Positions 1 through 64,000 are shown, numbered from the stretch's first letter. The stretch: DNA of 64,000 nt from Alphaproteobacteria bacterium (GCA_965248835.1 CBDFLJ010000001.1:544001-608000); one strand, 5' to 3'. Notes: generated by a model from the letters alone, not told the origin. Translations and numbers: made by a program.

Positions 1-1
1 G

Positions 2-721
2 CGGCTGCAGCTCAACGAGCCCGACGAGGAAGGGGCCCAGTCGGTCCGCTTCGCGATCAGCGACTCCAGGGGCGCGGTGCTCGCCGAGGGCGTGATCGGC
101 AAGCAGAACCCCAACCTGTTCGGCGAAAGCGGCGGCGGCACCTATCTGCGGCGCGGCAAGCAGGCCCAGACCTGGCTTGCCGAGGGCGAGGTGGCGCTGG
201 GCAAGACCCGCAACGACTGGCTGGTCCGCGACATCGTCGACATCGACGCCGAGTCCATCCGCCGCGCCGTGATCCGCCAGCCCGACGGCGCGGAGATCAC
301 CGTGCGCAAGGACAAGGAAAAGGACGGCAAGTTCACGCTGGAGGGCATCCCCAAAGGCCGCAAGCTCAAGGATTCCGGCGAGGCGAAGAACCTCGCCGGC
401 GGCCTGTGGCGGCTGACCTTGGAAGACGTCAAGCCGGCCAAGGACATCGCCTTCCCGCCCAAATTCAACACCGCCGAGTACGAGACCTTCGACGGGCTGA
501 AGGTCCGGGTCGAGATGACCATGGTGGACGACGTCGTCTGGGGCCGCTTCAGTGCCTCGGCGGAAGGCGCCACCGGCGATAAGGCCGGCGAGGTCAGGAA
601 AAAGGCAGACGAGATAAACGGCCGCGCGACGGGCTGGATCTACGAGCTGTCGGCCGGCGAGGGCGAGAAGCTCACCACCAAGATCGAGGACATCCTCGAG
701 AAGCCGGCCAAGAACTCCTGA
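2..721 (+). CDS. DUF4340-type exported protein, C-terminal part (runs off the window start)
   Basis: Frame is open from base 2 (RLQLNEPDEEGAQSVRFAISDSRGAVLAEGVIGK...GGTYLRR...W); this pattern resembles DUF4340 proteins found beside GldG-type ABC systems. Confidence 0.6.
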   Translation, partial: RLQLNEPDEEGAQSVRFAISDSRGAVLAEGVIGKQNPNLFGESGGGTYLRRGKQAQTWLAEGEVALGKTRNDWLVRDIVDIDAESIRRAVIRQPDGAEITVRKDKEKDGKFTLEGIPKGRKLKDSGEAKNLAGGLWRLTLEDVKPAKDIAFPPKFNTAEYETFDGLKVRVEMTMVDDVVWGRFSASAEGATGDKAGEVRKKADEINGRATGWIYELSAGEGEKLTTKIEDILEKPAKNS

Positions 722-733
722 GGCCGGCGTCCA

Positions 734-1807
734 ATGCGTGTCCTGCTGCTGCGGCCGACCGACCTCCAGGGCCTCCTCAGCATGGAAGATGCGATCGACG
801 TGATCGAGCAGGGCTATGCCGAGGCGGCGGCGTATCCGGTGATCAACGCCCCGCGCCGGCGGGTACACTCGCCCGACGGCGTTCGGGTCAGCAACTTCCC
901 CGGCGGCGTGCACGGGCTGGGGGTGATCGGCGCCCAGACCAGGGCCGAGCGGGTCGTGCAGACCGAGACCAACCAGAGCTATTCGTTTCGCGGCCCGCCG
1001 GTCCACGTGCTCAGCAGCTCGGCCACCGGCGAGCTGCTGGCCATCCTGATCGGCGAGATCGACGAGAAGACGCTCGGGCCGACCAGCCTGATGGCCTTTC
1101 GCACCGCCGCGGCGAGCGGCGTCGGCTTCCGGCACCTGGCGCGCACCGACGCGCGGACCTGCGGGCTGTTCGGCTCCGGCGGGCAGGCCGCGAACCAGCT
1201 TCTGGCGCTGATCACCACCCGGCCGATCGAGCGCGTCAGGCTGTACAGCCGCGACCCCGACAACCGCCAACGCTTCGCCGCAACCTATGGGCCGCGCTTC
1301 GGCGTGGAGATCGAGCCGGTCGACACGCCGCGCGCGGCGGTCGACGGCGCGGACGTGATCATCGGGGCGACCAACACCAACGTGCCGCTGTTCGACGGCG
1401 AATGGCTGGTCCCCGGCCAGCACGTCACCGGGATCATCGGCTCCAACATCCAGCTCGTCCAGGGCGGCTTCCTGAAGCGCCGGCGCCGCGAGATCGACGA
1501 CAGGACCGCCGAACGGGCCGATGTCGTGGTCGCCAACCTGCGCGATTCGGTGCTGTCGGAGCAGCAGGGCGATCTGTTCGAGCCGATCGAGCGCGGCCTG
1601 ATCGCGGCCGAGGACATCATCGATCTCGGCGATGTCGCCCGCGGCGCGGTGCCGGGGCGGACATCGGCCGAGCAGATCACCTATCACAAGAACAACAACG
1701 GCACCGGGGCCTCGGAGCTCGGCCTTGCCATGCGCGCCTACACGCTCGCCAGGCAAGCCGGCCGGGGCATCGAGATCGACCTCGATCCAGCGCCCGATCC
1801 CGCGTGA
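734..1807 (+). CDS. Ornithine cyclodeaminase/mu-crystallin family protein
   Basis: RTAAASG motif, Rossmann GSGGQA, ADVIIGATN, PGQHVTGI, GRTSAEQIT. Confidence 0.85.
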   Translation: MRVLLLRPTDLQGLLSMEDAIDVIEQGYAEAAAYPVINAPRRRVHSPDGVRVSNFPGGVHGLGVIGAQTRAERVVQTETNQSYSFRGPPVHVLSSSATGELLAILIGEIDEKTLGPTSLMAFRTAAASGVGFRHLARTDARTCGLFGSGGQAANQLLALITTRPIERVRLYSRDPDNRQRFAATYGPRFGVEIEPVDTPRAAVDGADVIIGATNTNVPLFDGEWLVPGQHVTGIIGSNIQLVQGGFLKRRRREIDDRTAERADVVVANLRDSVLSEQQGDLFEPIERGLIAAEDIIDLGDVARGAVPGRTSAEQITYHKNNNGTGASELGLAMRAYTLARQAGRGIEIDLDPAPDPA

Positions 1808-1817
1808 TCGGGCGCCC

Positions 1818-2558
1818 ATGCTCGATGCGCTCGATTTCACGACAGCCCAATATGCGGCGATCGCGGCGATCGCGCTGCTCGGCGGGCTGGTGCGCGGCTT
1901 CGGCGGCTTCGGCAGCGCGCTGGTCGTTACCCCGGTCCTGAGCATCGTCGTCGGGGCGCGCGCGGCCGTGCCGGCGGTGATGATCGTCCTGCTGGTTACC
2001 ACGCTGCAGCTCATCCCCAGCACCTGGCCGCATGTGCGCTGGCGCCAGCAATGGGCGTTGTCGATCGCCGGCTGCGTCGGCGTGCCGTTGGGCGGTATGG
2101 TCCTGCTGGCGCTCGACCCGGAGGTGCTGCGCCGCGCGATCTCGGCAACCACCGCGGCCTCGGCCCTGCTCCTGATGTCCGGCTGGCGCTATTCCGGCAG
2201 CTATTCCAATCCGGCCGCGGCCGCGGCCGGCGGGCTCGGCGGTTTCATCTCCGGCGCCGGGTCGGTCGGCGGCCCGCCGGTCGTCGCCTATCTGCTTGCC
2301 GGGCCGGGCAGCGCGGCCGAGGTGCGCGCGGACATCGTGTACTATTTCGTGTTCACCCAGGTCGTGAGCCTGGTCTTCTATGGCGTGAGCGGCCTGCTCG
2401 GGCTGGAGGTGATGGTGGCCGCGCTGCTGATCGCGCCGACCCTGCTGATCGGGACCTGGATCGGCACGAAGCTGTTCGTGCTGGCAAGCGAGATGATCTT
2501 CCGCCGGTTCGCCTTGGTCCTGCTCCTGGTGATCGGCGTCGTAACGTTGGCGATCTGA
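1818..2558 (+). CDS. TauE/SafE family membrane protein (sulfite exporter-like)
   Basis: GLVRGFGGFGSAL and GGPP motifs with about 8 hydrophobic segments; ATG at 1818 (the longer ORF upstream overlaps the previous gene). Confidence 0.85.
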   Translation: MLDALDFTTAQYAAIAAIALLGGLVRGFGGFGSALVVTPVLSIVVGARAAVPAVMIVLLVTTLQLIPSTWPHVRWRQQWALSIAGCVGVPLGGMVLLALDPEVLRRAISATTAASALLLMSGWRYSGSYSNPAAAAAGGLGGFISGAGSVGGPPVVAYLLAGPGSAAEVRADIVYYFVFTQVVSLVFYGVSGLLGLEVMVAALLIAPTLLIGTWIGTKLFVLASEMIFRRFALVLLLVIGVVTLAI

Positions 2559-2574
2559 AGCTCGGGCCGGTCCT

Positions 2575-3342
2575 TCAGACTTCTTCCTGCTCCGACATCG
2601 ACACGCCGGGCGGCAGGTCGAACAGGCCGTCGGGCAAGCCCTCGATATACGCGATCGCCTCCTCGGTGCCGATCACATCGGCATATTTGGCGTGCATGTC
2701 GCACAGGTTGATTGCGTGGCTCGCTTCGGAGCGGTCGAAGCAGCCCTCCTCGACCAGTGTGGTGCGGAAGTTCTCGCTGAACGCATCGAGGACCGAGGCG
2801 CGCACGCAGCCGCTGGTGGTGGTCCCGACCATCAGGATGGAATCGGCCTTGAGGTTGGTCAGGAACGAGGACAGCGGGGTGCCGTGGAACGCGCTGGGCT
2901 TGAGCTTCTCGATCACGATGTCCTGTGGGCCGGGCGCGATGACGTGGTTGATCGCGTTGCCGTCGAGGTTGGTGTTGCGCCGATCATCGTGCGAGCGCCA
3001 TTCGCCGGTGCGCTTGTTCTTCCAGGCCCAGGACCCGCGGTCCCAGCCGTCGGCGCGCATCGAGGCGGTGGTGTAGATCACCGGGATCCCCTTGGCGCGT
3101 CCGGCATCGATCAGCCGCTTGATGTAGGTCATCGATTCCCACGCCTCTTCGCCGCAGGAGTTCGGCCAGGTCTTGACCGATTCCAGGATCGGCTCGGGCC
3201 TGTCGCCGGTGAAGTTGTAGTTGACGTCGATGACCACGATCACTGGCCGGTCGCCGAACCCGGCGCGCTCGCCATAGCCCGCGGCCTCGAAGACCGCCTT
3301 GTCGCGCTCGGTGAGAAACTTGTTCCAGACCGGTTCCTTCAT
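2575..3342 (-). CDS. Isochorismatase-family cysteine hydrolase (NicF/N-carbamoylsarcosine amidase-like)
   Basis: VVIDVN (Asp), EKLKPSAFHGT (Lys), GTTTSGCVRAS (Cys), C-terminal NLCDMHAKYADV. Confidence 0.9.
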   Translation of the reverse strand: MKEPVWNKFLTERDKAVFEAAGYGERAGFGDRPVIVVIDVNYNFTGDRPEPILESVKTWPNSCGEEAWESMTYIKRLIDAGRAKGIPVIYTTASMRADGWDRGSWAWKNKRTGEWRSHDDRRNTNLDGNAINHVIAPGPQDIVIEKLKPSAFHGTPLSSFLTNLKADSILMVGTTTSGCVRASVLDAFSENFRTTLVEEGCFDRSEASHAINLCDMHAKYADVIGTEEAIAYIEGLPDGLFDLPPGVSMSEQEEV

Positions 3343-3458
3343 CGTCTTGCCTCCGGGGGCGAGGTTGCGTCATCATGTCCGGCGAAAACCCTAAGCCCCC
3401 GCGGGGCGGCGCGCAACTGCCCGAGAGCGCCGCGGGGCGCCGGCGGAGGAACCGCGAA

Positions 3459-3887
3459 ATGAAGATCGACAGCCTCAACCACATCAACATCCGCACGATG
3501 CAGATGGAGGAGACCAAGGACTGGTACTGCGACGTGCTCGGCCTCGAAATCGGCTTCCGTCCGCCGTTCGACGAGCACGGCTATTGGCTGTATGCCGGTG
3601 ACGTGGCGATCGTCCACCTGTCCTACAGCGAGGACGGCAAGCCGCGGCGCACCGTGGCGGAGGCGATGGGCGAGGGGCTCGATCACATCGGGCTGTTCTG
3701 CACCGGCTATCACGACATGCTGGCGCGGCTCGAACGGTTGTCGATCGAGCGCGACAAGCGCCTGGTCGGCGGCGGCAAGATCGCCCAGGTCTTCCTATAC
3801 GATCCCAACGGAGTCCTGGTCGAGCTCGGCTACGACGTGGAGTCCGAAGGCATCGACATCAGAACCTTCGAGAAGGTCCCGGCTTAG
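3459..3887 (+). CDS. VOC/glyoxalase family protein
   Basis: LNHINIRT, LDHIG, DPNGVLVEL; SD GGAGG before ATG 3459. Confidence 0.85.
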   Translation: MKIDSLNHINIRTMQMEETKDWYCDVLGLEIGFRPPFDEHGYWLYAGDVAIVHLSYSEDGKPRRTVAEAMGEGLDHIGLFCTGYHDMLARLERLSIERDKRLVGGGKIAQVFLYDPNGVLVELGYDVESEGIDIRTFEKVPA

Positions 3888-4027
3888 CCGGGCTTCAAAG
3901 AAACACTTACTGGGCCGCAGCGGACGAATTCCGCGATAAAGCACGCTGTGGTAACAGTGGGATTTTTAAATCGCGCTAAGGTAGCATTCCTGTTGAGTCA
4001 AGAATGATCTCGACCTGGGGAGTGGGA

Positions 4028-5527
4028 ATGATGTCGACGGACAACGCGGCGGCGGTATCGCGACGGACGAGCATGCCAGCGGCGGTGCACGGCAGAGCCA
4101 TCGGTTTCCCTGCCTTCGATCCCAGCTTCAAGCCGATGATCGCGTTGTGCGCCGTCGTTCTGGTCGTCACGGCCTGCAAGACGACCGGTTCAACGCCCGG
4201 GCCGGATTCCTACAACATGTTCTTTTCCCCGGCGGATCACCTCACCGAACTGACGGCGGCTGGCAAGATCGATGAGGCGGGCAAGGTCTATGAAGCCCAA
4301 CGGGAATACTTCACGCCGGATTCCAAGAAGCGGGCTGCGGTCGTCGGCGAATATTGGAACGCGCTGAGGGCTCGGCTCGACCCGCGAATCGACGCCGCAA
4401 GCCGGCGGCTCGGGACGCTTTCCTGGCCGGTCAGCGTGGATCGATGGGCTGAAGCGCGCGAGACACTTTCTGCGACCCGACAGGTCATCGAGGCTATCGA
4501 GGCGAACCTGATCGTCGCCGAAAAGCGGTTCCCGTTCCACGCCCTAAAGGATTTGAAGACGGCGTTGTCGGCAACCGAAACGACCATCCACGACGACGCT
4601 TCGACCCAATTGGCGAAATATGACCTGACCGGCAGCGCGGATTTCTTCGCGACCTATCCGGCCGCGGTGAACGCCCGATCGGTTTTTTCCACTGCAGCCG
4701 AGGCACTGGTTGACCGGTTCGCCGACGCCACGCGCGAAGACCTTGTGCGGATCCACGAGACCTATCGCCAAGCGCTGACCGAGTCGCTGAATCGGGCGCT
4801 CGGCAAGCGCTATTTCGACCTTGCCCGGGAAAACCGCGGCGGGACCGGGGGCAGGGACTTGAAAACCATCGTTTCGGCTGCCTTGGAGACCCGCGCAGCA
4901 GGGCTGCCGCTCGACCGGATCGACGGCGTCAAGCTCGGCATGATCGAGATTACCAGCGAGACGCTGTTGCGGGAGGGGCAGATCGACTATCCGATTTCGA
5001 TCGAGATCGATCTGCCGTTCGATGCGGAGAAGGCGGAGCTCGATGCCGCGTTCACCGGCGATCAGGCGCAGGCGGCCGACCATCTGTTTGTCGTCGATGT
5101 CGCGCTGGCCAAGGCCTCGCGGCGCGTTCTGGGGATCGACAAGACGCCGTCCACTATTCTGTCCCATTACCGGGAAGACCCGAACCCGCAATACAATCTC
5201 GTGCAGAACGAGGTGAACAATGCACGAATGACCGCCCAGCAATCCGCGTTCGCGACCACCGCAGCGGCCAACCAGTTCTGCCAAGGCATGGCCTGCATCG
5301 GCCGGCTCGTGGCTGTCTACGCCGCCAAGGCACGGCAGGACGAAGCCGAGGCGGCGCTGCAAGCCGCGATGACCAAGCTCGGGCAAACATCTCAGACGGT
5401 CAAGACGCCGGTCTTCCGCGACTATGCGTTCGATGTCGCAAATATAAAGACGAACAAGACCACGACCGTCAATTACTATATCATCGACCGCGTACGCAAA
5501 AATACTTCAAATCGACCTTCGATATAG
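4028..5527 (+). CDS. Putative lipoprotein; N-terminal part of a frameshifted trypsin-like protease gene
   Basis: SD GGGGAG before ATG 4028; hydrophobic stretch ending in lipobox VTA-C; reads into the protease frame after a -1 shift at the A-run 5498-5502. Confidence 0.65.
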   Translation: MMSTDNAAAVSRRTSMPAAVHGRAIGFPAFDPSFKPMIALCAVVLVVTACKTTGSTPGPDSYNMFFSPADHLTELTAAGKIDEAGKVYEAQREYFTPDSKKRAAVVGEYWNALRARLDPRIDAASRRLGTLSWPVSVDRWAEARETLSATRQVIEAIEANLIVAEKRFPFHALKDLKTALSATETTIHDDASTQLAKYDLTGSADFFATYPAAVNARSVFSTAAEALVDRFADATREDLVRIHETYRQALTESLNRALGKRYFDLARENRGGTGGRDLKTIVSAALETRAAGLPLDRIDGVKLGMIEITSETLLREGQIDYPISIEIDLPFDAEKAELDAAFTGDQAQAADHLFVVDVALAKASRRVLGIDKTPSTILSHYREDPNPQYNLVQNEVNNARMTAQQSAFATTAAANQFCQGMACIGRLVAVYAAKARQDEAEAALQAAMTKLGQTSQTVKTPVFRDYAFDVANIKTNKTTTVNYYIIDRVRKNTSNRPSI

Positions 5528-5547
5528 TCGAGGACAAGTCGTTCCGG

Positions 5548-6408
5548 GTGGCCTACAACGTCGACGATCGGGATCCGAAGAGAACCGAATACGTCGAGGG
5601 CAACGACAGCGAAACGGATGTCGACGAATGGGAACGGGCGCCCGCGACAGTGCCCCTGACGCGGCTTGCCCGGCACTATTTTGACAATGCCGATGGCGAA
5701 AAGCCGCTGCCCCGCCTGGCCGCCATTCGCCGCGAGATGCTGGCCGACAAGAACGTCGCCTTGGCCCGCTACCGGGCCGATCAGTTCAAAACCCGCCCGG
5801 TCGAAGATCCGCGCCTCAAACACGTTGTCGTGGTTTATACGTCAAAGAGCCTGGGCAGCGGCTTCTTCGTCAAGGCGGACATCGTGCTCACCAACTGGCA
5901 TGTTGTCGACAACCAGAAATTCATCGAGATGAAGATGCATGGCGGGCAGGAGACGTTCGGCAAGGTCATCGCGAAGGACGTGCGGCTCGACCTGGCTTTG
6001 GTCAGGGTTCAACAGAGGGGCGCTCCGGTTGCGCTATACGGTGAAAAAAAGCTGGAATTGGGACGAACGGTAGAGGCGATCGGCCATCCCAAGGGGCTCG
6101 AATTCTCCGTAACCCGCGGCGTGATAAGCGCGGTGCGCGAGCACCCGAGCATCAACTTGCCGCCCGGCGCCGGCAAGGCGGTGCTTTATCTGCAGACCGA
6201 TGCGCCGATTAATCGCGGAAATTCGGGCGGTCCGTTATTCCTCGGCGACAAGGTCGTTGGCGTGAATACATGGAAACAGCCCGACATCCAAGTGAGAGGC
6301 GGCCAGGCGGTAAACGTGGGTGAGGGATTGAACTTTTCCGTCCATTACTTCGAGGTCGAGAAATTTCTCAAGGATTACCTGACGAGTTACGGAACGGGAG
6401 CGTCGTGA
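5548..6408 (+). CDS. Trypsin-like serine protease domain (S1C/HtrA-like, no PDZ); probably the C-terminal part of the upstream gene
   Basis: Catalytic triad motifs TNWHVV, DLALV, LQTDAPINRGNSGGPL; frame is open back to at least 5500. Confidence 0.8.
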   Translation: MAYNVDDRDPKRTEYVEGNDSETDVDEWERAPATVPLTRLARHYFDNADGEKPLPRLAAIRREMLADKNVALARYRADQFKTRPVEDPRLKHVVVVYTSKSLGSGFFVKADIVLTNWHVVDNQKFIEMKMHGGQETFGKVIAKDVRLDLALVRVQQRGAPVALYGEKKLELGRTVEAIGHPKGLEFSVTRGVISAVREHPSINLPPGAGKAVLYLQTDAPINRGNSGGPLFLGDKVVGVNTWKQPDIQVRGGQAVNVGEGLNFSVHYFEVEKFLKDYLTSYGTGAS

Positions 6409-7154
6409 TGAGATCCAAGGCGACAGGTCTGATCTGGGCCGCCTCGGCGGCGGTGCTGATCGCCGGATGCGCGTCTCCGTCGCGGTTGGGGATGGTCCAG
6501 CAAGAGGGCACCGGTCTGCAATTCGGCTCGGCGGTCGAGAACAACATCGTCACCGACGCGTCGTTCTTTCCCAACAAGAAGATCAAGATCCGCACGCGCA
6601 ACACCTCCGGCGATCTCGCCTTTGGTCTGCGCCGCTTCGCGGCAAACCTGAGCGATGCCTTCGAATCCAAAGGGTATCAGCCGACCCGGGGCGACGATTT
6701 CGGCCTGTTGCTCGACGTCAACGTTTTGTACAGCGGCCAGGTCCAATCGAACCTTGCGAATGAATTCGCCTTTCTCGGCGGCGCCGGGGGCGGCTTGGCC
6801 GCGTCGGCCGCAAGCGGCGGCAGGTCGGTCCCGACGCTGGGCGGCATGATCGCGGGCGCAACGCTTGGGGCGATCATCGGAAGCTACGTCACCGATGACA
6901 CCTACATCATCGTTGCCGAGGTGACCGTCGGCGAGGTCAAGACGGTCATGAGATCGAAGAAGCGCATCACGTTCAGTCGGAGCGCCACGACTCGTCACGA
7001 GGCCGATGACTCCGAAGAGACGAACCGGCGTGGTCTGCGCAGTTCGGTCAGGAACAAAGTGGCGGTCTATGCCGGCGGTCGGAATGTGCCCCAGTCGCGC
7101 ATCGCCGACGAGGTGCGCCAGCGGATCATCCGCATCGTCAGCGACATCATTTAG
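6405..7154 (+). CDS. traT: TraT-like (complement resistance/surface exclusion) outer-membrane lipoprotein
   Basis: Lipobox IAG-C, RNTSGD motif, NVLYSG, glycine-zipper GGAGGGLAA...GATLGAIIG, DDTYIIVAEV; GTGA overlap with the protease stop. Confidence 0.7.
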   Translation: MMRSKATGLIWAASAAVLIAGCASPSRLGMVQQEGTGLQFGSAVENNIVTDASFFPNKKIKIRTRNTSGDLAFGLRRFAANLSDAFESKGYQPTRGDDFGLLLDVNVLYSGQVQSNLANEFAFLGGAGGGLAASAASGGRSVPTLGGMIAGATLGAIIGSYVTDDTYIIVAEVTVGEVKTVMRSKKRITFSRSATTRHEADDSEETNRRGLRSSVRNKVAVYAGGRNVPQSRIADEVRQRIIRIVSDII

Positions 7155-7205
7155 AGCAGACCTGTTTTTGATTGAGGCGCACTGGCCCGGAGCCCGCCCG
7201 CCCGC

Positions 7206-10200
7206 TCAATGAAAGTCCCGTGAGGGGTAGTGGCGCGCGGCGCGGGCGGCGGCGCCCGGGATTTTCTCGGCGCGGGCGTGCGGCGGGCTGATCGGAGCCT
7301 GCCCGGTGGCTAGTGCGCGCAGGCGCTCGGTGTGGTCCTCCAGGCGCCGGGCGATGACGTGGATGACGATCCCCTCGCGCTGCAGTTCGCCGGTGACCTG
7401 CAACAGCCGGGCAGCCATGACCTCGCGGCGGTAGCGCTCGAAGGTCTTCGGCCAGACCACCAGGTTGGCAATCCCGGTCTCGTCTTCCAGGGTGATGAAG
7501 ATCACGCCCGAGGCGGTGCCCGGGCGCTGGCGGACCAGCACGAGCCCGGCGACGGTGACCCGCGCCCCGTCGGCGAGCGCGGCCAGCCGTGCGGCAGGGA
7601 CCGCGCCGGCATCGGCGAACGCGATGCGCATCAGCGCCAGGGGGTGCTGCTTGAGCGATATCCGGACCGCGGCATAGTCCTCGGCGACCTCCTCGCCCAG
7701 GCTCATCACCGGCAGGGCGAAGGGCGCGTCGGCGCGGCCCTGTCCGGTTGTGGCGAACAGCGGCGGCGGGTCGGGCTCGAACGCGCGGACCGCCCACAAT
7801 GCCTGGCGCCGGGTTCGCCCGGTCGAGCCGAACGCATCGGCGCGCGCGAGCCTCTCCAGCGCCGCCACCGGTAGCGCGGCCCGGCGCCCGAGATCAGCCG
7901 GGTCGGCGAACGGGCGGGGGTGCGGCGCGCTGCGGGCGGCGGCCAGCGCTTTGGCGTGGTCCTGCGAAAACCCCTTGATCTGGCGCAGGCCCAGGCGCAG
8001 CGCCCGGCCACCGGCCCCGCCCGCATCGGTCTCCTCCAGCGTACAGTCCCAGTCCGAATGGTTGACGTCGACCGGGCGCACCGGCACGCCGTGCTCCCTG
8101 GCGTCGCGCACCAGCTGGGCCGGAGCATAAAAGCCCATCGGCTGGCTGTTGAGGATGGCAGCGGCGAAGATGTCGGGATGGTGGCACTTGAGCCAGGCCG
8201 AGACATAGACCAGGAGCGCGAAGCTGGCGGCGTGGGATTCCGGGAAGCCGTACTCGCCGAAGCCCTCGATCTGCTTGAAGCAGCGCTCGGCGAACGCGGC
8301 CTCATAACCGTTAGCGACCATGCCCTTGACCAGCTTTTCATGGAAGGTCTGGATGGTACCGACGCGGCGGAAGGTCGCCATCGCCCGACGCAGCCGGTCG
8401 GCCTCGGAAGGCGTGAACCCGGCCGCGACGATGGCGATCTTCATCGCCTGTTCCTGGAACAGCGGCACGCCGAGAGTCTTCGCGAGCACCGAGCGCAGCG
8501 CCTCGGTGGGGTAGTCGACCGCCTCCTCGCCGCGCCTGCGGCGCAGATAGGGGTGGACCATGTCGCCCTGGATCGGGCCGGGGCGGACAATCGCCACCTC
8601 GATGACCAGATCGTAGAAATTGCGCGGCCGAAGCCGCGGCAGCATGGTCATCTGGGCGCGGCTCTCGACCTGGAAGACGCCCACCGAATCGGCCTCGCAA
8701 AGCATGTCGTAGACCGCCGGATCCTCGGCCGGGATCCCGGCCAGATCGAGGTCGCGGCCATAATGGTCGCGCAGCAGGTCGAGCCCCTTGCGGATGCAGG
8801 TCAGCATGCCGAGCCCGAGCACGTCGATCTTGAGGATGCGCAGCGCATCCAGATCGTCCTTGTCCCACTCGATGGTGGTGCGATCCTTCATGGCCGCGTT
8901 GGCGATCGGCACCACCTCCGACAGCGGGCCGCGGGTGATCACGAAGCCGCCGACATGCTGGGACAGGTGGCGCGGGAAGCCGGTGAGCTCGCGGGTCAGC
9001 GCGATGGTCATCGCCAGCCGCTCGTCGTCGGGATCGAGCCCGACCTCGCGGATGTGGTCCTCGTTAACCCCGCCGGAGCGCCATCCCCAGACGGTGCCGG
9101 CGAGGGCCGCGATGGTATCGCCGCTCAGCCCCAACGCCTTGCCGACCTCGCGCACCGCGCTCCTGAAGCGGTAGTGGATGACAGTCGCGGCAAGCCCTGC
9201 GCGCTCGCGGCCGTATTTCTTGTAGATGTGCTGGATGACCTCCTCGCGCCGCTCGTGCTCGAAATCGATGTCGATGTCGGGCGGCTCGTTGCGCTCGGCG
9301 CTGACGAAGCGCTCGAACAGGAGGTCCACGCGGCTGGGATCGACCGCTGTGATGCCCAGGCAGTAGCAGACCGCGGAGTTGGCCGCCGACCCGCGTCCCT
9401 GGCACAGGATGGACTGGCTGCACGCGAAGCGGACGATGTCGTGGACGGTCAGGAAATAGGGCGCGTAGTCGAGATCGCCGATCAGGGCGAGCTCGTGGGC
9501 GAGCTGGCCGGCGACGCGTTCGGGAATACCGTCGGGATAGCGCCAGGCCGCCCCTTCCCAGGTCAGCCTTTCGAGCTCGCCCTGCGGCGTGGTGCCGGGC
9601 GGCGCCTCGTCGTCGGGGTATTCGTAGCGCAGCATGTCCAGGTTGAACGCGCAGGCCTCGACGATCTCCAGGCTGCGTGCGACGGCGTCTTCGTGGCCGC
9701 GGAACAGTCGGACCATCTCGCCGGCGGGCTTGAGGTGGCGCTCGGCGTTGGCGGCCAGCCGGTAGCCCGCCTGATCGATCGTGCAATGCTCGCGGATGCA
9801 GGTCAGCACGTCGGCCAGTCGGCGACGCGCGGGTGCGTGCGCATGCACGTCGTTGGTCGCCACCAGCGGGGCGTCCGCGCGCGCCGCGACCGCTGCCAGG
9901 TGGCCGATCCGCGCCCGGTCGTCGCCGCGATACAGATGGCTCGCCGCCAGGTGAACCGCCGGGCCGATACGCCGCCGGAGCGAGACCAGGTGGTCCTCGA
10001 AACCCGGATCGATCGATCCGTCGGGAGCAACCGGCGGCAGGACGATCAAGATCTGGCCGGTTGCATGCTCGAGCAGGTCGGCCAGCCCGATCTCGCAGCT
10101 TCCCTTGGGCGCGCGGCGGCGGCCGATGGTCAACAGCCGCGACAGCCGGCCATAGGCCGTCCGGTCGCGCGGCAGGCACAAAAGGGACGGCGCATCGCCG

Positions 10201-10409
10201 AAATCGAGCCTGGCGCCGATCACCAGCCGCATGCCGGTCTCACGCGCGGCCACATGGGCGCGCACCACCCCGGCCAGCGTGTTGCGATCGGTCACCGCGA
10301 CCGCGGCGAGGCCGAGCGCGGCGGCGGTCCGGACGATCTCCTCGGGATGCGAGGCGCCGCGCAGGAACGAGAAGTTGGTCGTCACCTGGAGCTCGGCGTA
10401 GTCGGCCAT
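7206..10409 (-). CDS. dnaE2: Error-prone DNA polymerase DnaE2 (ImuC)
   Basis: YAELQVTTNFSFLRGASHPEE, GRGSAANS, PDIDIDFEH, YGFPESHA, C-terminal SRDFH; alternative GTG start at 10418. Confidence 0.97.
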   Translation of the reverse strand: MADYAELQVTTNFSFLRGASHPEEIVRTAAALGLAAVAVTDRNTLAGVVRAHVAARETGMRLVIGARLDFGDAPSLLCLPRDRTAYGRLSRLLTIGRRRAPKGSCEIGLADLLEHATGQILIVLPPVAPDGSIDPGFEDHLVSLRRRIGPAVHLAASHLYRGDDRARIGHLAAVAARADAPLVATNDVHAHAPARRRLADVLTCIREHCTIDQAGYRLAANAERHLKPAGEMVRLFRGHEDAVARSLEIVEACAFNLDMLRYEYPDDEAPPGTTPQGELERLTWEGAAWRYPDGIPERVAGQLAHELALIGDLDYAPYFLTVHDIVRFACSQSILCQGRGSAANSAVCYCLGITAVDPSRVDLLFERFVSAERNEPPDIDIDFEHERREEVIQHIYKKYGRERAGLAATVIHYRFRSAVREVGKALGLSGDTIAALAGTVWGWRSGGVNEDHIREVGLDPDDERLAMTIALTRELTGFPRHLSQHVGGFVITRGPLSEVVPIANAAMKDRTTIEWDKDDLDALRILKIDVLGLGMLTCIRKGLDLLRDHYGRDLDLAGIPAEDPAVYDMLCEADSVGVFQVESRAQMTMLPRLRPRNFYDLVIEVAIVRPGPIQGDMVHPYLRRRRGEEAVDYPTEALRSVLAKTLGVPLFQEQAMKIAIVAAGFTPSEADRLRRAMATFRRVGTIQTFHEKLVKGMVANGYEAAFAERCFKQIEGFGEYGFPESHAASFALLVYVSAWLKCHHPDIFAAAILNSQPMGFYAPAQLVRDAREHGVPVRPVDVNHSDWDCTLEETDAGGAGGRALRLGLRQIKGFSQDHAKALAAARSAPHPRPFADPADLGRRAALPVAALERLARADAFGSTGRTRRQALWAVRAFEPDPPPLFATTGQGRADAPFALPVMSLGEEVAEDYAAVRISLKQHPLALMRIAFADAGAVPAARLAALADGARVTVAGLVLVRQRPGTASGVIFITLEDETGIANLVVWPKTFERYRREVMAARLLQVTGELQREGIVIHVIARRLEDHTERLRALATGQAPISPPHARAEKIPGAAARAARHYPSRDFH

Positions 10410-10414
10410 CGCGC

Positions 10415-12022
10415 TCACCCGAACAGGCCGTGGAGGAACCAGGCGGGCGCCGCGCCGGGACGGTAGAGGCCTTCGCGGTAGAGCCAGAAGCGCCGGCCCT
10501 CGCTGTCCTCGATACGGTAGTAGTCGCGCAGGGCAGCCGCGTCGTCCGTCTCGGGCGCGCGCCACCATTCCGGCGCGATGCGCTCGGGCCCCTCGGCGCG
10601 GCTGACGCGATGGAGCACCCGGCGCCAGCGGAACATCAGCGGCGGGTCGTCCGGGATCGGCGCCACCGCTTCGATCGGCTCGGGCCGGACCAGCAGGCGC
10701 AGCGGGCGCGGCGCGGCCGGCCAGGCGGCGGCACCCGCGCGCCCCGCCGCCCGCAAGGCGGGCCGGGCAGCCACCGCGCGTTCGGGCACGTGGCTTTCGC
10801 GTGCGGCCAGGCGGACCACCCGCGCAGGCCCCAGCCGGTTGGCCAGCCGGTCGATCAGCGCGCCGGCACCGGGGTCGCCAGCACCGGTCCGCCCGTCCTC
10901 GAACGTCGTCTGGGCCGCGCCCTGGCAGTCGGTCTCCGGTGCCGCGAGCGTCATCGCCTCGATGCCGAAAGCGGTCTGGAGCCCGGCCAGCGGCTCGGCG
11001 AACAGCCGGGCGAGGTGGCCGGTATCGCGCGAGGGCCGGCTGGTGCCGACGACGAAGCGGTGGAAGGCGCCGTCGGGCTCGAACAGGGTGAGCACCACGC
11101 GCCTTGCCCCGCGCCGGCGGCGGGCGAGGCCGCAGGCCAGCCGGGCGAGCAGGCGCTCGAGCGCGGCTGCGATGTCGTCCGCCGTCGCAATCGGCTCGGC
11201 GAAGCCCAGCCGGGCGAAATGGGGCTCGGCCGGGGCATCGGGCGACAGCGGCTCGCCGGCGTCGCCCAGCGCCGCATCGAGCCGGGCTGCGAGCGCGGAC
11301 CCGAAGCGCGCGGCGACGCTCGCACGCGGCAGGTCGAGGACCGCGCCCACGGTCCTCAAGCCCAGCGCATCCAGCGCCGCGACCGTCTCGGGCGCGATGC
11401 GCAGCGCGGCCGTCGGCAGCGGGGCGAGGAAAGCGCGCGCGCCGCCCTCGGGCACGATTGTCCAGCCCGGCCGGCCGGCCGCTTCGCCGGTCGGGAACCG
11501 GGCGGCCGCCCACGCCGCGCCCGGGGTATCGGCGAGGCCGGCGCGGGCGGTGTAGCCGGCTGCGCCGAGCCGCGCGGTCAAATCGCCGAGCAGGGCGGGC
11601 TCGCCGCCGAACAGGTGGGCGCAGCCGCTGACGTCGAGCCAGAGCCCGCCCGCCCCGCCGATCGTCTCCGCCGGGGCTGACTCGGGCGTGGTCCAGGGGC
11701 TGTAGCGGCCGCACCAGCCGGTCAGGCGCTCGAGCGCCGCGGCATCGCCCGGCGGATCGCCGGTCACGGTCTTTAGGCCCTGCAAGATCGCCCTGGCATC
11801 GACGAGCGGCAGCCCCGGGTGCAGTCCGGCCGCGCCGGCCGCCGCATCGAGCCCGGCCAGCACCAGCCGGCCGTCGACCTCGACCGTGGTCGCCAGCGGC
11901 CGGACGGACGGCCGGGCCGGGCCGGGCTGTTCGGAACCGGCTCTAGCCGGCCGCGCGCGGGCGCGCCGGTGCAGCCGGTCGGTCGCGAAGCGGGGCAGCC
12001 AAAGCGAGATCACGCGTTTCAT
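10415..12022 (-). CDS. imuB: ImuB, Y-family polymerase-like accessory protein
   Basis: KRVISLWLPRFATDR, WCGRYSP, LDVSGCAHLFGGE, GPERIAPEWW, RDYYRIED, WFLHGLFG; lies between imuA and dnaE2. Confidence 0.95.
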   Translation of the reverse strand: MKRVISLWLPRFATDRLHRRARARPARAGSEQPGPARPSVRPLATTVEVDGRLVLAGLDAAAGAAGLHPGLPLVDARAILQGLKTVTGDPPGDAAALERLTGWCGRYSPWTTPESAPAETIGGAGGLWLDVSGCAHLFGGEPALLGDLTARLGAAGYTARAGLADTPGAAWAAARFPTGEAAGRPGWTIVPEGGARAFLAPLPTAALRIAPETVAALDALGLRTVGAVLDLPRASVAARFGSALAARLDAALGDAGEPLSPDAPAEPHFARLGFAEPIATADDIAAALERLLARLACGLARRRRGARRVVLTLFEPDGAFHRFVVGTSRPSRDTGHLARLFAEPLAGLQTAFGIEAMTLAAPETDCQGAAQTTFEDGRTGAGDPGAGALIDRLANRLGPARVVRLAARESHVPERAVAARPALRAAGRAGAAAWPAAPRPLRLLVRPEPIEAVAPIPDDPPLMFRWRRVLHRVSRAEGPERIAPEWWRAPETDDAAALRDYYRIEDSEGRRFWLYREGLYRPGAAPAWFLHGLFG

Positions 12023-12797
12023 CACGCCATTCCACGTCCCAGGTCCCAGGCATTCCGCCGCGGCAGCGAAACAGCTCCAGCCGCCAGCGCAGCGGCGCGA
12101 GCCCGGTGGTGAAACCCTCGCCGGGCACCGCTTTGCCGGGCACCGGGCCGATGCGCCAGCGGGTCAGCGCCGCGCTGGGCGCATCGCCGACGGCCGACGG
12201 GCGCAGCATCAGGGCGGCCACGCCGCGGCTTTCGGCGGCGAGCTGCAGCCGCCTGGTCTGGCTGAGCGAGGCCTTGCACACCGCGCCCACCACCGCTGCG
12301 AGGGCCGGGCAGCGCAGCCCTTCCTCCATCGCCCACAAAGTCTCGGCATCGCGTCCGGTGGAGGCGACGATCAGCCGCGCCGGGTCGAGCCCGAAGCGCC
12401 TCAACCCCGGGGCATACAGCATCCCGGCATCGAGCACCCGAGGGGCTTCGCACCACAGCACCGCCGCGCTGCCGGCATCGGCAAGGCGGGCGCAGAGCAG
12501 GGCGCAGAACGCGCTCGCCATGCCGGCATCGGCGGCCACCACGTCATGCAGCCCGCCGGCGGCGAGCCCGCCCCAGGGCAGGCGCGCATCGATCGCGGCG
12601 ACGCCGAGGGCGAGCGCCGGAGTGTCGCGCCCGGCCATCGGCCCGCCCTCGATGCGCCGGACCGCTGCGCGAAGCCGTTCCAGCCCCGCGCGGTCGACAG
12701 CCCGGCGATGGGCCGCGATGCGGCCCCGATCGCGTCCAGGTGCCGAGGCTGGCGGCGGCGAAGACGGTCCTTCGACGAGGCGGATGTCGGGGGGCAT
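11943..12797 (-). CDS. imuA: ImuA, RecA-like mutagenesis protein
   Basis: GVAAIDARLPWGGL, YAPGL, LWAMEEGLRC, RRLQLAAE, SAALTRWRI; GGAG SD favours ATG 12797 (ORF open to 12809). Confidence 0.92.
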   Translation of the reverse strand: MPPDIRLVEGPSSPPPASAPGRDRGRIAAHRRAVDRAGLERLRAAVRRIEGGPMAGRDTPALALGVAAIDARLPWGGLAAGGLHDVVAADAGMASAFCALLCARLADAGSAAVLWCEAPRVLDAGMLYAPGLRRFGLDPARLIVASTGRDAETLWAMEEGLRCPALAAVVGAVCKASLSQTRRLQLAAESRGVAALMLRPSAVGDAPSAALTRWRIGPVPGKAVPGEGFTTGLAPLRWRLELFRCRGGMPGTWDVEWRDETRDLALAAPLRDRPAAPARPRAAG

Positions 12798-12810
12798 CAC
12801 GGACTCCATT

Positions 12811-12836
12811 GTTCGCTTTATGTTCTATTATTGTTC
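12811..12836. promoter_or_regulatory. Tandem alphaproteobacterial LexA (SOS) boxes, GTTC-N7-GTTC-N7-GTTC
   Basis: GTTC at 12811, 12822 and 12833, each separated by 7 nt, directly upstream of imuA. Confidence 0.9.
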
Positions 12837-12850
12837 CTGTTTGGAGTCAA
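12822..12850 (-). promoter_or_regulatory. Putative sigma70 promoter of imuA-imuB-dnaE2
   Basis: Minus strand TTGACT-N17-TAGAAC, overlapping the LexA boxes. Confidence 0.6.
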
Positions 12851-12932
12851 GCTTTTCCAATCCGGCCAAGGTTGAGCCCCGCGTCGGCATCGCCTAGAAA
12901 ACGCCCGCCACGCAGATGCGGAGACCCTGCCG

Positions 12933-13781
12933 ATGGACCGGACCATCGCCCCCGACACCTCCGAGTCGCTTCGCGCGCGCCTGCGCGTCTGGACCGAGAC
13001 GCCGCGGTTCCGCTACGCGATCCTCGCGCTGATCCTCTTCAATGCGATCTCCCTGGGGCTGGAGACCTCGCCCAGCGTCGTGGCGGCCACCGGCGGTGCG
13101 CTGCGGATCCTGGACGCCGCGGTGCTCACGGTCTTCGTGGCCGAGATCCTGATCCGGATCTACGCCCACGGCCCAGCCTTCTTCCGCGATCCGTGGGGGG
13201 TGTTCGACTTCGTGGTGGTCGGCGTCGCGCTCGCCCCGGCGGGCCAGGGCTTCGCCGCGCTGCGGGCGCTGCGGGTGCTGCGCGCCTTCCGGCTGGTCTC
13301 GGCGGTTCCCCGGATGCGCCGGGTGGTCGAGGCGCTGCTGCGCGCGGTGCCGGGGATCGGCGCGGTCGGAGCGCTCCTGATCCTGGTCTTCTACGTTTTC
13401 TCGGTGATCGCGACCAACCTCTACGGGGCGGACTTCCCCGAATGGTTCGGCACCATCGGGCGCTCGATGTTCTCGCTGTTCCAGATCATGACCCTGGAGA
13501 GCTGGTCGATGGGTATCGTTCGCCCGGTGATGGCGATGCACGATTACGCCTGGGCGTTTTTCGTCCCGTTCATCATCGTGTCCAGCTTCACGGTGCTCAA
13601 CCTGTTCATCGCCATCATCGTGGATTCGATGCAGGCACTCCACGATGCCGAGCGCGCGCAGACCGTCGCCGAGGTCACCCATGTCGTCGACACCGATGCG
13701 CACCTGGTCTCGGCCGAGATCGCCAGCCTGCGCAGCGAGATCGCGGCGCTCAGAACCAGCCTCGAGAAGCGCGGACGCTGA
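12933..13781 (+). CDS. Bacterial voltage-gated sodium channel-like ion transporter (BacNav/NaChBac family)
   Basis: S4 sensor RALRVLRAFRL, filter FQIMTLESWSMG, LNLFIAIIVDSM, C-terminal coiled coil. Confidence 0.93.
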   Translation: MDRTIAPDTSESLRARLRVWTETPRFRYAILALILFNAISLGLETSPSVVAATGGALRILDAAVLTVFVAEILIRIYAHGPAFFRDPWGVFDFVVVGVALAPAGQGFAALRALRVLRAFRLVSAVPRMRRVVEALLRAVPGIGAVGALLILVFYVFSVIATNLYGADFPEWFGTIGRSMFSLFQIMTLESWSMGIVRPVMAMHDYAWAFFVPFIIVSSFTVLNLFIAIIVDSMQALHDAERAQTVAEVTHVVDTDAHLVSAEIASLRSEIAALRTSLEKRGR

Positions 13782-13801
13782 AGCCCGCCGGCCAGACTCT
13801 G

Positions 13802-13830
13802 TTGCCGTGCAGGCGGTCTTTCAGTATCAA
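13802..13830 (+). promoter_or_regulatory. Putative sigma70 promoter of lptD
   Basis: TTGCCG-N17-TATCAA in the intergenic gap. Confidence 0.45.
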
Positions 13831-13888
13831 CGCTAGAGGTCGGAAACGCTTCCAGGCGTCCTACCGCCAATTCTCCAGCCGGGCCGAC

Positions 13889-16099
13889 ATGTCCAGACTG
13901 CGGCGCTGCGTTCTGCGACGGATCTTCGTGGTGACGGTCATGGGTACCGTCGGGCTGGTCGTGGCAGTCTCGTTCCACGCCGGCACCGCCCTGAGCGTTC
14001 TCGCCCAGCCCGTCCCGCCCGACGACGGCCCGGTCCTGTTCAAGTCCGACAGCCTGTCCTACGACCGGGAGCGCGAGACGGTGACCGCGCGCGGCAACGT
14101 CGAGATCATCCGGGACGAGCGCATCTTGCGCGCCGACCAAGTGGTCTACGACCGCAAGGCCGACAGGGTGACCGCCACCGGCAACGTCTCGATCCTCGAG
14201 CCGTCGGGCGATGTGATGTTCGCCGACAGCTTCGAGGTCTCCGGCGATCTCAAGGACGGTGTGGCCGAGGGCATCAGACTGCGGTTCGCCGACGACGCGC
14301 GGCTGGACGCCGCCGGCGGTCGGCGCGTGGGCGGCACCCGCACGGAGCTGGACCGGGCCGTCTACTCGCCCTGCCCGCTGTGCGAGGACGATCCGACCAA
14401 GCCGCCGACCTGGCAGGTGAAGGCGGACCGGGTGGTCCACGACCGCACCGCCAAGGAAGTGGTCTATCGCGATGCGACGCTGGAGATGTGGGGCGTACCG
14501 GTACTCTATATGCCCTACCTGTCGCACTCGGACCCGACGGTCAAGCGCAAGACCGGCGTGCTGGCGCCGGTCTTCGGCCGCGACACCGCGCTCGGGCTGA
14601 CCGCCCAGCTACCGGTGTTCATCAACATCGCGCCCAACAAGGATGCGACGCTGACGCCCATCATCACCTCCAAGGAAGGGGCGGTGGGGCTCCTCGCATA
14701 CCGCCACCGGTTCGTCGGCGGCCAGTTCTCCGGCGAGGGCAGCCTGACCGAGGCGAGCACCCAGACCCGGTCCTCGGCCATCCGCGGCCACTTCGACGGC
14801 GGCATCCGCTATGACATCGACGACTCCTGGCGGACCGGGCTCGACATCGCCTTCGCCTCCGACGACACCTATCTCGGCCGCTACGACTTCTCCTCGGAAA
14901 AGACGCTGACCAGCAACCTCTTCGTCGAGAGGTTCGGCGGGCGCAGCTACTTCGCCGCCAACGCATACCGGTTCCAGGGCCTGCGGGAGAGCGATGCCCA
15001 GAAGACGATTCCGCTGGTGCTGCCCGAGATCGACTACAGCTTTTTCGGCGCCCCCGACCGGCTCGGCGGCCGGCTCAGCGTCGATGCCAATCTCCGCGCA
15101 CTGGTGCGTGATACCGGCGGCCAGAGCGTCCGTCTGTCGCTCGACAACGGCTGGACCCTGCCATACACCACCGCGGACGGACAGCGGCTGACGCTGTTCG
15201 CCAGGCTCCAGTCCGACGGTTACTGGCTCAAGGATCAGCCCGATCCGGACGACCCGGGGCGACGGTTCCAGGGCTTCTCCGGCCGGCTTTTCCCACAGGT
15301 CGGGCTCGACTGGCGGTATCCGTTGGTCCGCCAAGGCCGCTGGTTCTCGGAGGTGCTGGAGCCGGTCGTCGGCATCATCGCCGCGCCCGACGGCGGCAAC
15401 CCCTCCAAGGTGCCCAACGAGGACAGCCTCGACCTGGAGCTCAACGAGACCAACGTCTTCTCGCGCTCGCGCCTGACCGGGCTCGATCTGGTCGAAAACG
15501 GGCAGCGGGCCTATTACGGCGCCCAGCTGCGCCTGATCGCGCCCAACGGCCAGGGCGCGACGGCGTTCCTTGGCCAGAGCTACCGTATCGGCGGCAGCGA
15601 CCTGTTCCCCGTCGGCTCGGGCCTGGAGGACGACTTGTCCGACATCGTCGGGCGGTTCTCCCTGGACGCGGGCAAGCTTGCGCGCATCCTCTACCGCTTC
15701 AGGTTGGACGGCGAGGACATCACGGCCGATCGCAACGAGCTCGAGGCCGACATCGGGACCGACGATCTGAGGCTGAGCGGGAACTACCTGTTCATCAGAG
15801 GCCAGCCGACGCCCGGCGGGGTCGCCGACCGCGAAGAGGTGAGCTTGCGTCTGGCGGCCAGGATCGCCGGGAATATGCGGCTCGTCGGCTCGACCCGCCG
15901 CGACATCGCCGCGAAGCGCGCGCTCAGGCACCGGGTCGAGGTCGGCTACGAGGATGACTGCTTTGCCGTGACGCTGAGCTTCACGCGCGACTTCACCGAG
16001 GACCGGGACATCCGCCCGACCGATTCGGTTTCCCTGCGGATCAACCTGCGCACGCTCGGGTCCGCCGGCGGCAGAACCCGACCACGCGCGGACCAATAG
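13889..16099 (+). CDS. lptD: LPS-assembly protein LptD
   Basis: Signal-like N-terminus, OstA-type domain (ARGNVEI, VYSPC..C, PTWQVKA), DPTVKRKTGVLAP, PNEDS, YEDDC, C-terminal barrel strand RINLRTLG; exact start uncertain. Confidence 0.9.
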   Translation: MSRLRRCVLRRIFVVTVMGTVGLVVAVSFHAGTALSVLAQPVPPDDGPVLFKSDSLSYDRERETVTARGNVEIIRDERILRADQVVYDRKADRVTATGNVSILEPSGDVMFADSFEVSGDLKDGVAEGIRLRFADDARLDAAGGRRVGGTRTELDRAVYSPCPLCEDDPTKPPTWQVKADRVVHDRTAKEVVYRDATLEMWGVPVLYMPYLSHSDPTVKRKTGVLAPVFGRDTALGLTAQLPVFINIAPNKDATLTPIITSKEGAVGLLAYRHRFVGGQFSGEGSLTEASTQTRSSAIRGHFDGGIRYDIDDSWRTGLDIAFASDDTYLGRYDFSSEKTLTSNLFVERFGGRSYFAANAYRFQGLRESDAQKTIPLVLPEIDYSFFGAPDRLGGRLSVDANLRALVRDTGGQSVRLSLDNGWTLPYTTADGQRLTLFARLQSDGYWLKDQPDPDDPGRRFQGFSGRLFPQVGLDWRYPLVRQGRWFSEVLEPVVGIIAAPDGGNPSKVPNEDSLDLELNETNVFSRSRLTGLDLVENGQRAYYGAQLRLIAPNGQGATAFLGQSYRIGGSDLFPVGSGLEDDLSDIVGRFSLDAGKLARILYRFRLDGEDITADRNELEADIGTDDLRLSGNYLFIRGQPTPGGVADREEVSLRLAARIAGNMRLVGSTRRDIAAKRALRHRVEVGYEDDCFAVTLSFTRDFTEDRDIRPTDSVSLRINLRTLGSAGGRTRPRADQ

Positions 16100-16139
16100 A
16101 GCGGATTGCGAACACGCTCCGACGACGGGCGGGCGCCGG

Positions 16140-16865
16140 CTATTCCGGCAGGTAGGCGGCGAGCTCCCGCTCCGTCGCCTTGGCGTCGCGGGCCAAGTTC
16201 TCGGCTATTCCCTGTGCCATGGCGTCGGGGTAGAGGTCCTCGACATCGGCCCTAATGGCCTCGATCACCGCAGCGGCGATGTCCTCGGGCTTGGCCAGCC
16301 CGCCCGGCGTCATATCGGTGTCGACCGAGCCCGGCATGACCGCCAGCACGTGCGTCCGCTGGGCAGCGAGTTCCGCGCGCACGCCGTGGGTCATTGAAAG
16401 TCCGGCGGCTTTGGAGGCGCAATAGGTGCCGATCGCCGGGATGCACACCCGCGACAGCACGGACAGCATGGCGACGATCATGCCGCCGCCATTGGCCGCC
16501 AGCACCGGCGCGAAGGCCCGGACCATCGACAGGGTGCCGAAATAGTTCGTCTCCATCTCCGCGCGCGCGTTGGCGATCGCATCGGCCTCGCCGATCAGCG
16601 GCCGGTTGCGGTTGACCCCGGCGTTGTTGATCAACAGCGTGACATCGCCGCAACGCGCGGCGGCTTCCGCGACCTGGCCGGGATCGGTGATGTCGAGCGC
16701 CAGGGTCCGGACCCTCGCGCCGTCGGCCAGATCGGCGGCCTTGGCCGGATCGCGCGCCGTGGCGTATATCCTGGGCGCCCCGGCCGCGACCAGGCACTTG
16801 ACGATCTCCCGTCCCATGCCGCGGTTCGCGCCGGTGACGAGCGCTGTTGCTCCGGTGATGTCCAT
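16140..16865 (-). CDS. Short-chain dehydrogenase/reductase
   Basis: TGANRGMG, INNAG, YCASK. Confidence 0.9.
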   Translation of the reverse strand: MDITGATALVTGANRGMGREIVKCLVAAGAPRIYATARDPAKAADLADGARVRTLALDITDPGQVAEAAARCGDVTLLINNAGVNRNRPLIGEADAIANARAEMETNYFGTLSMVRAFAPVLAANGGGMIVAMLSVLSRVCIPAIGTYCASKAAGLSMTHGVRAELAAQRTHVLAVMPGSVDTDMTPGGLAKPEDIAAAVIEAIRADVEDLYPDAMAQGIAENLARDAKATERELAAYLPE

Positions 16866-16883
16866 CGCGTGCTGCTTTCCGGC

Positions 16884-18122
16884 CTAGTCCGCGGGCTCGC
16901 TTTCCTTCCAGCGCGCCATGAGCTGGTTGGATTCAACGGCGTTGGTATCGACCATCTTTCTGGCCACGTCCTGCCCGCCGACCGGCAGGTTGGCCGGGTC
17001 CAGCAGCCCGACCTGGACCAGTACCGAGGCCTGATCCCAATAGATGTGCTCGTGATAGAGCTTGTCGCCGCGGAAGTTGATGATGCCGACGGTCGGCACT
17101 TCGACATACTTGCCGGTCGGCGGGACCCCCGGCAACAGCCAGTCGATCTCCCGATCGTGGGTGAAGCACAGCAGCATCTCATCGACCACCCGGTCGGCGC
17201 CGACGGTGCGCGAGACCGGAATCAGCTTCGTGTCGTCCGGGTTCGCGTGCACGAAGTGATTGAGATAGAACCGGTGCAGGCTCTTATGGCCGACCCCGCC
17301 GGTCATCGTCGGGATGTGGTTGACATAGGGCTCGGGAACCATGGTCGCCATGGTCGCGTCCACGTCGCGGACGATGAACTCGTACTCGCAGTGCTTGTCC
17401 CACAGAGCGCTCAGGTCGTAGTTCGGGCCCATCGTCCGGCGCAGCGCGGCAATCGTGCGGCTGTGGGCCATCGAGACCGACGGCTTGTCGAAGACCTCGC
17501 GGTCCTGGTTGTAGAAGCCATGATCGGCGCCGGGATAGGCGTAGATCTCGACATCGGTCCGCTCGGCGAACGCCCCGCGCAGGGCCGCCACGCCCTCGGG
17601 CGGCATCAACTTGTCGAGCTCGGGGCAGTGGAAGACCATCGGGCAGGTGATCTTGTCCGCCTCGCCCAGCAAGTCTGGCAAACCGACGCCGTAGAACGAG
17701 ATCGACACCGCCGGGTCCAGCCTGGCCGCGGTCAGATAGGCGAGCTTGCCGCCGAGGCAGAAGCCCATATAGCCGATCTTGCCGGTGCATTCGGGCAGGC
17801 GCGCGAGCGCGTCCATCGCCGCCGCGATGTCGTCGATCCCCTGATCGATGTCGAACTGCCCCATGTACCCGAAGGCCGTGGCGAAATCGGCCTCCGAATA
17901 GGTCAGCGTGATGCCCGGCTCGATCCGCCAGAACATGTCGGGCACTAGGACGACATAACCCTCCTGGGCGAAGTCGTCGGCCGTCGCCCGCATGGTCGGG
18001 TTGACCCCGAAGATCTCCTGGCCGATCACCAGCCCCGGGCCGGAGCCCGCATCCGGCACCGCGAGATAGCCATTGAAGCGCTCGCCGTCGCGGGCGGTGA
18101 TGTCGATCATGCGGCCTGTCAT
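16884..18122 (-). CDS. Dienelactone hydrolase fused to a SnoaL-like/ester-cyclase domain
   Basis: QEIFGVN, GFCLGG, YPGADHGF; C-terminal PYVNHIPTMTGG...HEHIYWDQASVL; SD GGAGG before ATG 18122. Confidence 0.9.
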   Translation of the reverse strand: MTGRMIDITARDGERFNGYLAVPDAGSGPGLVIGQEIFGVNPTMRATADDFAQEGYVVLVPDMFWRIEPGITLTYSEADFATAFGYMGQFDIDQGIDDIAAAMDALARLPECTGKIGYMGFCLGGKLAYLTAARLDPAVSISFYGVGLPDLLGEADKITCPMVFHCPELDKLMPPEGVAALRGAFAERTDVEIYAYPGADHGFYNQDREVFDKPSVSMAHSRTIAALRRTMGPNYDLSALWDKHCEYEFIVRDVDATMATMVPEPYVNHIPTMTGGVGHKSLHRFYLNHFVHANPDDTKLIPVSRTVGADRVVDEMLLCFTHDREIDWLLPGVPPTGKYVEVPTVGIINFRGDKLYHEHIYWDQASVLVQVGLLDPANLPVGGQDVARKMVDTNAVESNQLMARWKESEPAD

Positions 18123-18169
18123 CGGTCTGCCTCCATGGAGCCCCGGCGGGCGAGTGACCACCTTGCCTT

Positions 18170-18197
18170 ACTATAAGAGGAAACGGGGTAGCGCCAA
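18170..18197 (-). promoter_or_regulatory. Putative sigma70 promoter of the dienelactone hydrolase-SDR pair
   Basis: Minus strand TTGGCG-N16-TATAGT. Confidence 0.4.
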
Positions 18198-18270
18198 GGC
18201 TTTCCCGGCTCGGCCGTCGCCGGCGCGCGGTCTGCCGATCTGCGGCAGCACACCGGTCGTCCGGTCCCGC

Positions 18271-18765
18271 TCAGCCCTGGTAGAGGCCGCGGGCCTTGTG
18301 CCAGTCCTCGATCCCCTCGTCGGGATAGAGGTCGAAGGATTTGACGTTTGGGCCCTGGCCGGAATCCGCCCACGACGCGGCATAACGGGTCATCAGTACC
18401 GTGTGCTCGTCGGGCCGCGGCAGCGTCGTGTCGATCGCCGAGGCGAAGGGGTAGACATTGGCAGGCCAGTCGGGGGCAGCAACCCACAGCGCGCTGCCGC
18501 AATGTTTGCAGAAGCTGCGCCGGGCCGGGCTCATCCCGTCGTCTTCCAGACGGTTCCGCTCGTTGGATCTCGCGCGGTAAACGGCGATCGCACCTTCGCC
18601 CTCGACCTTCAGCGTCGCGGCATCGCCCATGATGTTGACCGCATACCCGCCGCCGCCGGCGGTCTTGCGGCAGACCGCGCAATAGCAGCGGTTGTAGGGG
18701 TAGGGGGTGTGCGAAACGACGCTGAACCGCACGGCTCCGCAATGACAGGATCCTTCAAGCAGCAC
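18271..18765 (-). CDS. GFA/CENP-V family Zn-binding protein
   Basis: GSCHCGAVRF, CYCAVCRK, FCKHCGS. Confidence 0.9.
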   Translation of the reverse strand: MLLEGSCHCGAVRFSVVSHTPYPYNRCYCAVCRKTAGGGGYAVNIMGDAATLKVEGEGAIAVYRARSNERNRLEDDGMSPARRSFCKHCGSALWVAAPDWPANVYPFASAIDTTLPRPDEHTVLMTRYAASWADSGQGPNVKSFDLYPDEGIEDWHKARGLYQG

Positions 18766-18869
18766 GTCCCGGCCTCCCTGATCTGAGCGCTGCCGCAGGG
18801 TACGCCGGGCGGTGGCCTCGGGGCGAGTCCTTGTGCCCCGAACCGCGCCCGCGCATGATCGCGCCGGCC

Positions 18870-19619
18870 ATGTCCGCAGACGCCCTGCTCGTCATCGTCA
18901 CCGCCCTGCTGATCGGCTCGATCGGCAAGGCGATTACCGGCTTCGGCCTGCCGCTGGTCGCGATACCGGTGATGGCGGTCTTCATCGGTGTCGAGACCGC
19001 GGTGGTCGTGATGGTGATCCCGGCCGGCTATTCCAACCTCGCAATGTTGTGGGAATTCCGCCGGTCCGCCGGCACGGTGCCCGGGCTCTGGCTCGCGATC
19101 GGCCTCGGCCTGTTCGCCATCGCGTTGGGGACATGGCTGTTGAAGGTGCTCGATCCGGCACTGCTTCGGCTGGTCCTTGCCGGATGGATCGGGGTCTATC
19201 TGGCAAGCCGCGCCGTCGGCGTTACGATGCCGCCGGCAGCCGGCCGGCGCCGCGCGATGGTTGCCGCCGCAGTCGGGCTCGGCGGCATCTGCCAAGGGGC
19301 GACCGGGATCGCCGGTCCCATCGTGGTCACCGCGATGCACGCCCTGCGGCTCGACCGCGCCGTTCTGGTCTACGTGCTGTCGGCGATCTTCTTCTCCTAT
19401 TCGATCGCCCAGATCACTTCGATGACCGCTTTCGGCCTGCTCACCACCGAGCGCGTGATCCAGGGCCTGATCGCCATGGTCCCGGTCATCGCCGGCACCT
19501 GGCTCGGCCTGAAGCTCGGCCGCCGGATCGACGCACGCACGTTCAACATATGCGTCTTCGTGCTGCTCTCGGCGATGGCGCTCAAGCTCGCCTATGACGG
19601 CATTACCGGCCTGGGCTAA
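18870..19619 (+). CDS. TauE/SafE family membrane protein
   Basis: KAITGFGLPL, GATGIAGP, multiple TM segments; alternative ATG 18855. Confidence 0.85.
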   Translation: MSADALLVIVTALLIGSIGKAITGFGLPLVAIPVMAVFIGVETAVVVMVIPAGYSNLAMLWEFRRSAGTVPGLWLAIGLGLFAIALGTWLLKVLDPALLRLVLAGWIGVYLASRAVGVTMPPAAGRRRAMVAAAVGLGGICQGATGIAGPIVVTAMHALRLDRAVLVYVLSAIFFSYSIAQITSMTAFGLLTTERVIQGLIAMVPVIAGTWLGLKLGRRIDARTFNICVFVLLSAMALKLAYDGITGLG

Positions 19620-19628
19620 GATCGCGCG

Positions 19629-19745
19629 ATGTCGTGGACCCTGCTCGCCGCCGCAGCTTTCGCCGCCTGGGCGGGGCTGGTCTTCGGGCGCGGTCGGGCG
19701 TGGAAGAGCTGGATCTGCCGGCCGGCGGGCGGTGATGACGGCTGA
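19629..19745 (+). pseudogene. 38-codon mini-ORF, probable internally deleted remnant of the hopanoid glycosyltransferase hpnB
   Basis: MSWTLLAAAAFAAWAGLVFGRGRAWKSWICRPAGGDDG*; resembles the HpnB N-terminal TM (W..L...RG) joined to the C-terminal GRG..WK; overlaps the hpnC start. Confidence 0.45.
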
Positions 19746-20604
19746 GGCGTCCTACGAGGCCCCGTCGGGCAAGTGGTGGGGCGAGGAGAACTTTCCGGTC
19801 GGCTCGTGGCTGCTGCCGGCCCGGCTGCGGCCGCATGTGGCCACCTACTACGCGATCGCCCGGACCACCGACGATATCGCCGACAACCCGGCGCTGGCGC
19901 CCGAGGAAAAGCTTCGCAGGCTGGAGGCCTTCGAAGACGCGGTCCTCGGCAAGCGGGCCGAGGATCCGGCGCTCGCCAAGGCGCACCGCATGCGCGAGAG
20001 TCTCTCGCAGACCGGGCTCGGCCCACGCCATGTGCTCGACATCATCACCGCATTCAAGCAGGACACGACCAGGCGCCGCTACCGCGACTGGGACGAGCTG
20101 ATGGGCTATTGCTTGCTTTCGGCCGCCCCGGTGGGGCGTTACCTGCTCGACCTGCACGGCGAGGACCGCGCCGGTTGGCCGGCATCGGATGCGCTGTGCA
20201 ACGCGCTCCAGGTGCTGAACCACCTGCAGGACTGCAAGGACGACTATGTCGACCTCGACCGGGTCTATCTGCCGCAGGACTGGATGGATGAGGCGAGAAC
20301 GACGGCCGCCGCGCTCGATGCGGCGGCCGCAAGCCCGGCGATGCGCGCTGTCATCGACCGCGCGCTGGACGGAGTCGAGGCGCTGATGGTCCAGGCACGC
20401 AGCTTGCCTGGACGCTTGGCCAACCGGCGACTGGCGATGGAATCGGCGGTGATCGTGCGTCTTGCCGACCGGCTTGCGGTGCTGTTGCGGACCAACGATC
20501 CGATCGCAGGCCGGATCGCGCTCCGCCGTTGGGACTTCGCACGCTGCGGGATCGCCGGCGTTCTGGCCGGCCTGCTGGGCCGGCCTCAGAGCGGCTCGGA
20601 ATAG
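19735..20604 (+). CDS. hpnC: Hydroxysqualene synthase HpnC
   Basis: ENFPVGSWLL, ARTTDDIAD, YCLLSAAPVGR, LQVLNHLQDC..D, RVYLP. Confidence 0.92.
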   Translation: MTAEASYEAPSGKWWGEENFPVGSWLLPARLRPHVATYYAIARTTDDIADNPALAPEEKLRRLEAFEDAVLGKRAEDPALAKAHRMRESLSQTGLGPRHVLDIITAFKQDTTRRRYRDWDELMGYCLLSAAPVGRYLLDLHGEDRAGWPASDALCNALQVLNHLQDCKDDYVDLDRVYLPQDWMDEARTTAAALDAAAASPAMRAVIDRALDGVEALMVQARSLPGRLANRRLAMESAVIVRLADRLAVLLRTNDPIAGRIALRRWDFARCGIAGVLAGLLGRPQSGSE

Positions 20605-21332
20605 ACCGCCGAAAGGCGCGAGCCCTCATAGTAGGCGATCGGATAGCTCGGCCGGGCGCGGATCCGGTCATACCAGTCGCCGAGCAGCGGACGGCCATCC
20701 TCCCACATATGCGCATAGCCCAGATCGTCGAGCCGGTCGATATTGGCAAGATAGGCCGCATCGACGATCGTGAACGCGTCGCCCATGATCCACGGCCCGC
20801 CGCGGCCGGCGAGCGCCGCCTCGATCCGGTCCATCGACAGGCCGAGGTTCTCCAGCGCGCGGTCGATATCCTCCTGCGGGAAGCCGTCCTGGCCCATGCG
20901 CTGATAGAAATGCTTGCGCAGCGGCCGTGCCGCCGCCGCGGCGGCGAACTGCCCGGCATCCATCCTCTGGAAGGGGCGGATCAGGAATTTGTTGAACGAT
21001 GGGTAGCGGATCGAGGGCGTCGCCACCTCGTCGAAATAGCGCAGCCATTTGCGCATATGCGCGCGGCCCAGCGGCTCGGCGGGGCTGAGCGGGATTTCGG
21101 GGAAGACCTCCTCGAGATATTCCATGATCACCGATGAATCGAGGATTACATGGCCGTCATGGACCAGCGTCGGGACGACGGCGTTGGGGTTGAGCTTCAG
21201 ATACGCCGGCTGCAGATGCTCCTGCTTGCGGGAATCCAGCCGCCGGTCGATCCAGTCGAGGCCCTTTTCCGCCAGACACAGCCTGACCTTCTGGCTGCAG
21301 GTCGATTGCCGGAAATTATAGAGCTCGAGCAT
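20586..21332 (-). CDS. Glutathione S-transferase family protein
   Basis: LYNFRQSTCSQKVRL, LNPNAVVPTL, DSSVIMEYL. Confidence 0.9.
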   Translation of the reverse strand: MLELYNFRQSTCSQKVRLCLAEKGLDWIDRRLDSRKQEHLQPAYLKLNPNAVVPTLVHDGHVILDSSVIMEYLEEVFPEIPLSPAEPLGRAHMRKWLRYFDEVATPSIRYPSFNKFLIRPFQRMDAGQFAAAAAARPLRKHFYQRMGQDGFPQEDIDRALENLGLSMDRIEAALAGRGGPWIMGDAFTIVDAAYLANIDRLDDLGYAHMWEDGRPLLGDWYDRIRARPSYPIAYYEGSRLSAVYSEPL

Positions 21333-21453
21333 GCCGTCCCCCTGTCCGTCTTCGCCGCGCGGATCGACGAAATTTAGCACCGCCGGCCCGCGCCGGTCGA
21401 AGACGAATACGGTCGCGATACGCCGGGGCGGCTTAACCGCAAGCGTTTATGAC

Positions 21454-22353
21454 TCAGCCCAACAACCCGTATCGGAAAGCGAGCCATATCTTGGCCGGCC
21501 TGGATATGCCCACCGGATGGTCGAGCCTGCGCCAGCCGCGCTGCTCCAGCCCGTCGAGCAGGCGCTTGTAGTTCATCATCATGACGACCGCCGGTCGCAG
21601 CGGGCCGCTGCGGCAATCCGCGCGCGCGGTGTCGGCCTCGGCGAACCGTTCCCGCGCGATCCGCGCCAGCGCCGTGCACACCTCGGGCAGCGCCGGATGG
21701 GCGAGCACCGCGCGGGGCGAGACGGTGTGGATGCCGGCCTCCGCCAGCAGCTCACAGGGCAGATAGAGCCGCCCGTCCTCGGCATCTTCGCCGAGGTCGC
21801 GCAGGATGTTGGTGAGCTGCAGCGCCGTGCCGAGGGCCAGCGCGAAGTCCTTCGCACGGGACTCCTCGGCCCCGAAGGCCCGGATCGACAGCAGACCCAC
21901 CGCGCCGGCCACGCGCTGGCAATAGAGCTCGAGCACCGCCATCGAGGGCGCCTGCAGACCCTCGCCCACGTCCATCGCCATGCCGTCGATCACGGCGAGG
22001 AAGTCTTCGCACCGCAGACCGAATGCGGCGACCGGCCCGCACAGCGCCCGCGCCGTCAGGCTCTGCGGACGCGATCCGTCATAGATCCGGGCGATGTCGC
22101 CGCGCCAGGCGTCCAGCCGGCACCGCTTTTCCGGCACCGGATCCGGACCGTCGGCGATATCGTCGACCTCGCGGCAGAACGCGTAGATCGCGAACATCGC
22201 ATCGCGGCGGTCAGCCGGCAGCAGCCGCATCGCCCAGTAGAAGGACGAGCCGGATGCAGCCGTCCTCGCGCGGGCATGCGCGATCGCTTCGGAGTCCGGC
22301 GCTCCGATTTCGGCAATGCGCGCAGAGACCAGGCGATCAGCGCGGGCGGGCAT
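21454..22353 (-). CDS. hpnD: Presqualene diphosphate synthase HpnD
   Basis: SGSSFYWAMRLL, YAFCREVDDIAD, LQLTNILRDLGED, GRLYLP. Confidence 0.93.
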   Translation of the reverse strand: MPARADRLVSARIAEIGAPDSEAIAHARARTAASGSSFYWAMRLLPADRRDAMFAIYAFCREVDDIADGPDPVPEKRCRLDAWRGDIARIYDGSRPQSLTARALCGPVAAFGLRCEDFLAVIDGMAMDVGEGLQAPSMAVLELYCQRVAGAVGLLSIRAFGAEESRAKDFALALGTALQLTNILRDLGEDAEDGRLYLPCELLAEAGIHTVSPRAVLAHPALPEVCTALARIARERFAEADTARADCRSGPLRPAVVMMMNYKRLLDGLEQRGWRRLDHPVGISRPAKIWLAFRYGLLG

Positions 22354-22426
22354 ATCGACCGGCGGTCCGCGCTCCGGCCGAAGCCGATTCTGCAGATGTC
22401 ATCGCCATTCCACGTCGCCTCCACAG

Positions 22427-22466
22427 CCCCGCGATCCCGGCTGGCGAGCCGGCCGGGATCGCGGGG
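22427..22466. repeat. 18-bp-stem inverted repeat in a divergent intergenic region
   Basis: CCCCGCGATCCCGGCTGG-CGAG-CCGGCCGGGATCGCGGGG (one G-U pair). Confidence 0.75.
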
Positions 22467-22579
22467 GACAGTGCGGAGTTTAGCAAGCCGGCGCGAACCG
22501 GCGGAATCGAAATTCTCGCATCCCGGCGGCGTTGGCAGCGGGCCTTGACGGCGGCGGCGGATCGGGAGAAAGTAACAGG

Positions 22580-22613
22580 TGAAACAAAGTTTCATATATG
22601 AAAATCATTTTCG
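22580..22613. promoter_or_regulatory. Tandem palindromic operators, probably bound by the operon's IclR regulator
   Basis: TGAAACAAAGTTTCA (22580-22594) and TGAAAATCATTTTCG (22599-22613), plus the perfect palindrome TTTCATATATGAAA (22590-22603); TTGACG at 22545. Confidence 0.7.
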
Positions 22614-22627
22614 CGGGAGACCATGCG

Positions 22628-22861
22628 ATGCCCCTCCCCTATGACGAGCCGGAAAACGTCGTCTGGCAGACGCAGATCGTTGCGCCGCCGGATGCCTACG
22701 CGATGGCTCTGGCCGATGCGCTGGAAGCGATTTTCGGCCAGGGGATCCACGAAATCGACGGCATCGTCGCACGACTGAACGAGAGCGGCCCGCGACCGGC
22801 AGGAGCGGATGCGTGGACCCCTTCGGTCTTCGAGGCGGAGATGGTTCGCCTGGGCGCATGA
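22628..22861 (+). CDS. Small recombinase-like helix-turn-helix protein associated with Rieske oxygenase
   Basis: YAMALADALEAIFGQGIHEIDGIVARLN...WT...FEAEMVRLG; SD GGAGA. Confidence 0.75.
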   Translation: MPLPYDEPENVVWQTQIVAPPDAYAMALADALEAIFGQGIHEIDGIVARLNESGPRPAGADAWTPSVFEAEMVRLGA

Positions 22862-22877
22862 TCACGGAGAGATGACC

Positions 22878-23921
22878 ATGTCCGCAGAGCAGAGCGCGCA
22901 TGAGCAGGCCGAGGCGCTGGTCGATCTCGGTGTTCGCAACCGCTGGTACCCGATCGCGGCAAGCTGGATGGTCAAGGACCGGCCCGTCGGGCTGATGCGG
23001 CTGGGCGAGCCGATCGTGGTGTGGCGCAACGGCGAGGGCGCGGTCCAGGTCCTGGCCGACCGCTGCCCCCATCGCGGGGCGCGGTTGTCGATGGGCTGGA
23101 ACCTGGGTGACAGGCTGGCCTGCTGGTATCACGGCGTCGAGGTGGGCGGCGGGGGCGTAGTTCAGAGGGTCCCCGCCATCAGCGACTGCCCGCTGGTCGG
23201 TACCGCGGCGGTCAAATCCTATCCCTGCTTCGAGCACATGGGCGCGATCTTCGCCTATTTCGGCGATGCCGCGCATCCCGAACCGGTCGCGTTCACCCTG
23301 CCCGAACAGCTCGATTCCCCTGAATGGGACGCGATCCTGTGCACCGCGCACTGGCGCTGCAACTACCGGTATGCGATCGACAACGTGATGGACCCGATGC
23401 ACGGCGCCTATCTGCACGCCAAATCCCATTCGATGGCCGATGGCGACAAAGAAGCCCGGATGCGGGTGCGCCAGACCGATGAAGGTCTGGTCTTCGAGAA
23501 AACCGACCAGCGCGGCGTCAACTTCGACTGGGTGGAGTTCGGCGATACCGGCGCGCACTGGATGCGCCTGTCCATCCCCTACCAGAAAAACGCCGGGCCG
23601 GGCGGCGAGTTCGGAATCATGGGCTTCGTCACGCCGATCGACCACGAGAACTGCCGGGTCTTCTTCTGGCGCACGCGCAAATGCACCGGCTGGCAGAGGG
23701 CTGCCTGGCGGTTCATGTACAAGCACAAGCTCGAAACCCTGCACTGGGACGTGCTGGAGCAGGACCGCACGATCCTCGAGCGCCTGCCGGGCGATGCACG
23801 CGATCACGAGTTCCTCTATCAGCACGACACCGGCCTGGCGCGGGTGCGGCGCATGCTCCACGAGCAGGCCGAGGAGCAACTCGCCGCGCTGGCCGCCGCC
23901 AACGCCCAGGCCGCGGAGTGA
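22878..23921 (+). CDS. Rieske non-heme iron oxygenase, alpha subunit
   Basis: CPHRG...CWYHG Rieske motif; DNVMDPMHGAYLH mononuclear Fe motif; EQD. Confidence 0.93.
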   Translation: MSAEQSAHEQAEALVDLGVRNRWYPIAASWMVKDRPVGLMRLGEPIVVWRNGEGAVQVLADRCPHRGARLSMGWNLGDRLACWYHGVEVGGGGVVQRVPAISDCPLVGTAAVKSYPCFEHMGAIFAYFGDAAHPEPVAFTLPEQLDSPEWDAILCTAHWRCNYRYAIDNVMDPMHGAYLHAKSHSMADGDKEARMRVRQTDEGLVFEKTDQRGVNFDWVEFGDTGAHWMRLSIPYQKNAGPGGEFGIMGFVTPIDHENCRVFFWRTRKCTGWQRAAWRFMYKHKLETLHWDVLEQDRTILERLPGDARDHEFLYQHDTGLARVRRMLHEQAEEQLAALAAANAQAAE

Positions 23922-24664
23922 GCACGGTCTCGCTCGCAGGCAGGCGGGTGCTGATCACCGGCGCCGCACGCGGGCTCGGCCGCTGGTTCGCCGAGGAAGC
24001 GCTTGCCGCCGGGGCGCGCGTGGCGATCGCCGACATCCTGGAGGACGAGGGCCGCGCCACGGCCGAGGCGCTGGGCGCGGTCTTCATGCCGCTCGACCTC
24101 GAGGTTCCGGACTCGATCGAGGCCTTGGCCGGTTCGGCGGGCGCGGCGCTGGGCGGCCTCGACGGGCTGGTCAACAACGCGGCCATCGCCACCGGCATCG
24201 GCGGCAGGACCTGCGAGGAGATCGATATCGAGACCTGGGACCGGGTGATGCGGGTCAACGTCCGCGGCACTTGGCTGATGACCAGGGCCTGCCTGCCGCA
24301 CTTGCGCGGCAGCGGCAACGCCAAGGTGGTCAACATCGCCTCCGACACTGCGCTGTGGGGCGCGCCGCGCCTGCTGCACTACGTCTCCAGCAAGGGCGCG
24401 GTGATCGCGATGACCCGTGCGCTCGCCCGCGAGCTCGGCGGCGACGGCATCGCGGTCAACGCGGTCGCACCGGGCCTGACCCTGGTCGAGGCGACCGCGT
24501 ACGTGCCCGAAGAGCGTCACCGGCACTATGTCGAGGGCCGCGCGATCAGCCGTGCGCAGCGGCCCGAGGATGTCGTCGGCGCGGTGATGTATCTGCTGTC
24601 CGATGCGGCCGATTTCGTCACCGGCCAGCTTCTTCCGGTCAACGGCGGCTTTGTCATGAACTGA
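23918..24664 (+). CDS. Short-chain dehydrogenase/reductase
   Basis: TGAARGLG, VNNAA, YVSSK; GTGA overlap with the Rieske stop. Confidence 0.9.
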   Translation: MSTVSLAGRRVLITGAARGLGRWFAEEALAAGARVAIADILEDEGRATAEALGAVFMPLDLEVPDSIEALAGSAGAALGGLDGLVNNAAIATGIGGRTCEEIDIETWDRVMRVNVRGTWLMTRACLPHLRGSGNAKVVNIASDTALWGAPRLLHYVSSKGAVIAMTRALARELGGDGIAVNAVAPGLTLVEATAYVPEERHRHYVEGRAISRAQRPEDVVGAVMYLLSDAADFVTGQLLPVNGGFVMN

Positions 24665-24692
24665 GCCGGTCAAGCTTTCACAGGAGAGCCCG

Positions 24693-25199
24693 ATGAGCAC
24701 CAAGTTGGAGACCACCACACGAGACCTCCAGGACTGGATGGAGAGCCGCATCGCGCGCTTCCAGACGCGCCGCTACGACTGGGACGCGCTCAAGTTCCAG
24801 GCCGATTTCGACCCGAAATACCGCCGCGCGCAGATGCGCTATATGGGCACCGGCGGGACCGGCGTCGCCAGCGACATGAACAGCGTGCCGTGCGAGCACT
24901 TCACCTTCTCGACGATGGTCCTGCCACCGGGCTGCGAGGGTCCGATGCATGTCCACGACGATGTCGAGGAGGTGTTCTTCATGCTGCGCGGCCGGATCCG
25001 GCTGAGCTTCGAGCAGGACGGCGAGACCTGGCAGACCGTGCTCGACGAGCGCGATCTGGTTTCGGTGCCGCCCGGGGTCTATCGCGGCTTGATCAACGAA
25101 GGCCAGGAGGAGGCGCTGATGTGCGTGATGCTGGGTGCCTCCAAGCCGAAGATCCCGACCTATCCGCCCGATCACCCGCTGGCCGGGATCAAGCGCTGA
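24693..25199 (+). CDS. Cupin domain protein
   Basis: PMHVHDDVEEVFF, SVPPGVYRG. Confidence 0.88.
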   Translation: MSTKLETTTRDLQDWMESRIARFQTRRYDWDALKFQADFDPKYRRAQMRYMGTGGTGVASDMNSVPCEHFTFSTMVLPPGCEGPMHVHDDVEEVFFMLRGRIRLSFEQDGETWQTVLDERDLVSVPPGVYRGLINEGQEEALMCVMLGASKPKIPTYPPDHPLAGIKR

Positions 25200-25209
25200 G
25201 CCGTTCGGC

Positions 25210-26028
25210 ATGGCCGACCAGGACCTTCCGGCGCTGCGGACCGTCCAGGCGGGCGGCCGGACGATCGCCTACCGGGAGGCGGGAAGCGGGCCGGCGGTGT
25301 TGGCCTTGCACGGCATCGGCTCGGGCTCTGCCTCCTGGGCCGCCCAGTTCGCGGCGCTATCGTCCGGGTTCCGGGTTGTGGCCTGGGACGCGCCGGGCTA
25401 CGGCGGCTCCGATCCGCTGCCCGGCGAGACGCCGAGCGCGGCCTGCTACGGCGACGCGGCGGCTGCGCTGCTGGATGCGCTCGACATCGGCAAGGTCCAT
25501 CTCCTCGGCCATTCCATGGGAGCGCTGATCGGCGCCGCGTTCTGCCGCCACCACCCCGGCCGGCTGCTGTCGGTGGTGCTGGCCGATGCGGCCGCGGGAT
25601 ACGCCAAGGCCCCGGACGAACTGCGTGTCGGCCGGCTGGAGGCGCGGCTCGCCGCGATGGCCGAGCTGGGACCGGTCGGGCTCGCGGCGCGCCGGGCGCG
25701 CGAACTGCTCTCGCCAGGCGCAACCGATGAGACCTACGAAATCGTCCGCGCGGCGCAGAGCCGGCTGCGCCCGGACGGCTATGCCCAGGCCGCGCGCATG
25801 CTGCACGGCTCGGATATCCACGATGATGCGGCAACCATCGCGGTGCCGGCGCTGGTGATGTGCGGCAGCGAGGATTCGGTGACACCGGAGGACATCAGCC
25901 GCCGCATCGCCCGGATTATTCCCGGCGCGCGCTACCGCACCCTCGAAGGCCTGGGGCACGCGAGCTACGTCGAAGGACCGGCGGTCTTCAACCAGGCGCT
26001 CACCGAATTCATCGACACCGTGTCATGA
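25210..26028 (+). CDS. Alpha/beta-fold hydrolase
   Basis: LHGIG, WDAPGYG, GHSMG nucleophile elbow, GSEDSVTP, GHASYVE. Confidence 0.9.
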   Translation: MADQDLPALRTVQAGGRTIAYREAGSGPAVLALHGIGSGSASWAAQFAALSSGFRVVAWDAPGYGGSDPLPGETPSAACYGDAAAALLDALDIGKVHLLGHSMGALIGAAFCRHHPGRLLSVVLADAAAGYAKAPDELRVGRLEARLAAMAELGPVGLAARRARELLSPGATDETYEIVRAAQSRLRPDGYAQAARMLHGSDIHDDAATIAVPALVMCGSEDSVTPEDISRRIARIIPGARYRTLEGLGHASYVEGPAVFNQALTEFIDTVS

Positions 26029-26834
26029 GCGACAAGACGCCGCAGGACCGCTACATCGTGCCGGCATTGCAGCGCGGGCTGGCGATCCTCGGCAGCTTCG
26101 ACCGCGACCGGACGGTCCTGACGATGGTCGAGCTTGCACGGATCAACGCCCTGCCCCGCGCGACCGCCTTCCGGCTGGCGCACACCCTGGAAGCCATGGG
26201 CTTCCTGGTGCGCGAGCCCGGCGGGCAGGGCTATCGACTCGGCCCCGCCGTGCTGTCGCTCGGCTTCGGCTACCTCGCCGGGCTGGAGCTGCCCGGGATC
26301 GCGCGGCCGGTGCTGGAGCGTCTGCGCGACGCCACCGGGGCGTCCGCGCATCTCGCGGTCCGCGACGGGGTGGAGATCGTCTATCTGGTCCAGGTCTCCG
26401 GGCAGTCGGCGCTGACCAGCAATATCGGAGTCGGCTCGCGGCTGCCGGCGTATGGCTCGACCATGGGGCGGGCGCTGCTGCTGGACCTCCAGGCGCAGGC
26501 GCTTTCGGACATCTTCGGCGCCGCGCCGCTGGCGGCGATGACCGACCAGACCCCGGAGACGGTCGAGGCGCTGGCGCGTATGCTGGCCGAGGACCGCGGC
26601 CGGGGCTATGTCGCCAGCCGGTCGTTCTACGAGCGCGGGGTCGTCAGCGTCGCCGCGCCGGTGCGCGATGAAGCGGGCGCCATCGTCGCCGCCGTCAGTG
26701 TGGTCACCTCCGAGCATGCGCTGGATGCGGAGGCCATGCACGGCGCCGTGAAAGACCGGGTGCTCGAGGCGGCGGCGGAAATCTCGCAATGGCTCGGCCA
26801 TCACCCGGCCGGCCTGAGCAGCGCCGCGGAATAG
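26025..26834 (+). CDS. IclR family transcriptional regulator
   Basis: VPALQRGLAIL HTH start, VGSRLPAYGSTMGRALL, SVAAPV. Confidence 0.93.
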   Translation: MSDKTPQDRYIVPALQRGLAILGSFDRDRTVLTMVELARINALPRATAFRLAHTLEAMGFLVREPGGQGYRLGPAVLSLGFGYLAGLELPGIARPVLERLRDATGASAHLAVRDGVEIVYLVQVSGQSALTSNIGVGSRLPAYGSTMGRALLLDLQAQALSDIFGAAPLAAMTDQTPETVEALARMLAEDRGRGYVASRSFYERGVVSVAAPVRDEAGAIVAAVSVVTSEHALDAEAMHGAVKDRVLEAAAEISQWLGHHPAGLSSAAE

Positions 26835-26852
26835 CAACGGACGGGGACGGGC

Positions 26853-27635
26853 GTGGATCTGGAGCTGACGGGCAAGGTCGCGGTGATCACGGGCGGCTCG
26901 TCGGGTATCGGCCTGGCCGCGGCGCGGCTGTTCCTCGCCGAAGGCGCGAAGGTTGCGATCTGCGGCCGCGATCAGGGCCGCCTGGACGACGCGGTCGCAG
27001 CGCTCGGTGCGGAGAACAGTTTCGGATTCGGCTGCGACGTGCTCGATGCCGAGGCGGTAACGCGGTTCCGCGACGGCGTCGGCCGACGATTCGGCCGCGC
27101 CGACATCCTGGTCAACAACGCCGGCCAGGCGCGGATGAAGCCGTTCGCCGAAACCAGCGATCAGGACTGGCGCGACGAGCTCGATCTCAAGTTCTTCAGC
27201 GTCCTGAACCCGACGCGCGCATTCCTGCCCTTGCTCGAAGCCGCCGCCCCTTCGGCGATCGTGTGCACCAACGCCCTGCTCGCCCGCAGGCCGGAGCCCC
27301 ACCTTATCGCCACCGGGGCTGCGCGCGCCGGCGCGCTGAACCTCGCCAAATCGCTCAGCCGGGAGTTCGCGCCCAAGGGGATACGGGTCAACTCGATCCT
27401 CATCGGCCTGGTCGATTCCGGGCAATGGCGGCGGCGCTACGAGAACGGCGACGGAGGTGGGCTTAGCATGGAAGAATGGTTCGCCGAGCTGGCCGTGGAC
27501 CGGGACATCCCGCTGGCCAGGCTCGGCAGCAGCGAGGAGGCCGCCAAGGTGATCGTCTTCCTGGCTTCGCCCGCGGCGAGCTTCCTGACGGGCTCGGCGA
27601 TCGAGGTCGCCGGCGGGCAGGGCCGCCATGTCTGA
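26853..27635 (+). CDS. Short-chain dehydrogenase/reductase (atypical, lacks YxxxK)
   Basis: TGGSSGIG, VNNAG, PEPHLIATGAARAG. Confidence 0.88.
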   Translation: MDLELTGKVAVITGGSSGIGLAAARLFLAEGAKVAICGRDQGRLDDAVAALGAENSFGFGCDVLDAEAVTRFRDGVGRRFGRADILVNNAGQARMKPFAETSDQDWRDELDLKFFSVLNPTRAFLPLLEAAAPSAIVCTNALLARRPEPHLIATGAARAGALNLAKSLSREFAPKGIRVNSILIGLVDSGQWRRRYENGDGGGLSMEEWFAELAVDRDIPLARLGSSEEAAKVIVFLASPAASFLTGSAIEVAGGQGRHV

Positions 27636-29289
27636 GCGGATCGGCGCGGGCGAGATCGTCGCTTCGTTCCTGGAGGCCTGCGGGGTCGAGGCGGCCTACG
27701 GCGTGATCAGCATCCACAACATGCCGATCCTCGATGCGATCGGCCGGCGCAACCGGATCCGCTTCGTCACCGCTCGGGGCGAAGGGGCGGCCGTCAACAT
27801 GGCCGATGCCCATGCCCGGGTCTCCGGCTGCCTCGGGGTGGCGTTCTCCAGCACCGGGACCGCCGCCGGCAATGCCTGCGGCGCGCTGGTCGAGGCCCAG
27901 ACCGCCGGCACCGCACTGTTGCACATCACCGGCCAGATCGAGTGTGCCTATCTGGATCAGGACAGGGGCTACATCCACGAGGCGCGCGATCAGCTCACCA
28001 TGCTGCGCGCGGTCTCCAAAGCCGCCTACCGCGTAATGAGCCCGCAGACCCTGCTCGGCACCTTGCGCGAGGCCGCCCGCGTCGCGCTCAGCCCGCCGGC
28101 CGGACCCGTCAGCATCGAGATCCCGATCGACATCCAGGAGGCCGCGATCGCGCGGCCCGGCGACATCGCCCCCGTCCCGGCGATCGTGCCCGAGCCCGAC
28201 CCGGCGAGCCTGGATGCGCTTGCCGACGCGCTGGCCGGCGCCAAACGCCCGATCCTGTGGCTCGGCGGCGGCGCGCGCGGGGCCGCGGCCGAGGCGCGCG
28301 CGCTGGTCGAGCTCGGTTTCGGCTGCGTGACCAGCATCCAGGGCCGCGGCACGGTCGCCGAGGGACACCCCCGCTCGCTGGGAGCGTTCAACTTCCAGCC
28401 GCCGGTCGAGGCGCTCTATCGAAGCTGCGATGCGATGCTCGTCGTCGGCTCTCGCCTGCGCGGCAACGAGACCCTGAAATATCGGCTCGCGCTCCCCGAC
28501 CCGCTCTACCGGATCGACGCCGATGCGCGGGCCGACGGCCGCTCGTTCGCAAACGCGCAGTTCATCGCCGGCGATGCCGCGCGGGCGTTGGGCGGGCTCG
28601 CGGACCGGCTGGCCGGCCGGATCGCGGTCGATGCGGGCTTCGATGCCGATATCGCCGCCGCGCGGCAAGCCGCCGAGACGGCGATGCGCGCCGCGCTCGG
28701 CCCCTACGAGCGTCTGGTCGAAGCGCTTCAGGACGCGGTGCCGGCGGATCTCGTCTGGGTGCGCGACATCACGCTGTCCAACAGCATGTGGGGCAACCGG
28801 AGGCCGCGCCTGTCGGGGCCGCGCGACGGAGTCCACGCACTGGGCGGCGGGATCGGCCAGGGCCTGCCGATGGCGATCGGTGCCGCGATCGCCGCCGGAG
28901 CGCGCAAGACCGTGGCCATGCTCGGCGACGGCGGGTTCGCCGTCACCCTGGGCGAGATCGCGACCCTCGTTCAGGAGCGGGCGCCGGTCGCGCTCATCGT
29001 CATGAACGACCGCGGCTACGGGGTGATCCGCAACATCCAGGACCGCCAGTTCGAGGGCAGGCGGTATTTCGCCGACCTCAGCCTGCCCGACCTCGGGAAA
29101 CTCTCCGAAGGGCTCGGCCTGCCGTTCCGCAGGATCGGCGAGGAGGACGCCATCGGCCCGGCGCTCGATTGGGCGATCGGCCAGGACGGGCCGGCGTTGA
29201 TCGAGATCGATATGATCGCATTGGGGCCTTTCGCGCGGCCTTTCGCCGGACCGCCGGTCCGCGAGGTCGAGATCGAGGCCAAGGCGTGA
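27628..29289 (+). CDS. Thiamine-diphosphate-dependent enzyme (acetolactate synthase/decarboxylase-like)
   Basis: ARGE catalytic Glu, GDGG...ND ThDP-binding motif. Confidence 0.92.
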   Translation: MSERIGAGEIVASFLEACGVEAAYGVISIHNMPILDAIGRRNRIRFVTARGEGAAVNMADAHARVSGCLGVAFSSTGTAAGNACGALVEAQTAGTALLHITGQIECAYLDQDRGYIHEARDQLTMLRAVSKAAYRVMSPQTLLGTLREAARVALSPPAGPVSIEIPIDIQEAAIARPGDIAPVPAIVPEPDPASLDALADALAGAKRPILWLGGGARGAAAEARALVELGFGCVTSIQGRGTVAEGHPRSLGAFNFQPPVEALYRSCDAMLVVGSRLRGNETLKYRLALPDPLYRIDADARADGRSFANAQFIAGDAARALGGLADRLAGRIAVDAGFDADIAAARQAAETAMRAALGPYERLVEALQDAVPADLVWVRDITLSNSMWGNRRPRLSGPRDGVHALGGGIGQGLPMAIGAAIAAGARKTVAMLGDGGFAVTLGEIATLVQERAPVALIVMNDRGYGVIRNIQDRQFEGRRYFADLSLPDLGKLSEGLGLPFRRIGEEDAIGPALDWAIGQDGPALIEIDMIALGPFARPFAGPPVREVEIEAKA

Positions 29290-29293
29290 TCGA

Positions 29294-30091
29294 ATGTTGA
29301 ACGTCGCTCTGATCGGCTTCGGCGCCATCGCCCAGGAGGTGATCAGCCATATCGGCGCCGACGACCCGGCGAAGATAACCGGTGTCATCGTCCGCCCCGG
29401 CCGCGCCGAGGCGGCCCGCGCGGTCCTTGACGCCGGCGTGGCGGTCGCGGAGTCCTTGGACGGGCTGCCCGCCAGACCTGACCTGATCGCCGAATGCGCC
29501 GGTCACGGCGCGGTCGCCCAATACGGCGCGGCGGCGCTGCGCCGCGGGATCGATTTCCTGGTGATCTCGATCGGCGCGCTGGCCGACCGCGATCTCGGCG
29601 CCAGGCTCGAGCAGGCGGCCGAGGCCGGCGGCGCCAAGCTCATCCTGCCGGCCGGGGCGGTCGCCGGGGCCGACGCGCTGACGGCCGCCCGCGTCGGCGG
29701 GCTCGCGCGCGTCACCTACACCTCGCGCAAGCCGCCCGGGGCGTGGAAGGGTACCCCGGCCGAGGCGGCCCACGACCTGGAGTCGATGTGCGCCGAGACT
29801 GTCCTGTTCGAGGGGCCGGCCGACCAGGCGGCCAGGCTCTATCCGCAGAACGCCAACGTGGCCGCGACCATTGCGCTTGCCGGCGCCGGCTTCGATGCCA
29901 CTGCCGTCCGGTTGGTCGCCGACCCGCAGGCCGGCGGCAATATCCATCAGGTCCATGCCGAAGGAGCGTTCGGCGCCTTCGACATCGAGGTGCGTGGCCG
30001 CCCGCTGCCGGACAACCCCAAGACCTCGACCCTGGCCGCCCATTCCGTGGTGGCCGAAATCCGCCGCCGCGCGGCCGCAATCGAGATTTAG
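29294..30091 (+). CDS. nadX: L-aspartate dehydrogenase family protein
   Basis: GFGAIA, ECAGH, SIGALAD, YPQNANVAA, NPKTS. Confidence 0.9.
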   Translation: MLNVALIGFGAIAQEVISHIGADDPAKITGVIVRPGRAEAARAVLDAGVAVAESLDGLPARPDLIAECAGHGAVAQYGAAALRRGIDFLVISIGALADRDLGARLEQAAEAGGAKLILPAGAVAGADALTAARVGGLARVTYTSRKPPGAWKGTPAEAAHDLESMCAETVLFEGPADQAARLYPQNANVAATIALAGAGFDATAVRLVADPQAGGNIHQVHAEGAFGAFDIEVRGRPLPDNPKTSTLAAHSVVAEIRRRAAAIEI

Positions 30092-30096
30092 CCGAG

Positions 30097-31026
30097 ATGA
30101 TCATCGACTGGCACACCCACGCCTACCCGCCTGAAGACCAGGCGCACGCGTTCTGGAAGGGCCGCTGCCCGATCACCATCGAGAACGTGCTGGCCGCCCA
30201 CGAGCGCGGCGGCATCGACGTCACCGTGATCAGCAACCCCTTTCACGAGCTCGCCCAGATGGAGCCGGACGACCAGCTCAGGAACGTCCGGCGCATGAAC
30301 GACTTCCTGGCCGGGCAGCGGGACAGGCACCCCGACCGGCTGGTCGCCTTTGCGACCGGCGTTCCCTGTGGCGGCGACGGTTTCCTCAAGGAGACCGAGC
30401 GCGCGGTCCGCGCGCTCGATCTGCGCGGGGTGATCGCGATGTCGAGCCTCAAGGGCGCCTATCCCGACGACGACGCGGCGAAGCCGTTCTTCGGGCTGAT
30501 CGAGGCGCTCGGCGTGCCGGTGATGATCCATCCGCCGGCCGTTGCCTTCGGCGAGGAGCGGCTGCGCGAGTACCGGCTGGCCTCGAGCATCGGCCGGCCG
30601 GCGGACAACTGCCTGGCCATCGCCCGGCTCCTGGTCCGCGGCATTTTCGAGCAGTTTCCCGACCTCAAGCTGGTCGGCTCGCATCTCGGCGGCGGCATTT
30701 GCGAAGTGATCGGCCGGATGGAATACGCCTACGAGCTCCAGGACGAGGCCTATTTCCTCGGCCCCTACGAGCCGATGCTGATCCGACATTCGCCGATGCA
30801 CTATCTGAAGATGATGTATCTGGATTGCGTCTGCTACCACGCGCCAGCCGCGCGGTGCGCGATCGAGACCATCGGTGCGGACCGGATCATGTTCGGCACC
30901 GATTCCCCGCCGCTCTACCCGTTGAAGGAACGCGGCCTGGAGGTAATCCAGGGCCTTGGGCTCGCTGCGAGCGAGGAGGCGAAAATCCTGAGCGGCAACG
31001 CGAAGCGCTTATTGAAGCTCGACTGA
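30097..31026 (+). CDS. Amidohydrolase-2 family protein (ACMSD-like decarboxylase/hydrolase)
   Basis: IDWHTH, MIHP, SHLGGG, MFGTDSP. Confidence 0.88.
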   Translation: MIIDWHTHAYPPEDQAHAFWKGRCPITIENVLAAHERGGIDVTVISNPFHELAQMEPDDQLRNVRRMNDFLAGQRDRHPDRLVAFATGVPCGGDGFLKETERAVRALDLRGVIAMSSLKGAYPDDDAAKPFFGLIEALGVPVMIHPPAVAFGEERLREYRLASSIGRPADNCLAIARLLVRGIFEQFPDLKLVGSHLGGGICEVIGRMEYAYELQDEAYFLGPYEPMLIRHSPMHYLKMMYLDCVCYHAPAARCAIETIGADRIMFGTDSPPLYPLKERGLEVIQGLGLAASEEAKILSGNAKRLLKLD

Positions 31027-31051
31027 TTTGCAAACCAGGGAGGCAAGACCG

Positions 31052-31678
31052 ATGAGCGATGCGGCAAACGTTCAGGGCCAGGTGCTGGACGACAAAACCA
31101 TCGAGCCCAGAGGGCACTATGCGGGCGAAGTCAGGGCGGGAGAGGTATTCCGGATCATCGATATCGAGGGCGAGCAGGTCGCCGATTTCCTGTGCTTCAA
31201 CCTCGCCCGGCTGGAAGAGAAGCTCTCGCCGCACAACACGCTGCTGTTGAACGGCTCGGTGTTCCCCGGCATCGGCTACACGCTGTTCTCCGATGAGGCG
31301 GGCAGGCTGATGACGATCACCGCCGATACCTGCGGCACCCACGACATGATCGCCGGCGCCTGCTCACGGTTCACCAACGAATACCGCTACCACATCCCGG
31401 ACCTGCCCAACTGCCGCGACAACTTCGCCGCGGCGCTGGCCCCCTGGGGGATCACCTGGAAGCAGGTCCCCTACAACATGAACGTCTTCATGAACTGCCC
31501 GATCCAGCCCGACGGCGGCTTTTCGATCGAGCTGCCCAAATCCAAGGCCGGCGACCATATCGACTTCACCGCCGACATGGATGTCCTGGTCGCCATGTCG
31601 AACTGCCCGCAGGAGCGCAACAAGTGCAACAACTTCAAGGTCAAGCCGATGCGGGTCATCCACTACCGCCCGGGCTGA
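31052..31678 (+). CDS. DUF1989/urea-carboxylase-associated family protein
   Basis: EGEQVADF, HDMIAGAC, NCRDN, NVFMN, MSNCPQ. Confidence 0.88.
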   Translation: MSDAANVQGQVLDDKTIEPRGHYAGEVRAGEVFRIIDIEGEQVADFLCFNLARLEEKLSPHNTLLLNGSVFPGIGYTLFSDEAGRLMTITADTCGTHDMIAGACSRFTNEYRYHIPDLPNCRDNFAAALAPWGITWKQVPYNMNVFMNCPIQPDGGFSIELPKSKAGDHIDFTADMDVLVAMSNCPQERNKCNNFKVKPMRVIHYRPG

Positions 31679-31702
31679 GCCGGCGATCCCGGGCGCGGGA
31701 CC

Positions 31703-32845
31703 TTAACGCTGGGCCAGATTGCTGACCTGGCCGGTGTCGTCCAGCCGGTTGCCGCCGGTGTCGATATCCGGCTTCAGGCGCTCCCATTCGTCGAGATAGG
31801 TGCGGGTGTGGCCGCGGAAGTGCGGGATGACGTAGCGCGCGAACAGCTCCAGCGAACGGCGCAGGCGCGGCGTGTCGGTCCACTCATGGGTGGTCAGCAT
31901 CAGCCCGCCGAACCCGCCGGTCTCGGCCTGCTTCCGCTCGATCCAGGCGATCGCGTCATCGGGGGTGCCGACGATCCAGTCGCGCCGCTCGATGCAGGAC
32001 TCCACGGTGAACTCGCGCACCGGCTGGTCGGGATGGCTCTGATAGGCGAACCTCAGCCCGATCGAGGAGAAATATTCGGCATCGCGCAGGATGCCGGCGC
32101 CGACATCGGCGATCGCCTCCTGCCGGCTGTCGGCGAGGTAGACGCAGGTCGCAAGCCGCCAGTCATCGCGCGAGACGGTCGTGCCCAAGCCGGCGGCCAC
32201 CCCTTCCAACCGGTCCCAGCGCTCGGCCAGCGTGCCGTAGGGGCCAACGTTCTTTCCGGTGGGCATCAACAGGCCGGTGCCGTGCCTGGCAACCAGGCCG
32301 AAGCTGTCGTCGCTGCCCGATGAGGCCACCGTGATCGGCAAACGCGGCTGCTGGTAGGCGCGCAGTTGCAGGCGCATGTCTTCGAACGACCAGAAATCAC
32401 CGCGATGGCTGATCGGCTCGGGCGAGTCCAGCAGCCGCACGATGATGTCCAGCGCCTCGGACATCATCGGATAGAGCTTGGCGTCGGGCAGCCGGAAGAG
32501 CTTCTTGTCGGTGATCAAATTGCTGGGCCCGATGCCCAGGATCGCGCGACCCTTGGTCAGGTGGTCGAGGAAGGCGATGCGCTCGGCGACGTGGAACGGA
32601 TGGTGGAACGGCAGGCTGACCACCGAGGTGCCGAGCCTGATGCGGTGCGCATTCGCCGCTGCCATCGCCAGCGCCATCTCGGGCGCCGGCATGGTCTCCC
32701 AACCGCCTGAATGGTGCTCGCCGATGAAGAACTCGTCATAGTCCAGCTCGTCGGCCAGATGGATGAACGAGATGTCGCGCTGAAACGCCAGCGCCGGGTT
32801 CTCCGAGGGATGATGCACCGGCATCATGAAAAACGAGAACTTCAA
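31703..32845 (-). CDS. Luciferase-like (LLM) flavin-dependent monooxygenase
   Basis: FFMMPVH, FIGEHHSGGWE, SLPFHHP, WIVGTPDD; TTG start. Confidence 0.9.
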   Translation of the reverse strand: MKFSFFMMPVHHPSENPALAFQRDISFIHLADELDYDEFFIGEHHSGGWETMPAPEMALAMAAANAHRIRLGTSVVSLPFHHPFHVAERIAFLDHLTKGRAILGIGPSNLITDKKLFRLPDAKLYPMMSEALDIIVRLLDSPEPISHRGDFWSFEDMRLQLRAYQQPRLPITVASSGSDDSFGLVARHGTGLLMPTGKNVGPYGTLAERWDRLEGVAAGLGTTVSRDDWRLATCVYLADSRQEAIADVGAGILRDAEYFSSIGLRFAYQSHPDQPVREFTVESCIERRDWIVGTPDDAIAWIERKQAETGGFGGLMLTTHEWTDTPRLRRSLELFARYVIPHFRGHTRTYLDEWERLKPDIDTGGNRLDDTGQVSNLAQR

Positions 32846-33025
32846 GACCTGCCCCTGTTCGGGTTTCGGTTTGCCACGCGAGGGAGTCTATCGACGGGCG
32901 CGCCCTGCTGCCAGTTCACCGCGGACACCATTCGCACCGGCCGCGCCGGCAGGTTATCTTGCACATCGCGCGCGGCCGGGCGCGCCGCCGTCAAGGATCG
33001 ATGCCGCTGGGGAGGCGGGGCTTGA

Positions 33026-34504
33026 ATGAGTGATTCCGGGTTCGATGTCGTCGTCGTGGGCGCCGGAAACGCGGCGCTGTGCGCGGCCCTTGCCGCGGAG
33101 GAGAACGGCGCCAAGGTGCTGGTGCTCGAGCGCGCGAACGAAGACGAGTCCGGCGGCAATTCGCGCTTCACCGCCGGCGCGATGCGGGTGGTCTATGACG
33201 GGGTCGACGACCTCAAGGCGATGATGCCCGACCTCACCAACGAAGAGATCGCGCTGACCGATTTCGGCACCTACACCCAGGACCAGTTCTACGACGACAT
33301 GGCTCGGGTCACCCAGTACCGCGCCGACCCCGACATGGTCGAGCTCCTGGTCACCCGGAGCCGCGACACGCTGCTGTGGATGCGAGACAAGGGCGTGCGG
33401 TTCGCGCCGATCTGGGGCCGCCAGGCGTTCAAGGTCGACGGCAGGTTCAAGTTCTGGGGCGGGCTGACGGTCGAGGCGTGGGGCGGCGGGCCGGGCCTGG
33501 TCGAGGCGCTGCACGACAGCGCGCGCAAGCGCGGCATCGAGATCCGCTACGGCAGCCGCGCGGTCGCGCTTCTGTTCGACGGCATCACCGTCAGCGGGGT
33601 CCGCGTCAAGCACGCCGCCAAGATCGAGGAGATCCGAGCCCGGGCCGTCGTCCTGGCCGCCGGCGGCTTCCAGGGCAACTACGAATGGCGCACACGCTAT
33701 CTGGGCCCGGGCTGGGAGCTCGCCAAGGTCCGCGGCACGCGGTTCAACACCGGCGACGGCATCCGCATGGCGCTCGACATCGGCGCTATGCCCTACGGCA
33801 ACTGGTCGGGCTGCCACGCGGTCGGCTGGGAGCGCAACGCGCCGGAATTCGGCGACCTCGCAGTGGGCGACCAGTTCCAGAAGCACAGCTATCCCTTCGC
33901 CATCATGGTCAACGCCGACGGCAAGCGCTTCGTCGATGAGGGCGCGGACTTCCGCAACTACACCTATGCCAAGTACGGCCGCGTGATCCTCGAGCAGCCG
34001 GGCCAGTTCGCCTGGCAGATCTTCGATGCCAAGGTCGCCCATCTCAAGCGCGACGAGTACAACATCCGCCAGGTCACCAAGGCCACGGCGGACACGCTGG
34101 AGGCGCTCGCCCCACAGCTCGACGGCGTCGACCCGGACGCGTTCCTGGCCACCGTGGCGGCGTACAACCGGGCCGTCCGCACCGACATCCCGTTCGATCC
34201 CAACGTCAAGGACGGCCGCTGCACCGAGGGTCTGGAGATCCCCAAGTCCAACTGGGCCAACGTGCTCGACACCCCGCCGTTCGAGGCCTATGCGGTGACT
34301 TGCGGGATCACGTTCACCTTCGGCGGCCTGCGGATCAACACCGAAGGCCAGGTGCTGGACACCGAGGAAGAGCCGATCCCGGGCCTCTATGCGGCCGGAG
34401 AACTGGTCGGCGGCATCTTCTACTTCAACTATCCCGGTGGCAGCGGCCTGACCTCGGGCTCGGTGTTCGGCAAGATCGCCGGCACCTCGGCCGGGCGCGC
34501 GTGA
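33026..34504 (+). CDS. tcuA: FAD-dependent tricarballylate dehydrogenase TcuA-like flavoprotein
   Basis: GAGNAALCAA, GGNSRFT, AAGGFQGN, TFTFGGL, AAGELVGG.FYFNYPGGSGL. Confidence 0.82.
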   Translation: MSDSGFDVVVVGAGNAALCAALAAEENGAKVLVLERANEDESGGNSRFTAGAMRVVYDGVDDLKAMMPDLTNEEIALTDFGTYTQDQFYDDMARVTQYRADPDMVELLVTRSRDTLLWMRDKGVRFAPIWGRQAFKVDGRFKFWGGLTVEAWGGGPGLVEALHDSARKRGIEIRYGSRAVALLFDGITVSGVRVKHAAKIEEIRARAVVLAAGGFQGNYEWRTRYLGPGWELAKVRGTRFNTGDGIRMALDIGAMPYGNWSGCHAVGWERNAPEFGDLAVGDQFQKHSYPFAIMVNADGKRFVDEGADFRNYTYAKYGRVILEQPGQFAWQIFDAKVAHLKRDEYNIRQVTKATADTLEALAPQLDGVDPDAFLATVAAYNRAVRTDIPFDPNVKDGRCTEGLEIPKSNWANVLDTPPFEAYAVTCGITFTFGGLRINTEGQVLDTEEEPIPGLYAAGELVGGIFYFNYPGGSGLTSGSVFGKIAGTSAGRA

Positions 34505-34514
34505 GGAGTTGGCC

Positions 34515-35588
34515 ATGACCGTCGTCGTCGCCCAGGACGATCCGATCATCCGCAACATCCAGGTCGTCCTCGACCCCGATGCGCCGCGCGACCGCGTCGA
34601 TGCGATCGCCGACTACTTCTCCGTCGATATTCCCCGGTTCGCCCAATGGTGCGACGACCTGCGCGGCCGCGCGAGCCGGGTGTGGCCGGCCCGGTTCCGT
34701 ATGATCGAGGAGCAGGCCGATTTCGCCGGCGCTCTCGGCGATGCCGAGGGCGCCATCGTGGAGACCTTCACCGTCGGCGAGGCCGAGCTCGCGTCGGCGC
34801 CGCGTCTGAAGATCGTCCACAAGTTCGGCATCGATCTGCGCAACATCGACCTCGAGGCCTGCGCGCGCCGCGGCGTCGTGGTCAAGCCGCTCCGGCGGCG
34901 GGTCAACGGGGCGGTGGCCGAGCATGCGTTCGCGATGATGCTGGCGCTGGCCAAGCGGATCTGCGTTCTCAACGGCCGCATCGATATTGCCAGCCTGGAA
35001 GAGGCCGGATACGCCCCCAGGCTCTACGACCGGCGCCATTGCGGGGCGTCCAACTGGGGCCGGGTCGGCGGGCTCGGCACGCTGGCGGGGGCGACGCTGG
35101 GCGCGCTCGGGCTGGGCGAGATCGGCCGCGAGGTGGCAAGCCGGGCCGCGGCCTTCGGGATGGAGGTGCTGTACCACCAGCGCAACCGGCTGCCAGAGGA
35201 TGTCGAACGCGCGCATTCGGCGACCTATTGCGGCTTCGAGGCGCTGCTGGAGCGGGCCGACTACCTCACCATCCAGCTTCCGGCGACGCCCCAGACCCGC
35301 AACATGATCGACGGGGCCGCCTTTTCCCGGATGAAGCAGGGCGCGTGCCTCATCAATATCTCGCGCGCCTCGATCATCGACCGGCAAGCGCTGATCGAGG
35401 CGCTGCAGAGCGGCCGGCTGGGCGGCGCCGGGCTCGACGTGTTCTGGGAGGAGCCGGCGGCGCCGGGCGATCCCCTGATCGGGTTCCCCAACGTGATCAC
35501 CACGCCGCACACCGCGGTGGCCGCCCGCTGGAACGGCGCCGCCGACATCGAGGAGTTGGTGATGAACCTCGACGGGGCGATGCGCTGA
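34515..35588 (+). CDS. D-isomer-specific 2-hydroxyacid dehydrogenase family protein
   Basis: VAEH, GLGEIG, INISRA, GLDVFWEEP, TPH. Confidence 0.88.
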   Translation: MTVVVAQDDPIIRNIQVVLDPDAPRDRVDAIADYFSVDIPRFAQWCDDLRGRASRVWPARFRMIEEQADFAGALGDAEGAIVETFTVGEAELASAPRLKIVHKFGIDLRNIDLEACARRGVVVKPLRRRVNGAVAEHAFAMMLALAKRICVLNGRIDIASLEEAGYAPRLYDRRHCGASNWGRVGGLGTLAGATLGALGLGEIGREVASRAAAFGMEVLYHQRNRLPEDVERAHSATYCGFEALLERADYLTIQLPATPQTRNMIDGAAFSRMKQGACLINISRASIIDRQALIEALQSGRLGGAGLDVFWEEPAAPGDPLIGFPNVITTPHTAVAARWNGAADIEELVMNLDGAMR

Positions 35589-36958
35589 GCACCACCGCGA
35601 CCGGGCAGATCGCCGCGTTTGCCGCCGGGCTGCGCTTCGAGGACCTGCCCGAGCCGGTGCTCGAGCGCGGCCGCGCCCACATTCTGGATGCGCTCGGCCT
35701 TGCGATCGCCGGTGCCGGCTCACAGACCTGCCGGATCGCCCGCGCCCACATCGCGAGCCTCGGCATCGCGCCCGGCGGCGCATCCGTCATGGGTACCGCG
35801 GAGAAGACCGCGCCGCGGTTCGCAGCGCTGGTCAACGGCGCCGCGATGCATGCCGACAATTTCGACGACACCAACCCGCAGCCGACGCAAGCGCGCAACG
35901 GCGGCATCCATGCCACAGCCGCGATCCTGTCGGCCGCGCTGGCGCTTGCCGAAGCGGGCGCGCTATCGGGCCGGGCGTTCTCGACCGCCTTCCACGCCGG
36001 CAACGAGGTCGCCTGCCGGCTGAGCCATGCGATCGCGGCCAGGCACTACGACAGCGGCTTCCACTACACCGCGACGCTCAACGCCTTCGGTGCGGCGGTG
36101 GCCGCTTCGATGCTGGCCGGCCTGGACGAGGCTCGTATACGGCACGCGCTCGCCTTTGCCGCGAGTTCGGCCGGGGGGGTGCGGCACAATTTCGGCTCGA
36201 TGGTCGAGATCCTGCACCCCGGATTCGCAGCCGAGGCCGGGATCCTGGCGGCAGACTTCGCGGGGCGGGGCCTGACCGGCGGCCGCGACGCGCTCGGCGG
36301 GCGCGCCGGTTACTTCGAGGCCTCGGCCGGCGGCCTGGAGGGCGAGATCGTCCTGGGCGAGCCCTGGGCGTTCGTGTCGCCCGGCGTGTCGATCAAGCCC
36401 TTCCCGAGCGGCGCGCTGACCCACCCGGCGATGACCGGCCTGCTTGCGATCAGGCGGGAGCTCGGGCTTTCGGCCGATGACGTCGCGGCCATCCAGGTGC
36501 GCACCAACCCCCGCATCCACGACACGCTCGCCCACCACGACCCGAGGACCGCCATGCAGGCGCGCTTCTCGATGGAGTTCTGCCTGGCCGTCGCATTGGT
36601 CGAGGGCCAAGCGGGGCTCGGCGCGTTCACCGACGCGGCGACCGCGCGCTCCGACATCCGCGCGGTGATGGAGCGCATCACCTTCGATGTCTTCGACACG
36701 CCGGGGGCGGACTACACCAACATGACCACGCTGCTGGACGTGGTGCCGCGCAACGGTCCGGTCGTCAGCCGCCGCATCGACTGGGCGATCGGCGCGGCCC
36801 AGGCGCCGATGCCGTTCGAAGACGTGGCGGAAAAGGCCCGCGGCTGCGCCGCCCACGCCGGCTGGCCGGCCAGCCGCACCGCGGCGCTGATCGAAGCGGT
36901 CGCGGAGCTGGAGCGGCTGGACGACATCGGGACCTTGGCACGGCTGGCGGCAGCGTAA
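35585..36958 (+). CDS. MmgE/PrpD family protein
   Basis: ILDALG, NGAAMHADNFDD, GIH, KPFPSG..TH, RFSMEF; apparent CTG start overlapping the previous TGA. Confidence 0.85.
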   Translation: MSTTATGQIAAFAAGLRFEDLPEPVLERGRAHILDALGLAIAGAGSQTCRIARAHIASLGIAPGGASVMGTAEKTAPRFAALVNGAAMHADNFDDTNPQPTQARNGGIHATAAILSAALALAEAGALSGRAFSTAFHAGNEVACRLSHAIAARHYDSGFHYTATLNAFGAAVAASMLAGLDEARIRHALAFAASSAGGVRHNFGSMVEILHPGFAAEAGILAADFAGRGLTGGRDALGGRAGYFEASAGGLEGEIVLGEPWAFVSPGVSIKPFPSGALTHPAMTGLLAIRRELGLSADDVAAIQVRTNPRIHDTLAHHDPRTAMQARFSMEFCLAVALVEGQAGLGAFTDAATARSDIRAVMERITFDVFDTPGADYTNMTTLLDVVPRNGPVVSRRIDWAIGAAQAPMPFEDVAEKARGCAAHAGWPASRTAALIEAVAELERLDDIGTLARLAAA

Positions 36959-37047
36959 AGCCCGCAGGTTTGCCATTCCTCAGGTTTGGTGGCACGCTCG
37001 ACTTCGACCGTGCCGGCCACCACGCGCAGCACTGCGGGAGGTCTTTC

Positions 37048-38961
37048 ATCGGGTTCGAAAAGGCGTTCGCAGGGCTCGGACGGGTGGCAGCGGTCGCGAT
37101 GGCGCTGATCGCGGTCTATGTCGCGGGGATCGCGCTGTTCGACGAGGGGCTTTTGCGCGGCGGGGCGATCGGGCTCGCCGGTGTCATCGTCTTGATGATG
37201 GAACCGCTGGCGGTGCGCCACGCCAAGGCGTCGGACACCGTCAAGGCCGTGCTGTGGGCGGTCGACGTCGTCCTCCTGCTGGGATTCATCTACTGCATCT
37301 ACCTGTTCTTCACCGTCTACGAGGATCTCTGGGACGGTGTGCGGATGTTCGAGCCCTTCGAAACCGCGGTCGCCGGGTTCGGGGTGGCGGTCATCATCGA
37401 GCTCACCCGGCGGACCTTCGGCTGGGTGCTCGCGGTGATCTGCCTGCTGATGCTGGTCTATGCGATTTTCGGAGCATCGCTGCCGTGGATCTTCCGTCAC
37501 GGCGGCTACGCGGTCGATGAGATCCTGGGGACCGTCTGGTACAGCTTCGATGGGGTGTTCGGCACGCCGACCGGCATCGTGGCGACGATCGTGCTGGTCT
37601 TCATCGTCTTCGGCGCGACGCTGGAAGGCACCGGGGCGGCGGCGATCCTCCTGAAGATCGCCACGGCCGCCACCGCGGGCATCCGCGGCGGGACGGCGCA
37701 TTCGGCGATCGTCGCCAGCGCGCTGTTCGGCACGATCTCCGGCTCCACCGTCGCCAATGTCGTCGGCACCGGGGTTTTCACGATCCCGATGATCAAGCGC
37801 CAGGGCTTTCCCAACGCGTTCGCCGGTGCGGTGGAGGCCGCCGCCTCCAGCGGCGGCCAGTTTACGCCGCCGATCATGGCCGCGGTCGTCTTCCTGATGG
37901 CCGAGCTGATCGGAACGCCCTACCTGGTGATCTGCGCGGCCGCTGCTTTGCCGGCGTTGTTCTACTATATGAGCCTGTTCGCGTCGGTCTATGCCGAGGC
38001 GGTGCGGCGCGGCATCCAGCCGATGCCGGAAAGCGCGCGCCAGCGGCTCACCCGCGACGACGCCTTGCAGGCGATGCGGTTCGTCGTGCCGATCGCGGTG
38101 GTGGTTATCGTCCTGTTCGCCGGCCGCTCGCCCGCGATGGCGGGTTTCTGGGCGCTGATCTCCGCGATCGCGGTCGGGGTGCTGCTCGATACCGAGTTCC
38201 GGACCAGGCCGCGGAAGTTCCTCGGGCCGCTCGCGCGCGGCGGCCATGCCTGCGCGCGGATCATGATCGCCGTGGGTGCGATCGGCATCGTCATCGGCGT
38301 GATCAACACCACCGGGCTGGGGCTGCGCTTCGCCGCGGCCATCGTTGCGATCGGCGACGGCTCGCTGTGGCTCGCGCTGCTGCTGGCGATGGTCTCATGC
38401 CTGATCCTCGGCATGGGGCTGCCGACTCTTCCGGCCTACCTGATCATCGTCCTGGTGATGGGTCCGGCGATCACCAAGCTTGGCATCCCGGCGCTCCTGG
38501 TCCACCTGTTCGTCCTCTATTACGGCGTCTTGTCGAACATCACCCCGCCGGTGGCGATCGCGGCCTACGCCGCCGCGCCGATTGCCGGCGCAAACCCGAT
38601 GATGACCGGGCTGCAGGCGATCCGGATCGCCGCGGTCGGCTTCATCATTCCCTTCGTGATGATCTACAACCCCTCGCTCACCCTGGTTGTCGGGTTCGGC
38701 TGGGCGCCGTTCCTGTGGATCATCCTGCGCCTGCCGGTGGCGATCTGGCTGATCGCCACCGCGTTCAGCGGCCATGACAGGCACGGCCTGTCGCCGATTG
38801 AACGCGGGTTGCGGATCGTCTGCGGATTCGGAATGCTGTGGTCGGACGTGCCGATCGCAGCGGTCGGGTTCGCCGGCGGGCTTGCCCTGGTTCTGTTCGA
38901 TTGGCTGCGGAAACCGTCGCGACCTCTTGCGGCCGCGGCCTCCGGCGAAGGCGGTGAATGA
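37048..38961 (+). CDS. TRAP transporter fused permease (4TM/12TM, TAXI type)
   Basis: GTISGSTVANV, AVEAAASSGGQFTPPIM, LGMGLPT, NITPPVA; start uncertain (ATC 37048 after a strong SD, GTG 37084, ATG 37099, TTG 36970). Confidence 0.9.
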   Translation: MGFEKAFAGLGRVAAVAMALIAVYVAGIALFDEGLLRGGAIGLAGVIVLMMEPLAVRHAKASDTVKAVLWAVDVVLLLGFIYCIYLFFTVYEDLWDGVRMFEPFETAVAGFGVAVIIELTRRTFGWVLAVICLLMLVYAIFGASLPWIFRHGGYAVDEILGTVWYSFDGVFGTPTGIVATIVLVFIVFGATLEGTGAAAILLKIATAATAGIRGGTAHSAIVASALFGTISGSTVANVVGTGVFTIPMIKRQGFPNAFAGAVEAAASSGGQFTPPIMAAVVFLMAELIGTPYLVICAAAALPALFYYMSLFASVYAEAVRRGIQPMPESARQRLTRDDALQAMRFVVPIAVVVIVLFAGRSPAMAGFWALISAIAVGVLLDTEFRTRPRKFLGPLARGGHACARIMIAVGAIGIVIGVINTTGLGLRFAAAIVAIGDGSLWLALLLAMVSCLILGMGLPTLPAYLIIVLVMGPAITKLGIPALLVHLFVLYYGVLSNITPPVAIAAYAAAPIAGANPMMTGLQAIRIAAVGFIIPFVMIYNPSLTLVVGFGWAPFLWIILRLPVAIWLIATAFSGHDRHGLSPIERGLRIVCGFGMLWSDVPIAAVGFAGGLALVLFDWLRKPSRPLAAAASGEGGE

Positions 38962-38983
38962 ACCGAGAAACGGGAGGACTTTC

Positions 38984-40018
38984 ATGAAACGGACCAGCAT
39001 GCGAATCGCAGCCGCGCTCGGTGCCGGTGCGATCGCGCTCGGCCTGGCGGGCGCAGCCCAGGCCAAGGACTTTTACAAGATGGGGACCTTCCCGCCCGGG
39101 ACCACGGTCTTCATCGCGATGACCGCTTTTGCCAACGCGGTCAACAAATACGTTCCCGACATGGAGATCCAGGTCTCGGCGACCGGCCCGGCGACCCAGC
39201 ACATGCTGATGGTCAGCCAGGGAAGGATGGACTTCACCCTCTATGCGCAGACCGCCTATCGGCTGATGTACAAGCAGATCGGACCGTTCAAGCGGCTGAA
39301 GGACGGCCCGGAGCGGGTCAAGAAGCTGGCCCAGGTGTTCACCTTCCCGATCGGGCTGTACCACTTCGTCACCTACGCCGATTCGGACATCCGCACGCTT
39401 GCCGACATCAAGGGCAAGAAGGTCTTCATCGGACCGCCGGGCGGGGTTGCGACCCGCAACGTGCGGCTGATCGTCGAAAGCCAGACCGGCTATCTGCCCG
39501 GGCGCGACTACAAGCAGGTCAAGATGGGCTGGGGACCGGCGGCACAGGCCTTCCAGGACCGCAAATACGACGTCTGGATCCCGACCACCAACGCGCCCAG
39601 CCCGCAGGTCCAGCAGATCGCGCTCAACAACAAGATCCGCCTGCTCGACCTCGATGAGTCGAAATTCGGCCACGCGAGCTGGCGGAAATACGATTCCCAG
39701 CCCGGGCGCATCCTGAACGCGATCGGCCCCGACGTTTACGGGCCGAACCAGGTCAACACCGAGCCGGTCGTCGCCACCGGCGCCTGGGTCGGGCTCGCCG
39801 CGCGGGCCTCGATCCCGGCGGAGAAAATGTACAGGATGGTCAAGGCTTTCTGGGAACACATCGACGAGGCCCATGAGATGGCCAAGTGGATGAAGAACGC
39901 GGTCAGCATCGAGCACGCGGCCAGGCACACCGCGGGCGCCGTCCATCCCGGCGCCGCCAAGTACTACCGCGAGCGCGGCATCGAGATCGAGATGCCCTAC
40001 ACGCTGGTGAAGAAGTAG
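38984..40018 (+). CDS. TAXI family TRAP solute-binding protein
   Basis: Signal peptide (AQA), DIKGKKVFIGPPG, VHPGAAKYYRERG; SD GGGAGG. Confidence 0.9.
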   Translation: MKRTSMRIAAALGAGAIALGLAGAAQAKDFYKMGTFPPGTTVFIAMTAFANAVNKYVPDMEIQVSATGPATQHMLMVSQGRMDFTLYAQTAYRLMYKQIGPFKRLKDGPERVKKLAQVFTFPIGLYHFVTYADSDIRTLADIKGKKVFIGPPGGVATRNVRLIVESQTGYLPGRDYKQVKMGWGPAAQAFQDRKYDVWIPTTNAPSPQVQQIALNNKIRLLDLDESKFGHASWRKYDSQPGRILNAIGPDVYGPNQVNTEPVVATGAWVGLAARASIPAEKMYRMVKAFWEHIDEAHEMAKWMKNAVSIEHAARHTAGAVHPGAAKYYRERGIEIEMPYTLVKK

Positions 40019-40027
40019 GCGGCAACG

Positions 40028-40066
40028 GATCCGGGGCCGGAGTCCGCTCGGGCTCCGGCCCGGATC
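40028..40066 (+). terminator. GC-rich hairpin after the TAXI gene (terminator or mRNA-stabilising stem)
   Basis: GATCCGGGGCCGGAG...CTCCGGCCCGGATC; no U tract. Confidence 0.5.
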
Positions 40067-40088
40067 GAGACGGAAAAGGAGAGCCGCC

Positions 40089-40553
40089 ATGGCCGAGGCG
40101 CGGATCGTCCGAAACGCCGAGGGCGACATCTACCATCCCCTGTGGCTGTTCAAGCACGGCAGCCTGCGCGGCGGCCGGTTCGACTTCATGGTGGGGGACA
40201 TCGGATACCTCGCCGGCCCGCCGCTGCATGTCCATCGCGAGCAGGACGACACGTTGTTCGTGCTGGAGGGCGTGCTCGCGGTCCAGGTCGAAGACGAGGT
40301 GATCGATCTCGGGCCGGGCGATTTCGCCACCGTCCCGCCCGGCATCCGGCATACCTTCGACAATATCCGCAAGGACCAGCCGCCGGTCAGGGTGTGCAAC
40401 CTGATGACCCCCGGCGGTCTCGACCGGCAGTTCCGCGACATCGCGGCACTTGGCGATAACGGGGGCGACCCCGCAAGCCTCGCCCGGCTCCGCGAGGAAC
40501 ACGGCACCACCTTGGTCGGCCCGACGCTGGGGGCCAAGCTCGGCCTCACCTGA
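40089..40553 (+). CDS. Cupin domain protein
   Basis: GPPLHVHREQDD, VPPGIRHTF. Confidence 0.85.
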   Translation: MAEARIVRNAEGDIYHPLWLFKHGSLRGGRFDFMVGDIGYLAGPPLHVHREQDDTLFVLEGVLAVQVEDEVIDLGPGDFATVPPGIRHTFDNIRKDQPPVRVCNLMTPGGLDRQFRDIAALGDNGGDPASLARLREEHGTTLVGPTLGAKLGLT

Positions 40554-40559
40554 GCCCAG

Positions 40560-41393
40560 CTATTCCGGACGGTCGGGCCAGAGCGCCGCGAGGTCCGCGG
40601 CGGCCAGGTCGACATTTCGGGCGGCGACGTTCTCGCGCAGATGATCGATCCTGCTCGTGCCGGGGATCGGCAGCATGACCGGGGAGCGGTGCAGCAGCGC
40701 GGCCAGCGCGATCTGGGCCGGGCTCGCGCCGTGCTTGTCAGCCAGCCGGCGCAGGCCCGGGTCGTCCCAGGAGATGCCGCCATCGCCCAACGGCATCCAG
40801 GGGATGAAGACGATCCCGTTGGCCTCGCAATAGGACAGCACCTCGTCGTTCCACCGGTGCCGGACATTGTAGGGGTTCTGCACCGAGACGATTTGGGCTT
40901 TGGCGCGGGCGGTCTCGAGGTGATGCAGCCGGACGTTGGAGACGCCGATATGGCGGATCTTCCCCTCGGCCTGCAGGTCCGCGAGGGTGCCGATGGATTC
41001 CGCGTAGGGCACGCTCGGGTCCGGACAGTGCAGTTGGTAGAGGGTGATCGCCTCGAGCCCGAGGCGGTGCAGGCTGCCTTCCAGGACCGAGCGCAGCCGC
41101 TCCGGCCGGGCGTCGGATATCCAGGCGCCGAGCCGTTCGTGGCGGAAACCGCCCTTGGTGGCGATGATCAAGCCCTCATAGGGGTGGAGCGCCGCACGCA
41201 CCGCCTGCTCGGCCGCGCCGTTGCCGTAGGAGTCCGCGGTATCGAAGACGCGCACACCGAGCCGGGCCGCCTCGCCCAGCACCGCCGGGGCGTCGGGGCG
41301 GGCAGGTCCGAAGCCGCGCCGGTCGGTGAGATAGAGCGTGCCGAAACCGATGCGCGGGACCTCGGCCCCGCACAAGCGGAGCGTGCCGGTCAT
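40560..41393 (-). CDS. Aldo/keto reductase
   Basis: IGFGT, FDTADSYG, IATKGG, LYQLH, GKIRHIGVSN, PIPGT. Confidence 0.92.
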   Translation of the reverse strand: MTGTLRLCGAEVPRIGFGTLYLTDRRGFGPARPDAPAVLGEAARLGVRVFDTADSYGNGAAEQAVRAALHPYEGLIIATKGGFRHERLGAWISDARPERLRSVLEGSLHRLGLEAITLYQLHCPDPSVPYAESIGTLADLQAEGKIRHIGVSNVRLHHLETARAKAQIVSVQNPYNVRHRWNDEVLSYCEANGIVFIPWMPLGDGGISWDDPGLRRLADKHGASPAQIALAALLHRSPVMLPIPGTSRIDHLRENVAARNVDLAAADLAALWPDRPE

Positions 41394-42466
41394 TCGGCCC
41401 GGTCAAGCCGATAGAAGTTGATCATGTTGTTGTAGAGCACGTTGCGCTTGACCTCGTCGCTGTACTCGTTGGAGGCGATGAACTCCGGCAACTCGGTCGT
41501 CAGATCCTCCTCGGTCGGCTCGTGCGGATAGTCCGAGGCATAGAGGATCTTCTCCGATCCGATGGCATCGAGGGTGTATTTGAGCCCGCGCTCGCCGAGC
41601 TCCATCGAGACCCAGAAATTCTCGCCCTCGCGGATATACTCCGACGGCCGCTTCTTCAGCCGGCTGCGCGCCGCCGTGCCGAAGATCGAATCGTATTCGT
41701 AATCCAGCCGGTCCATCATGAACGGCACCCAGGTGCAGCCGCCTTCCAGAAAGGCGATCCGCAGCCCCGGGAACTGGTCGTAGACGCCCGAAAAGATGAT
41801 GTCGGTAAGCTGGATCATCAGCGGGAACGGATGCTCCAGCGCGTGCACCTTGACGAACTCGTCGAAATGGTCGAAGCCGAGCCCGCGGCTCGGCGCGCCG
41901 TGGATGGCAAGCGGCATCTGGTGCTTTTCCGCCGCCGCGAAGATCGGCCGGAAGAACGGATCGCCGTAGGTCTTGCCGAGCCGCGTCATCGAGGGCAGCA
42001 GGCAGACCGGGAAGCGCACGCGCTCGGTCTTGCAGCGCGCGATCTCCGCGGCCGCGGCCGCGGGGTCCTGGACCGGCAGCAGGCCGGCGCCGAAGAACCG
42101 CTCGTCCTGGCTGGTATAGCGGTCTTCCAGCCAGTTGTTGTAGGCGATCGCCGTCGCGGTGGCCCATTCGACATCGGTGATCAGCCCGGCGCCGAGCCCT
42201 GCGGTGGGGTAGAGCACCGTCCCTTCGATGCCGATCAGATCGACCATCTCGCGCCAGATATCGGCGTTGGTGTGGAAGTATTTGCGGCTCGCATCCTCGG
42301 TCGAGTTGATCACCCCGCGCGCCCAGCCGTCCAGGCTCGGCCAGATCCCGAACGTGCGTTGCAGCCTGAGGTCCTTGAACCGGCCCTCGTAATATTGCAG
42401 CAGTTCTTCATCGTCCTCGAGCACGTGCCCGTCGCCGTCGAAGACTGGAAAGGGATGTTTCGCCAT
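41390..42466 (-). CDS. Amidohydrolase-2 family protein
   Basis: DGDGHVLE, VLYPT, AYNNWL, FLEGGCTW, ASDYPH. Confidence 0.9.
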   Translation of the reverse strand: MAKHPFPVFDGDGHVLEDDEELLQYYEGRFKDLRLQRTFGIWPSLDGWARGVINSTEDASRKYFHTNADIWREMVDLIGIEGTVLYPTAGLGAGLITDVEWATATAIAYNNWLEDRYTSQDERFFGAGLLPVQDPAAAAAEIARCKTERVRFPVCLLPSMTRLGKTYGDPFFRPIFAAAEKHQMPLAIHGAPSRGLGFDHFDEFVKVHALEHPFPLMIQLTDIIFSGVYDQFPGLRIAFLEGGCTWVPFMMDRLDYEYDSIFGTAARSRLKKRPSEYIREGENFWVSMELGERGLKYTLDAIGSEKILYASDYPHEPTEEDLTTELPEFIASNEYSDEVKRNVLYNNMINFYRLDRAE

Positions 42467-42589
42467 GTCTCGTCCGCCTGCCTGTCGTGAACCCGGTCAC
42501 GGATCTTCGCCGAGACGGAGGGACAGCACAACCGTTGCCAGTCCCGACCGAAGGGATCACCATCGGGCTGCGGCTTGAGGGAGGGCGCT

Positions 42590-44044
42590 GTGCTGAGGAC
42601 GGGCGAGGACTATCTCCAGAGCATCCGCGACGGGCGGATCGTCTATGTCGGCAAGGAGCGGATCGAGGACGTCACGACACACCCCGCCTTCGCCAACGCG
42701 GCGCGCATGTACGCGGCGATGTACGATCTCAAGCGCGCGCCCGAGATGGCCGGCATCCTGTCGGTGGCCGATGGCGGCGCGGGCTACAGCGCCTATTTCC
42801 TCAAGCCCCGGGACCGCGCCGGGCTCGAACAGCGCGCCGCCGCCCACCGGGCGATCGCACGGTTCTCGCACGGGCTGTTGGGCCGCTCGCCCGATCACGT
42901 CGCAAGCTCGATCACCGGGCTATCGATGGGCTCGGAGGTGTTCGACCGCGCCGGCGCGAATTTCGCCAGGAACATCGATGCCTACTATCGCCACGCCCGC
43001 GACAACGATCTGTACCTGGCCTACGCGATCCTGCCGCCGCAGGGCGCGCGCAAGCCCGAACTCTACCAGACCGCCGACCGCGCCCCGCCGACGTTGCGGG
43101 TCACCGCCGAAGATGCCGACGGCGTGGTGCTCAACGGCATGAAGATGCTGGCGACCGGCGCCGTCTACGCCAACGAGCTGTGGATCGGCAACATCCTGCC
43201 GCTCGCCCCCAGCCAGGTGAAGGAATCGATCACCTGCGCGGTGCCGGTCAACGCGCCCGGTATCTCGCTCTGGGCGCGCAAGCCGATGACCGCCGACGGC
43301 GGGATCGAGTTCAACAACCCGCTGGCCCACCGGTTCGACGAATCCGATTCGATGATCGTCTTCGCCGACGTCCGCATCCCGTGGGAGCGCGTCTTCGTCC
43401 ACGACGACCCGGCGCTGTCGCGCGACATCTATGTCGAGACGCCGGCGCACTTCATGTCCAACCACCAGTCGAACATCCGCTTCGCCGCCAAGCTGCGGCT
43501 CCTGATCGGCCTTGCCAGCAAGATCGCCCGGTCGAACGGCGCGCGCGAGGTGCCGGCGGTGCGCGAAGTGCTGGGCGAGCTCGCCTCGATGGAGGCGGCC
43601 TATTCCGGGCTGGTCGACGGCCAGCTCCACGCCTTCGAGGCGGCGGCCAACGGTTACGTCCATGTCAACAAGCGCTACATGTACGCAGCCATCAACTACG
43701 CGGTGGAGAACTACAGCAAGATCTGCGATCAGATCCGCACGCTGATGGGCGGCGGCGTCTTCCAGATGCCTGCCAGCATCGATGTCGTCGAGGACGCCTC
43801 CCTGCGCGAGATCTTCGAGACCTACTGGTCGACCGGCGATGAGACCGCCGTGGAGCGTATGAAGCTCTTCCGGCTGGCCTGGGACATGCTGGGCTCGGAG
43901 TTCGCGATGCGCCACGACCAGTACGAAAAGTTCTATGTCGGCCAGCGCTTCATCGTGCGCAACTACAACATGCAGCACACCCCGTGGGAGGAGTTCGAGG
44001 GCCTGGCCGAGGGCATCATGGCGGCCTACGACGCGCCTGACTGA
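42590..44044 (+). CDS. 4-hydroxyphenylacetate 3-hydroxylase (HpaB/TftD-like) flavin monooxygenase oxygenase component
   Basis: LRTGEDYLQSIRDGR, THPAF, GRSPDH, RFDESD, LAWD..GSEF..RH.QYEKFY. Confidence 0.9.
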   Translation: MLRTGEDYLQSIRDGRIVYVGKERIEDVTTHPAFANAARMYAAMYDLKRAPEMAGILSVADGGAGYSAYFLKPRDRAGLEQRAAAHRAIARFSHGLLGRSPDHVASSITGLSMGSEVFDRAGANFARNIDAYYRHARDNDLYLAYAILPPQGARKPELYQTADRAPPTLRVTAEDADGVVLNGMKMLATGAVYANELWIGNILPLAPSQVKESITCAVPVNAPGISLWARKPMTADGGIEFNNPLAHRFDESDSMIVFADVRIPWERVFVHDDPALSRDIYVETPAHFMSNHQSNIRFAAKLRLLIGLASKIARSNGAREVPAVREVLGELASMEAAYSGLVDGQLHAFEAAANGYVHVNKRYMYAAINYAVENYSKICDQIRTLMGGGVFQMPASIDVVEDASLREIFETYWSTGDETAVERMKLFRLAWDMLGSEFAMRHDQYEKFYVGQRFIVRNYNMQHTPWEEFEGLAEGIMAAYDAPD

Positions 44045-44082
44045 ACGGCTCGGCCGCAATCAGGCCGATTACCCGCCGGCCG

Positions 44083-45261
44083 TCAGCCCCAGAGCGCCTC
44101 GGAGGCCAGGCGTGCGCCTTCGGCCAGGCTCGCCAGCTTGGCGTAGACCACCGAGGGGACGAGGTACTCGCCGCCCGCGAAGGTGCCGAATCCGCAATCG
44201 ACGCCGGCGATGACGCGCTCGCGCCCGACGATGTCGGCATAGCGGCGGATGCGCTGCGCGATCAGGCGCGGATGCTCGACGAACGGCGTCGTCGAATCGA
44301 GGACGCCGGGCACCAGGATCTTGTCGTCGGGGATGCGGGCCGCTCCCCAGTCCTCCCATTCGTGCTCGTGGCGCGGGTTGGCGCCTTCGAACAGGATCGC
44401 CCGAGGCCGCGCCTTGGCCGCCCGCTCGGCGATCTTGGCCGCAGCGATGTCCAGCGTATGCGGGCCCGGGTAGTTGCCCCAGCACAGATGCATGCGCATC
44501 GCCTCGGGCGGGATGTTGCGGGTCGCGGAATTGATCGCCTCGACATTGCGCTCGACGATCCTGAGGAAGCCCTCTTCCGGGAGGTCGCGGTAGGCCATGT
44601 GGCGCACCATCGCGAGGTCCGGACAGTCGATCTGGAGGATCAGGCCGGCCGCGTGGATGGCCTCGTACTCGGTCTGCATCGCATCGGCGAGGTCGGCGAC
44701 ATAGGCGTCCTCGTCGCCGTAATGGGCATCGGGGATGAAATATGGCAGCACGCCGGGCGAAGCCGCGTTCATGAACCCTTCCACCCCCGGCGCCGCTTCG
44801 AGCGCCGCGGTGAAACGGGCGATGTCTTCATCGAGCGGCCCGCGGTCGCGGTAGGCCACCGGCCCCTCGCAGCGCAGCGCTGCGACCCGCGTCGGGCCGG
44901 TGCCCTGGAGCGCACGCGCTTCGACCAGTTCCGGATGCAGCGCCAAATCGGCCGGCGGGGCGTGCGGCGGCAACCCCTTTGCGGCGGCTTCGGCGGCATC
45001 GGCGGCGGCGATGCCCGACAGGCGATGGCGGACGTAGAAGGTATAGCCCATCTTGGACATCTCGCCGTCGCTGAGCACGTCGATGCCGGCTTCGATCTGG
45101 CGCGCGACGGCCTCGCCGACCGCCGTGCTGACCTGAGCCTCGAGATCCGCGGCGTCGAATTCGCCGCCCTTGTCCTGGGCGTCGAGCAGCGCCAGCAGCG
45201 CCTTCGGCCGCGGCAGGCTGCCGACATGGGTGGTCAGGATGCGCTCGGTGCTGGTTCTCAT
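44083..45261 (-). CDS. Cobalamin-independent methionine synthase II family (catalytic domain only) protein
   Basis: TTHVGSLPRP, SDGE, QIDCPD, HLCWGN, DCGFGT Zn ligands. Confidence 0.88.
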   Translation of the reverse strand: MRTSTERILTTHVGSLPRPKALLALLDAQDKGGEFDAADLEAQVSTAVGEAVARQIEAGIDVLSDGEMSKMGYTFYVRHRLSGIAAADAAEAAAKGLPPHAPPADLALHPELVEARALQGTGPTRVAALRCEGPVAYRDRGPLDEDIARFTAALEAAPGVEGFMNAASPGVLPYFIPDAHYGDEDAYVADLADAMQTEYEAIHAAGLILQIDCPDLAMVRHMAYRDLPEEGFLRIVERNVEAINSATRNIPPEAMRMHLCWGNYPGPHTLDIAAAKIAERAAKARPRAILFEGANPRHEHEWEDWGAARIPDDKILVPGVLDSTTPFVEHPRLIAQRIRRYADIVGRERVIAGVDCGFGTFAGGEYLVPSVVYAKLASLAEGARLASEALWG

Positions 45262-45379
45262 GACACCCTCGGGTTCCAGGATCGGCGGCAACTATCGCCC
45301 GCAGGCGAGCAGGCAGGCAAGCGGCGATGCCGATCGGTTCCATCGACCCGCCTCACCGTTCACGGGCGTCGACCAGCAT

Positions 45380-46138
45380 TCAGGGATCGACATATTCGAT
45401 GCCGTAGACGAAATCCATCACATCGGCGGTGATCGGACTGGTCTTCTCCTCGTAGACATGGGCGACCAGCCCGGCGGCCCGGCCGATCACCGAGCACGCG
45501 CGCATCACCTCGACCGGGAAGGCGATCTCGCTCAGGACCGCGGCGAGCCCGCCGGTGACGTTCAGCGTCAGGTGCTTGCCCATCGCCTTGTCGACCTCCT
45601 CGCCCAGCACGTGGACCAGGTCGATGAAGTCGCCCTTCGCGCCGTTCGCGCGCGCGATCTCGAACAACCGGGTCGCGCGGGGGTCCTCGGGCTTGTAGTA
45701 GGGATGTCCGAACCCGGGGACGAAACGGTTCTGGGCACGGAGCTCGGCGACCTTGTCGGCGAGCCAGGCGCGCCTGTCGCCGTCCTGCGCCATGCAGTCG
45801 TTCAGGATCTGGCCGCAGCCGGCCATGGTGCCGGCGAACCGGTTGCCGACCAGCAGCAGCCCGGCTGCGACCGGGACCTGAATGTCCGTCGGCACCGCGT
45901 TTTCGACCAGGCGCGAGACCAGGGCGTGCGGCGTAATCCCGTGATCGATCAGGATGATCAACGCCGAATCGAAGATCCTGACTTCGCCCGGGCTCGGTTC
46001 GCGCCCGGTGACGATGAAGAAGAACGTCTCGGTAAAGGTCATCTTGCCCATGATCTCGCCAAGCACGTCCTTGCCGCGCATCAGAAAGCGGGTGTTGTCG
46101 GGCAGCGGGGTGCCGATGCGGGTGGTGGGCCTGGTCAT
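45380..46138 (-). CDS. Citryl-CoA lyase/citrate synthase-like protein
   Basis: DHG, VPGFGHPYYKPEDPR, LNVTG, RAAGLVAH; SD GGAGG. Confidence 0.85.
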   Translation of the reverse strand: MTRPTTRIGTPLPDNTRFLMRGKDVLGEIMGKMTFTETFFFIVTGREPSPGEVRIFDSALIILIDHGITPHALVSRLVENAVPTDIQVPVAAGLLLVGNRFAGTMAGCGQILNDCMAQDGDRRAWLADKVAELRAQNRFVPGFGHPYYKPEDPRATRLFEIARANGAKGDFIDLVHVLGEEVDKAMGKHLTLNVTGGLAAVLSEIAFPVEVMRACSVIGRAAGLVAHVYEEKTSPITADVMDFVYGIEYVDP

Positions 46139-46245
46139 CTCGTCGCCTCCTTCGGGATCGCGGGCTCCAATCGCCCGGCCAAGGATATCTTGCAGGTTTG
46201 CCGCGCCGGTACCACCTAAGGGCAAGGATTGCGGGAGGTGAGAGG

Positions 46246-46887
46246 ATGGCAAACCGTGTCTTCGGCGCTCGGCTGTTCGCGGCAATCGTGATCGGCGGCA
46301 TCACCGCCGGCGCGGCCGGTGCAATCGCCCGGGAGGCCGGGACCGCGATTGCGACCTTTGCCGGGGGTTGTTTCTGGTGCGTCGAATCGGACTTCGACCA
46401 CGTGCCGGGGGTCCTGAAGACCGTCTCGGGCTATACCGGCGGGCAGCCCGTGAACCCGACCTACAGGCAGGTCACCGCCGGCGGCACCGGACATCGCGAG
46501 GCCGTGCAAATCACCTTCGATCCGTCCAAGGTCTCCTATGCCGCGCTGCTGGAGATCTTCTGGCGCAGCGTCGATCCGACCGACGCCGGCGGCCAGTTCT
46601 GCGACCGGGGCCAATCCTACGAGACCGCGATCTTCGCCAACTCGGCCGACCAGCGCCGCCTTGCCGCCCTTTCCAAGCGGCAGATCGACGAGTCGGGCAT
46701 CCTCAAGAAGAAGATCGTCACCCCGATCGAGGACGCCGGTCCGTTCTACGCCGCCGAGGACTATCACCAGGACTATTACAAGAAGAGCCCGCTGCGCTAC
46801 CGGTTCTACCGCTTCCGCTGCGGCCGCGACGCACAGGTGGAGGACGTCTGGGGCGATCAGGCCCACCGCGGCATCGCCGAACACTGA
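46246..46887 (+). CDS. msrA: Peptide-methionine (S)-S-oxide reductase, probably exported
   Basis: AGGCFWC, SGYTGG, GHREAV, AEDYHQDYY; N-terminal signal-like segment. Confidence 0.95.
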   Translation: MANRVFGARLFAAIVIGGITAGAAGAIAREAGTAIATFAGGCFWCVESDFDHVPGVLKTVSGYTGGQPVNPTYRQVTAGGTGHREAVQITFDPSKVSYAALLEIFWRSVDPTDAGGQFCDRGQSYETAIFANSADQRRLAALSKRQIDESGILKKKIVTPIEDAGPFYAAEDYHQDYYKKSPLRYRFYRFRCGRDAQVEDVWGDQAHRGIAEH

Positions 46888-46936
46888 ACCGTCGCCCGAT
46901 TGGCCGCGCGCGCCAAAGCCGCTAGCGTGCGGCGGC

Positions 46937-47998
46937 ATGTTCGTGCGCAATTCGTGGTATGTGGCGGCCTTCTCGAGCGAGATCGGCCGCGCGCCGTTCG
47001 CCCGCACGATCCTCGGTGAGCCGTTGGTGCTATACCGCCGGGGCGACGGGTCGGTCGCGGCGTTGGAAGACCGGTGCTGCCACCGCGCCCTGCCGCTGTC
47101 GATGGGTCGGGTGGAGGGCGATGCGCTGCGCTGCGGCTATCACGGCCTGCTCTTCGATGCCGCCGGGACCTGCATCGAGGTGCCGGGTCAGACTCACGTC
47201 CCGCCAGGCGCGGCGGTCGGCGCCTATCCGGTCCACGAGCGCTGGGGCTGGGTGTGGATCTGGATGGGCCTATCCGAACGCGCCGATCCGGCGCAGATCC
47301 CCGACTGGTGGTGGATGGACCACCCCGACTGGCGGGTGGTCGAGGGCAACGGCGCGACGCCGCTGCACATGGAGTGCAACTACGAGCTGATCACCGACAA
47401 CCTGATGGACGTCTCGCACCTGACCTACGTCCATTCGTCCTCGATCGGGGCGGAGTCGATCCCGGACTTCCCGATCAGGACCGAGCGGCGCGGGCGGCTC
47501 GTGCGCATGACCCGATGGGTGCTCGACCGCCCGGCAGCGCCGTTCTACCAGGCCGCCGGCAAATTTCCCGGCAATGTCGACCGCTGGATGATCACCGACA
47601 CCGAGCTTCCCTGCCACACGGTCAACGATGTCGGTTGTGCGCCGGCGGGAGCGGGCGCCGCCGACGGCGACCGCACCCGGGCGGTCGAGTTCCGGGTCCT
47701 GAACGCCCCGACGCCGGAAACCGCGACGTCCACCCACTACTTCTATGCCCGCCCCCGCCGCTTCGCCCAGGACAGCGCCGAGATGGACGAGGTCTTCCGC
47801 ACCCGGTTCGATGCGGTCTTCATCGAGGACAAGGCGGTGCTGGAGGCCCAGCAGCGGCGGCTCGGCGCCGCGCCCCGTGCCGCGCGGATCGACATCAATG
47901 CCGACATCCCGGGACTCGCCGTCCGGCGCATGCTGCGGGCGATGATCGAAGAGGAGCGCGCCGCGGTGCAGGGGCGATTGTCGTCCGGCCGGAATTGA
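46937..47998 (+). CDS. Rieske oxygenase alpha subunit, VanA-like (O/N-demethylase type)
   Basis: RNSWYVAA, DRCCHR...CGYHG, DNLMDVSHLTYVH, TPET, ED. Confidence 0.92.
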   Translation: MFVRNSWYVAAFSSEIGRAPFARTILGEPLVLYRRGDGSVAALEDRCCHRALPLSMGRVEGDALRCGYHGLLFDAAGTCIEVPGQTHVPPGAAVGAYPVHERWGWVWIWMGLSERADPAQIPDWWWMDHPDWRVVEGNGATPLHMECNYELITDNLMDVSHLTYVHSSSIGAESIPDFPIRTERRGRLVRMTRWVLDRPAAPFYQAAGKFPGNVDRWMITDTELPCHTVNDVGCAPAGAGAADGDRTRAVEFRVLNAPTPETATSTHYFYARPRRFAQDSAEMDEVFRTRFDAVFIEDKAVLEAQQRRLGAAPRAARIDINADIPGLAVRRMLRAMIEEERAAVQGRLSSGRN

Positions 47999-48039
47999 AC
48001 CATTGTCTTGGCGATAAGGACCGATGGCAGGAGAGGATC

Positions 48040-48831
48040 ATGACCGCCCACGCGCACGACGAATTCCAGCTTGCACCGCCTTCAACCGGGTTCGGCGAGG
48101 TCCTCAACGAGGAGCTTGCGCATCTCGGCAACCGCATGCGCAACCACGCGATCGTCGAGGATGTCGAGGCCGGCAAGGCCTCGATGGCGCTGATCCGCGG
48201 ATTCACCAAGGAATTCCTGCCAATCGTGCGCGGCACATACCGCCGGATGGCGATGCGCCTGCAGCACGCGGCCTTCCACGACTACCACTTGCAGATGAAG
48301 CTGCTGCAGGAATGCGAGGAAGAGGTCTTCCACACGCCAATGTACCTGCGCTGGTGCGAGGCGATCGGGATGAGGATCCCCGAAGACCTGGTCGATGAAA
48401 TGTTCATCCCCGAGACCTATGCCTTCGTGCTGCTGCTGGATGCGGCATCGGCCGGCCGGGCCACCCTGGAGGAGACTTGCGGCCGGGTGTTCGAGCCCGA
48501 CGTCGCCTGGGACGGGTTCAACAACTATTCCCAGCAGTCCTCGCTGGTGCAGACGATCGCGATCAGCGGCTTCGCGCTGCGCGGCTTCCCGGTTGCCTCG
48601 GATCGGCTGCGCGACGGCTTCAAGGAGCATTACGGCTATAGCGACGAAGAGGTCGAGTTCTGGACCGAGCACGGCACCGTCGACATGGAGCACGCCGAGA
48701 TGGGCGTGGACATCATCGACCGCTACGCGACCACCCCGGGCTTGCAGAAGCGCGCGCGCGAGGCCGCGACCCTGAGCCTCGAGCTGTGGCTCCGCCAGTG
48801 GGATGCGGTCTACGCCAAATACCAGCACTGA
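48040..48831 (+). CDS. Heme-oxygenase-like diiron (TenA/PqqC/CADD) family enzyme
   Basis: ECEEEVFH (E-x6-H) and FWTEHGTVDMEH (H-x3-D-x2-H) metal motifs; SD GGAGAGG. Confidence 0.75.
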   Translation: MTAHAHDEFQLAPPSTGFGEVLNEELAHLGNRMRNHAIVEDVEAGKASMALIRGFTKEFLPIVRGTYRRMAMRLQHAAFHDYHLQMKLLQECEEEVFHTPMYLRWCEAIGMRIPEDLVDEMFIPETYAFVLLLDAASAGRATLEETCGRVFEPDVAWDGFNNYSQQSSLVQTIAISGFALRGFPVASDRLRDGFKEHYGYSDEEVEFWTEHGTVDMEHAEMGVDIIDRYATTPGLQKRAREAATLSLELWLRQWDAVYAKYQH

Positions 48832-48840
48832 GGCAACGCG

Positions 48841-51174
48841 ATGGGCGATCGGGGGATCGGGGCGAGCGTCCCGCGCAACGAGGACGCGCGCTTCCTGCAC
48901 GGCCGCGGCCAGTATGTCGGCGACATCGCGCTGCCGCGGACGCTGAACGCGGCGTTCCTGCGCTCTCCGGTAGCGCACGCCCGGGTCCGCGCGATCCGCA
49001 TCCCCGATGCGATCCGCGAGCATGTCTTCGTTGCGGCCGATCTTGAAGACGTCAAGCCGATCCGGGCAATCGCCTCGCTCGCCGGCTACAAGGCGTCCGA
49101 CTATCCGGTGCTGGCGACCGAAAAGGTGCGCTTCGTGGGCGAACCGGTGGCGGTCGCGGTTGCGGCCGAGCGCGGCGAGGCCGAGGACCTGATCGAACAG
49201 GTGGTCTTCGACTACGAGGCGCTGCCGGCGGCGGTCGAATCCCTGGAGGCGCGGGGGCCCGGCGCACCCCTGGTCCACGAGCACTGGGGCGACAACATCG
49301 TCCATTCCGGCGTCTTCCAGGCCGGCGAGATCGACCGTATCGCCGGCGAGGCGGCGCACGCGGTCACCCGATCCTTCAAGATCGGCCGTCAGGTCCACAT
49401 GCCCATGGAAAGCCGCGCGGCGCTCGCCCATTACGACACGCGGCTGGATGAGATCGTCATCTACAACTCCAACCAGATGCCGCATCTGATCCAGTCCGGC
49501 CTCGCCGACGTGCTCGGGATCGAGCAGCGCCGCGTCCGGGTGGTCTCGCCCGATGTCGGCGGCGGGTTCGGCTTGAAGATCTATGTCGAGCCCGAATGCG
49601 TCGTGGCGGCCTGGCTCGCCAGAAAGCTCGGCCGGCCGGTGCGCTGGATCGAGGACAATTTCGAGCACCTGACCGCCGATGCCAACTGCCGCGAGCACCG
49701 CTACACCATCACCGCCCACACCGACGGCGGCGGCAGGATCCTGGGCGTGGAGTTCGACGTCACCGTCGATGCCGGGGCCTATTCGATCTGGCCGTGGACT
49801 TCGGCGGTCGAGGCCGCCCAGGCCGGCGGCATCCTGACCTCGGCCTACGATTTCCGCCACTTTCGCGCCAAGGTCTCCACGGTCGCGACCAACAAGCCGC
49901 CGATCGTGGTCTACCGCGGCGTCGCGCGGCCCGGCGTGTGCTTCGCCGAGGAGCTGCTGATCGATGCGATCGCGCGCACCGTGGGGCGCGAACCGCACGA
50001 GGTCCGGATCGACAACATGGTCCGCGCCGAACAGATGCCGTATACCACCGTCACCAACAAGGTCTACGACAGCGGCGACTACCCGGCCTGCATCGGCAAA
50101 GCCGCCGAGATGATCGACGTCGCGGCCGTCCGCGCCCGCCAGAAGGCCGGCGCGGATGACGGGCGGCTGATCGGCGTCGGCTTCGGCTGCTATACCGAAC
50201 AGACCGCCCACGGCACCTCGGTGCTGTCGAAATGGGGGGTCGAGTTGGTCCCGGGCTTCGAGCCGGCGCGCGCCCGGCTGACGCCCGACGGCGAACTGGT
50301 GCTCGAAGTCGCGATCCATTCCCACGGTCAGGGCTTACAGACCACGCTGGCCCAGGTCGCAAGCGAGGTCCTGGGGCTCGACCCGAGTCGGATCGCGGTG
50401 CGGTTCGGCGACACCTCGGTCTCGCCCTACGGGACCGGGACCTACGCATCGCGCAGCATCGTGATGGCGGGCGGTGCGGTCGCGCTGGCAAGCCGCTCGC
50501 TTGCCGAGCGTATCGGCCATATCGGAGCGCACCTGCTGCAATGCGACCGCGCCGAGGTCAGGGTCGAGAACGCCGAGGTCCACGGTCCCGGCGGCAGCGT
50601 CGACTTCAAGGCCGTGGCCCGGGCCTGGTACGCCCATCCCGAGGAGCTGCCGCCCGACATCGACCGCGAGGGGTTGACGGTAACCAGCGGCTACCGCCCC
50701 GAGCCCGATTCGGGGGTCTTCTCATACGCCACCCACGCCGCGGTGATCGCGTTGGATCCCGAGCTCGGCGCGGTCGAGATCCTCGACTACGTCGTGGTCG
50801 AGGATTGCGGCCAGGTGGTCAACCCGATGATCGTCGACGGCCAGGTGATCGGCGGCACCGTGCAGGGGATCGGCACCGCGCTCTACGAGGAGGCGGTCTT
50901 CGATGCCGACGGCCAGCCGCTCAACGGCACGCTCGCCGACTACCAGATCCCCGGCGCGACCGAGGTTCCCGATATCCGCCTGTCGCACATGTCCACCCCA
51001 TCGCCGTGGACCGAGTTCGGCATCAAGGGGATGGGCGAGGGCGGGGCGATCGCGCCGCCGGCCGCGATCGGCAATGCGATCAACGACGCGCTGTCGGTCC
51101 TCGGCGTGGAGATCACCCAGTCGCCGATGACGCCGCGGCGGATCATGGCGGCGCTCGAGGAGGCGGGCCGATGA
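48841..51174 (+). CDS. Xanthine dehydrogenase/CoxL-family molybdopterin-binding large subunit
   Basis: RNEDARFLHGRGQY, VGGGFGLK, YRGVARP, HGQG, GTYASRS, KGMGEGG. Confidence 0.93.
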   Translation: MGDRGIGASVPRNEDARFLHGRGQYVGDIALPRTLNAAFLRSPVAHARVRAIRIPDAIREHVFVAADLEDVKPIRAIASLAGYKASDYPVLATEKVRFVGEPVAVAVAAERGEAEDLIEQVVFDYEALPAAVESLEARGPGAPLVHEHWGDNIVHSGVFQAGEIDRIAGEAAHAVTRSFKIGRQVHMPMESRAALAHYDTRLDEIVIYNSNQMPHLIQSGLADVLGIEQRRVRVVSPDVGGGFGLKIYVEPECVVAAWLARKLGRPVRWIEDNFEHLTADANCREHRYTITAHTDGGGRILGVEFDVTVDAGAYSIWPWTSAVEAAQAGGILTSAYDFRHFRAKVSTVATNKPPIVVYRGVARPGVCFAEELLIDAIARTVGREPHEVRIDNMVRAEQMPYTTVTNKVYDSGDYPACIGKAAEMIDVAAVRARQKAGADDGRLIGVGFGCYTEQTAHGTSVLSKWGVELVPGFEPARARLTPDGELVLEVAIHSHGQGLQTTLAQVASEVLGLDPSRIAVRFGDTSVSPYGTGTYASRSIVMAGGAVALASRSLAERIGHIGAHLLQCDRAEVRVENAEVHGPGGSVDFKAVARAWYAHPEELPPDIDREGLTVTSGYRPEPDSGVFSYATHAAVIALDPELGAVEILDYVVVEDCGQVVNPMIVDGQVIGGTVQGIGTALYEEAVFDADGQPLNGTLADYQIPGATEVPDIRLSHMSTPSPWTEFGIKGMGEGGAIAPPAAIGNAINDALSVLGVEITQSPMTPRRIMAALEEAGR

Positions 51175-52019
51175 AGGCGCCCGCGCTCGACTACACCAGG
51201 CCCGAAACGTTGGCAGCCGCGATCGCGGCGATGGCCGGTGCGGGCGACAGCGCCAAGCTGTTGGGCGGCGGCCAGTCACTGGGGCCGATGCTGAACCTGC
51301 GCCTGCTGCGTCCGGCGCTTCTGGTCGACATCTCGCGGCTCGCGGAGCTGTCGACGGTCGAGCAGACCGCCGAGGGCTTGCGTATCGGCGCCGCGGTCAC
51401 CCATTCGGCGATCGAGGACGGCGCGGTGCCGGATGCCACCAACGGGCTGATGGACTTCGTCGCCGGCCAGATCGCCTATCGCGCGGTGCGCAATTGCGGG
51501 ACCATCGGCGGCAGCCTGGCGCATGCCGATCCGGCCGGCGACTGGGCGCCGGTGATGATGGCGCTGGGCGCCTCGGTCGGGATCGAAGGCCCGGCCGGCC
51601 GGCGCGAGGTTGCGGTAAACGATCTGATCACCGATGTGATGACGGCCGCGCTTGCGCCCGAGGAGGTGCTGGTCGATATCCGCGTCCCGCATCTGTCGCC
51701 CGGCGCGCGCTGGGGCCATTACAAGCTGACGCGAAAGCCCGGCAAGTTCGCCGATGCGATTGCGGTGGTGGTCGCCGATGACGCGCGCGGCCATCACCGG
51801 GTCACCGTCGCCCGCCCGTCCGCGCCGCCCCGGCTGATGGCGCGGGCCGGCGCGGCGGTTGCAGCCGCCGCCGGCTGGTCGCAAGCGCTGGACCGTGGCA
51901 TCCGCGAGGCCGTGGCGGCCGACCTTGCAGCCGAGCCCAACCCCGACCCGGACCCGGTGCAGCAGCGATATCATATGGTGACCGTGGCCCGCGCCGCGCA
52001 CCGGGCGCTGACGTCATGA
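51171..52019 (+). CDS. CoxM-like FAD-binding subunit
   Basis: GGQSLGPMLNLR, AVRNCGTIGGSLAHADP; ATGA overlap. Confidence 0.92.
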   Translation: MKAPALDYTRPETLAAAIAAMAGAGDSAKLLGGGQSLGPMLNLRLLRPALLVDISRLAELSTVEQTAEGLRIGAAVTHSAIEDGAVPDATNGLMDFVAGQIAYRAVRNCGTIGGSLAHADPAGDWAPVMMALGASVGIEGPAGRREVAVNDLITDVMTAALAPEEVLVDIRVPHLSPGARWGHYKLTRKPGKFADAIAVVVADDARGHHRVTVARPSAPPRLMARAGAAVAAAAGWSQALDRGIREAVAADLAAEPNPDPDPVQQRYHMVTVARAAHRALTS

Positions 52020-52483
52020 GCGCGGTCCGGATGACGCTGAACGGCCGCGCGGTGGAGGCCGACATCCCGGCGCGGCGATCACTGGCCGATTACGTGCGCG
52101 ACCACGAGGGGCTGACCGGCACCCACCTGACCTGCGAGCTGGGGGTGTGCGGGGCGTGCACGGTGATGGTCGACGGTGCGCCGCGGCGTTCGTGCATCAC
52201 GCTTGCGGTGGCCTGCGACGGCCGCGAAATCCGCACCGTGGAAGGCTTCGAGGACGATCCGGTCATGGCGGTCATCCGGCGCTGCTTCTCGGCGGCCCAC
52301 GCGCTGCAGTGCGGCTATTGCACGCCCGGCATGCTGATCACCGCGCACGACATCGCAACACGGCTGCCGGACGCGGACCGCGATCGCATCCGGCTCGAGC
52401 TCAGCGGCAATCTATGCCGCTGCACCGGCTATATCGGCATCATAAACGCCATCGAAATGGCCTTGGCGGAGCTGCGCAAATGA
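52016..52483 (+). CDS. CoxS-like (2Fe-2S)-binding subunit
   Basis: CELGVCGAC, QCGYCTPG, NLCRCTGY. Confidence 0.95.
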   Translation: MSAVRMTLNGRAVEADIPARRSLADYVRDHEGLTGTHLTCELGVCGACTVMVDGAPRRSCITLAVACDGREIRTVEGFEDDPVMAVIRRCFSAAHALQCGYCTPGMLITAHDIATRLPDADRDRIRLELSGNLCRCTGYIGIINAIEMALAELRK

Positions 52484-53430
52484 CCATCCCCCGGCCCAGG
52501 CGGCTGACCCATGCCAACCTGTTCGTCGCCGACATGGAACGCTCGATGGATTTCTATCAATCGGTGATCGGGCTCGGCGAGTCCTATCGCCGGGTCAACA
52601 TCGGCGCGGGTTTCCTCACCAACGGCAACTCTCATCACGATATCGCGGTGATGGAGTTCGGCCGGGTCTATGCGGGAAAGCGCGATCCGGGCCGCACGAT
52701 CGGGCTCAACCATCTCGCCTTCGAGATGGAGAACGGCCTCGAGCTTGACCGTTGGTACCGCTCGGCGGCCGCCGCCGGTGCCGATATCCACCGCACCGTC
52801 GATCACGGCAACACTCATTCCTGCTACATGCTCGACCCCGACGGCAACCAGATCGAGGTCTATTGCGACACGATCAAGGAATGGTGGCACCTCAAGACCG
52901 GGGTGATGACGACGCCGTTGGACGATTGGGTGCCGGGCGAGGGCGAACCGTCGACGGAGCCGAAATATCTCCGGGACCCGGACATCGGCCGCCGCGAGGA
53001 CGCCCCGCTGCACCCCGTCAAGACGACCCATGCGGTTCTGGTGGCCGGCGATTTCGAGGCGTGCCTGGATTTCTATACCGGGATCGTCGGGCTTGCGCCG
53101 CTCAACGGCGGACGCGGCGAGCGGTGCTGCGTCCTGGCCGGCGGGTTGGGCACGCCGTGTCTCGCGCTGTTCCGCGCCGCGCAAGGCCTCGATCCCGGCT
53201 TCCACCACGTCGCGCTTTCGGCCTGGAGCGTCGAGGAGCTGATCGACTCGCGCGCCCGGCTCGCCGAGGCGGGCATCGCGATCGAGGCCGAGACCGACCA
53301 TCCGAGCCGTTACGCGCTCTGTGTGCGGGACCCGGACGGCTTTCGGGTTCAGGTCTATGCCGACCGGCCCGGCGGTTCCGCCGTCGACTGGACCGCCGAG
53401 GACGCAGCGCGGTCGGTCTATCTGGCATAG
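52480..53430 (+). CDS. Two-domain VOC family protein (extradiol dioxygenase-like)
   Basis: LTHANL, HHDIA, LNHLAFE, DPDGNQIE, second domain HHVA...DPDG; ATGA overlap. Confidence 0.85.
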   Translation: MTIPRPRRLTHANLFVADMERSMDFYQSVIGLGESYRRVNIGAGFLTNGNSHHDIAVMEFGRVYAGKRDPGRTIGLNHLAFEMENGLELDRWYRSAAAAGADIHRTVDHGNTHSCYMLDPDGNQIEVYCDTIKEWWHLKTGVMTTPLDDWVPGEGEPSTEPKYLRDPDIGRREDAPLHPVKTTHAVLVAGDFEACLDFYTGIVGLAPLNGGRGERCCVLAGGLGTPCLALFRAAQGLDPGFHHVALSAWSVEELIDSRARLAEAGIAIEAETDHPSRYALCVRDPDGFRVQVYADRPGGSAVDWTAEDAARSVYLA

Positions 53431-53442
53431 GACGAGGGCAGG

Positions 53443-54894
53443 ATGACCGATATCGCCTTTTTGCCGGCCAAGTCGCTGGCACGCATGATCCGGCGACGCA
53501 AGATCGGCTGCGTGGAGCTGCTGGACCACTATCTGGAACGGGTCGATCGGTACAACCCGGCGCTGAACGCGATCGTGGTCTTCGACATCGACAGGGCGCG
53601 CCGCCGTGCGCGCGACGCCGACCGCGCACTCGCCAAGGACGAGGTCTGGGGACCGTTGCACGGCGTGCCGATGACGGTGAAGGATTCCTTCGATGTGACC
53701 GGGTTGCCGACGACCTGGGGCGTGCCTGCCCACAAGGACAATATCGCGACCTCGAACGCGGTCTCGGTCGAGCGCTGGCTGGGCGCGGGGGCGGTGATCT
53801 TCGGCAAGACCAACATCCCGATCTGGCTCGCCGATGCGCAGAGCTTCAACGACTTCTACGGCCGCACCAACAGCCCATGGAACCTGGATTTGACGCCCGG
53901 CGGCTCCTCGGGCGGCGCGGCCGCCGCGCTTGCCGCGGGCATGACCGCAATCGAGATGGGCAGCGATATCGCGTCCTCGGTTCGAACACCTTCGGCGCTG
54001 TGCGGCCTGTTCGGCCACAAGCCGACCTTCGGGATCTGCCCCACCCGCGGCCATACGCTGAACGAGAACCTGCGGGCGCTCGACATCCTGGCGATCGGGC
54101 CGATGGGGCGTTCGGCGGACGACGTCGCGCTGGGCTTGTCGATCATTGCCGGCCCCGACGAGATCGAAGCCCCGGGCACGCGGCTTGCCCTGCCGGCGCC
54201 GCGTGAGAAGCGGCTCGGCGACTACAAGGTCGGGATCATCATCGATCACCCGACATCGAAGGTCGAAAATGCCGTGGCCGCGCTGCTGCAAAAGCTCGCC
54301 GATTTCCTGGCGCGGCAGAAGACCAGGATCAGCGACACCGCGCGGCCCGATTTCGACATCGAGGACGCCCACCGGACCTTCGATATCCTGCTGCGCTCGG
54401 CGACCTCGGGCCGGCTGAGCGATGACGAACAGGCGGATTTGCGCGGCCGACTCGCCGCCTTGCCGGCCGACGCCGACACCAAGCAGGCGCGCATGATGCG
54501 CGGCTGCACGCTGTCCCATCGCGACTGGATCCATCTCGACGAGAAGCGCCAACGGATGCGCTGGAAGTGGCACGCCTTCTTCAAGGACTACGACCTGATG
54601 CTGGCACCGGTGCTGTGCACCGCGGCCTTCCCGCACGTGACTACGCCGCCCTACGACCGCTCGATCACGATCGACGGCGAGGAGCGGGTCTTCATGGAGC
54701 AGATCTTCTGGTCGGGGTATTCCGGGATGTCCTACCTGCCGGCAAGTGCGGCGCCGATCGGGGTTACCGATGACGGACGGCCGGTCGGCGTGCAGATCAT
54801 CGGACCGCAAAACGGCGACCGGACGTGCCTGCATTTCGCGCGTCTGTTGGAGAAGGCGTATCAGGGCTTCGTCGTCCCGCCCGGATACGAATGA
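53443..54894 (+). CDS. Amidase-signature family amidase
   Basis: GVPMTVKD, GKTN, GGSSGG, GSDIASSVR. Confidence 0.93.
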   Translation: MTDIAFLPAKSLARMIRRRKIGCVELLDHYLERVDRYNPALNAIVVFDIDRARRRARDADRALAKDEVWGPLHGVPMTVKDSFDVTGLPTTWGVPAHKDNIATSNAVSVERWLGAGAVIFGKTNIPIWLADAQSFNDFYGRTNSPWNLDLTPGGSSGGAAAALAAGMTAIEMGSDIASSVRTPSALCGLFGHKPTFGICPTRGHTLNENLRALDILAIGPMGRSADDVALGLSIIAGPDEIEAPGTRLALPAPREKRLGDYKVGIIIDHPTSKVENAVAALLQKLADFLARQKTRISDTARPDFDIEDAHRTFDILLRSATSGRLSDDEQADLRGRLAALPADADTKQARMMRGCTLSHRDWIHLDEKRQRMRWKWHAFFKDYDLMLAPVLCTAAFPHVTTPPYDRSITIDGEERVFMEQIFWSGYSGMSYLPASAAPIGVTDDGRPVGVQIIGPQNGDRTCLHFARLLEKAYQGFVVPPGYE

Positions 54895-54909
54895 TCCGCC
54901 GCGGATGCT

Positions 54910-54938
54910 TTGACGGGCCGGCGCGCAGGCAATATCCT
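54910..54938 (+). promoter_or_regulatory. Putative sigma70 promoter of the Sec-GST gene
   Basis: TTGACG-N17-TATCCT. Confidence 0.6.
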
Positions 54939-54979
54939 TGTCGGACCGCCTACCGACACCGCTACTATCGAGGAAACAG

Positions 54980-55678
54980 ATGACCAAGAAGCACCACCTG
55001 ATCAGCTCGTTCACCTGACCCTGGGTCCAGCGCGCCGTGATCCTTTTGCGCGCAAAAGATGTCGATTTCGAGGTCACTTACATCAACCTGAGAGACAAGC
55101 CGGACTGGTTTCTCGAGATCTCGCCGCACGGCAAGGTCCCGGTCCTGGTCGTCGACGACCAGCCGCTGTTCGAATCCAACGCGATCGCCGAATATCTCGA
55201 CGAGATGGTCGCGCCCAGGCTCCACCCCGAGGACCCGATCAAGCGGGCGCGGAACCGGGCCTGGACCGACTTCGTACCGGATTTCTCCCGCGCGTTGATG
55301 GGCATCTACTACACCAAGACCAGGGAGGCGATGGAAGAAGGCCTGGCCGCCGCGCCCACGCGGGTCGCCAGGCTGGAAGAGGCCATCGCCAAGGAACGCG
55401 GCAATGACGGCCCCTATTTCAACGGCGCCCAACCGTGCCTCGTCGATGCCGCCTATGCGCCGTTCTTCCAGCGCTTCGACCTCGTCGAGCGCTATTTGAA
55501 GACCGGCCTCCTGGACGGGTTTCCGCTGGTCAAGGCATGGTCGGATACCTTGCTCGGGACCGAGCTGGTAACCGGTTCGGTGGTTTCGCATTTCGAGGAC
55601 GAGTTCATCGGCAACTTGCGGCGCAACGAACACTATGTCGCAACGCTGATCGATGCGGAGACGGTCGCGGCGGAATAG
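54980..55678 (+). CDS. Glutathione S-transferase (Cys/omega-like), probable selenoprotein with in-frame TGA at 55016-55018
   Basis: SD GAGG, then ATG-MTKKHHLISSFT-TGA-PWVQRAVILL; SPHGKVPVL, FESNAIAEYL; the TGA sits at the catalytic Cys of the C-P-[W/F/Y] motif. Confidence 0.85.
55040..55060 (+). promoter_or_regulatory. Candidate bacterial SECIS hairpin
   Basis: ATC(C)TTTTG-CGCG-CAAAAGAT stem-loop, loop about 30 nt after the UGA with G in loop position 2. Confidence 0.6.
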
Positions 55679-55711
55679 CCGGCGGCCTTCCGCAAACGAT
55701 CGAACGAGACG

Positions 55712-55744
55712 CGGCGGCCCGTTCCTTCCCGGAACGGGCCGCCG
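55712..55744 (+). terminator. Hairpin, putative terminator after the GST gene
   Basis: Perfect 14-bp stem CGGCGGCCCGTTCC-TTCCC-GGAACGGGCCGCCG; weak U tail. Confidence 0.6.
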
Positions 55745-55766
55745 TTCCAATTCGGATACCGCGATC

Positions 55767-56963
55767 ATGAGCACATCGCAGTCCGCCGCGAATGAGCTCC
55801 TCGAGCGCGCCCAGGCGCTGGCCCCGATGTTGCGCGCGCGCCAGGACGAGATCGAGCGGCTCCGCCGGATCCCGACCGACATCATCGAGCGCCTCAAAGA
55901 GGACGGGCTCTACCGCGCGATGATGCCGCGCAGCCGCGGCGGCTACGAGATCGGGTTGGACGACTTCGTGCGAATCGGCGTGGAAATCGGCACCGGCTGC
56001 GCCTCGACCGGCTGGGTCTTTTGCACCGGCGCACAGCATCTGTGGCAGATCGGCATGTTCGACGCCGCCGCGCAGGACGAGGTCTGGGGGCGGGCGCGCT
56101 TGCCGCTGGCCGGGTCGTCCTACGCGCCCAGCGGCACCGCGGTCGCGGTCGAGGGCGGCTACCGCCTGAGCGGGCGCTGGATGTTCTGCAGCGGCATCGA
56201 CGCTTGCGACTGGATGATCCTTGGCGTACGGATCCTGCCCGCACCCGATGCCGAGCCGGTCGATCAGGGTTTCGCGCTGGTGCCGGCCGCGGACTACGCG
56301 ATCGAGGACAACTGGCATGTCGTCGGGCTCGAAGGCACCGGCAGCAAGAACGCGGTGCTCGATGAGGTCTTCGTGCCCCGCCACCGGGTCATGGGCCTGG
56401 AGGAGGCGACGATGGGCCGCCCGCCCGGCACGGCGGTCAACGACGGCGCGCTGTTCCGGATCCCGTTCTTTGCCGCGATCTCGATCGGGCTATGTGCGCC
56501 GGCGCTGGGCGCGGCGATGGGCGCGCTGGCCGACTACCGCGAGTCGATCGGCGTGCGCGTGACCCGCGGCCCGGCGACCAGCGCAGGCCGGGCGATGGCC
56601 GAGTTCCAGGCAATCCAGCTGCGCGTGGGCGAGGCGGCCGCACGCCTGGATTCGGCCCTGCTGCTGGTGCTGCGCGACTGCCGCGAGATCATGCAGACGA
56701 TCGGCGCGGGCGGCGCGCTCAGCCAGGCCAGCCGCGCGCGCAACAAGGGCGATCTGAGCTATGCGGTCAGATCGGCCGCGGGCGCGGTCGACTTGCTGTT
56801 CGAATCCGTCGGCGGCCAGGGGCTGTTCGACGACAACCGCATCCAGCGGGCGTGGCGCGACGTCCACGCCGCGGCCAAGCACATAAGCCTCGCCTGGGAT
56901 TCGACCGGGGCGATCTACGGCCGGACGCTTCTCGGCCTGTCGGCGGGCACGATCCAGATCTGA
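55767..56963 (+). CDS. Acyl-CoA-dehydrogenase-fold flavin-dependent monooxygenase (HsaA/C2-like)
   Basis: CASTGW, GRWMFCSG, WHVVGLEGTGS, QRAWRDVHAAAKH. Confidence 0.9.
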   Translation: MSTSQSAANELLERAQALAPMLRARQDEIERLRRIPTDIIERLKEDGLYRAMMPRSRGGYEIGLDDFVRIGVEIGTGCASTGWVFCTGAQHLWQIGMFDAAAQDEVWGRARLPLAGSSYAPSGTAVAVEGGYRLSGRWMFCSGIDACDWMILGVRILPAPDAEPVDQGFALVPAADYAIEDNWHVVGLEGTGSKNAVLDEVFVPRHRVMGLEEATMGRPPGTAVNDGALFRIPFFAAISIGLCAPALGAAMGALADYRESIGVRVTRGPATSAGRAMAEFQAIQLRVGEAAARLDSALLLVLRDCREIMQTIGAGGALSQASRARNKGDLSYAVRSAAGAVDLLFESVGGQGLFDDNRIQRAWRDVHAAAKHISLAWDSTGAIYGRTLLGLSAGTIQI

Positions 56964-56965
56964 GG

Positions 56966-58156
56966 TCAAACGACGCGGTCTGCCCGCAAGGCGCCGATCT
57001 CCGCCCCGCTGAACCCGAACTCGGCAAGAACGGCGTCGGTATCGGCGCCGTACTCGGGTGCCGGAGCCGGCCGATCGATGCTGGGCGTCCGGCTCAGCCG
57101 GACGGCCTGCCCGACGATTTCGATCCCGCCCAGCACGGGCGAGTCGACCGGCCGAGCAATGCCACTGTGCCGCACCTGGGGGTCGGCGAAAGTCTCATCG
57201 AGGGTGTAGATCGGCCCGGCCGGGATGCCCTGGGTATTGAGGTCGGCGATCCAGTCCGCGCCGGGGCGGGCGAGCGTGACCGCCTCGATCGCGGCGTTGA
57301 CCGCCTCGCGGTTGCGGTAGCGCGCCTCGAACGTGGCGAACTTCGGATCGTCGATCATCGCATCCAGCCCGAGCGCCCGGCAGAACCGCGCCCACATCGC
57401 CGGCATCGGCGCGATGTTGATATGGCCGTCGGCGGTCCGGAAGGCGCCGGTCGGCACGATGTTCGGGTGGTCGTTGCCGGCCTGGGGCGGCACTTCATGC
57501 GCGACCAGCCAGCGGGCGGCCTGGAAGTCCATCAGGAAGATCTGCGCCTCCAGCAGCGAGGTCTGGACCCACTGACCCCGTCCGGACGCCGTGCGCTCGA
57601 GCAACGCCAGCAGGATCCCGTTGGCAGCAAGCAGCCCTGCCGAGACGTCGGCGATCGCCGCGCCCGAGCGCATCGGCCCCTCGCCTGCCCGGCCGGTCGA
57701 GGCCATGTGCCCGCCCATTCCTTGCGCGATCTGGTCCAGGCACGGCCGGTCGCGGTAGGGGCCGTCCTGACCGAAGCCGGAAATACTGGCATAGACGATG
57801 CGCGCATTGCGCGCAGCCACGGTCTCGTAGTCGATCCCCAGCCGGTGCTTGACCGCCGGGCGGTAGTTCTCGATGACCACATCGGCCTCGGCGGCCATGC
57901 GGAGGAACGCGTCCCGCCCCGCCGGCGCTTTCAGGTCAAGTGTCATCGACCGCTTGTTGCGGTGGAGGTTCTGGAAGTCCGCGGCGTGGCGCCGGCCGAC
58001 ATCGCCGCCGTCCTGGCCGGGTGCTTCGATCTTGATCACATCGGCACCCCAATCGGCCATCTGGCGCGCCGCCGTCGGCCCGGCCCGCGCGCGGGTAAGA
58101 TCGAGCACCACCGTGCCCGCCAGGACCGAAACCCCGCCGCCGCCACGTTCCGCCAT
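56966..58156 (-). CDS. Class III CoA-transferase (CaiB/BaiF)
   Basis: RAGP, GADVIKIE, HRNKRS, ENYRP, SISGFGQDGP, DQIAQ. Confidence 0.93.
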   Translation of the reverse strand: MAERGGGGVSVLAGTVVLDLTRARAGPTAARQMADWGADVIKIEAPGQDGGDVGRRHAADFQNLHRNKRSMTLDLKAPAGRDAFLRMAAEADVVIENYRPAVKHRLGIDYETVAARNARIVYASISGFGQDGPYRDRPCLDQIAQGMGGHMASTGRAGEGPMRSGAAIADVSAGLLAANGILLALLERTASGRGQWVQTSLLEAQIFLMDFQAARWLVAHEVPPQAGNDHPNIVPTGAFRTADGHINIAPMPAMWARFCRALGLDAMIDDPKFATFEARYRNREAVNAAIEAVTLARPGADWIADLNTQGIPAGPIYTLDETFADPQVRHSGIARPVDSPVLGGIEIVGQAVRLSRTPSIDRPAPAPEYGADTDAVLAEFGFSGAEIGALRADRVV

Positions 58157-58247
58157 CGCCTGAGCCCTCCTTGCCGACCCGGCGATGATAGCGCAGACTT
58201 TCGCCGCTTGGCCTCACCAGGTCTCCGGAAAGGCGTCAGGGGGGAAG

Positions 58248-59492
58248 ATGGACCTGATCATTCGCAACGCGCGGCGGCTCGACCAGGACGGGCAGTGGGA
58301 TATCGGGATCGAGGGCGACCGGATCGCCGAGATTTCCCGGCGGATCGAGACCGCCGCGGCCGAAGAGATCGACGCCGCCGGCCGGCTTGCCGCACCGACC
58401 TATGTCAACGGCCATGTGCACCTGGACAAGTGCAATCTGGGCGACATCATGCGCCCCAACGAGACCAACAGCTTCCAGGAATGCCTGGAGATCACCTGGG
58501 AGCACAAGCGCAGCTACACGGTCGAGGACATTCTCGAGCGCGCCGGCCGGGCCATCGAAGAGGGCATCCTCAACGGAACGACCATCTTCCGGGTCTTCGC
58601 CGATGTCGATTCCATCGGCGGCCTGCGCCCGCTCGAGGGGATCATCGCGCTGCGCGAAAAATGGGCCGGCATCGTCACGATCCAGGCGGTGGATTTCCCG
58701 CAGGAAGCGATCCTCCGCGATCCCGGCACCTACGAGCTCATGGAGGAAGGGCTCCGGATGGGCGCCGACGTGGTCGGCGGCCTGCCGTGGCACGAGCATC
58801 TGGACGAGGATGCCAGGAGCCATATCGACCTGTGCTTCGATCTCGCCGGGAAGTACGACAAAGACATCCACATGCTGGTCGACGACACCGACAATCCCAA
58901 CAGCCGGTCGCTCGAATACCTCGCCGTGAAGACCATCCGCGAGGGTTTCCAGGGCCGTGTCTCGGCGAGCCATTGCGGGGCGCTCGCCGCCTATGACGAG
59001 GTGCATGCCCACAAGGTGATGAACCTGGTCCGCGATGCGGGCGTTTCGATCTCGTCGAACCCGCAGATCAGCCTGGTGGCGCAGGGCCGCTACGATCAGG
59101 CCAACATGCGCCGCGGCATCACGCGGACCAAGGATTTGTGGCGCATCGGCGTCAACGTGTTCACCTCCCAGGACGACGTCAACGATCCCTATTATCCCTT
59201 CGGCCGCAACGATCAGCAGGAGGTGGCCGCCCATGTCTGCCACGCCTGCCACATGACCTATCCGGACGAGATCCGCGCGGTGTTCGATTTCATCACCGCC
59301 AATCCGGCCAAGGCGCTGCGGCTGGAGGATTACGGTTTGGAAACCGGCCGCAAAGCCGACCTCAACGTGCTCTGCGCACCCACCATCCAGCACGTCTTCC
59401 GGCTGCAGCAGCCGCCGGCCTGGGTGATCAAGGACGGCAAGGTCCTGGCCAGGACCGAGATGACGCGCGCTCTCGACCGTGCGCCGTCGTGA
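58248..59492 (+). CDS. Cytosine/creatinine deaminase-like amidohydrolase
   Basis: HVHLDK, FPQE, VGGLP, SHC, QDDVNDPYYPFG. Confidence 0.9.
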   Translation: MDLIIRNARRLDQDGQWDIGIEGDRIAEISRRIETAAAEEIDAAGRLAAPTYVNGHVHLDKCNLGDIMRPNETNSFQECLEITWEHKRSYTVEDILERAGRAIEEGILNGTTIFRVFADVDSIGGLRPLEGIIALREKWAGIVTIQAVDFPQEAILRDPGTYELMEEGLRMGADVVGGLPWHEHLDEDARSHIDLCFDLAGKYDKDIHMLVDDTDNPNSRSLEYLAVKTIREGFQGRVSASHCGALAAYDEVHAHKVMNLVRDAGVSISSNPQISLVAQGRYDQANMRRGITRTKDLWRIGVNVFTSQDDVNDPYYPFGRNDQQEVAAHVCHACHMTYPDEIRAVFDFITANPAKALRLEDYGLETGRKADLNVLCAPTIQHVFRLQQPPAWVIKDGKVLARTEMTRALDRAPS

Positions 59493-59504
59493 CGCGCCCG
59501 CGCC

Positions 59505-60263
59505 TCAGATCGCGGTGTAGGCCGCATCGACGAAGTGGTCGGCGCCCGAGGTGAACGAGGACTCGTCGCTGGCGAGGAACAAGGCGGTCCGCGCGACTTC
59601 CTCGGGCCGGCCCAGCCGGTTCTGCAGCAAGCGCTCGCCGTGGCGCGCGATCACGCCTTCGATCGAGGGATTGCGCACCAGGAGCCGCGGCGTCTCGATC
59701 GGACCGGGCAGGATCGCGTTGGCGCGGATGTTGTCGACGGCATAATCGACCGCGATCGACTTGGCCAGCATCCGCACACCGCCCTTGGAGGCGTTGTAGG
59801 CCGGCCGCTCGTAAGCGCCGATATGGCCGTAGATCGAAGACACCAGCACCAGCGAGCCGCCGCGGTTCCTTTGCATGTGCGGGATGGCGTGCTTGGCGAC
59901 GATGAACATGCCGGTCAGGTTGACGTCGATCACCGCCTTCCAGGTCTCGACCGGCATATCGGCCAGGCGGTGGCGGGGTTCGGAATAGGCCGCGGCGTTG
60001 AAGACGGTGTCGAGCTTGCCGTAAGTTGCGACCGTCTCGGCCAGTGCCGCGGCCACCGCATCGGAATCGGTGACGTCGCAGACCCGGGCGAAGGCGCGCC
60101 CGCCGGCCGCCTCGATATCGGCCGCGGTCTGTATCACCTTGTCCTCGACGATGTCGATGCAGCAGACCGCCGCCCCTTCGGCCCCATAAAGCCGCGCCGT
60201 GGCGCCGGCGATCGCCCCGCCCGCCGCCGTCACGAAGGCGACCTTGCCGTCGAGCCGTCCCAT
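59505..60263 (-). CDS. Short-chain dehydrogenase/reductase
   Basis: RLDGKVAFVTAAGGAIA, FNAA, YNASKGG; TGATG coupling to the upstream gene. Confidence 0.9.
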   Translation of the reverse strand: MGRLDGKVAFVTAAGGAIAGATARLYGAEGAAVCCIDIVEDKVIQTAADIEAAGGRAFARVCDVTDSDAVAAALAETVATYGKLDTVFNAAAYSEPRHRLADMPVETWKAVIDVNLTGMFIVAKHAIPHMQRNRGGSLVLVSSIYGHIGAYERPAYNASKGGVRMLAKSIAVDYAVDNIRANAILPGPIETPRLLVRNPSIEGVIARHGERLLQNRLGRPEEVARTALFLASDESSFTSGADHFVDAAYTAI

Positions 60264-62545
60264 CAGTGTCCCCCTTCGGTGCCATGCAGGATCGCCAGAA
60301 GCCGGGCGGGCGTCACCGGAAGGCGCGTGATCGCGCCGGGCCGGCCGATCGCATCGTCGATCGCCGAGGCGATCGCCGCGCCGGCGGCGTTGATGCCGGC
60401 CTCGCCGGCGCCCTTGAGCCCCAACGGGTTGGTCCCCGACGGCGCATCCTCGCGGATCAGCGAATCGATCCGCGGCGTCTCCTCGACGCCGGGCAGCAGG
60501 TAGTCGGCGAAGTTCGTCGACAGGGGCTGGCCGGCGGAATCGTACAGGAACTCCTCGTAGAGCGCGCCGCCGACCCCCTGGGCGACGCCGCCGGTGATCT
60601 GGCCTTCGATCAGCATCGGGTTCACCGCCCGGCCGATGTCGAAGGCGACCGCGAAGCGCTCCAGCTCGACCCCGCCTGTCTCGACATCGACGGCGAGCAC
60701 GACCAGGTGGATGCCATAGGGGTAGGTCATGTGCTCGACCTCGAAGGTCGCTTCGGCGCCGGCCTTTGCCGTGCCCTTGTCCTGGGCGAGCGCCGCGGCG
60801 ATCGCGCCGATCGGGGCCGACGGCCCGTCGCGGCCCGCCCGGACCGTGCCGTCGGCCAACTCCAGGGTCTCGGCGGGGGATTGCAGCAGCCGTGCCGCGA
60901 CGCCGATCAGGTCGTCCTTCAGCGTGTTCGCGGCCATGTGGGTGGCGGTGCCGGTCATCACCGTGACCCGCGATGCGAATGCGCCCATCCCGCGATCGAT
61001 CCGGTCGGTCTGGCCGTGGGTGACGGTGATCGTCGCGTAGTCGATCCCCAGCACGTCGGCACAGATCTGGGCGATGACGGTCTCCACGCCCTGGCCGACG
61101 GATGCCACGCCGGTGATCACCTCGGCCCGGCCGTCCCCGTCGAGCTCGATGCGGACGTCGTCCCACGGCCCGAGCCCGCTTTTCTCGACGAAGCAGCCGA
61201 AACCGATGCCGACATGCTCGCCGGCCGCGCGCCGCGCCGCGACCCGGGCGCTCAGCCGGTCGTAGCCGACCTCTTCCAGCAACCGGTCGAAGAGGTCTTC
61301 GTAGAGCCCGGAATCGATCAGCACCGGGGTCTCCATCGCCTGGAAGTAGCGCGAATAGGGCATCGCCTCGGCCGGGATGAAGTTGCGCCGGCGCACCTCG
61401 ATGCGATCGATGCCGACCCGGTGGGCGATCGCGTCGAGCAGCCGCTCGCGCGCGAAGGTCGACTCGTAGCGCCCGGGAGCCCGGTATGTGCCGGCCGGCG
61501 TCTTGTTGGTCAGGCGGACATGGGCGCCGGCATGGAAGGCCGGGACCAGATAGGGCCCGGCGAGCATCGCGGTCGCGAGGTCGGTCACCGTCACCCCGTG
61601 GCTGCGAACGTAAGCGCCCTGGTCCGAATAGATGTCGTCCTCGAGACCCAGGATGAAGCCCCGCGGGTCGATGGCCGCGCGGATGCGGTGCACCTGGTCG
61701 CGTGAATGGTTCATGCTCAGGAGGTTTTCGCGCCGGTCCTCGATCCACTTGACCGGCCGGCCGAGGCGTCGGGCCGCGATGCAGACCAGCACGTCCTCGG
61801 GGTAGAGCTCGCCGCGCACGCCGAACCCGCCGCCGACATGGCCCTCGAACAGCTCCAGGTCGTGGCGGCCGAGCCCCAGCATGGCGGCGATCGCGCCGCG
61901 GTTGTAGTGCGGCACCTTGGCCGCGCCATGGAGCTCGATGCGGTCGCGGTCCGGGTCGTATCGGGCGATGGCGCCGCGGGTCTCCAGCGGCACGCCCGAA
62001 TGACGCCCGACGGCGAACTCGACCTCGATGATGTCGGAGGCCGCGGCGAAGGCGGCCTCGCGGTCGCCGTAATACTTCTCCACCAGCGCCGCTTCGGTGT
62101 CGAGGCCGGGGGCGAAGGCGGCGGGCGGCCCGGTGGCGCTCAAGCAGGGCGTGTCCTCGGCCACCGCGACCGTTACCGCTTCGGCGGCGTCTTCTGCCCG
62201 GTAGCGTTCCTCCGCGAAGACCAGCGCCACCGGCTCGCCGACATAGCGCACCACACCCTGGGCGAGGATCGGCTGGCGGTAGGGTTCGAGCCCGGCGAGA
62301 CGGGACAGGCGGAAATCGATCGGCGGGATGTCGGCGACTTCCGCGCCGGTCCACACTGCGACAACGCCCGGCATCGCCGCGGCCCGGCCGGTTTCGATCG
62401 CGGTGATGCGCCCGAACGCCACCGGGGCGCGCACCACTCGCATATGGACTTGATCGGCAAAGTTCACGTCATCGGCAAAGCGTCCCCGTCCGGTGAGCAA
62501 TGCACGGTCTTCGATGCGGGGAACGCTCCGGCCGATGACGCTCAT
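60263..62545 (-). CDS. Xanthine dehydrogenase/CoxL-family molybdopterin-binding large subunit
   Basis: GRSVPRIEDRALLTGRG, VGGGFGVRGE, TYRAPGR, GAFASR, KGAGEAG. Confidence 0.92.
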   Translation of the reverse strand: MSVIGRSVPRIEDRALLTGRGRFADDVNFADQVHMRVVRAPVAFGRITAIETGRAAAMPGVVAVWTGAEVADIPPIDFRLSRLAGLEPYRQPILAQGVVRYVGEPVALVFAEERYRAEDAAEAVTVAVAEDTPCLSATGPPAAFAPGLDTEAALVEKYYGDREAAFAAASDIIEVEFAVGRHSGVPLETRGAIARYDPDRDRIELHGAAKVPHYNRGAIAAMLGLGRHDLELFEGHVGGGFGVRGELYPEDVLVCIAARRLGRPVKWIEDRRENLLSMNHSRDQVHRIRAAIDPRGFILGLEDDIYSDQGAYVRSHGVTVTDLATAMLAGPYLVPAFHAGAHVRLTNKTPAGTYRAPGRYESTFARERLLDAIAHRVGIDRIEVRRRNFIPAEAMPYSRYFQAMETPVLIDSGLYEDLFDRLLEEVGYDRLSARVAARRAAGEHVGIGFGCFVEKSGLGPWDDVRIELDGDGRAEVITGVASVGQGVETVIAQICADVLGIDYATITVTHGQTDRIDRGMGAFASRVTVMTGTATHMAANTLKDDLIGVAARLLQSPAETLELADGTVRAGRDGPSAPIGAIAAALAQDKGTAKAGAEATFEVEHMTYPYGIHLVVLAVDVETGGVELERFAVAFDIGRAVNPMLIEGQITGGVAQGVGGALYEEFLYDSAGQPLSTNFADYLLPGVEETPRIDSLIREDAPSGTNPLGLKGAGEAGINAAGAAIASAIDDAIGRPGAITRLPVTPARLLAILHGTEGGH

Positions 62546-62673
62546 CGGCGCGGCAGTGGTTGCGCCGGGGGATAAAAACCGGTTCTCATGGCCGCTACGA
62601 TACCAAGCGGGCAACCGGCTGGCCAATCGAGCAAAGGGCAACGGGCCGGCGACAGCGACAGGAGGGGCACGCC

Positions 62674-63519
62674 ATGAAGATGGTCGATCTATCGCACATG
62701 ATGAACCTGCACACGCCGGGCTGGGTCGGCTATGCCGGCAACAAGATGTATTACGCCCAGAACCTGCAGACCAAAGCGATCGTGGCGCAGCGGATCGACA
62801 CCGCCCTTCATGTCGGCACCCACCTCGACGGCGCAATGCACGCCACCGATGCCAAGGGCGACATGGGCTCCTACGCGCTCGACTATCTGGTTGGCCAGGG
62901 CGCGGTGGTCGACGTCTCCGCCCATATGGAGGACTGGGCGGTCATCACGCCGGAGATGATGGAATCCGCCCCGGTCGAGATCAGGAACGGCGACATCCTG
63001 ATCATCCACACCGGCTATCACCGCTATTACGAAGGTCGGCCGCAGCAGGATCTGGTGCGCTATTTCTGCCTGCACCCCGGCGGCAGTCTCGCCCTGCTCC
63101 ATTGGATGCTGGACAAGAAGATCAAGTGGTTCGGCATCGACTGCGGCTCGGGCGATCATGCGATGAACACCTCGATCCGCCACATGCGCCCCGACCTCGC
63201 CGCCGAATTCGAGGCCCAGGTCGGCAAGACCTGCGGGGCGTTCTTCGGCGAATACACCTACACCCACAGCCTGTCGGGCCGGAAGGTCAAGTCCGACATC
63301 TTCCCCTTCCACTCCTACGCCTTCCAGGAGGGGCTGATCCACGCCGAAAACGTCGGCGGCGATATCGAGCTGATGCTCAACCAGCGCTGCGTGATCGGCG
63401 CCTTCCCGTGGCGCTACGAAGGGCTGGAGGCCTGCCCGTGCCGCATCGTCTGCTTCACCGATGTCGGCGAGGACATCGAAGCGATCGGCGGTGTCGCCCG
63501 GGCCGTCAAGGGCGCATAG
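62674..63519 (+). CDS. Cyclase family (kynurenine formamidase-like) metal hydrolase
   Basis: VDLSH, HVGTHLDG, GDILIIHTG, GID, HAEN, PCRIV; SD GGAGG. Confidence 0.88.
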   Translation: MKMVDLSHMMNLHTPGWVGYAGNKMYYAQNLQTKAIVAQRIDTALHVGTHLDGAMHATDAKGDMGSYALDYLVGQGAVVDVSAHMEDWAVITPEMMESAPVEIRNGDILIIHTGYHRYYEGRPQQDLVRYFCLHPGGSLALLHWMLDKKIKWFGIDCGSGDHAMNTSIRHMRPDLAAEFEAQVGKTCGAFFGEYTYTHSLSGRKVKSDIFPFHSYAFQEGLIHAENVGGDIELMLNQRCVIGAFPWRYEGLEACPCRIVCFTDVGEDIEAIGGVARAVKGA

Positions 63520-63577
63520 CACGACATCGGAGCCCCGGCCACCGCGACGCTGATCGGCTCGCCGGAAACCCGCCGGG

Positions 63578-64000
63578 CTATTCCGCCGCGGAGCGCAGCC
63601 CGCCGCCTTCGAGATGGGCGAGAACTTCTTCCAGGACCATCACGTCGGCATATTTGTGATGCATGTCGAACAGGTTGATCTTGTGCGACAGCTCGCTGCG
63701 GTCGAAGACGCATTCCTCGACGACGGTGACGTGATAGCCGGCCGAATAGGCATCGACGACCGAGGCCCGCACGCAGCCCGACGTGCTCTCGCCGCACACG
63801 ATCAGGCTGTTGACGTCGAGTTCGTTGAGACAGGCGGCCGTCGGCGTGCTGGCAAAGGCGCTCGCACGTTCCTTGCGGATGACGATATCGTCGTCCTCCG
63901 GGGCAAAGGCCTCGAAAATGTCATAGGCGGCCTCGTCGAGGTCGGCGATACCTTGGCGCTTGGTCGAGGCGACGCGCGCCTTCCTGAGCGAACTGGTCAC
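63578..64000 (-). CDS. Isochorismatase-family hydrolase, C-terminal part (5' end outside the window)
   Basis: KERASAF, GESTSGCVRASVVDAYS, NLFDMHHKYADV. Confidence 0.88.
   Translation of the reverse strand: MTSSLRKARVASTKRQGIADLDEAAYDIFEAFAPEDDDIVIRKERASAFASTPTAACLNELDVNSLIVCGESTSGCVRASVVDAYSAGYHVTVVEECVFDRSELSHKINLFDMHHKYADVMVLEEVLAHLEGGGLRSAAE

Follow-up and report, generated by a model that had tools for sequence, protein, structure and literature searches.

Natural glutathione S-transferases (GSTs) of the Cys type (Omega, DHAR, Lambda, and TDR1) are mainly thiol transferases and reductases. In E. coli, the SECIS element of fdhF is a hairpin in the coding region, right after the UGA codon, and it is read by SelB.

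GSTs that contain selenocysteine (Sec) were first reported in 2005. Table 1 of Zhang, Fomenko and Gladyshev (2005; PMC1088965) includes "Glutathione S-transferase", with 4 sequences, among the new selenoprotein families from the Sargasso Sea, and the same paper describes the bacterial SECIS as a hairpin that immediately follows the UGA and has a G near the start of its small apical loop. A GST selenoprotein is listed again in the GOS data, with 12 sequences (2008; PMC2398784). A review from 2026 has an entry for "GST-like protein, PF13409", with one example accession, and calls such families functionally uncharacterised (PMC13188914). The tables in these papers match the statement in the initial annotation of our locus that Sec-containing GSTs are rare and are known from environmental sequence.

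Going by these sources, the gene that we describe here is a further, unannotated member of a Sec-containing GST family that has been published since 2005. The concept of a Sec-GST is unchanged, because it was already known. What we add is what appears to be the correct SECIS element, the contrast between Sec and Cys forms at synonymous sites, the dominance of Sec within a clade, a measure of how widespread the truncation is in public protein sets, and the distribution of the gene (10 of 401 sampled Alphaproteobacteria genomes, with selA in 9 of the 10).

The coding frame of the gene extends across a TGA codon

We analyzed a window of 64,000 nucleotides from an alphaproteobacterial genome (GCA_965248835.1, CBDFLJ010000001.1:544001-608000). 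Unless another contig is named, positions are counted from the first nucleotide of this window. In the table-11 ORF list, the Sec-GST gene begins with GTG at 55037 and encodes 213 amino acids. The initial annotation noted this start and, upstream of it, a Shine-Dalgarno sequence and an ATG at 54980 in frame with a TGA; its coordinates and letters agree with the sequence. GAGG is at 54970-54973, the ATG is at 54980, and a single frame reads MTKKHHLISSFT-TGA(55016-55018)-PWVQRAVILLRAK and continues to a TAG at 55676-55678.

54970..54975, + strand: Shine-Dalgarno-like GAGGAA, 6 nt (counted from GAGG) upstream of the ATG, as read from the sequence
54980..55678, + strand: complete Sec-GST coding sequence, 232 codons with UGA as the 13th, then the stop codon TAG at 55676-55678
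55016..55018, + strand: UGA read as Sec (residue 13), at the N-terminus of helix alpha1

If the TGA is read through, the product is a complete 232-residue GST with U-P-W-V-Q-R. Pfam matches this product with GST_N_2 from residue 12 (4e-20) and also with GST_N_3 and GST_C_2. The true product would be this protein of 232 residues with Sec13, and not the 213-residue protein that is recorded.

The initial annotation raised the possibility that reads might show TGC or TGT at 55016-55018. No such codon, nor any other alternative letter, is listed there in the contigs of three runs, which are from one sample and are not independent of the assembly because they are possibly its own source. Within 54987-55073, the summed contig depth of these runs (X1-X3) rises from ~20 to 400-740 exactly over the stretch with the UGA and the SECIS, and several of their contigs terminate at 55013-55024. 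This near-invariant 40-nt segment appears to be common to many related organisms in the sample and to break assembly graphs there. A contig from an RNA library (X6) is ~90% alike, which makes it a relative, and covers 54967-55546 including the TGA. Such libraries can contain DNA, and we therefore did not take this contig to show transcription.

Codon 13 is TGA or a cysteine codon across relatives

We read codon 13 in 80 orthologous loci from other species, using contigs from one genome per species (MAGs of Alphaproteobacteria, including Defluviicoccus and Rhodospirillaceae, and a few Gammaproteobacteria). The codon is TGA in 78 of these loci, TGT in one, and TGC in one. The initial annotation had allowed that close homologs might never have TGA or Cys at this site; these counts (TGA in 78/80 and Cys codons in 2/80) show the reverse. 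In every one of the 80 loci, an in-frame M..KYHLISSxT peptide is present upstream of codon 13.

Similarly, we found a close ortholog in 10 of 401 genomes sampled evenly across the class (including the genome studied here), and codon 13 is TGA in each of the 10. From the same sample we read 19 more distant homologs (with CPW, CPY, or CPF), all of which have TGC or TGT. A metagenome scan (80 loci), whose search pattern was biased toward Cys forms, yielded 54 further TGA forms and 24 Cys forms. The Cys forms from metagenomes carry the same PWVQR peptide after codon 13, and the flanking peptide T-[U/C]-P-W-V-Q-R is identical whether the codon is TGA, TGC, or TGT. The UGA is exactly at the position of the catalytic cysteine of Cys-type GSTs, as the initial annotation had placed it: Cys homologs read C-P-W-V-Q-R there, and alignment with GST homologs pairs Cys with Sec at residue 13.

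The codons upstream of the TGA vary synonymously and their residues are kept. For instance, Thr12 is encoded by ACC in 36 cases, by ACG in 20, by ACT in 20, and by ACA in 1. Codons 4-12 as a whole are conserved at the amino-acid level with synonymous variation, and L7, T12, C/U13, P14, and W15 are invariant in the alignment. Synonymous change combined with constant residues before the TGA implies selection at the protein level there.

Among the best 120 matches in the protein collection, 85 are short at the N-terminus (207-217 amino acids) and begin at the next available start past codon 13, with V-Q-R-A-V, V/M-I-L-L, or M-R-A-K. The other 35 comprise 34 full-length proteins with T-C-P-W-V-Q-R and one with T-W-P-W-V-Q-R. 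The truncation error in our gene is thus repeated in 85 of the best 120 protein clusters, and no NCBIfam model flags the family.

We considered whether the TGA could be a true stop that reflects a nonsense mutation, a sequencing error, or a pseudogene, in which case the product, if any, would be the 213-residue protein from GTG 55037. Gene callers do give exactly these 213 amino acids (our own protein is P0001 in the collection), and the 85 short proteins are similar truncations. However, a true stop does not explain why TGA is found in 78 of 80 species downstream of a conserved in-frame peptide. The truncated starts also differ among relatives, as expected for arbitrary calls, and according to the structural model, the truncated protein would be without strand beta1 and the catalytic residue. 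Finally, the contigs of the three runs (one sample, possibly the source of the assembly) have no other letter at 55016-55018. We consider a true stop to be very improbable.

A putative SECIS element follows the UGA

Just past the UGA, we identified a conserved hairpin:

55019..55029, + strand: spacer of 11 nt from the UGA to the SECIS stem, from the alignment and the consensus structure
55030..55053, + strand: SECIS-type hairpin, in which GCGCGC (55030-35) pairs with GCGCGC (55048-53) around a 12-nt loop, CGUGAUCCUUUU (55036-47)

This hairpin is both the minimum free energy (MFE) fold of the gene's own RNA, at -10.6 kcal/mol with pair probabilities of 0.96-0.99, and the consensus structure of its relatives. 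Across the relatives, the 6-bp stem pairs GCGCGC with GCG[C/U]GC, and the 12-nt loop opens with CGUGAU, a start that is invariant in 77 of 79 loci. The stem is paired in 99.1% of alignment cells (71 distinct sequences), but these pairing counts alone prove little because the stem has no double-sided covariation, only a change from G-C to G-U at one pair. The support for the SECIS comes from its conservation and from the contrast between Sec and Cys forms, and it is decisive at synonymous sites.

Specifically, we computed the codon entropy at 74 conserved 4- or 6-fold degenerate codons in the 78 Sec genes. The lowest values are at codons 18, 19, and 20 (0, 0.17, and 0.17 bits); the next-lowest value is 0.83 bits and the median is 1.42 bits. 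Val16 and Ala25, which flank the frozen codons, vary freely. The freeze at synonymous sites covers codons 17-20 and is seen in TGA forms only. R-A-V (codons 18-20) is encoded by CGC GCC GTG in 108 of 117 distinct Sec forms, versus just 1 of the 13 Cys forms that encode R-A-V (Fisher 1e-10, with the caveat that relatives are not independent). Also, the SECIS stem is intact (6/6 pairs) in 107 of 117 Sec forms versus 6 of 22 Cys forms. Judging by reading of the sequences rather than by computed folds, the few nonconsensus Sec forms (L058/L060, L106/L177/L103, L184, L188-190, and L201) can form shifted or extended stems.

The initial annotation had proposed a different SECIS-like hairpin, with unusually AT-rich codons. 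Its complementarity does exist (55040-55060), but it is not a conserved SECIS: the GC stem at 55030-53, which overlaps it, is what is conserved. In the gene's own RNA, the hairpin at 55040-55060 has a free energy of -2.8 to -3.9 kcal/mol, the probability of its pairs is ~0, and the MFE fold does not include it. Across 79 TGA-bearing orthologs it is paired in 62.0% of cells, which is identical to the shuffled mean of 62.0%, so we rejected it. A scan of 54900-55800 against Rfam, with E up to 10, gave no SECIS family and just sub-threshold chance matches on the hairpin downstream of the gene.

The genome encodes Sec machinery and other putative selenoproteins

The genome that contains the window has a tRNA-Sec (74.7 bits), which ARAGORN reports as SeC with anticodon tca. 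It also has selA (517 bits), selB (444 bits), and selD (309 bits), all as open frames. selA and selB adjoin, ~2 kb from the tRNA-Sec. All four of the genes that the initial annotation suggested looking for (selA, selB, selC, and selD) are therefore present. The selD gene encodes a 754-residue fusion of an N-terminal pyridine-nucleotide-disulfide oxidoreductase (Pyr_redox_2) with the AIRS/AIRS_C domains of selenophosphate synthetase.

L018 1390-3654, - strand: selD fusion, ~49 kb before the start of the window

We found selA in 55 of the 401 sampled genomes overall, as compared to 9 of the 10 genomes with the TGA form (Fisher 8e-8; again, relatives are not independent). The genome with the TGA form in which selA was not found, G011, is 77% complete.

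Five genes in our genome that are similar to CMD or AhpD have an in-frame TGA within a C-x-x-U motif. Three of the five match the NCBIfam model NF041238, "alkylhydroperoxidase-related (seleno)protein", with 357-458 bits (the cut-off is 175). These three paralogs have about 365-383 residues each.

G000:C2:2105728-2106879, - strand: NF041238 paralog with an in-frame TGA in C-[FT]-Y-U-T (one of loci L217-L219)
C2:1305948-1307048, - strand: NF041238 paralog with an in-frame TGA in C-[FT]-Y-U-T (one of loci L217-L219)
C2:2479112-2480227, + strand: NF041238 paralog with an in-frame TGA in C-[FT]-Y-U-T (one of loci L217-L219)
G000:C2:185349-185897 and C2:2090883-2091554, - strand: AhpD/CMD-like candidate selenoprotein genes (L215 and L216), with TGA in C-P-F-U and C-N-Y-U

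L215 and L216 score 120 and 57 bits against the model for YciW-related (seleno)proteins, which is below its cut-off of 310. Their hairpins begin 11-13 nt past the UGA, with loops CGGGA and GGC, and we consider both genes to be candidates for encoding selenoproteins. Judging by the sequences of these genes, this genome uses its Sec machinery for other proteins as well.

Formate dehydrogenase, which we considered as a second selenoprotein, has no internal stop in any match in this genome. We also scanned the whole genome for selenoproteins (using TGA, GC3 on both sides, and a hairpin), but the 1706 candidates, of which 170 were left after alignment to paralogs, were mostly noisy frames or repeats. 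The scan also caught a family of small repeated ORFs, with more than 12 near-identical copies (e.g., C1:877879-878098 and C2:701938-702157) and a TGA where two paralogs carry Trp. This family is probably a repeat or the remnant of an insertion sequence, unrelated to Sec.

Could the UGA specify a residue other than Sec, because a near-cognate tRNA inserts, e.g., Trp or Cys or because the genetic code is an alternative one? One database protein (P0098) has W at the position of codon 13, but this probably comes from a metagenome contig on which genes were called with a code-4-type table. The frame of the amidase gene upstream of our gene ends at a TGA (54892-54894), and in homologs, residue 13 pairs with Cys and not with Trp. 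Furthermore, neither the freeze of the RNA, which is specific to TGA forms, nor the co-occurrence of TGA forms with selA would be expected from such decoding, and we give it almost no credence.

The initial annotation described the gene as a hidden selenoprotein, and we agree: TGA is conserved in 78 of the 80 species loci, the sel machinery is present, and synonymous sites are frozen. From this comparative evidence, the gene is very probably a real selenoprotein gene.

Fold, class, and likely chemistry

Pfam, an AlphaFold model, and Foldseek agree that the Sec-GST has a thioredoxin-like N-terminal domain and a helical C-terminal domain. The AlphaFold model, from 48 aligned sequences, has a pLDDT of 93.1 and a pTM of 0.90. 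In the model, residue 13 is located between a strand (5-9) and a helix (14-25), where thioredoxin-fold enzymes have their catalytic nucleophile. The closest proteins of known structure, by sequence, are TDR1 from Leishmania (1.4e-24) and GSTO1 (6e-21), along with GST Omega 2, DHAR, and Lambda GSTs; the C-P-W position of the Sec-GST aligns with C-P-F in these nearest solved relatives. Foldseek finds both Tau and Omega GSTs at TM scores of 0.75-0.81, with Tau scoring as well as Omega. No NCBIfam model is above its own cut-off for the Sec-GST, so its placement as an Omega-like GST of the Cys type is based on ~25% identity to Omega, Tau, and DHAR enzymes. In particular, we rejected the zeta class (maiA), with 47.4 bits against a cut-off of 171, and this leaves the suggestion in the initial annotation of a reductive dehalogenase without support.

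K52, V53, P54, E65, and S66 are invariant in the alignment. We take these to be the cis-proline (K52-V53-P54) and the Glu-Ser pair (E65-S66) of the glutathione site. The alignment does not contain a second invariant Cys, and therefore a single-nucleophile cycle through an enzyme-Se-S-glutathione intermediate seems most likely.

We think it highly likely, on the comparative evidence, that the gene encodes a real Sec-containing GST of the Cys type that is decoded through the hairpin at 55030-53; its specific chemistry is less certain. We propose that SelB carrying Sec-tRNA(Sec) binds the hairpin (55030-55053), whose stem begins 11 nt past the UGA and whose loop begins C-G-U-G-A-U, and that Sec would thereby be delivered to the UGA at 55016-55018. 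By analogy to the family, glutathione would bind in the conserved G-site formed by K-V-P (52-54) and E-S (65-66). From its place at the N-terminus of helix alpha1, the selenolate would attack a glutathionylated or oxidized substrate to give enzyme-Se-S-glutathione, which a second glutathione would resolve, freeing GSSG. The activity would then be that of a thiol transferase, deglutathionylase, or reductase, as in GSTO, DHAR, and TDR1.

Alternatively, the selenoprotein's main job could be the glutathione-dependent reduction of hydroperoxides, which would make it a natural, GPx-like "seleno-GST". Peroxide would oxidize the selenolate to selenenic acid, and two glutathiones would recycle it. A glutathione site beside a selenolate is the design of the semisynthetic peroxidases that are described on a tau-class GST scaffold (PMC10812501). 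The other putative selenoproteins of the genome are related to alkylhydroperoxidases, which suggests that selenium is used for peroxide defense here. A housekeeping antioxidant would also be expected to have a stand-alone, widespread gene, as is the case for this one. On the other hand, the nearest Cys-type classes (Omega, DHAR, Lambda, and TDR1) are mainly thiol transferases or reductases. The sequence itself favors neither chemistry, and the Se-S-glutathione intermediate is common to both. We view a primary role as a peroxidase as possible but rather unlikely.

The gene is probably not part of a catabolic cluster

The Sec-GST gene is preceded by a promoter-like site and followed by a strong hairpin:

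54910..54938, + strand: sigma-70-like promoter candidate, TTGACG-N17-TATCCT, with 9/12 consensus matches, in the 85-nt gap after the amidase gene
55711..55745, + strand: GC-rich hairpin of 15 bp, 32 nt past the stop codon, likely a terminator without a U-tract

The promoter that the initial annotation proposed is present at 54910-54938, although it is just a match to the consensus: our promoter scan found 1 site versus 0.2 expected from shuffles. The downstream hairpin, which was described as 14 bp, is real and has a 15-bp stem; the 82-nt stretch around it folds at -43.3 kcal/mol (z = -3.9), and none of 200 shuffles was as good. A terminator scan did not report this hairpin because it lacks a U-tract.

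Two parts of the window (46538-53430 and 55768-63519) contain a cluster that resembles those for catabolism of aromatic compounds or N-heterocycles. It includes a Rieske/VanA-type oxygenase, a heme-oxygenase-like protein, the large and FAD subunits of a molybdoenzyme of the xanthine dehydrogenase family, a VOC extradiol dioxygenase, an amidase, an ACAD-like flavoprotein, a family III CoA transferase, an amidohydrolase, and a cyclase. Here, the genes for the ACAD-like protein and the CoA transferase separate the GST gene from the amidohydrolase gene; in the closest relatives, the amidohydrolase comes right after the GST.

Given this location, the Sec-GST might be a deglutathionylase or a reductive dehalogenase that serves the surrounding catabolic genes. 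Indeed, it lies between the amidase and the ACAD-like flavoprotein, with other catabolic genes nearby. However, the flanking genes are not conserved across the 80 related loci. Using tblastn in these loci, we found no matches to the window's VOC dioxygenase and ACAD-like proteins and one weak match to its amidase (26% identity). The amidohydrolase is the only one of the window's five neighbors to recur, which it does in just the 9 closest loci. Clustering of the flanking ORFs from 81 loci gave no family of neighbors in more than 12 of them. The promoter-like site and hairpin of its own, as well as the low maiA/zeta-class score (47 bits, cut-off 171), are also at odds with a catabolic role, which we regard as improbable; the initial annotation's placing of the enzyme's function inside a catabolic region is doubtful. 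Because its neighbors are not conserved and it has its own promoter-like site and a strong hairpin, we interpret the Sec-GST as a stand-alone redox enzyme. The gene would act as a unit by itself, and not as a fixed part of a catabolic cluster.

Evolution of the Sec and Cys forms

For a quick maximum-likelihood tree, we took all loci with a complete gene (at least 190 residues) and removed identical sequences, which left 160 distinct proteins. The clade with P-W contains 153 of these (128 Sec and 25 Cys), and a fully supported long branch splits it from 7 Cys homologs with C-P-Y. Cys forms are nested in at least 5 places within the P-W clade. This requires at least 6 changes, 3 or more of which are unavoidable given the well-supported branches. 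The deepest members of the P-W clade have Sec, with the tree rooted by midpoint or outgroup only.

This pattern fits ancestral Sec and repeated replacement by Cys. We tentatively suggest that in GSTs with U/C-P-W-V-Q-R, Sec is the ancestral and default state and Cys has arisen from it several times, but we hold this to be somewhat less probable than even.

If this suggestion is correct, then the occurrence of the frozen CGUGAU here and of CGUGA after the UGA of an unrelated selenoprotein gene would point to a loop motif that is recognized by the SelB of these Alphaproteobacteria. The Sec-GST would also offer a natural case in which to study why a thiol transferase retains selenium, and public protein sets would systematically hold decapitated Sec-GSTs.

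Comparison with known systems

Like the Omega (GSTO1/2), TDR1, DHAR, and Lambda enzymes, the Sec-GST has the canonical GST fold, with its catalytic residue in a C-P-[WFY] motif that opens helix alpha1. It differs from them in having Sec in place of Cys and in forming a separate bacterial clade, and it is only 24-28% identical to them (the same range holds for the Omega GSTs by themselves). It also lacks the N-terminal extension of the Omega enzymes, since the alignment begins at chain residue 28-34 in those proteins versus residue 9 here.

The putative SECIS resembles the fdhF type in being a hairpin within the coding sequence, with the stem 11 nt past the UGA and a G (in GU) at the start of the loop. 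It differs in that the 12-nt loop is not small, the bulged U is absent, and CGUGAU is near-invariant.

Within the same genome, the NF041238 genes are similar to the Sec-GST in having an in-frame UGA in a redox motif, and they would share its decoding machinery. In one of them, C2:2479112-2480227, the UGA is followed by a hairpin whose loop, CGUGA, matches the first five loop bases of the GST SECIS. Unlike the Sec-GST, the NF041238 proteins have another fold and another motif, and a curated NCBIfam model flags them as selenoproteins, whereas there is none for the GST.

As compared to the bacterial SECIS as outlined in PMC1088965, the layout agrees and the 12-nt loop here is larger. Our gene also resembles the published GST-like selenoproteins, as far as their table entries describe them: these are bacterial GSTs with Sec from an in-frame UGA that is followed by a SECIS-like hairpin, their Cys homologs are widespread, PF13409 is the best Pfam match, and they are mostly from uncultured marine or environmental bacteria. 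Our gene is likely in the same clade as the published Sec-GSTs from the Sargasso Sea and GOS data, with the agreement being in the Pfam family (PF13409) only. In contrast to the rarity that those tables convey, Sec is the majority state here, in 128 of the 153 members of a large clade.
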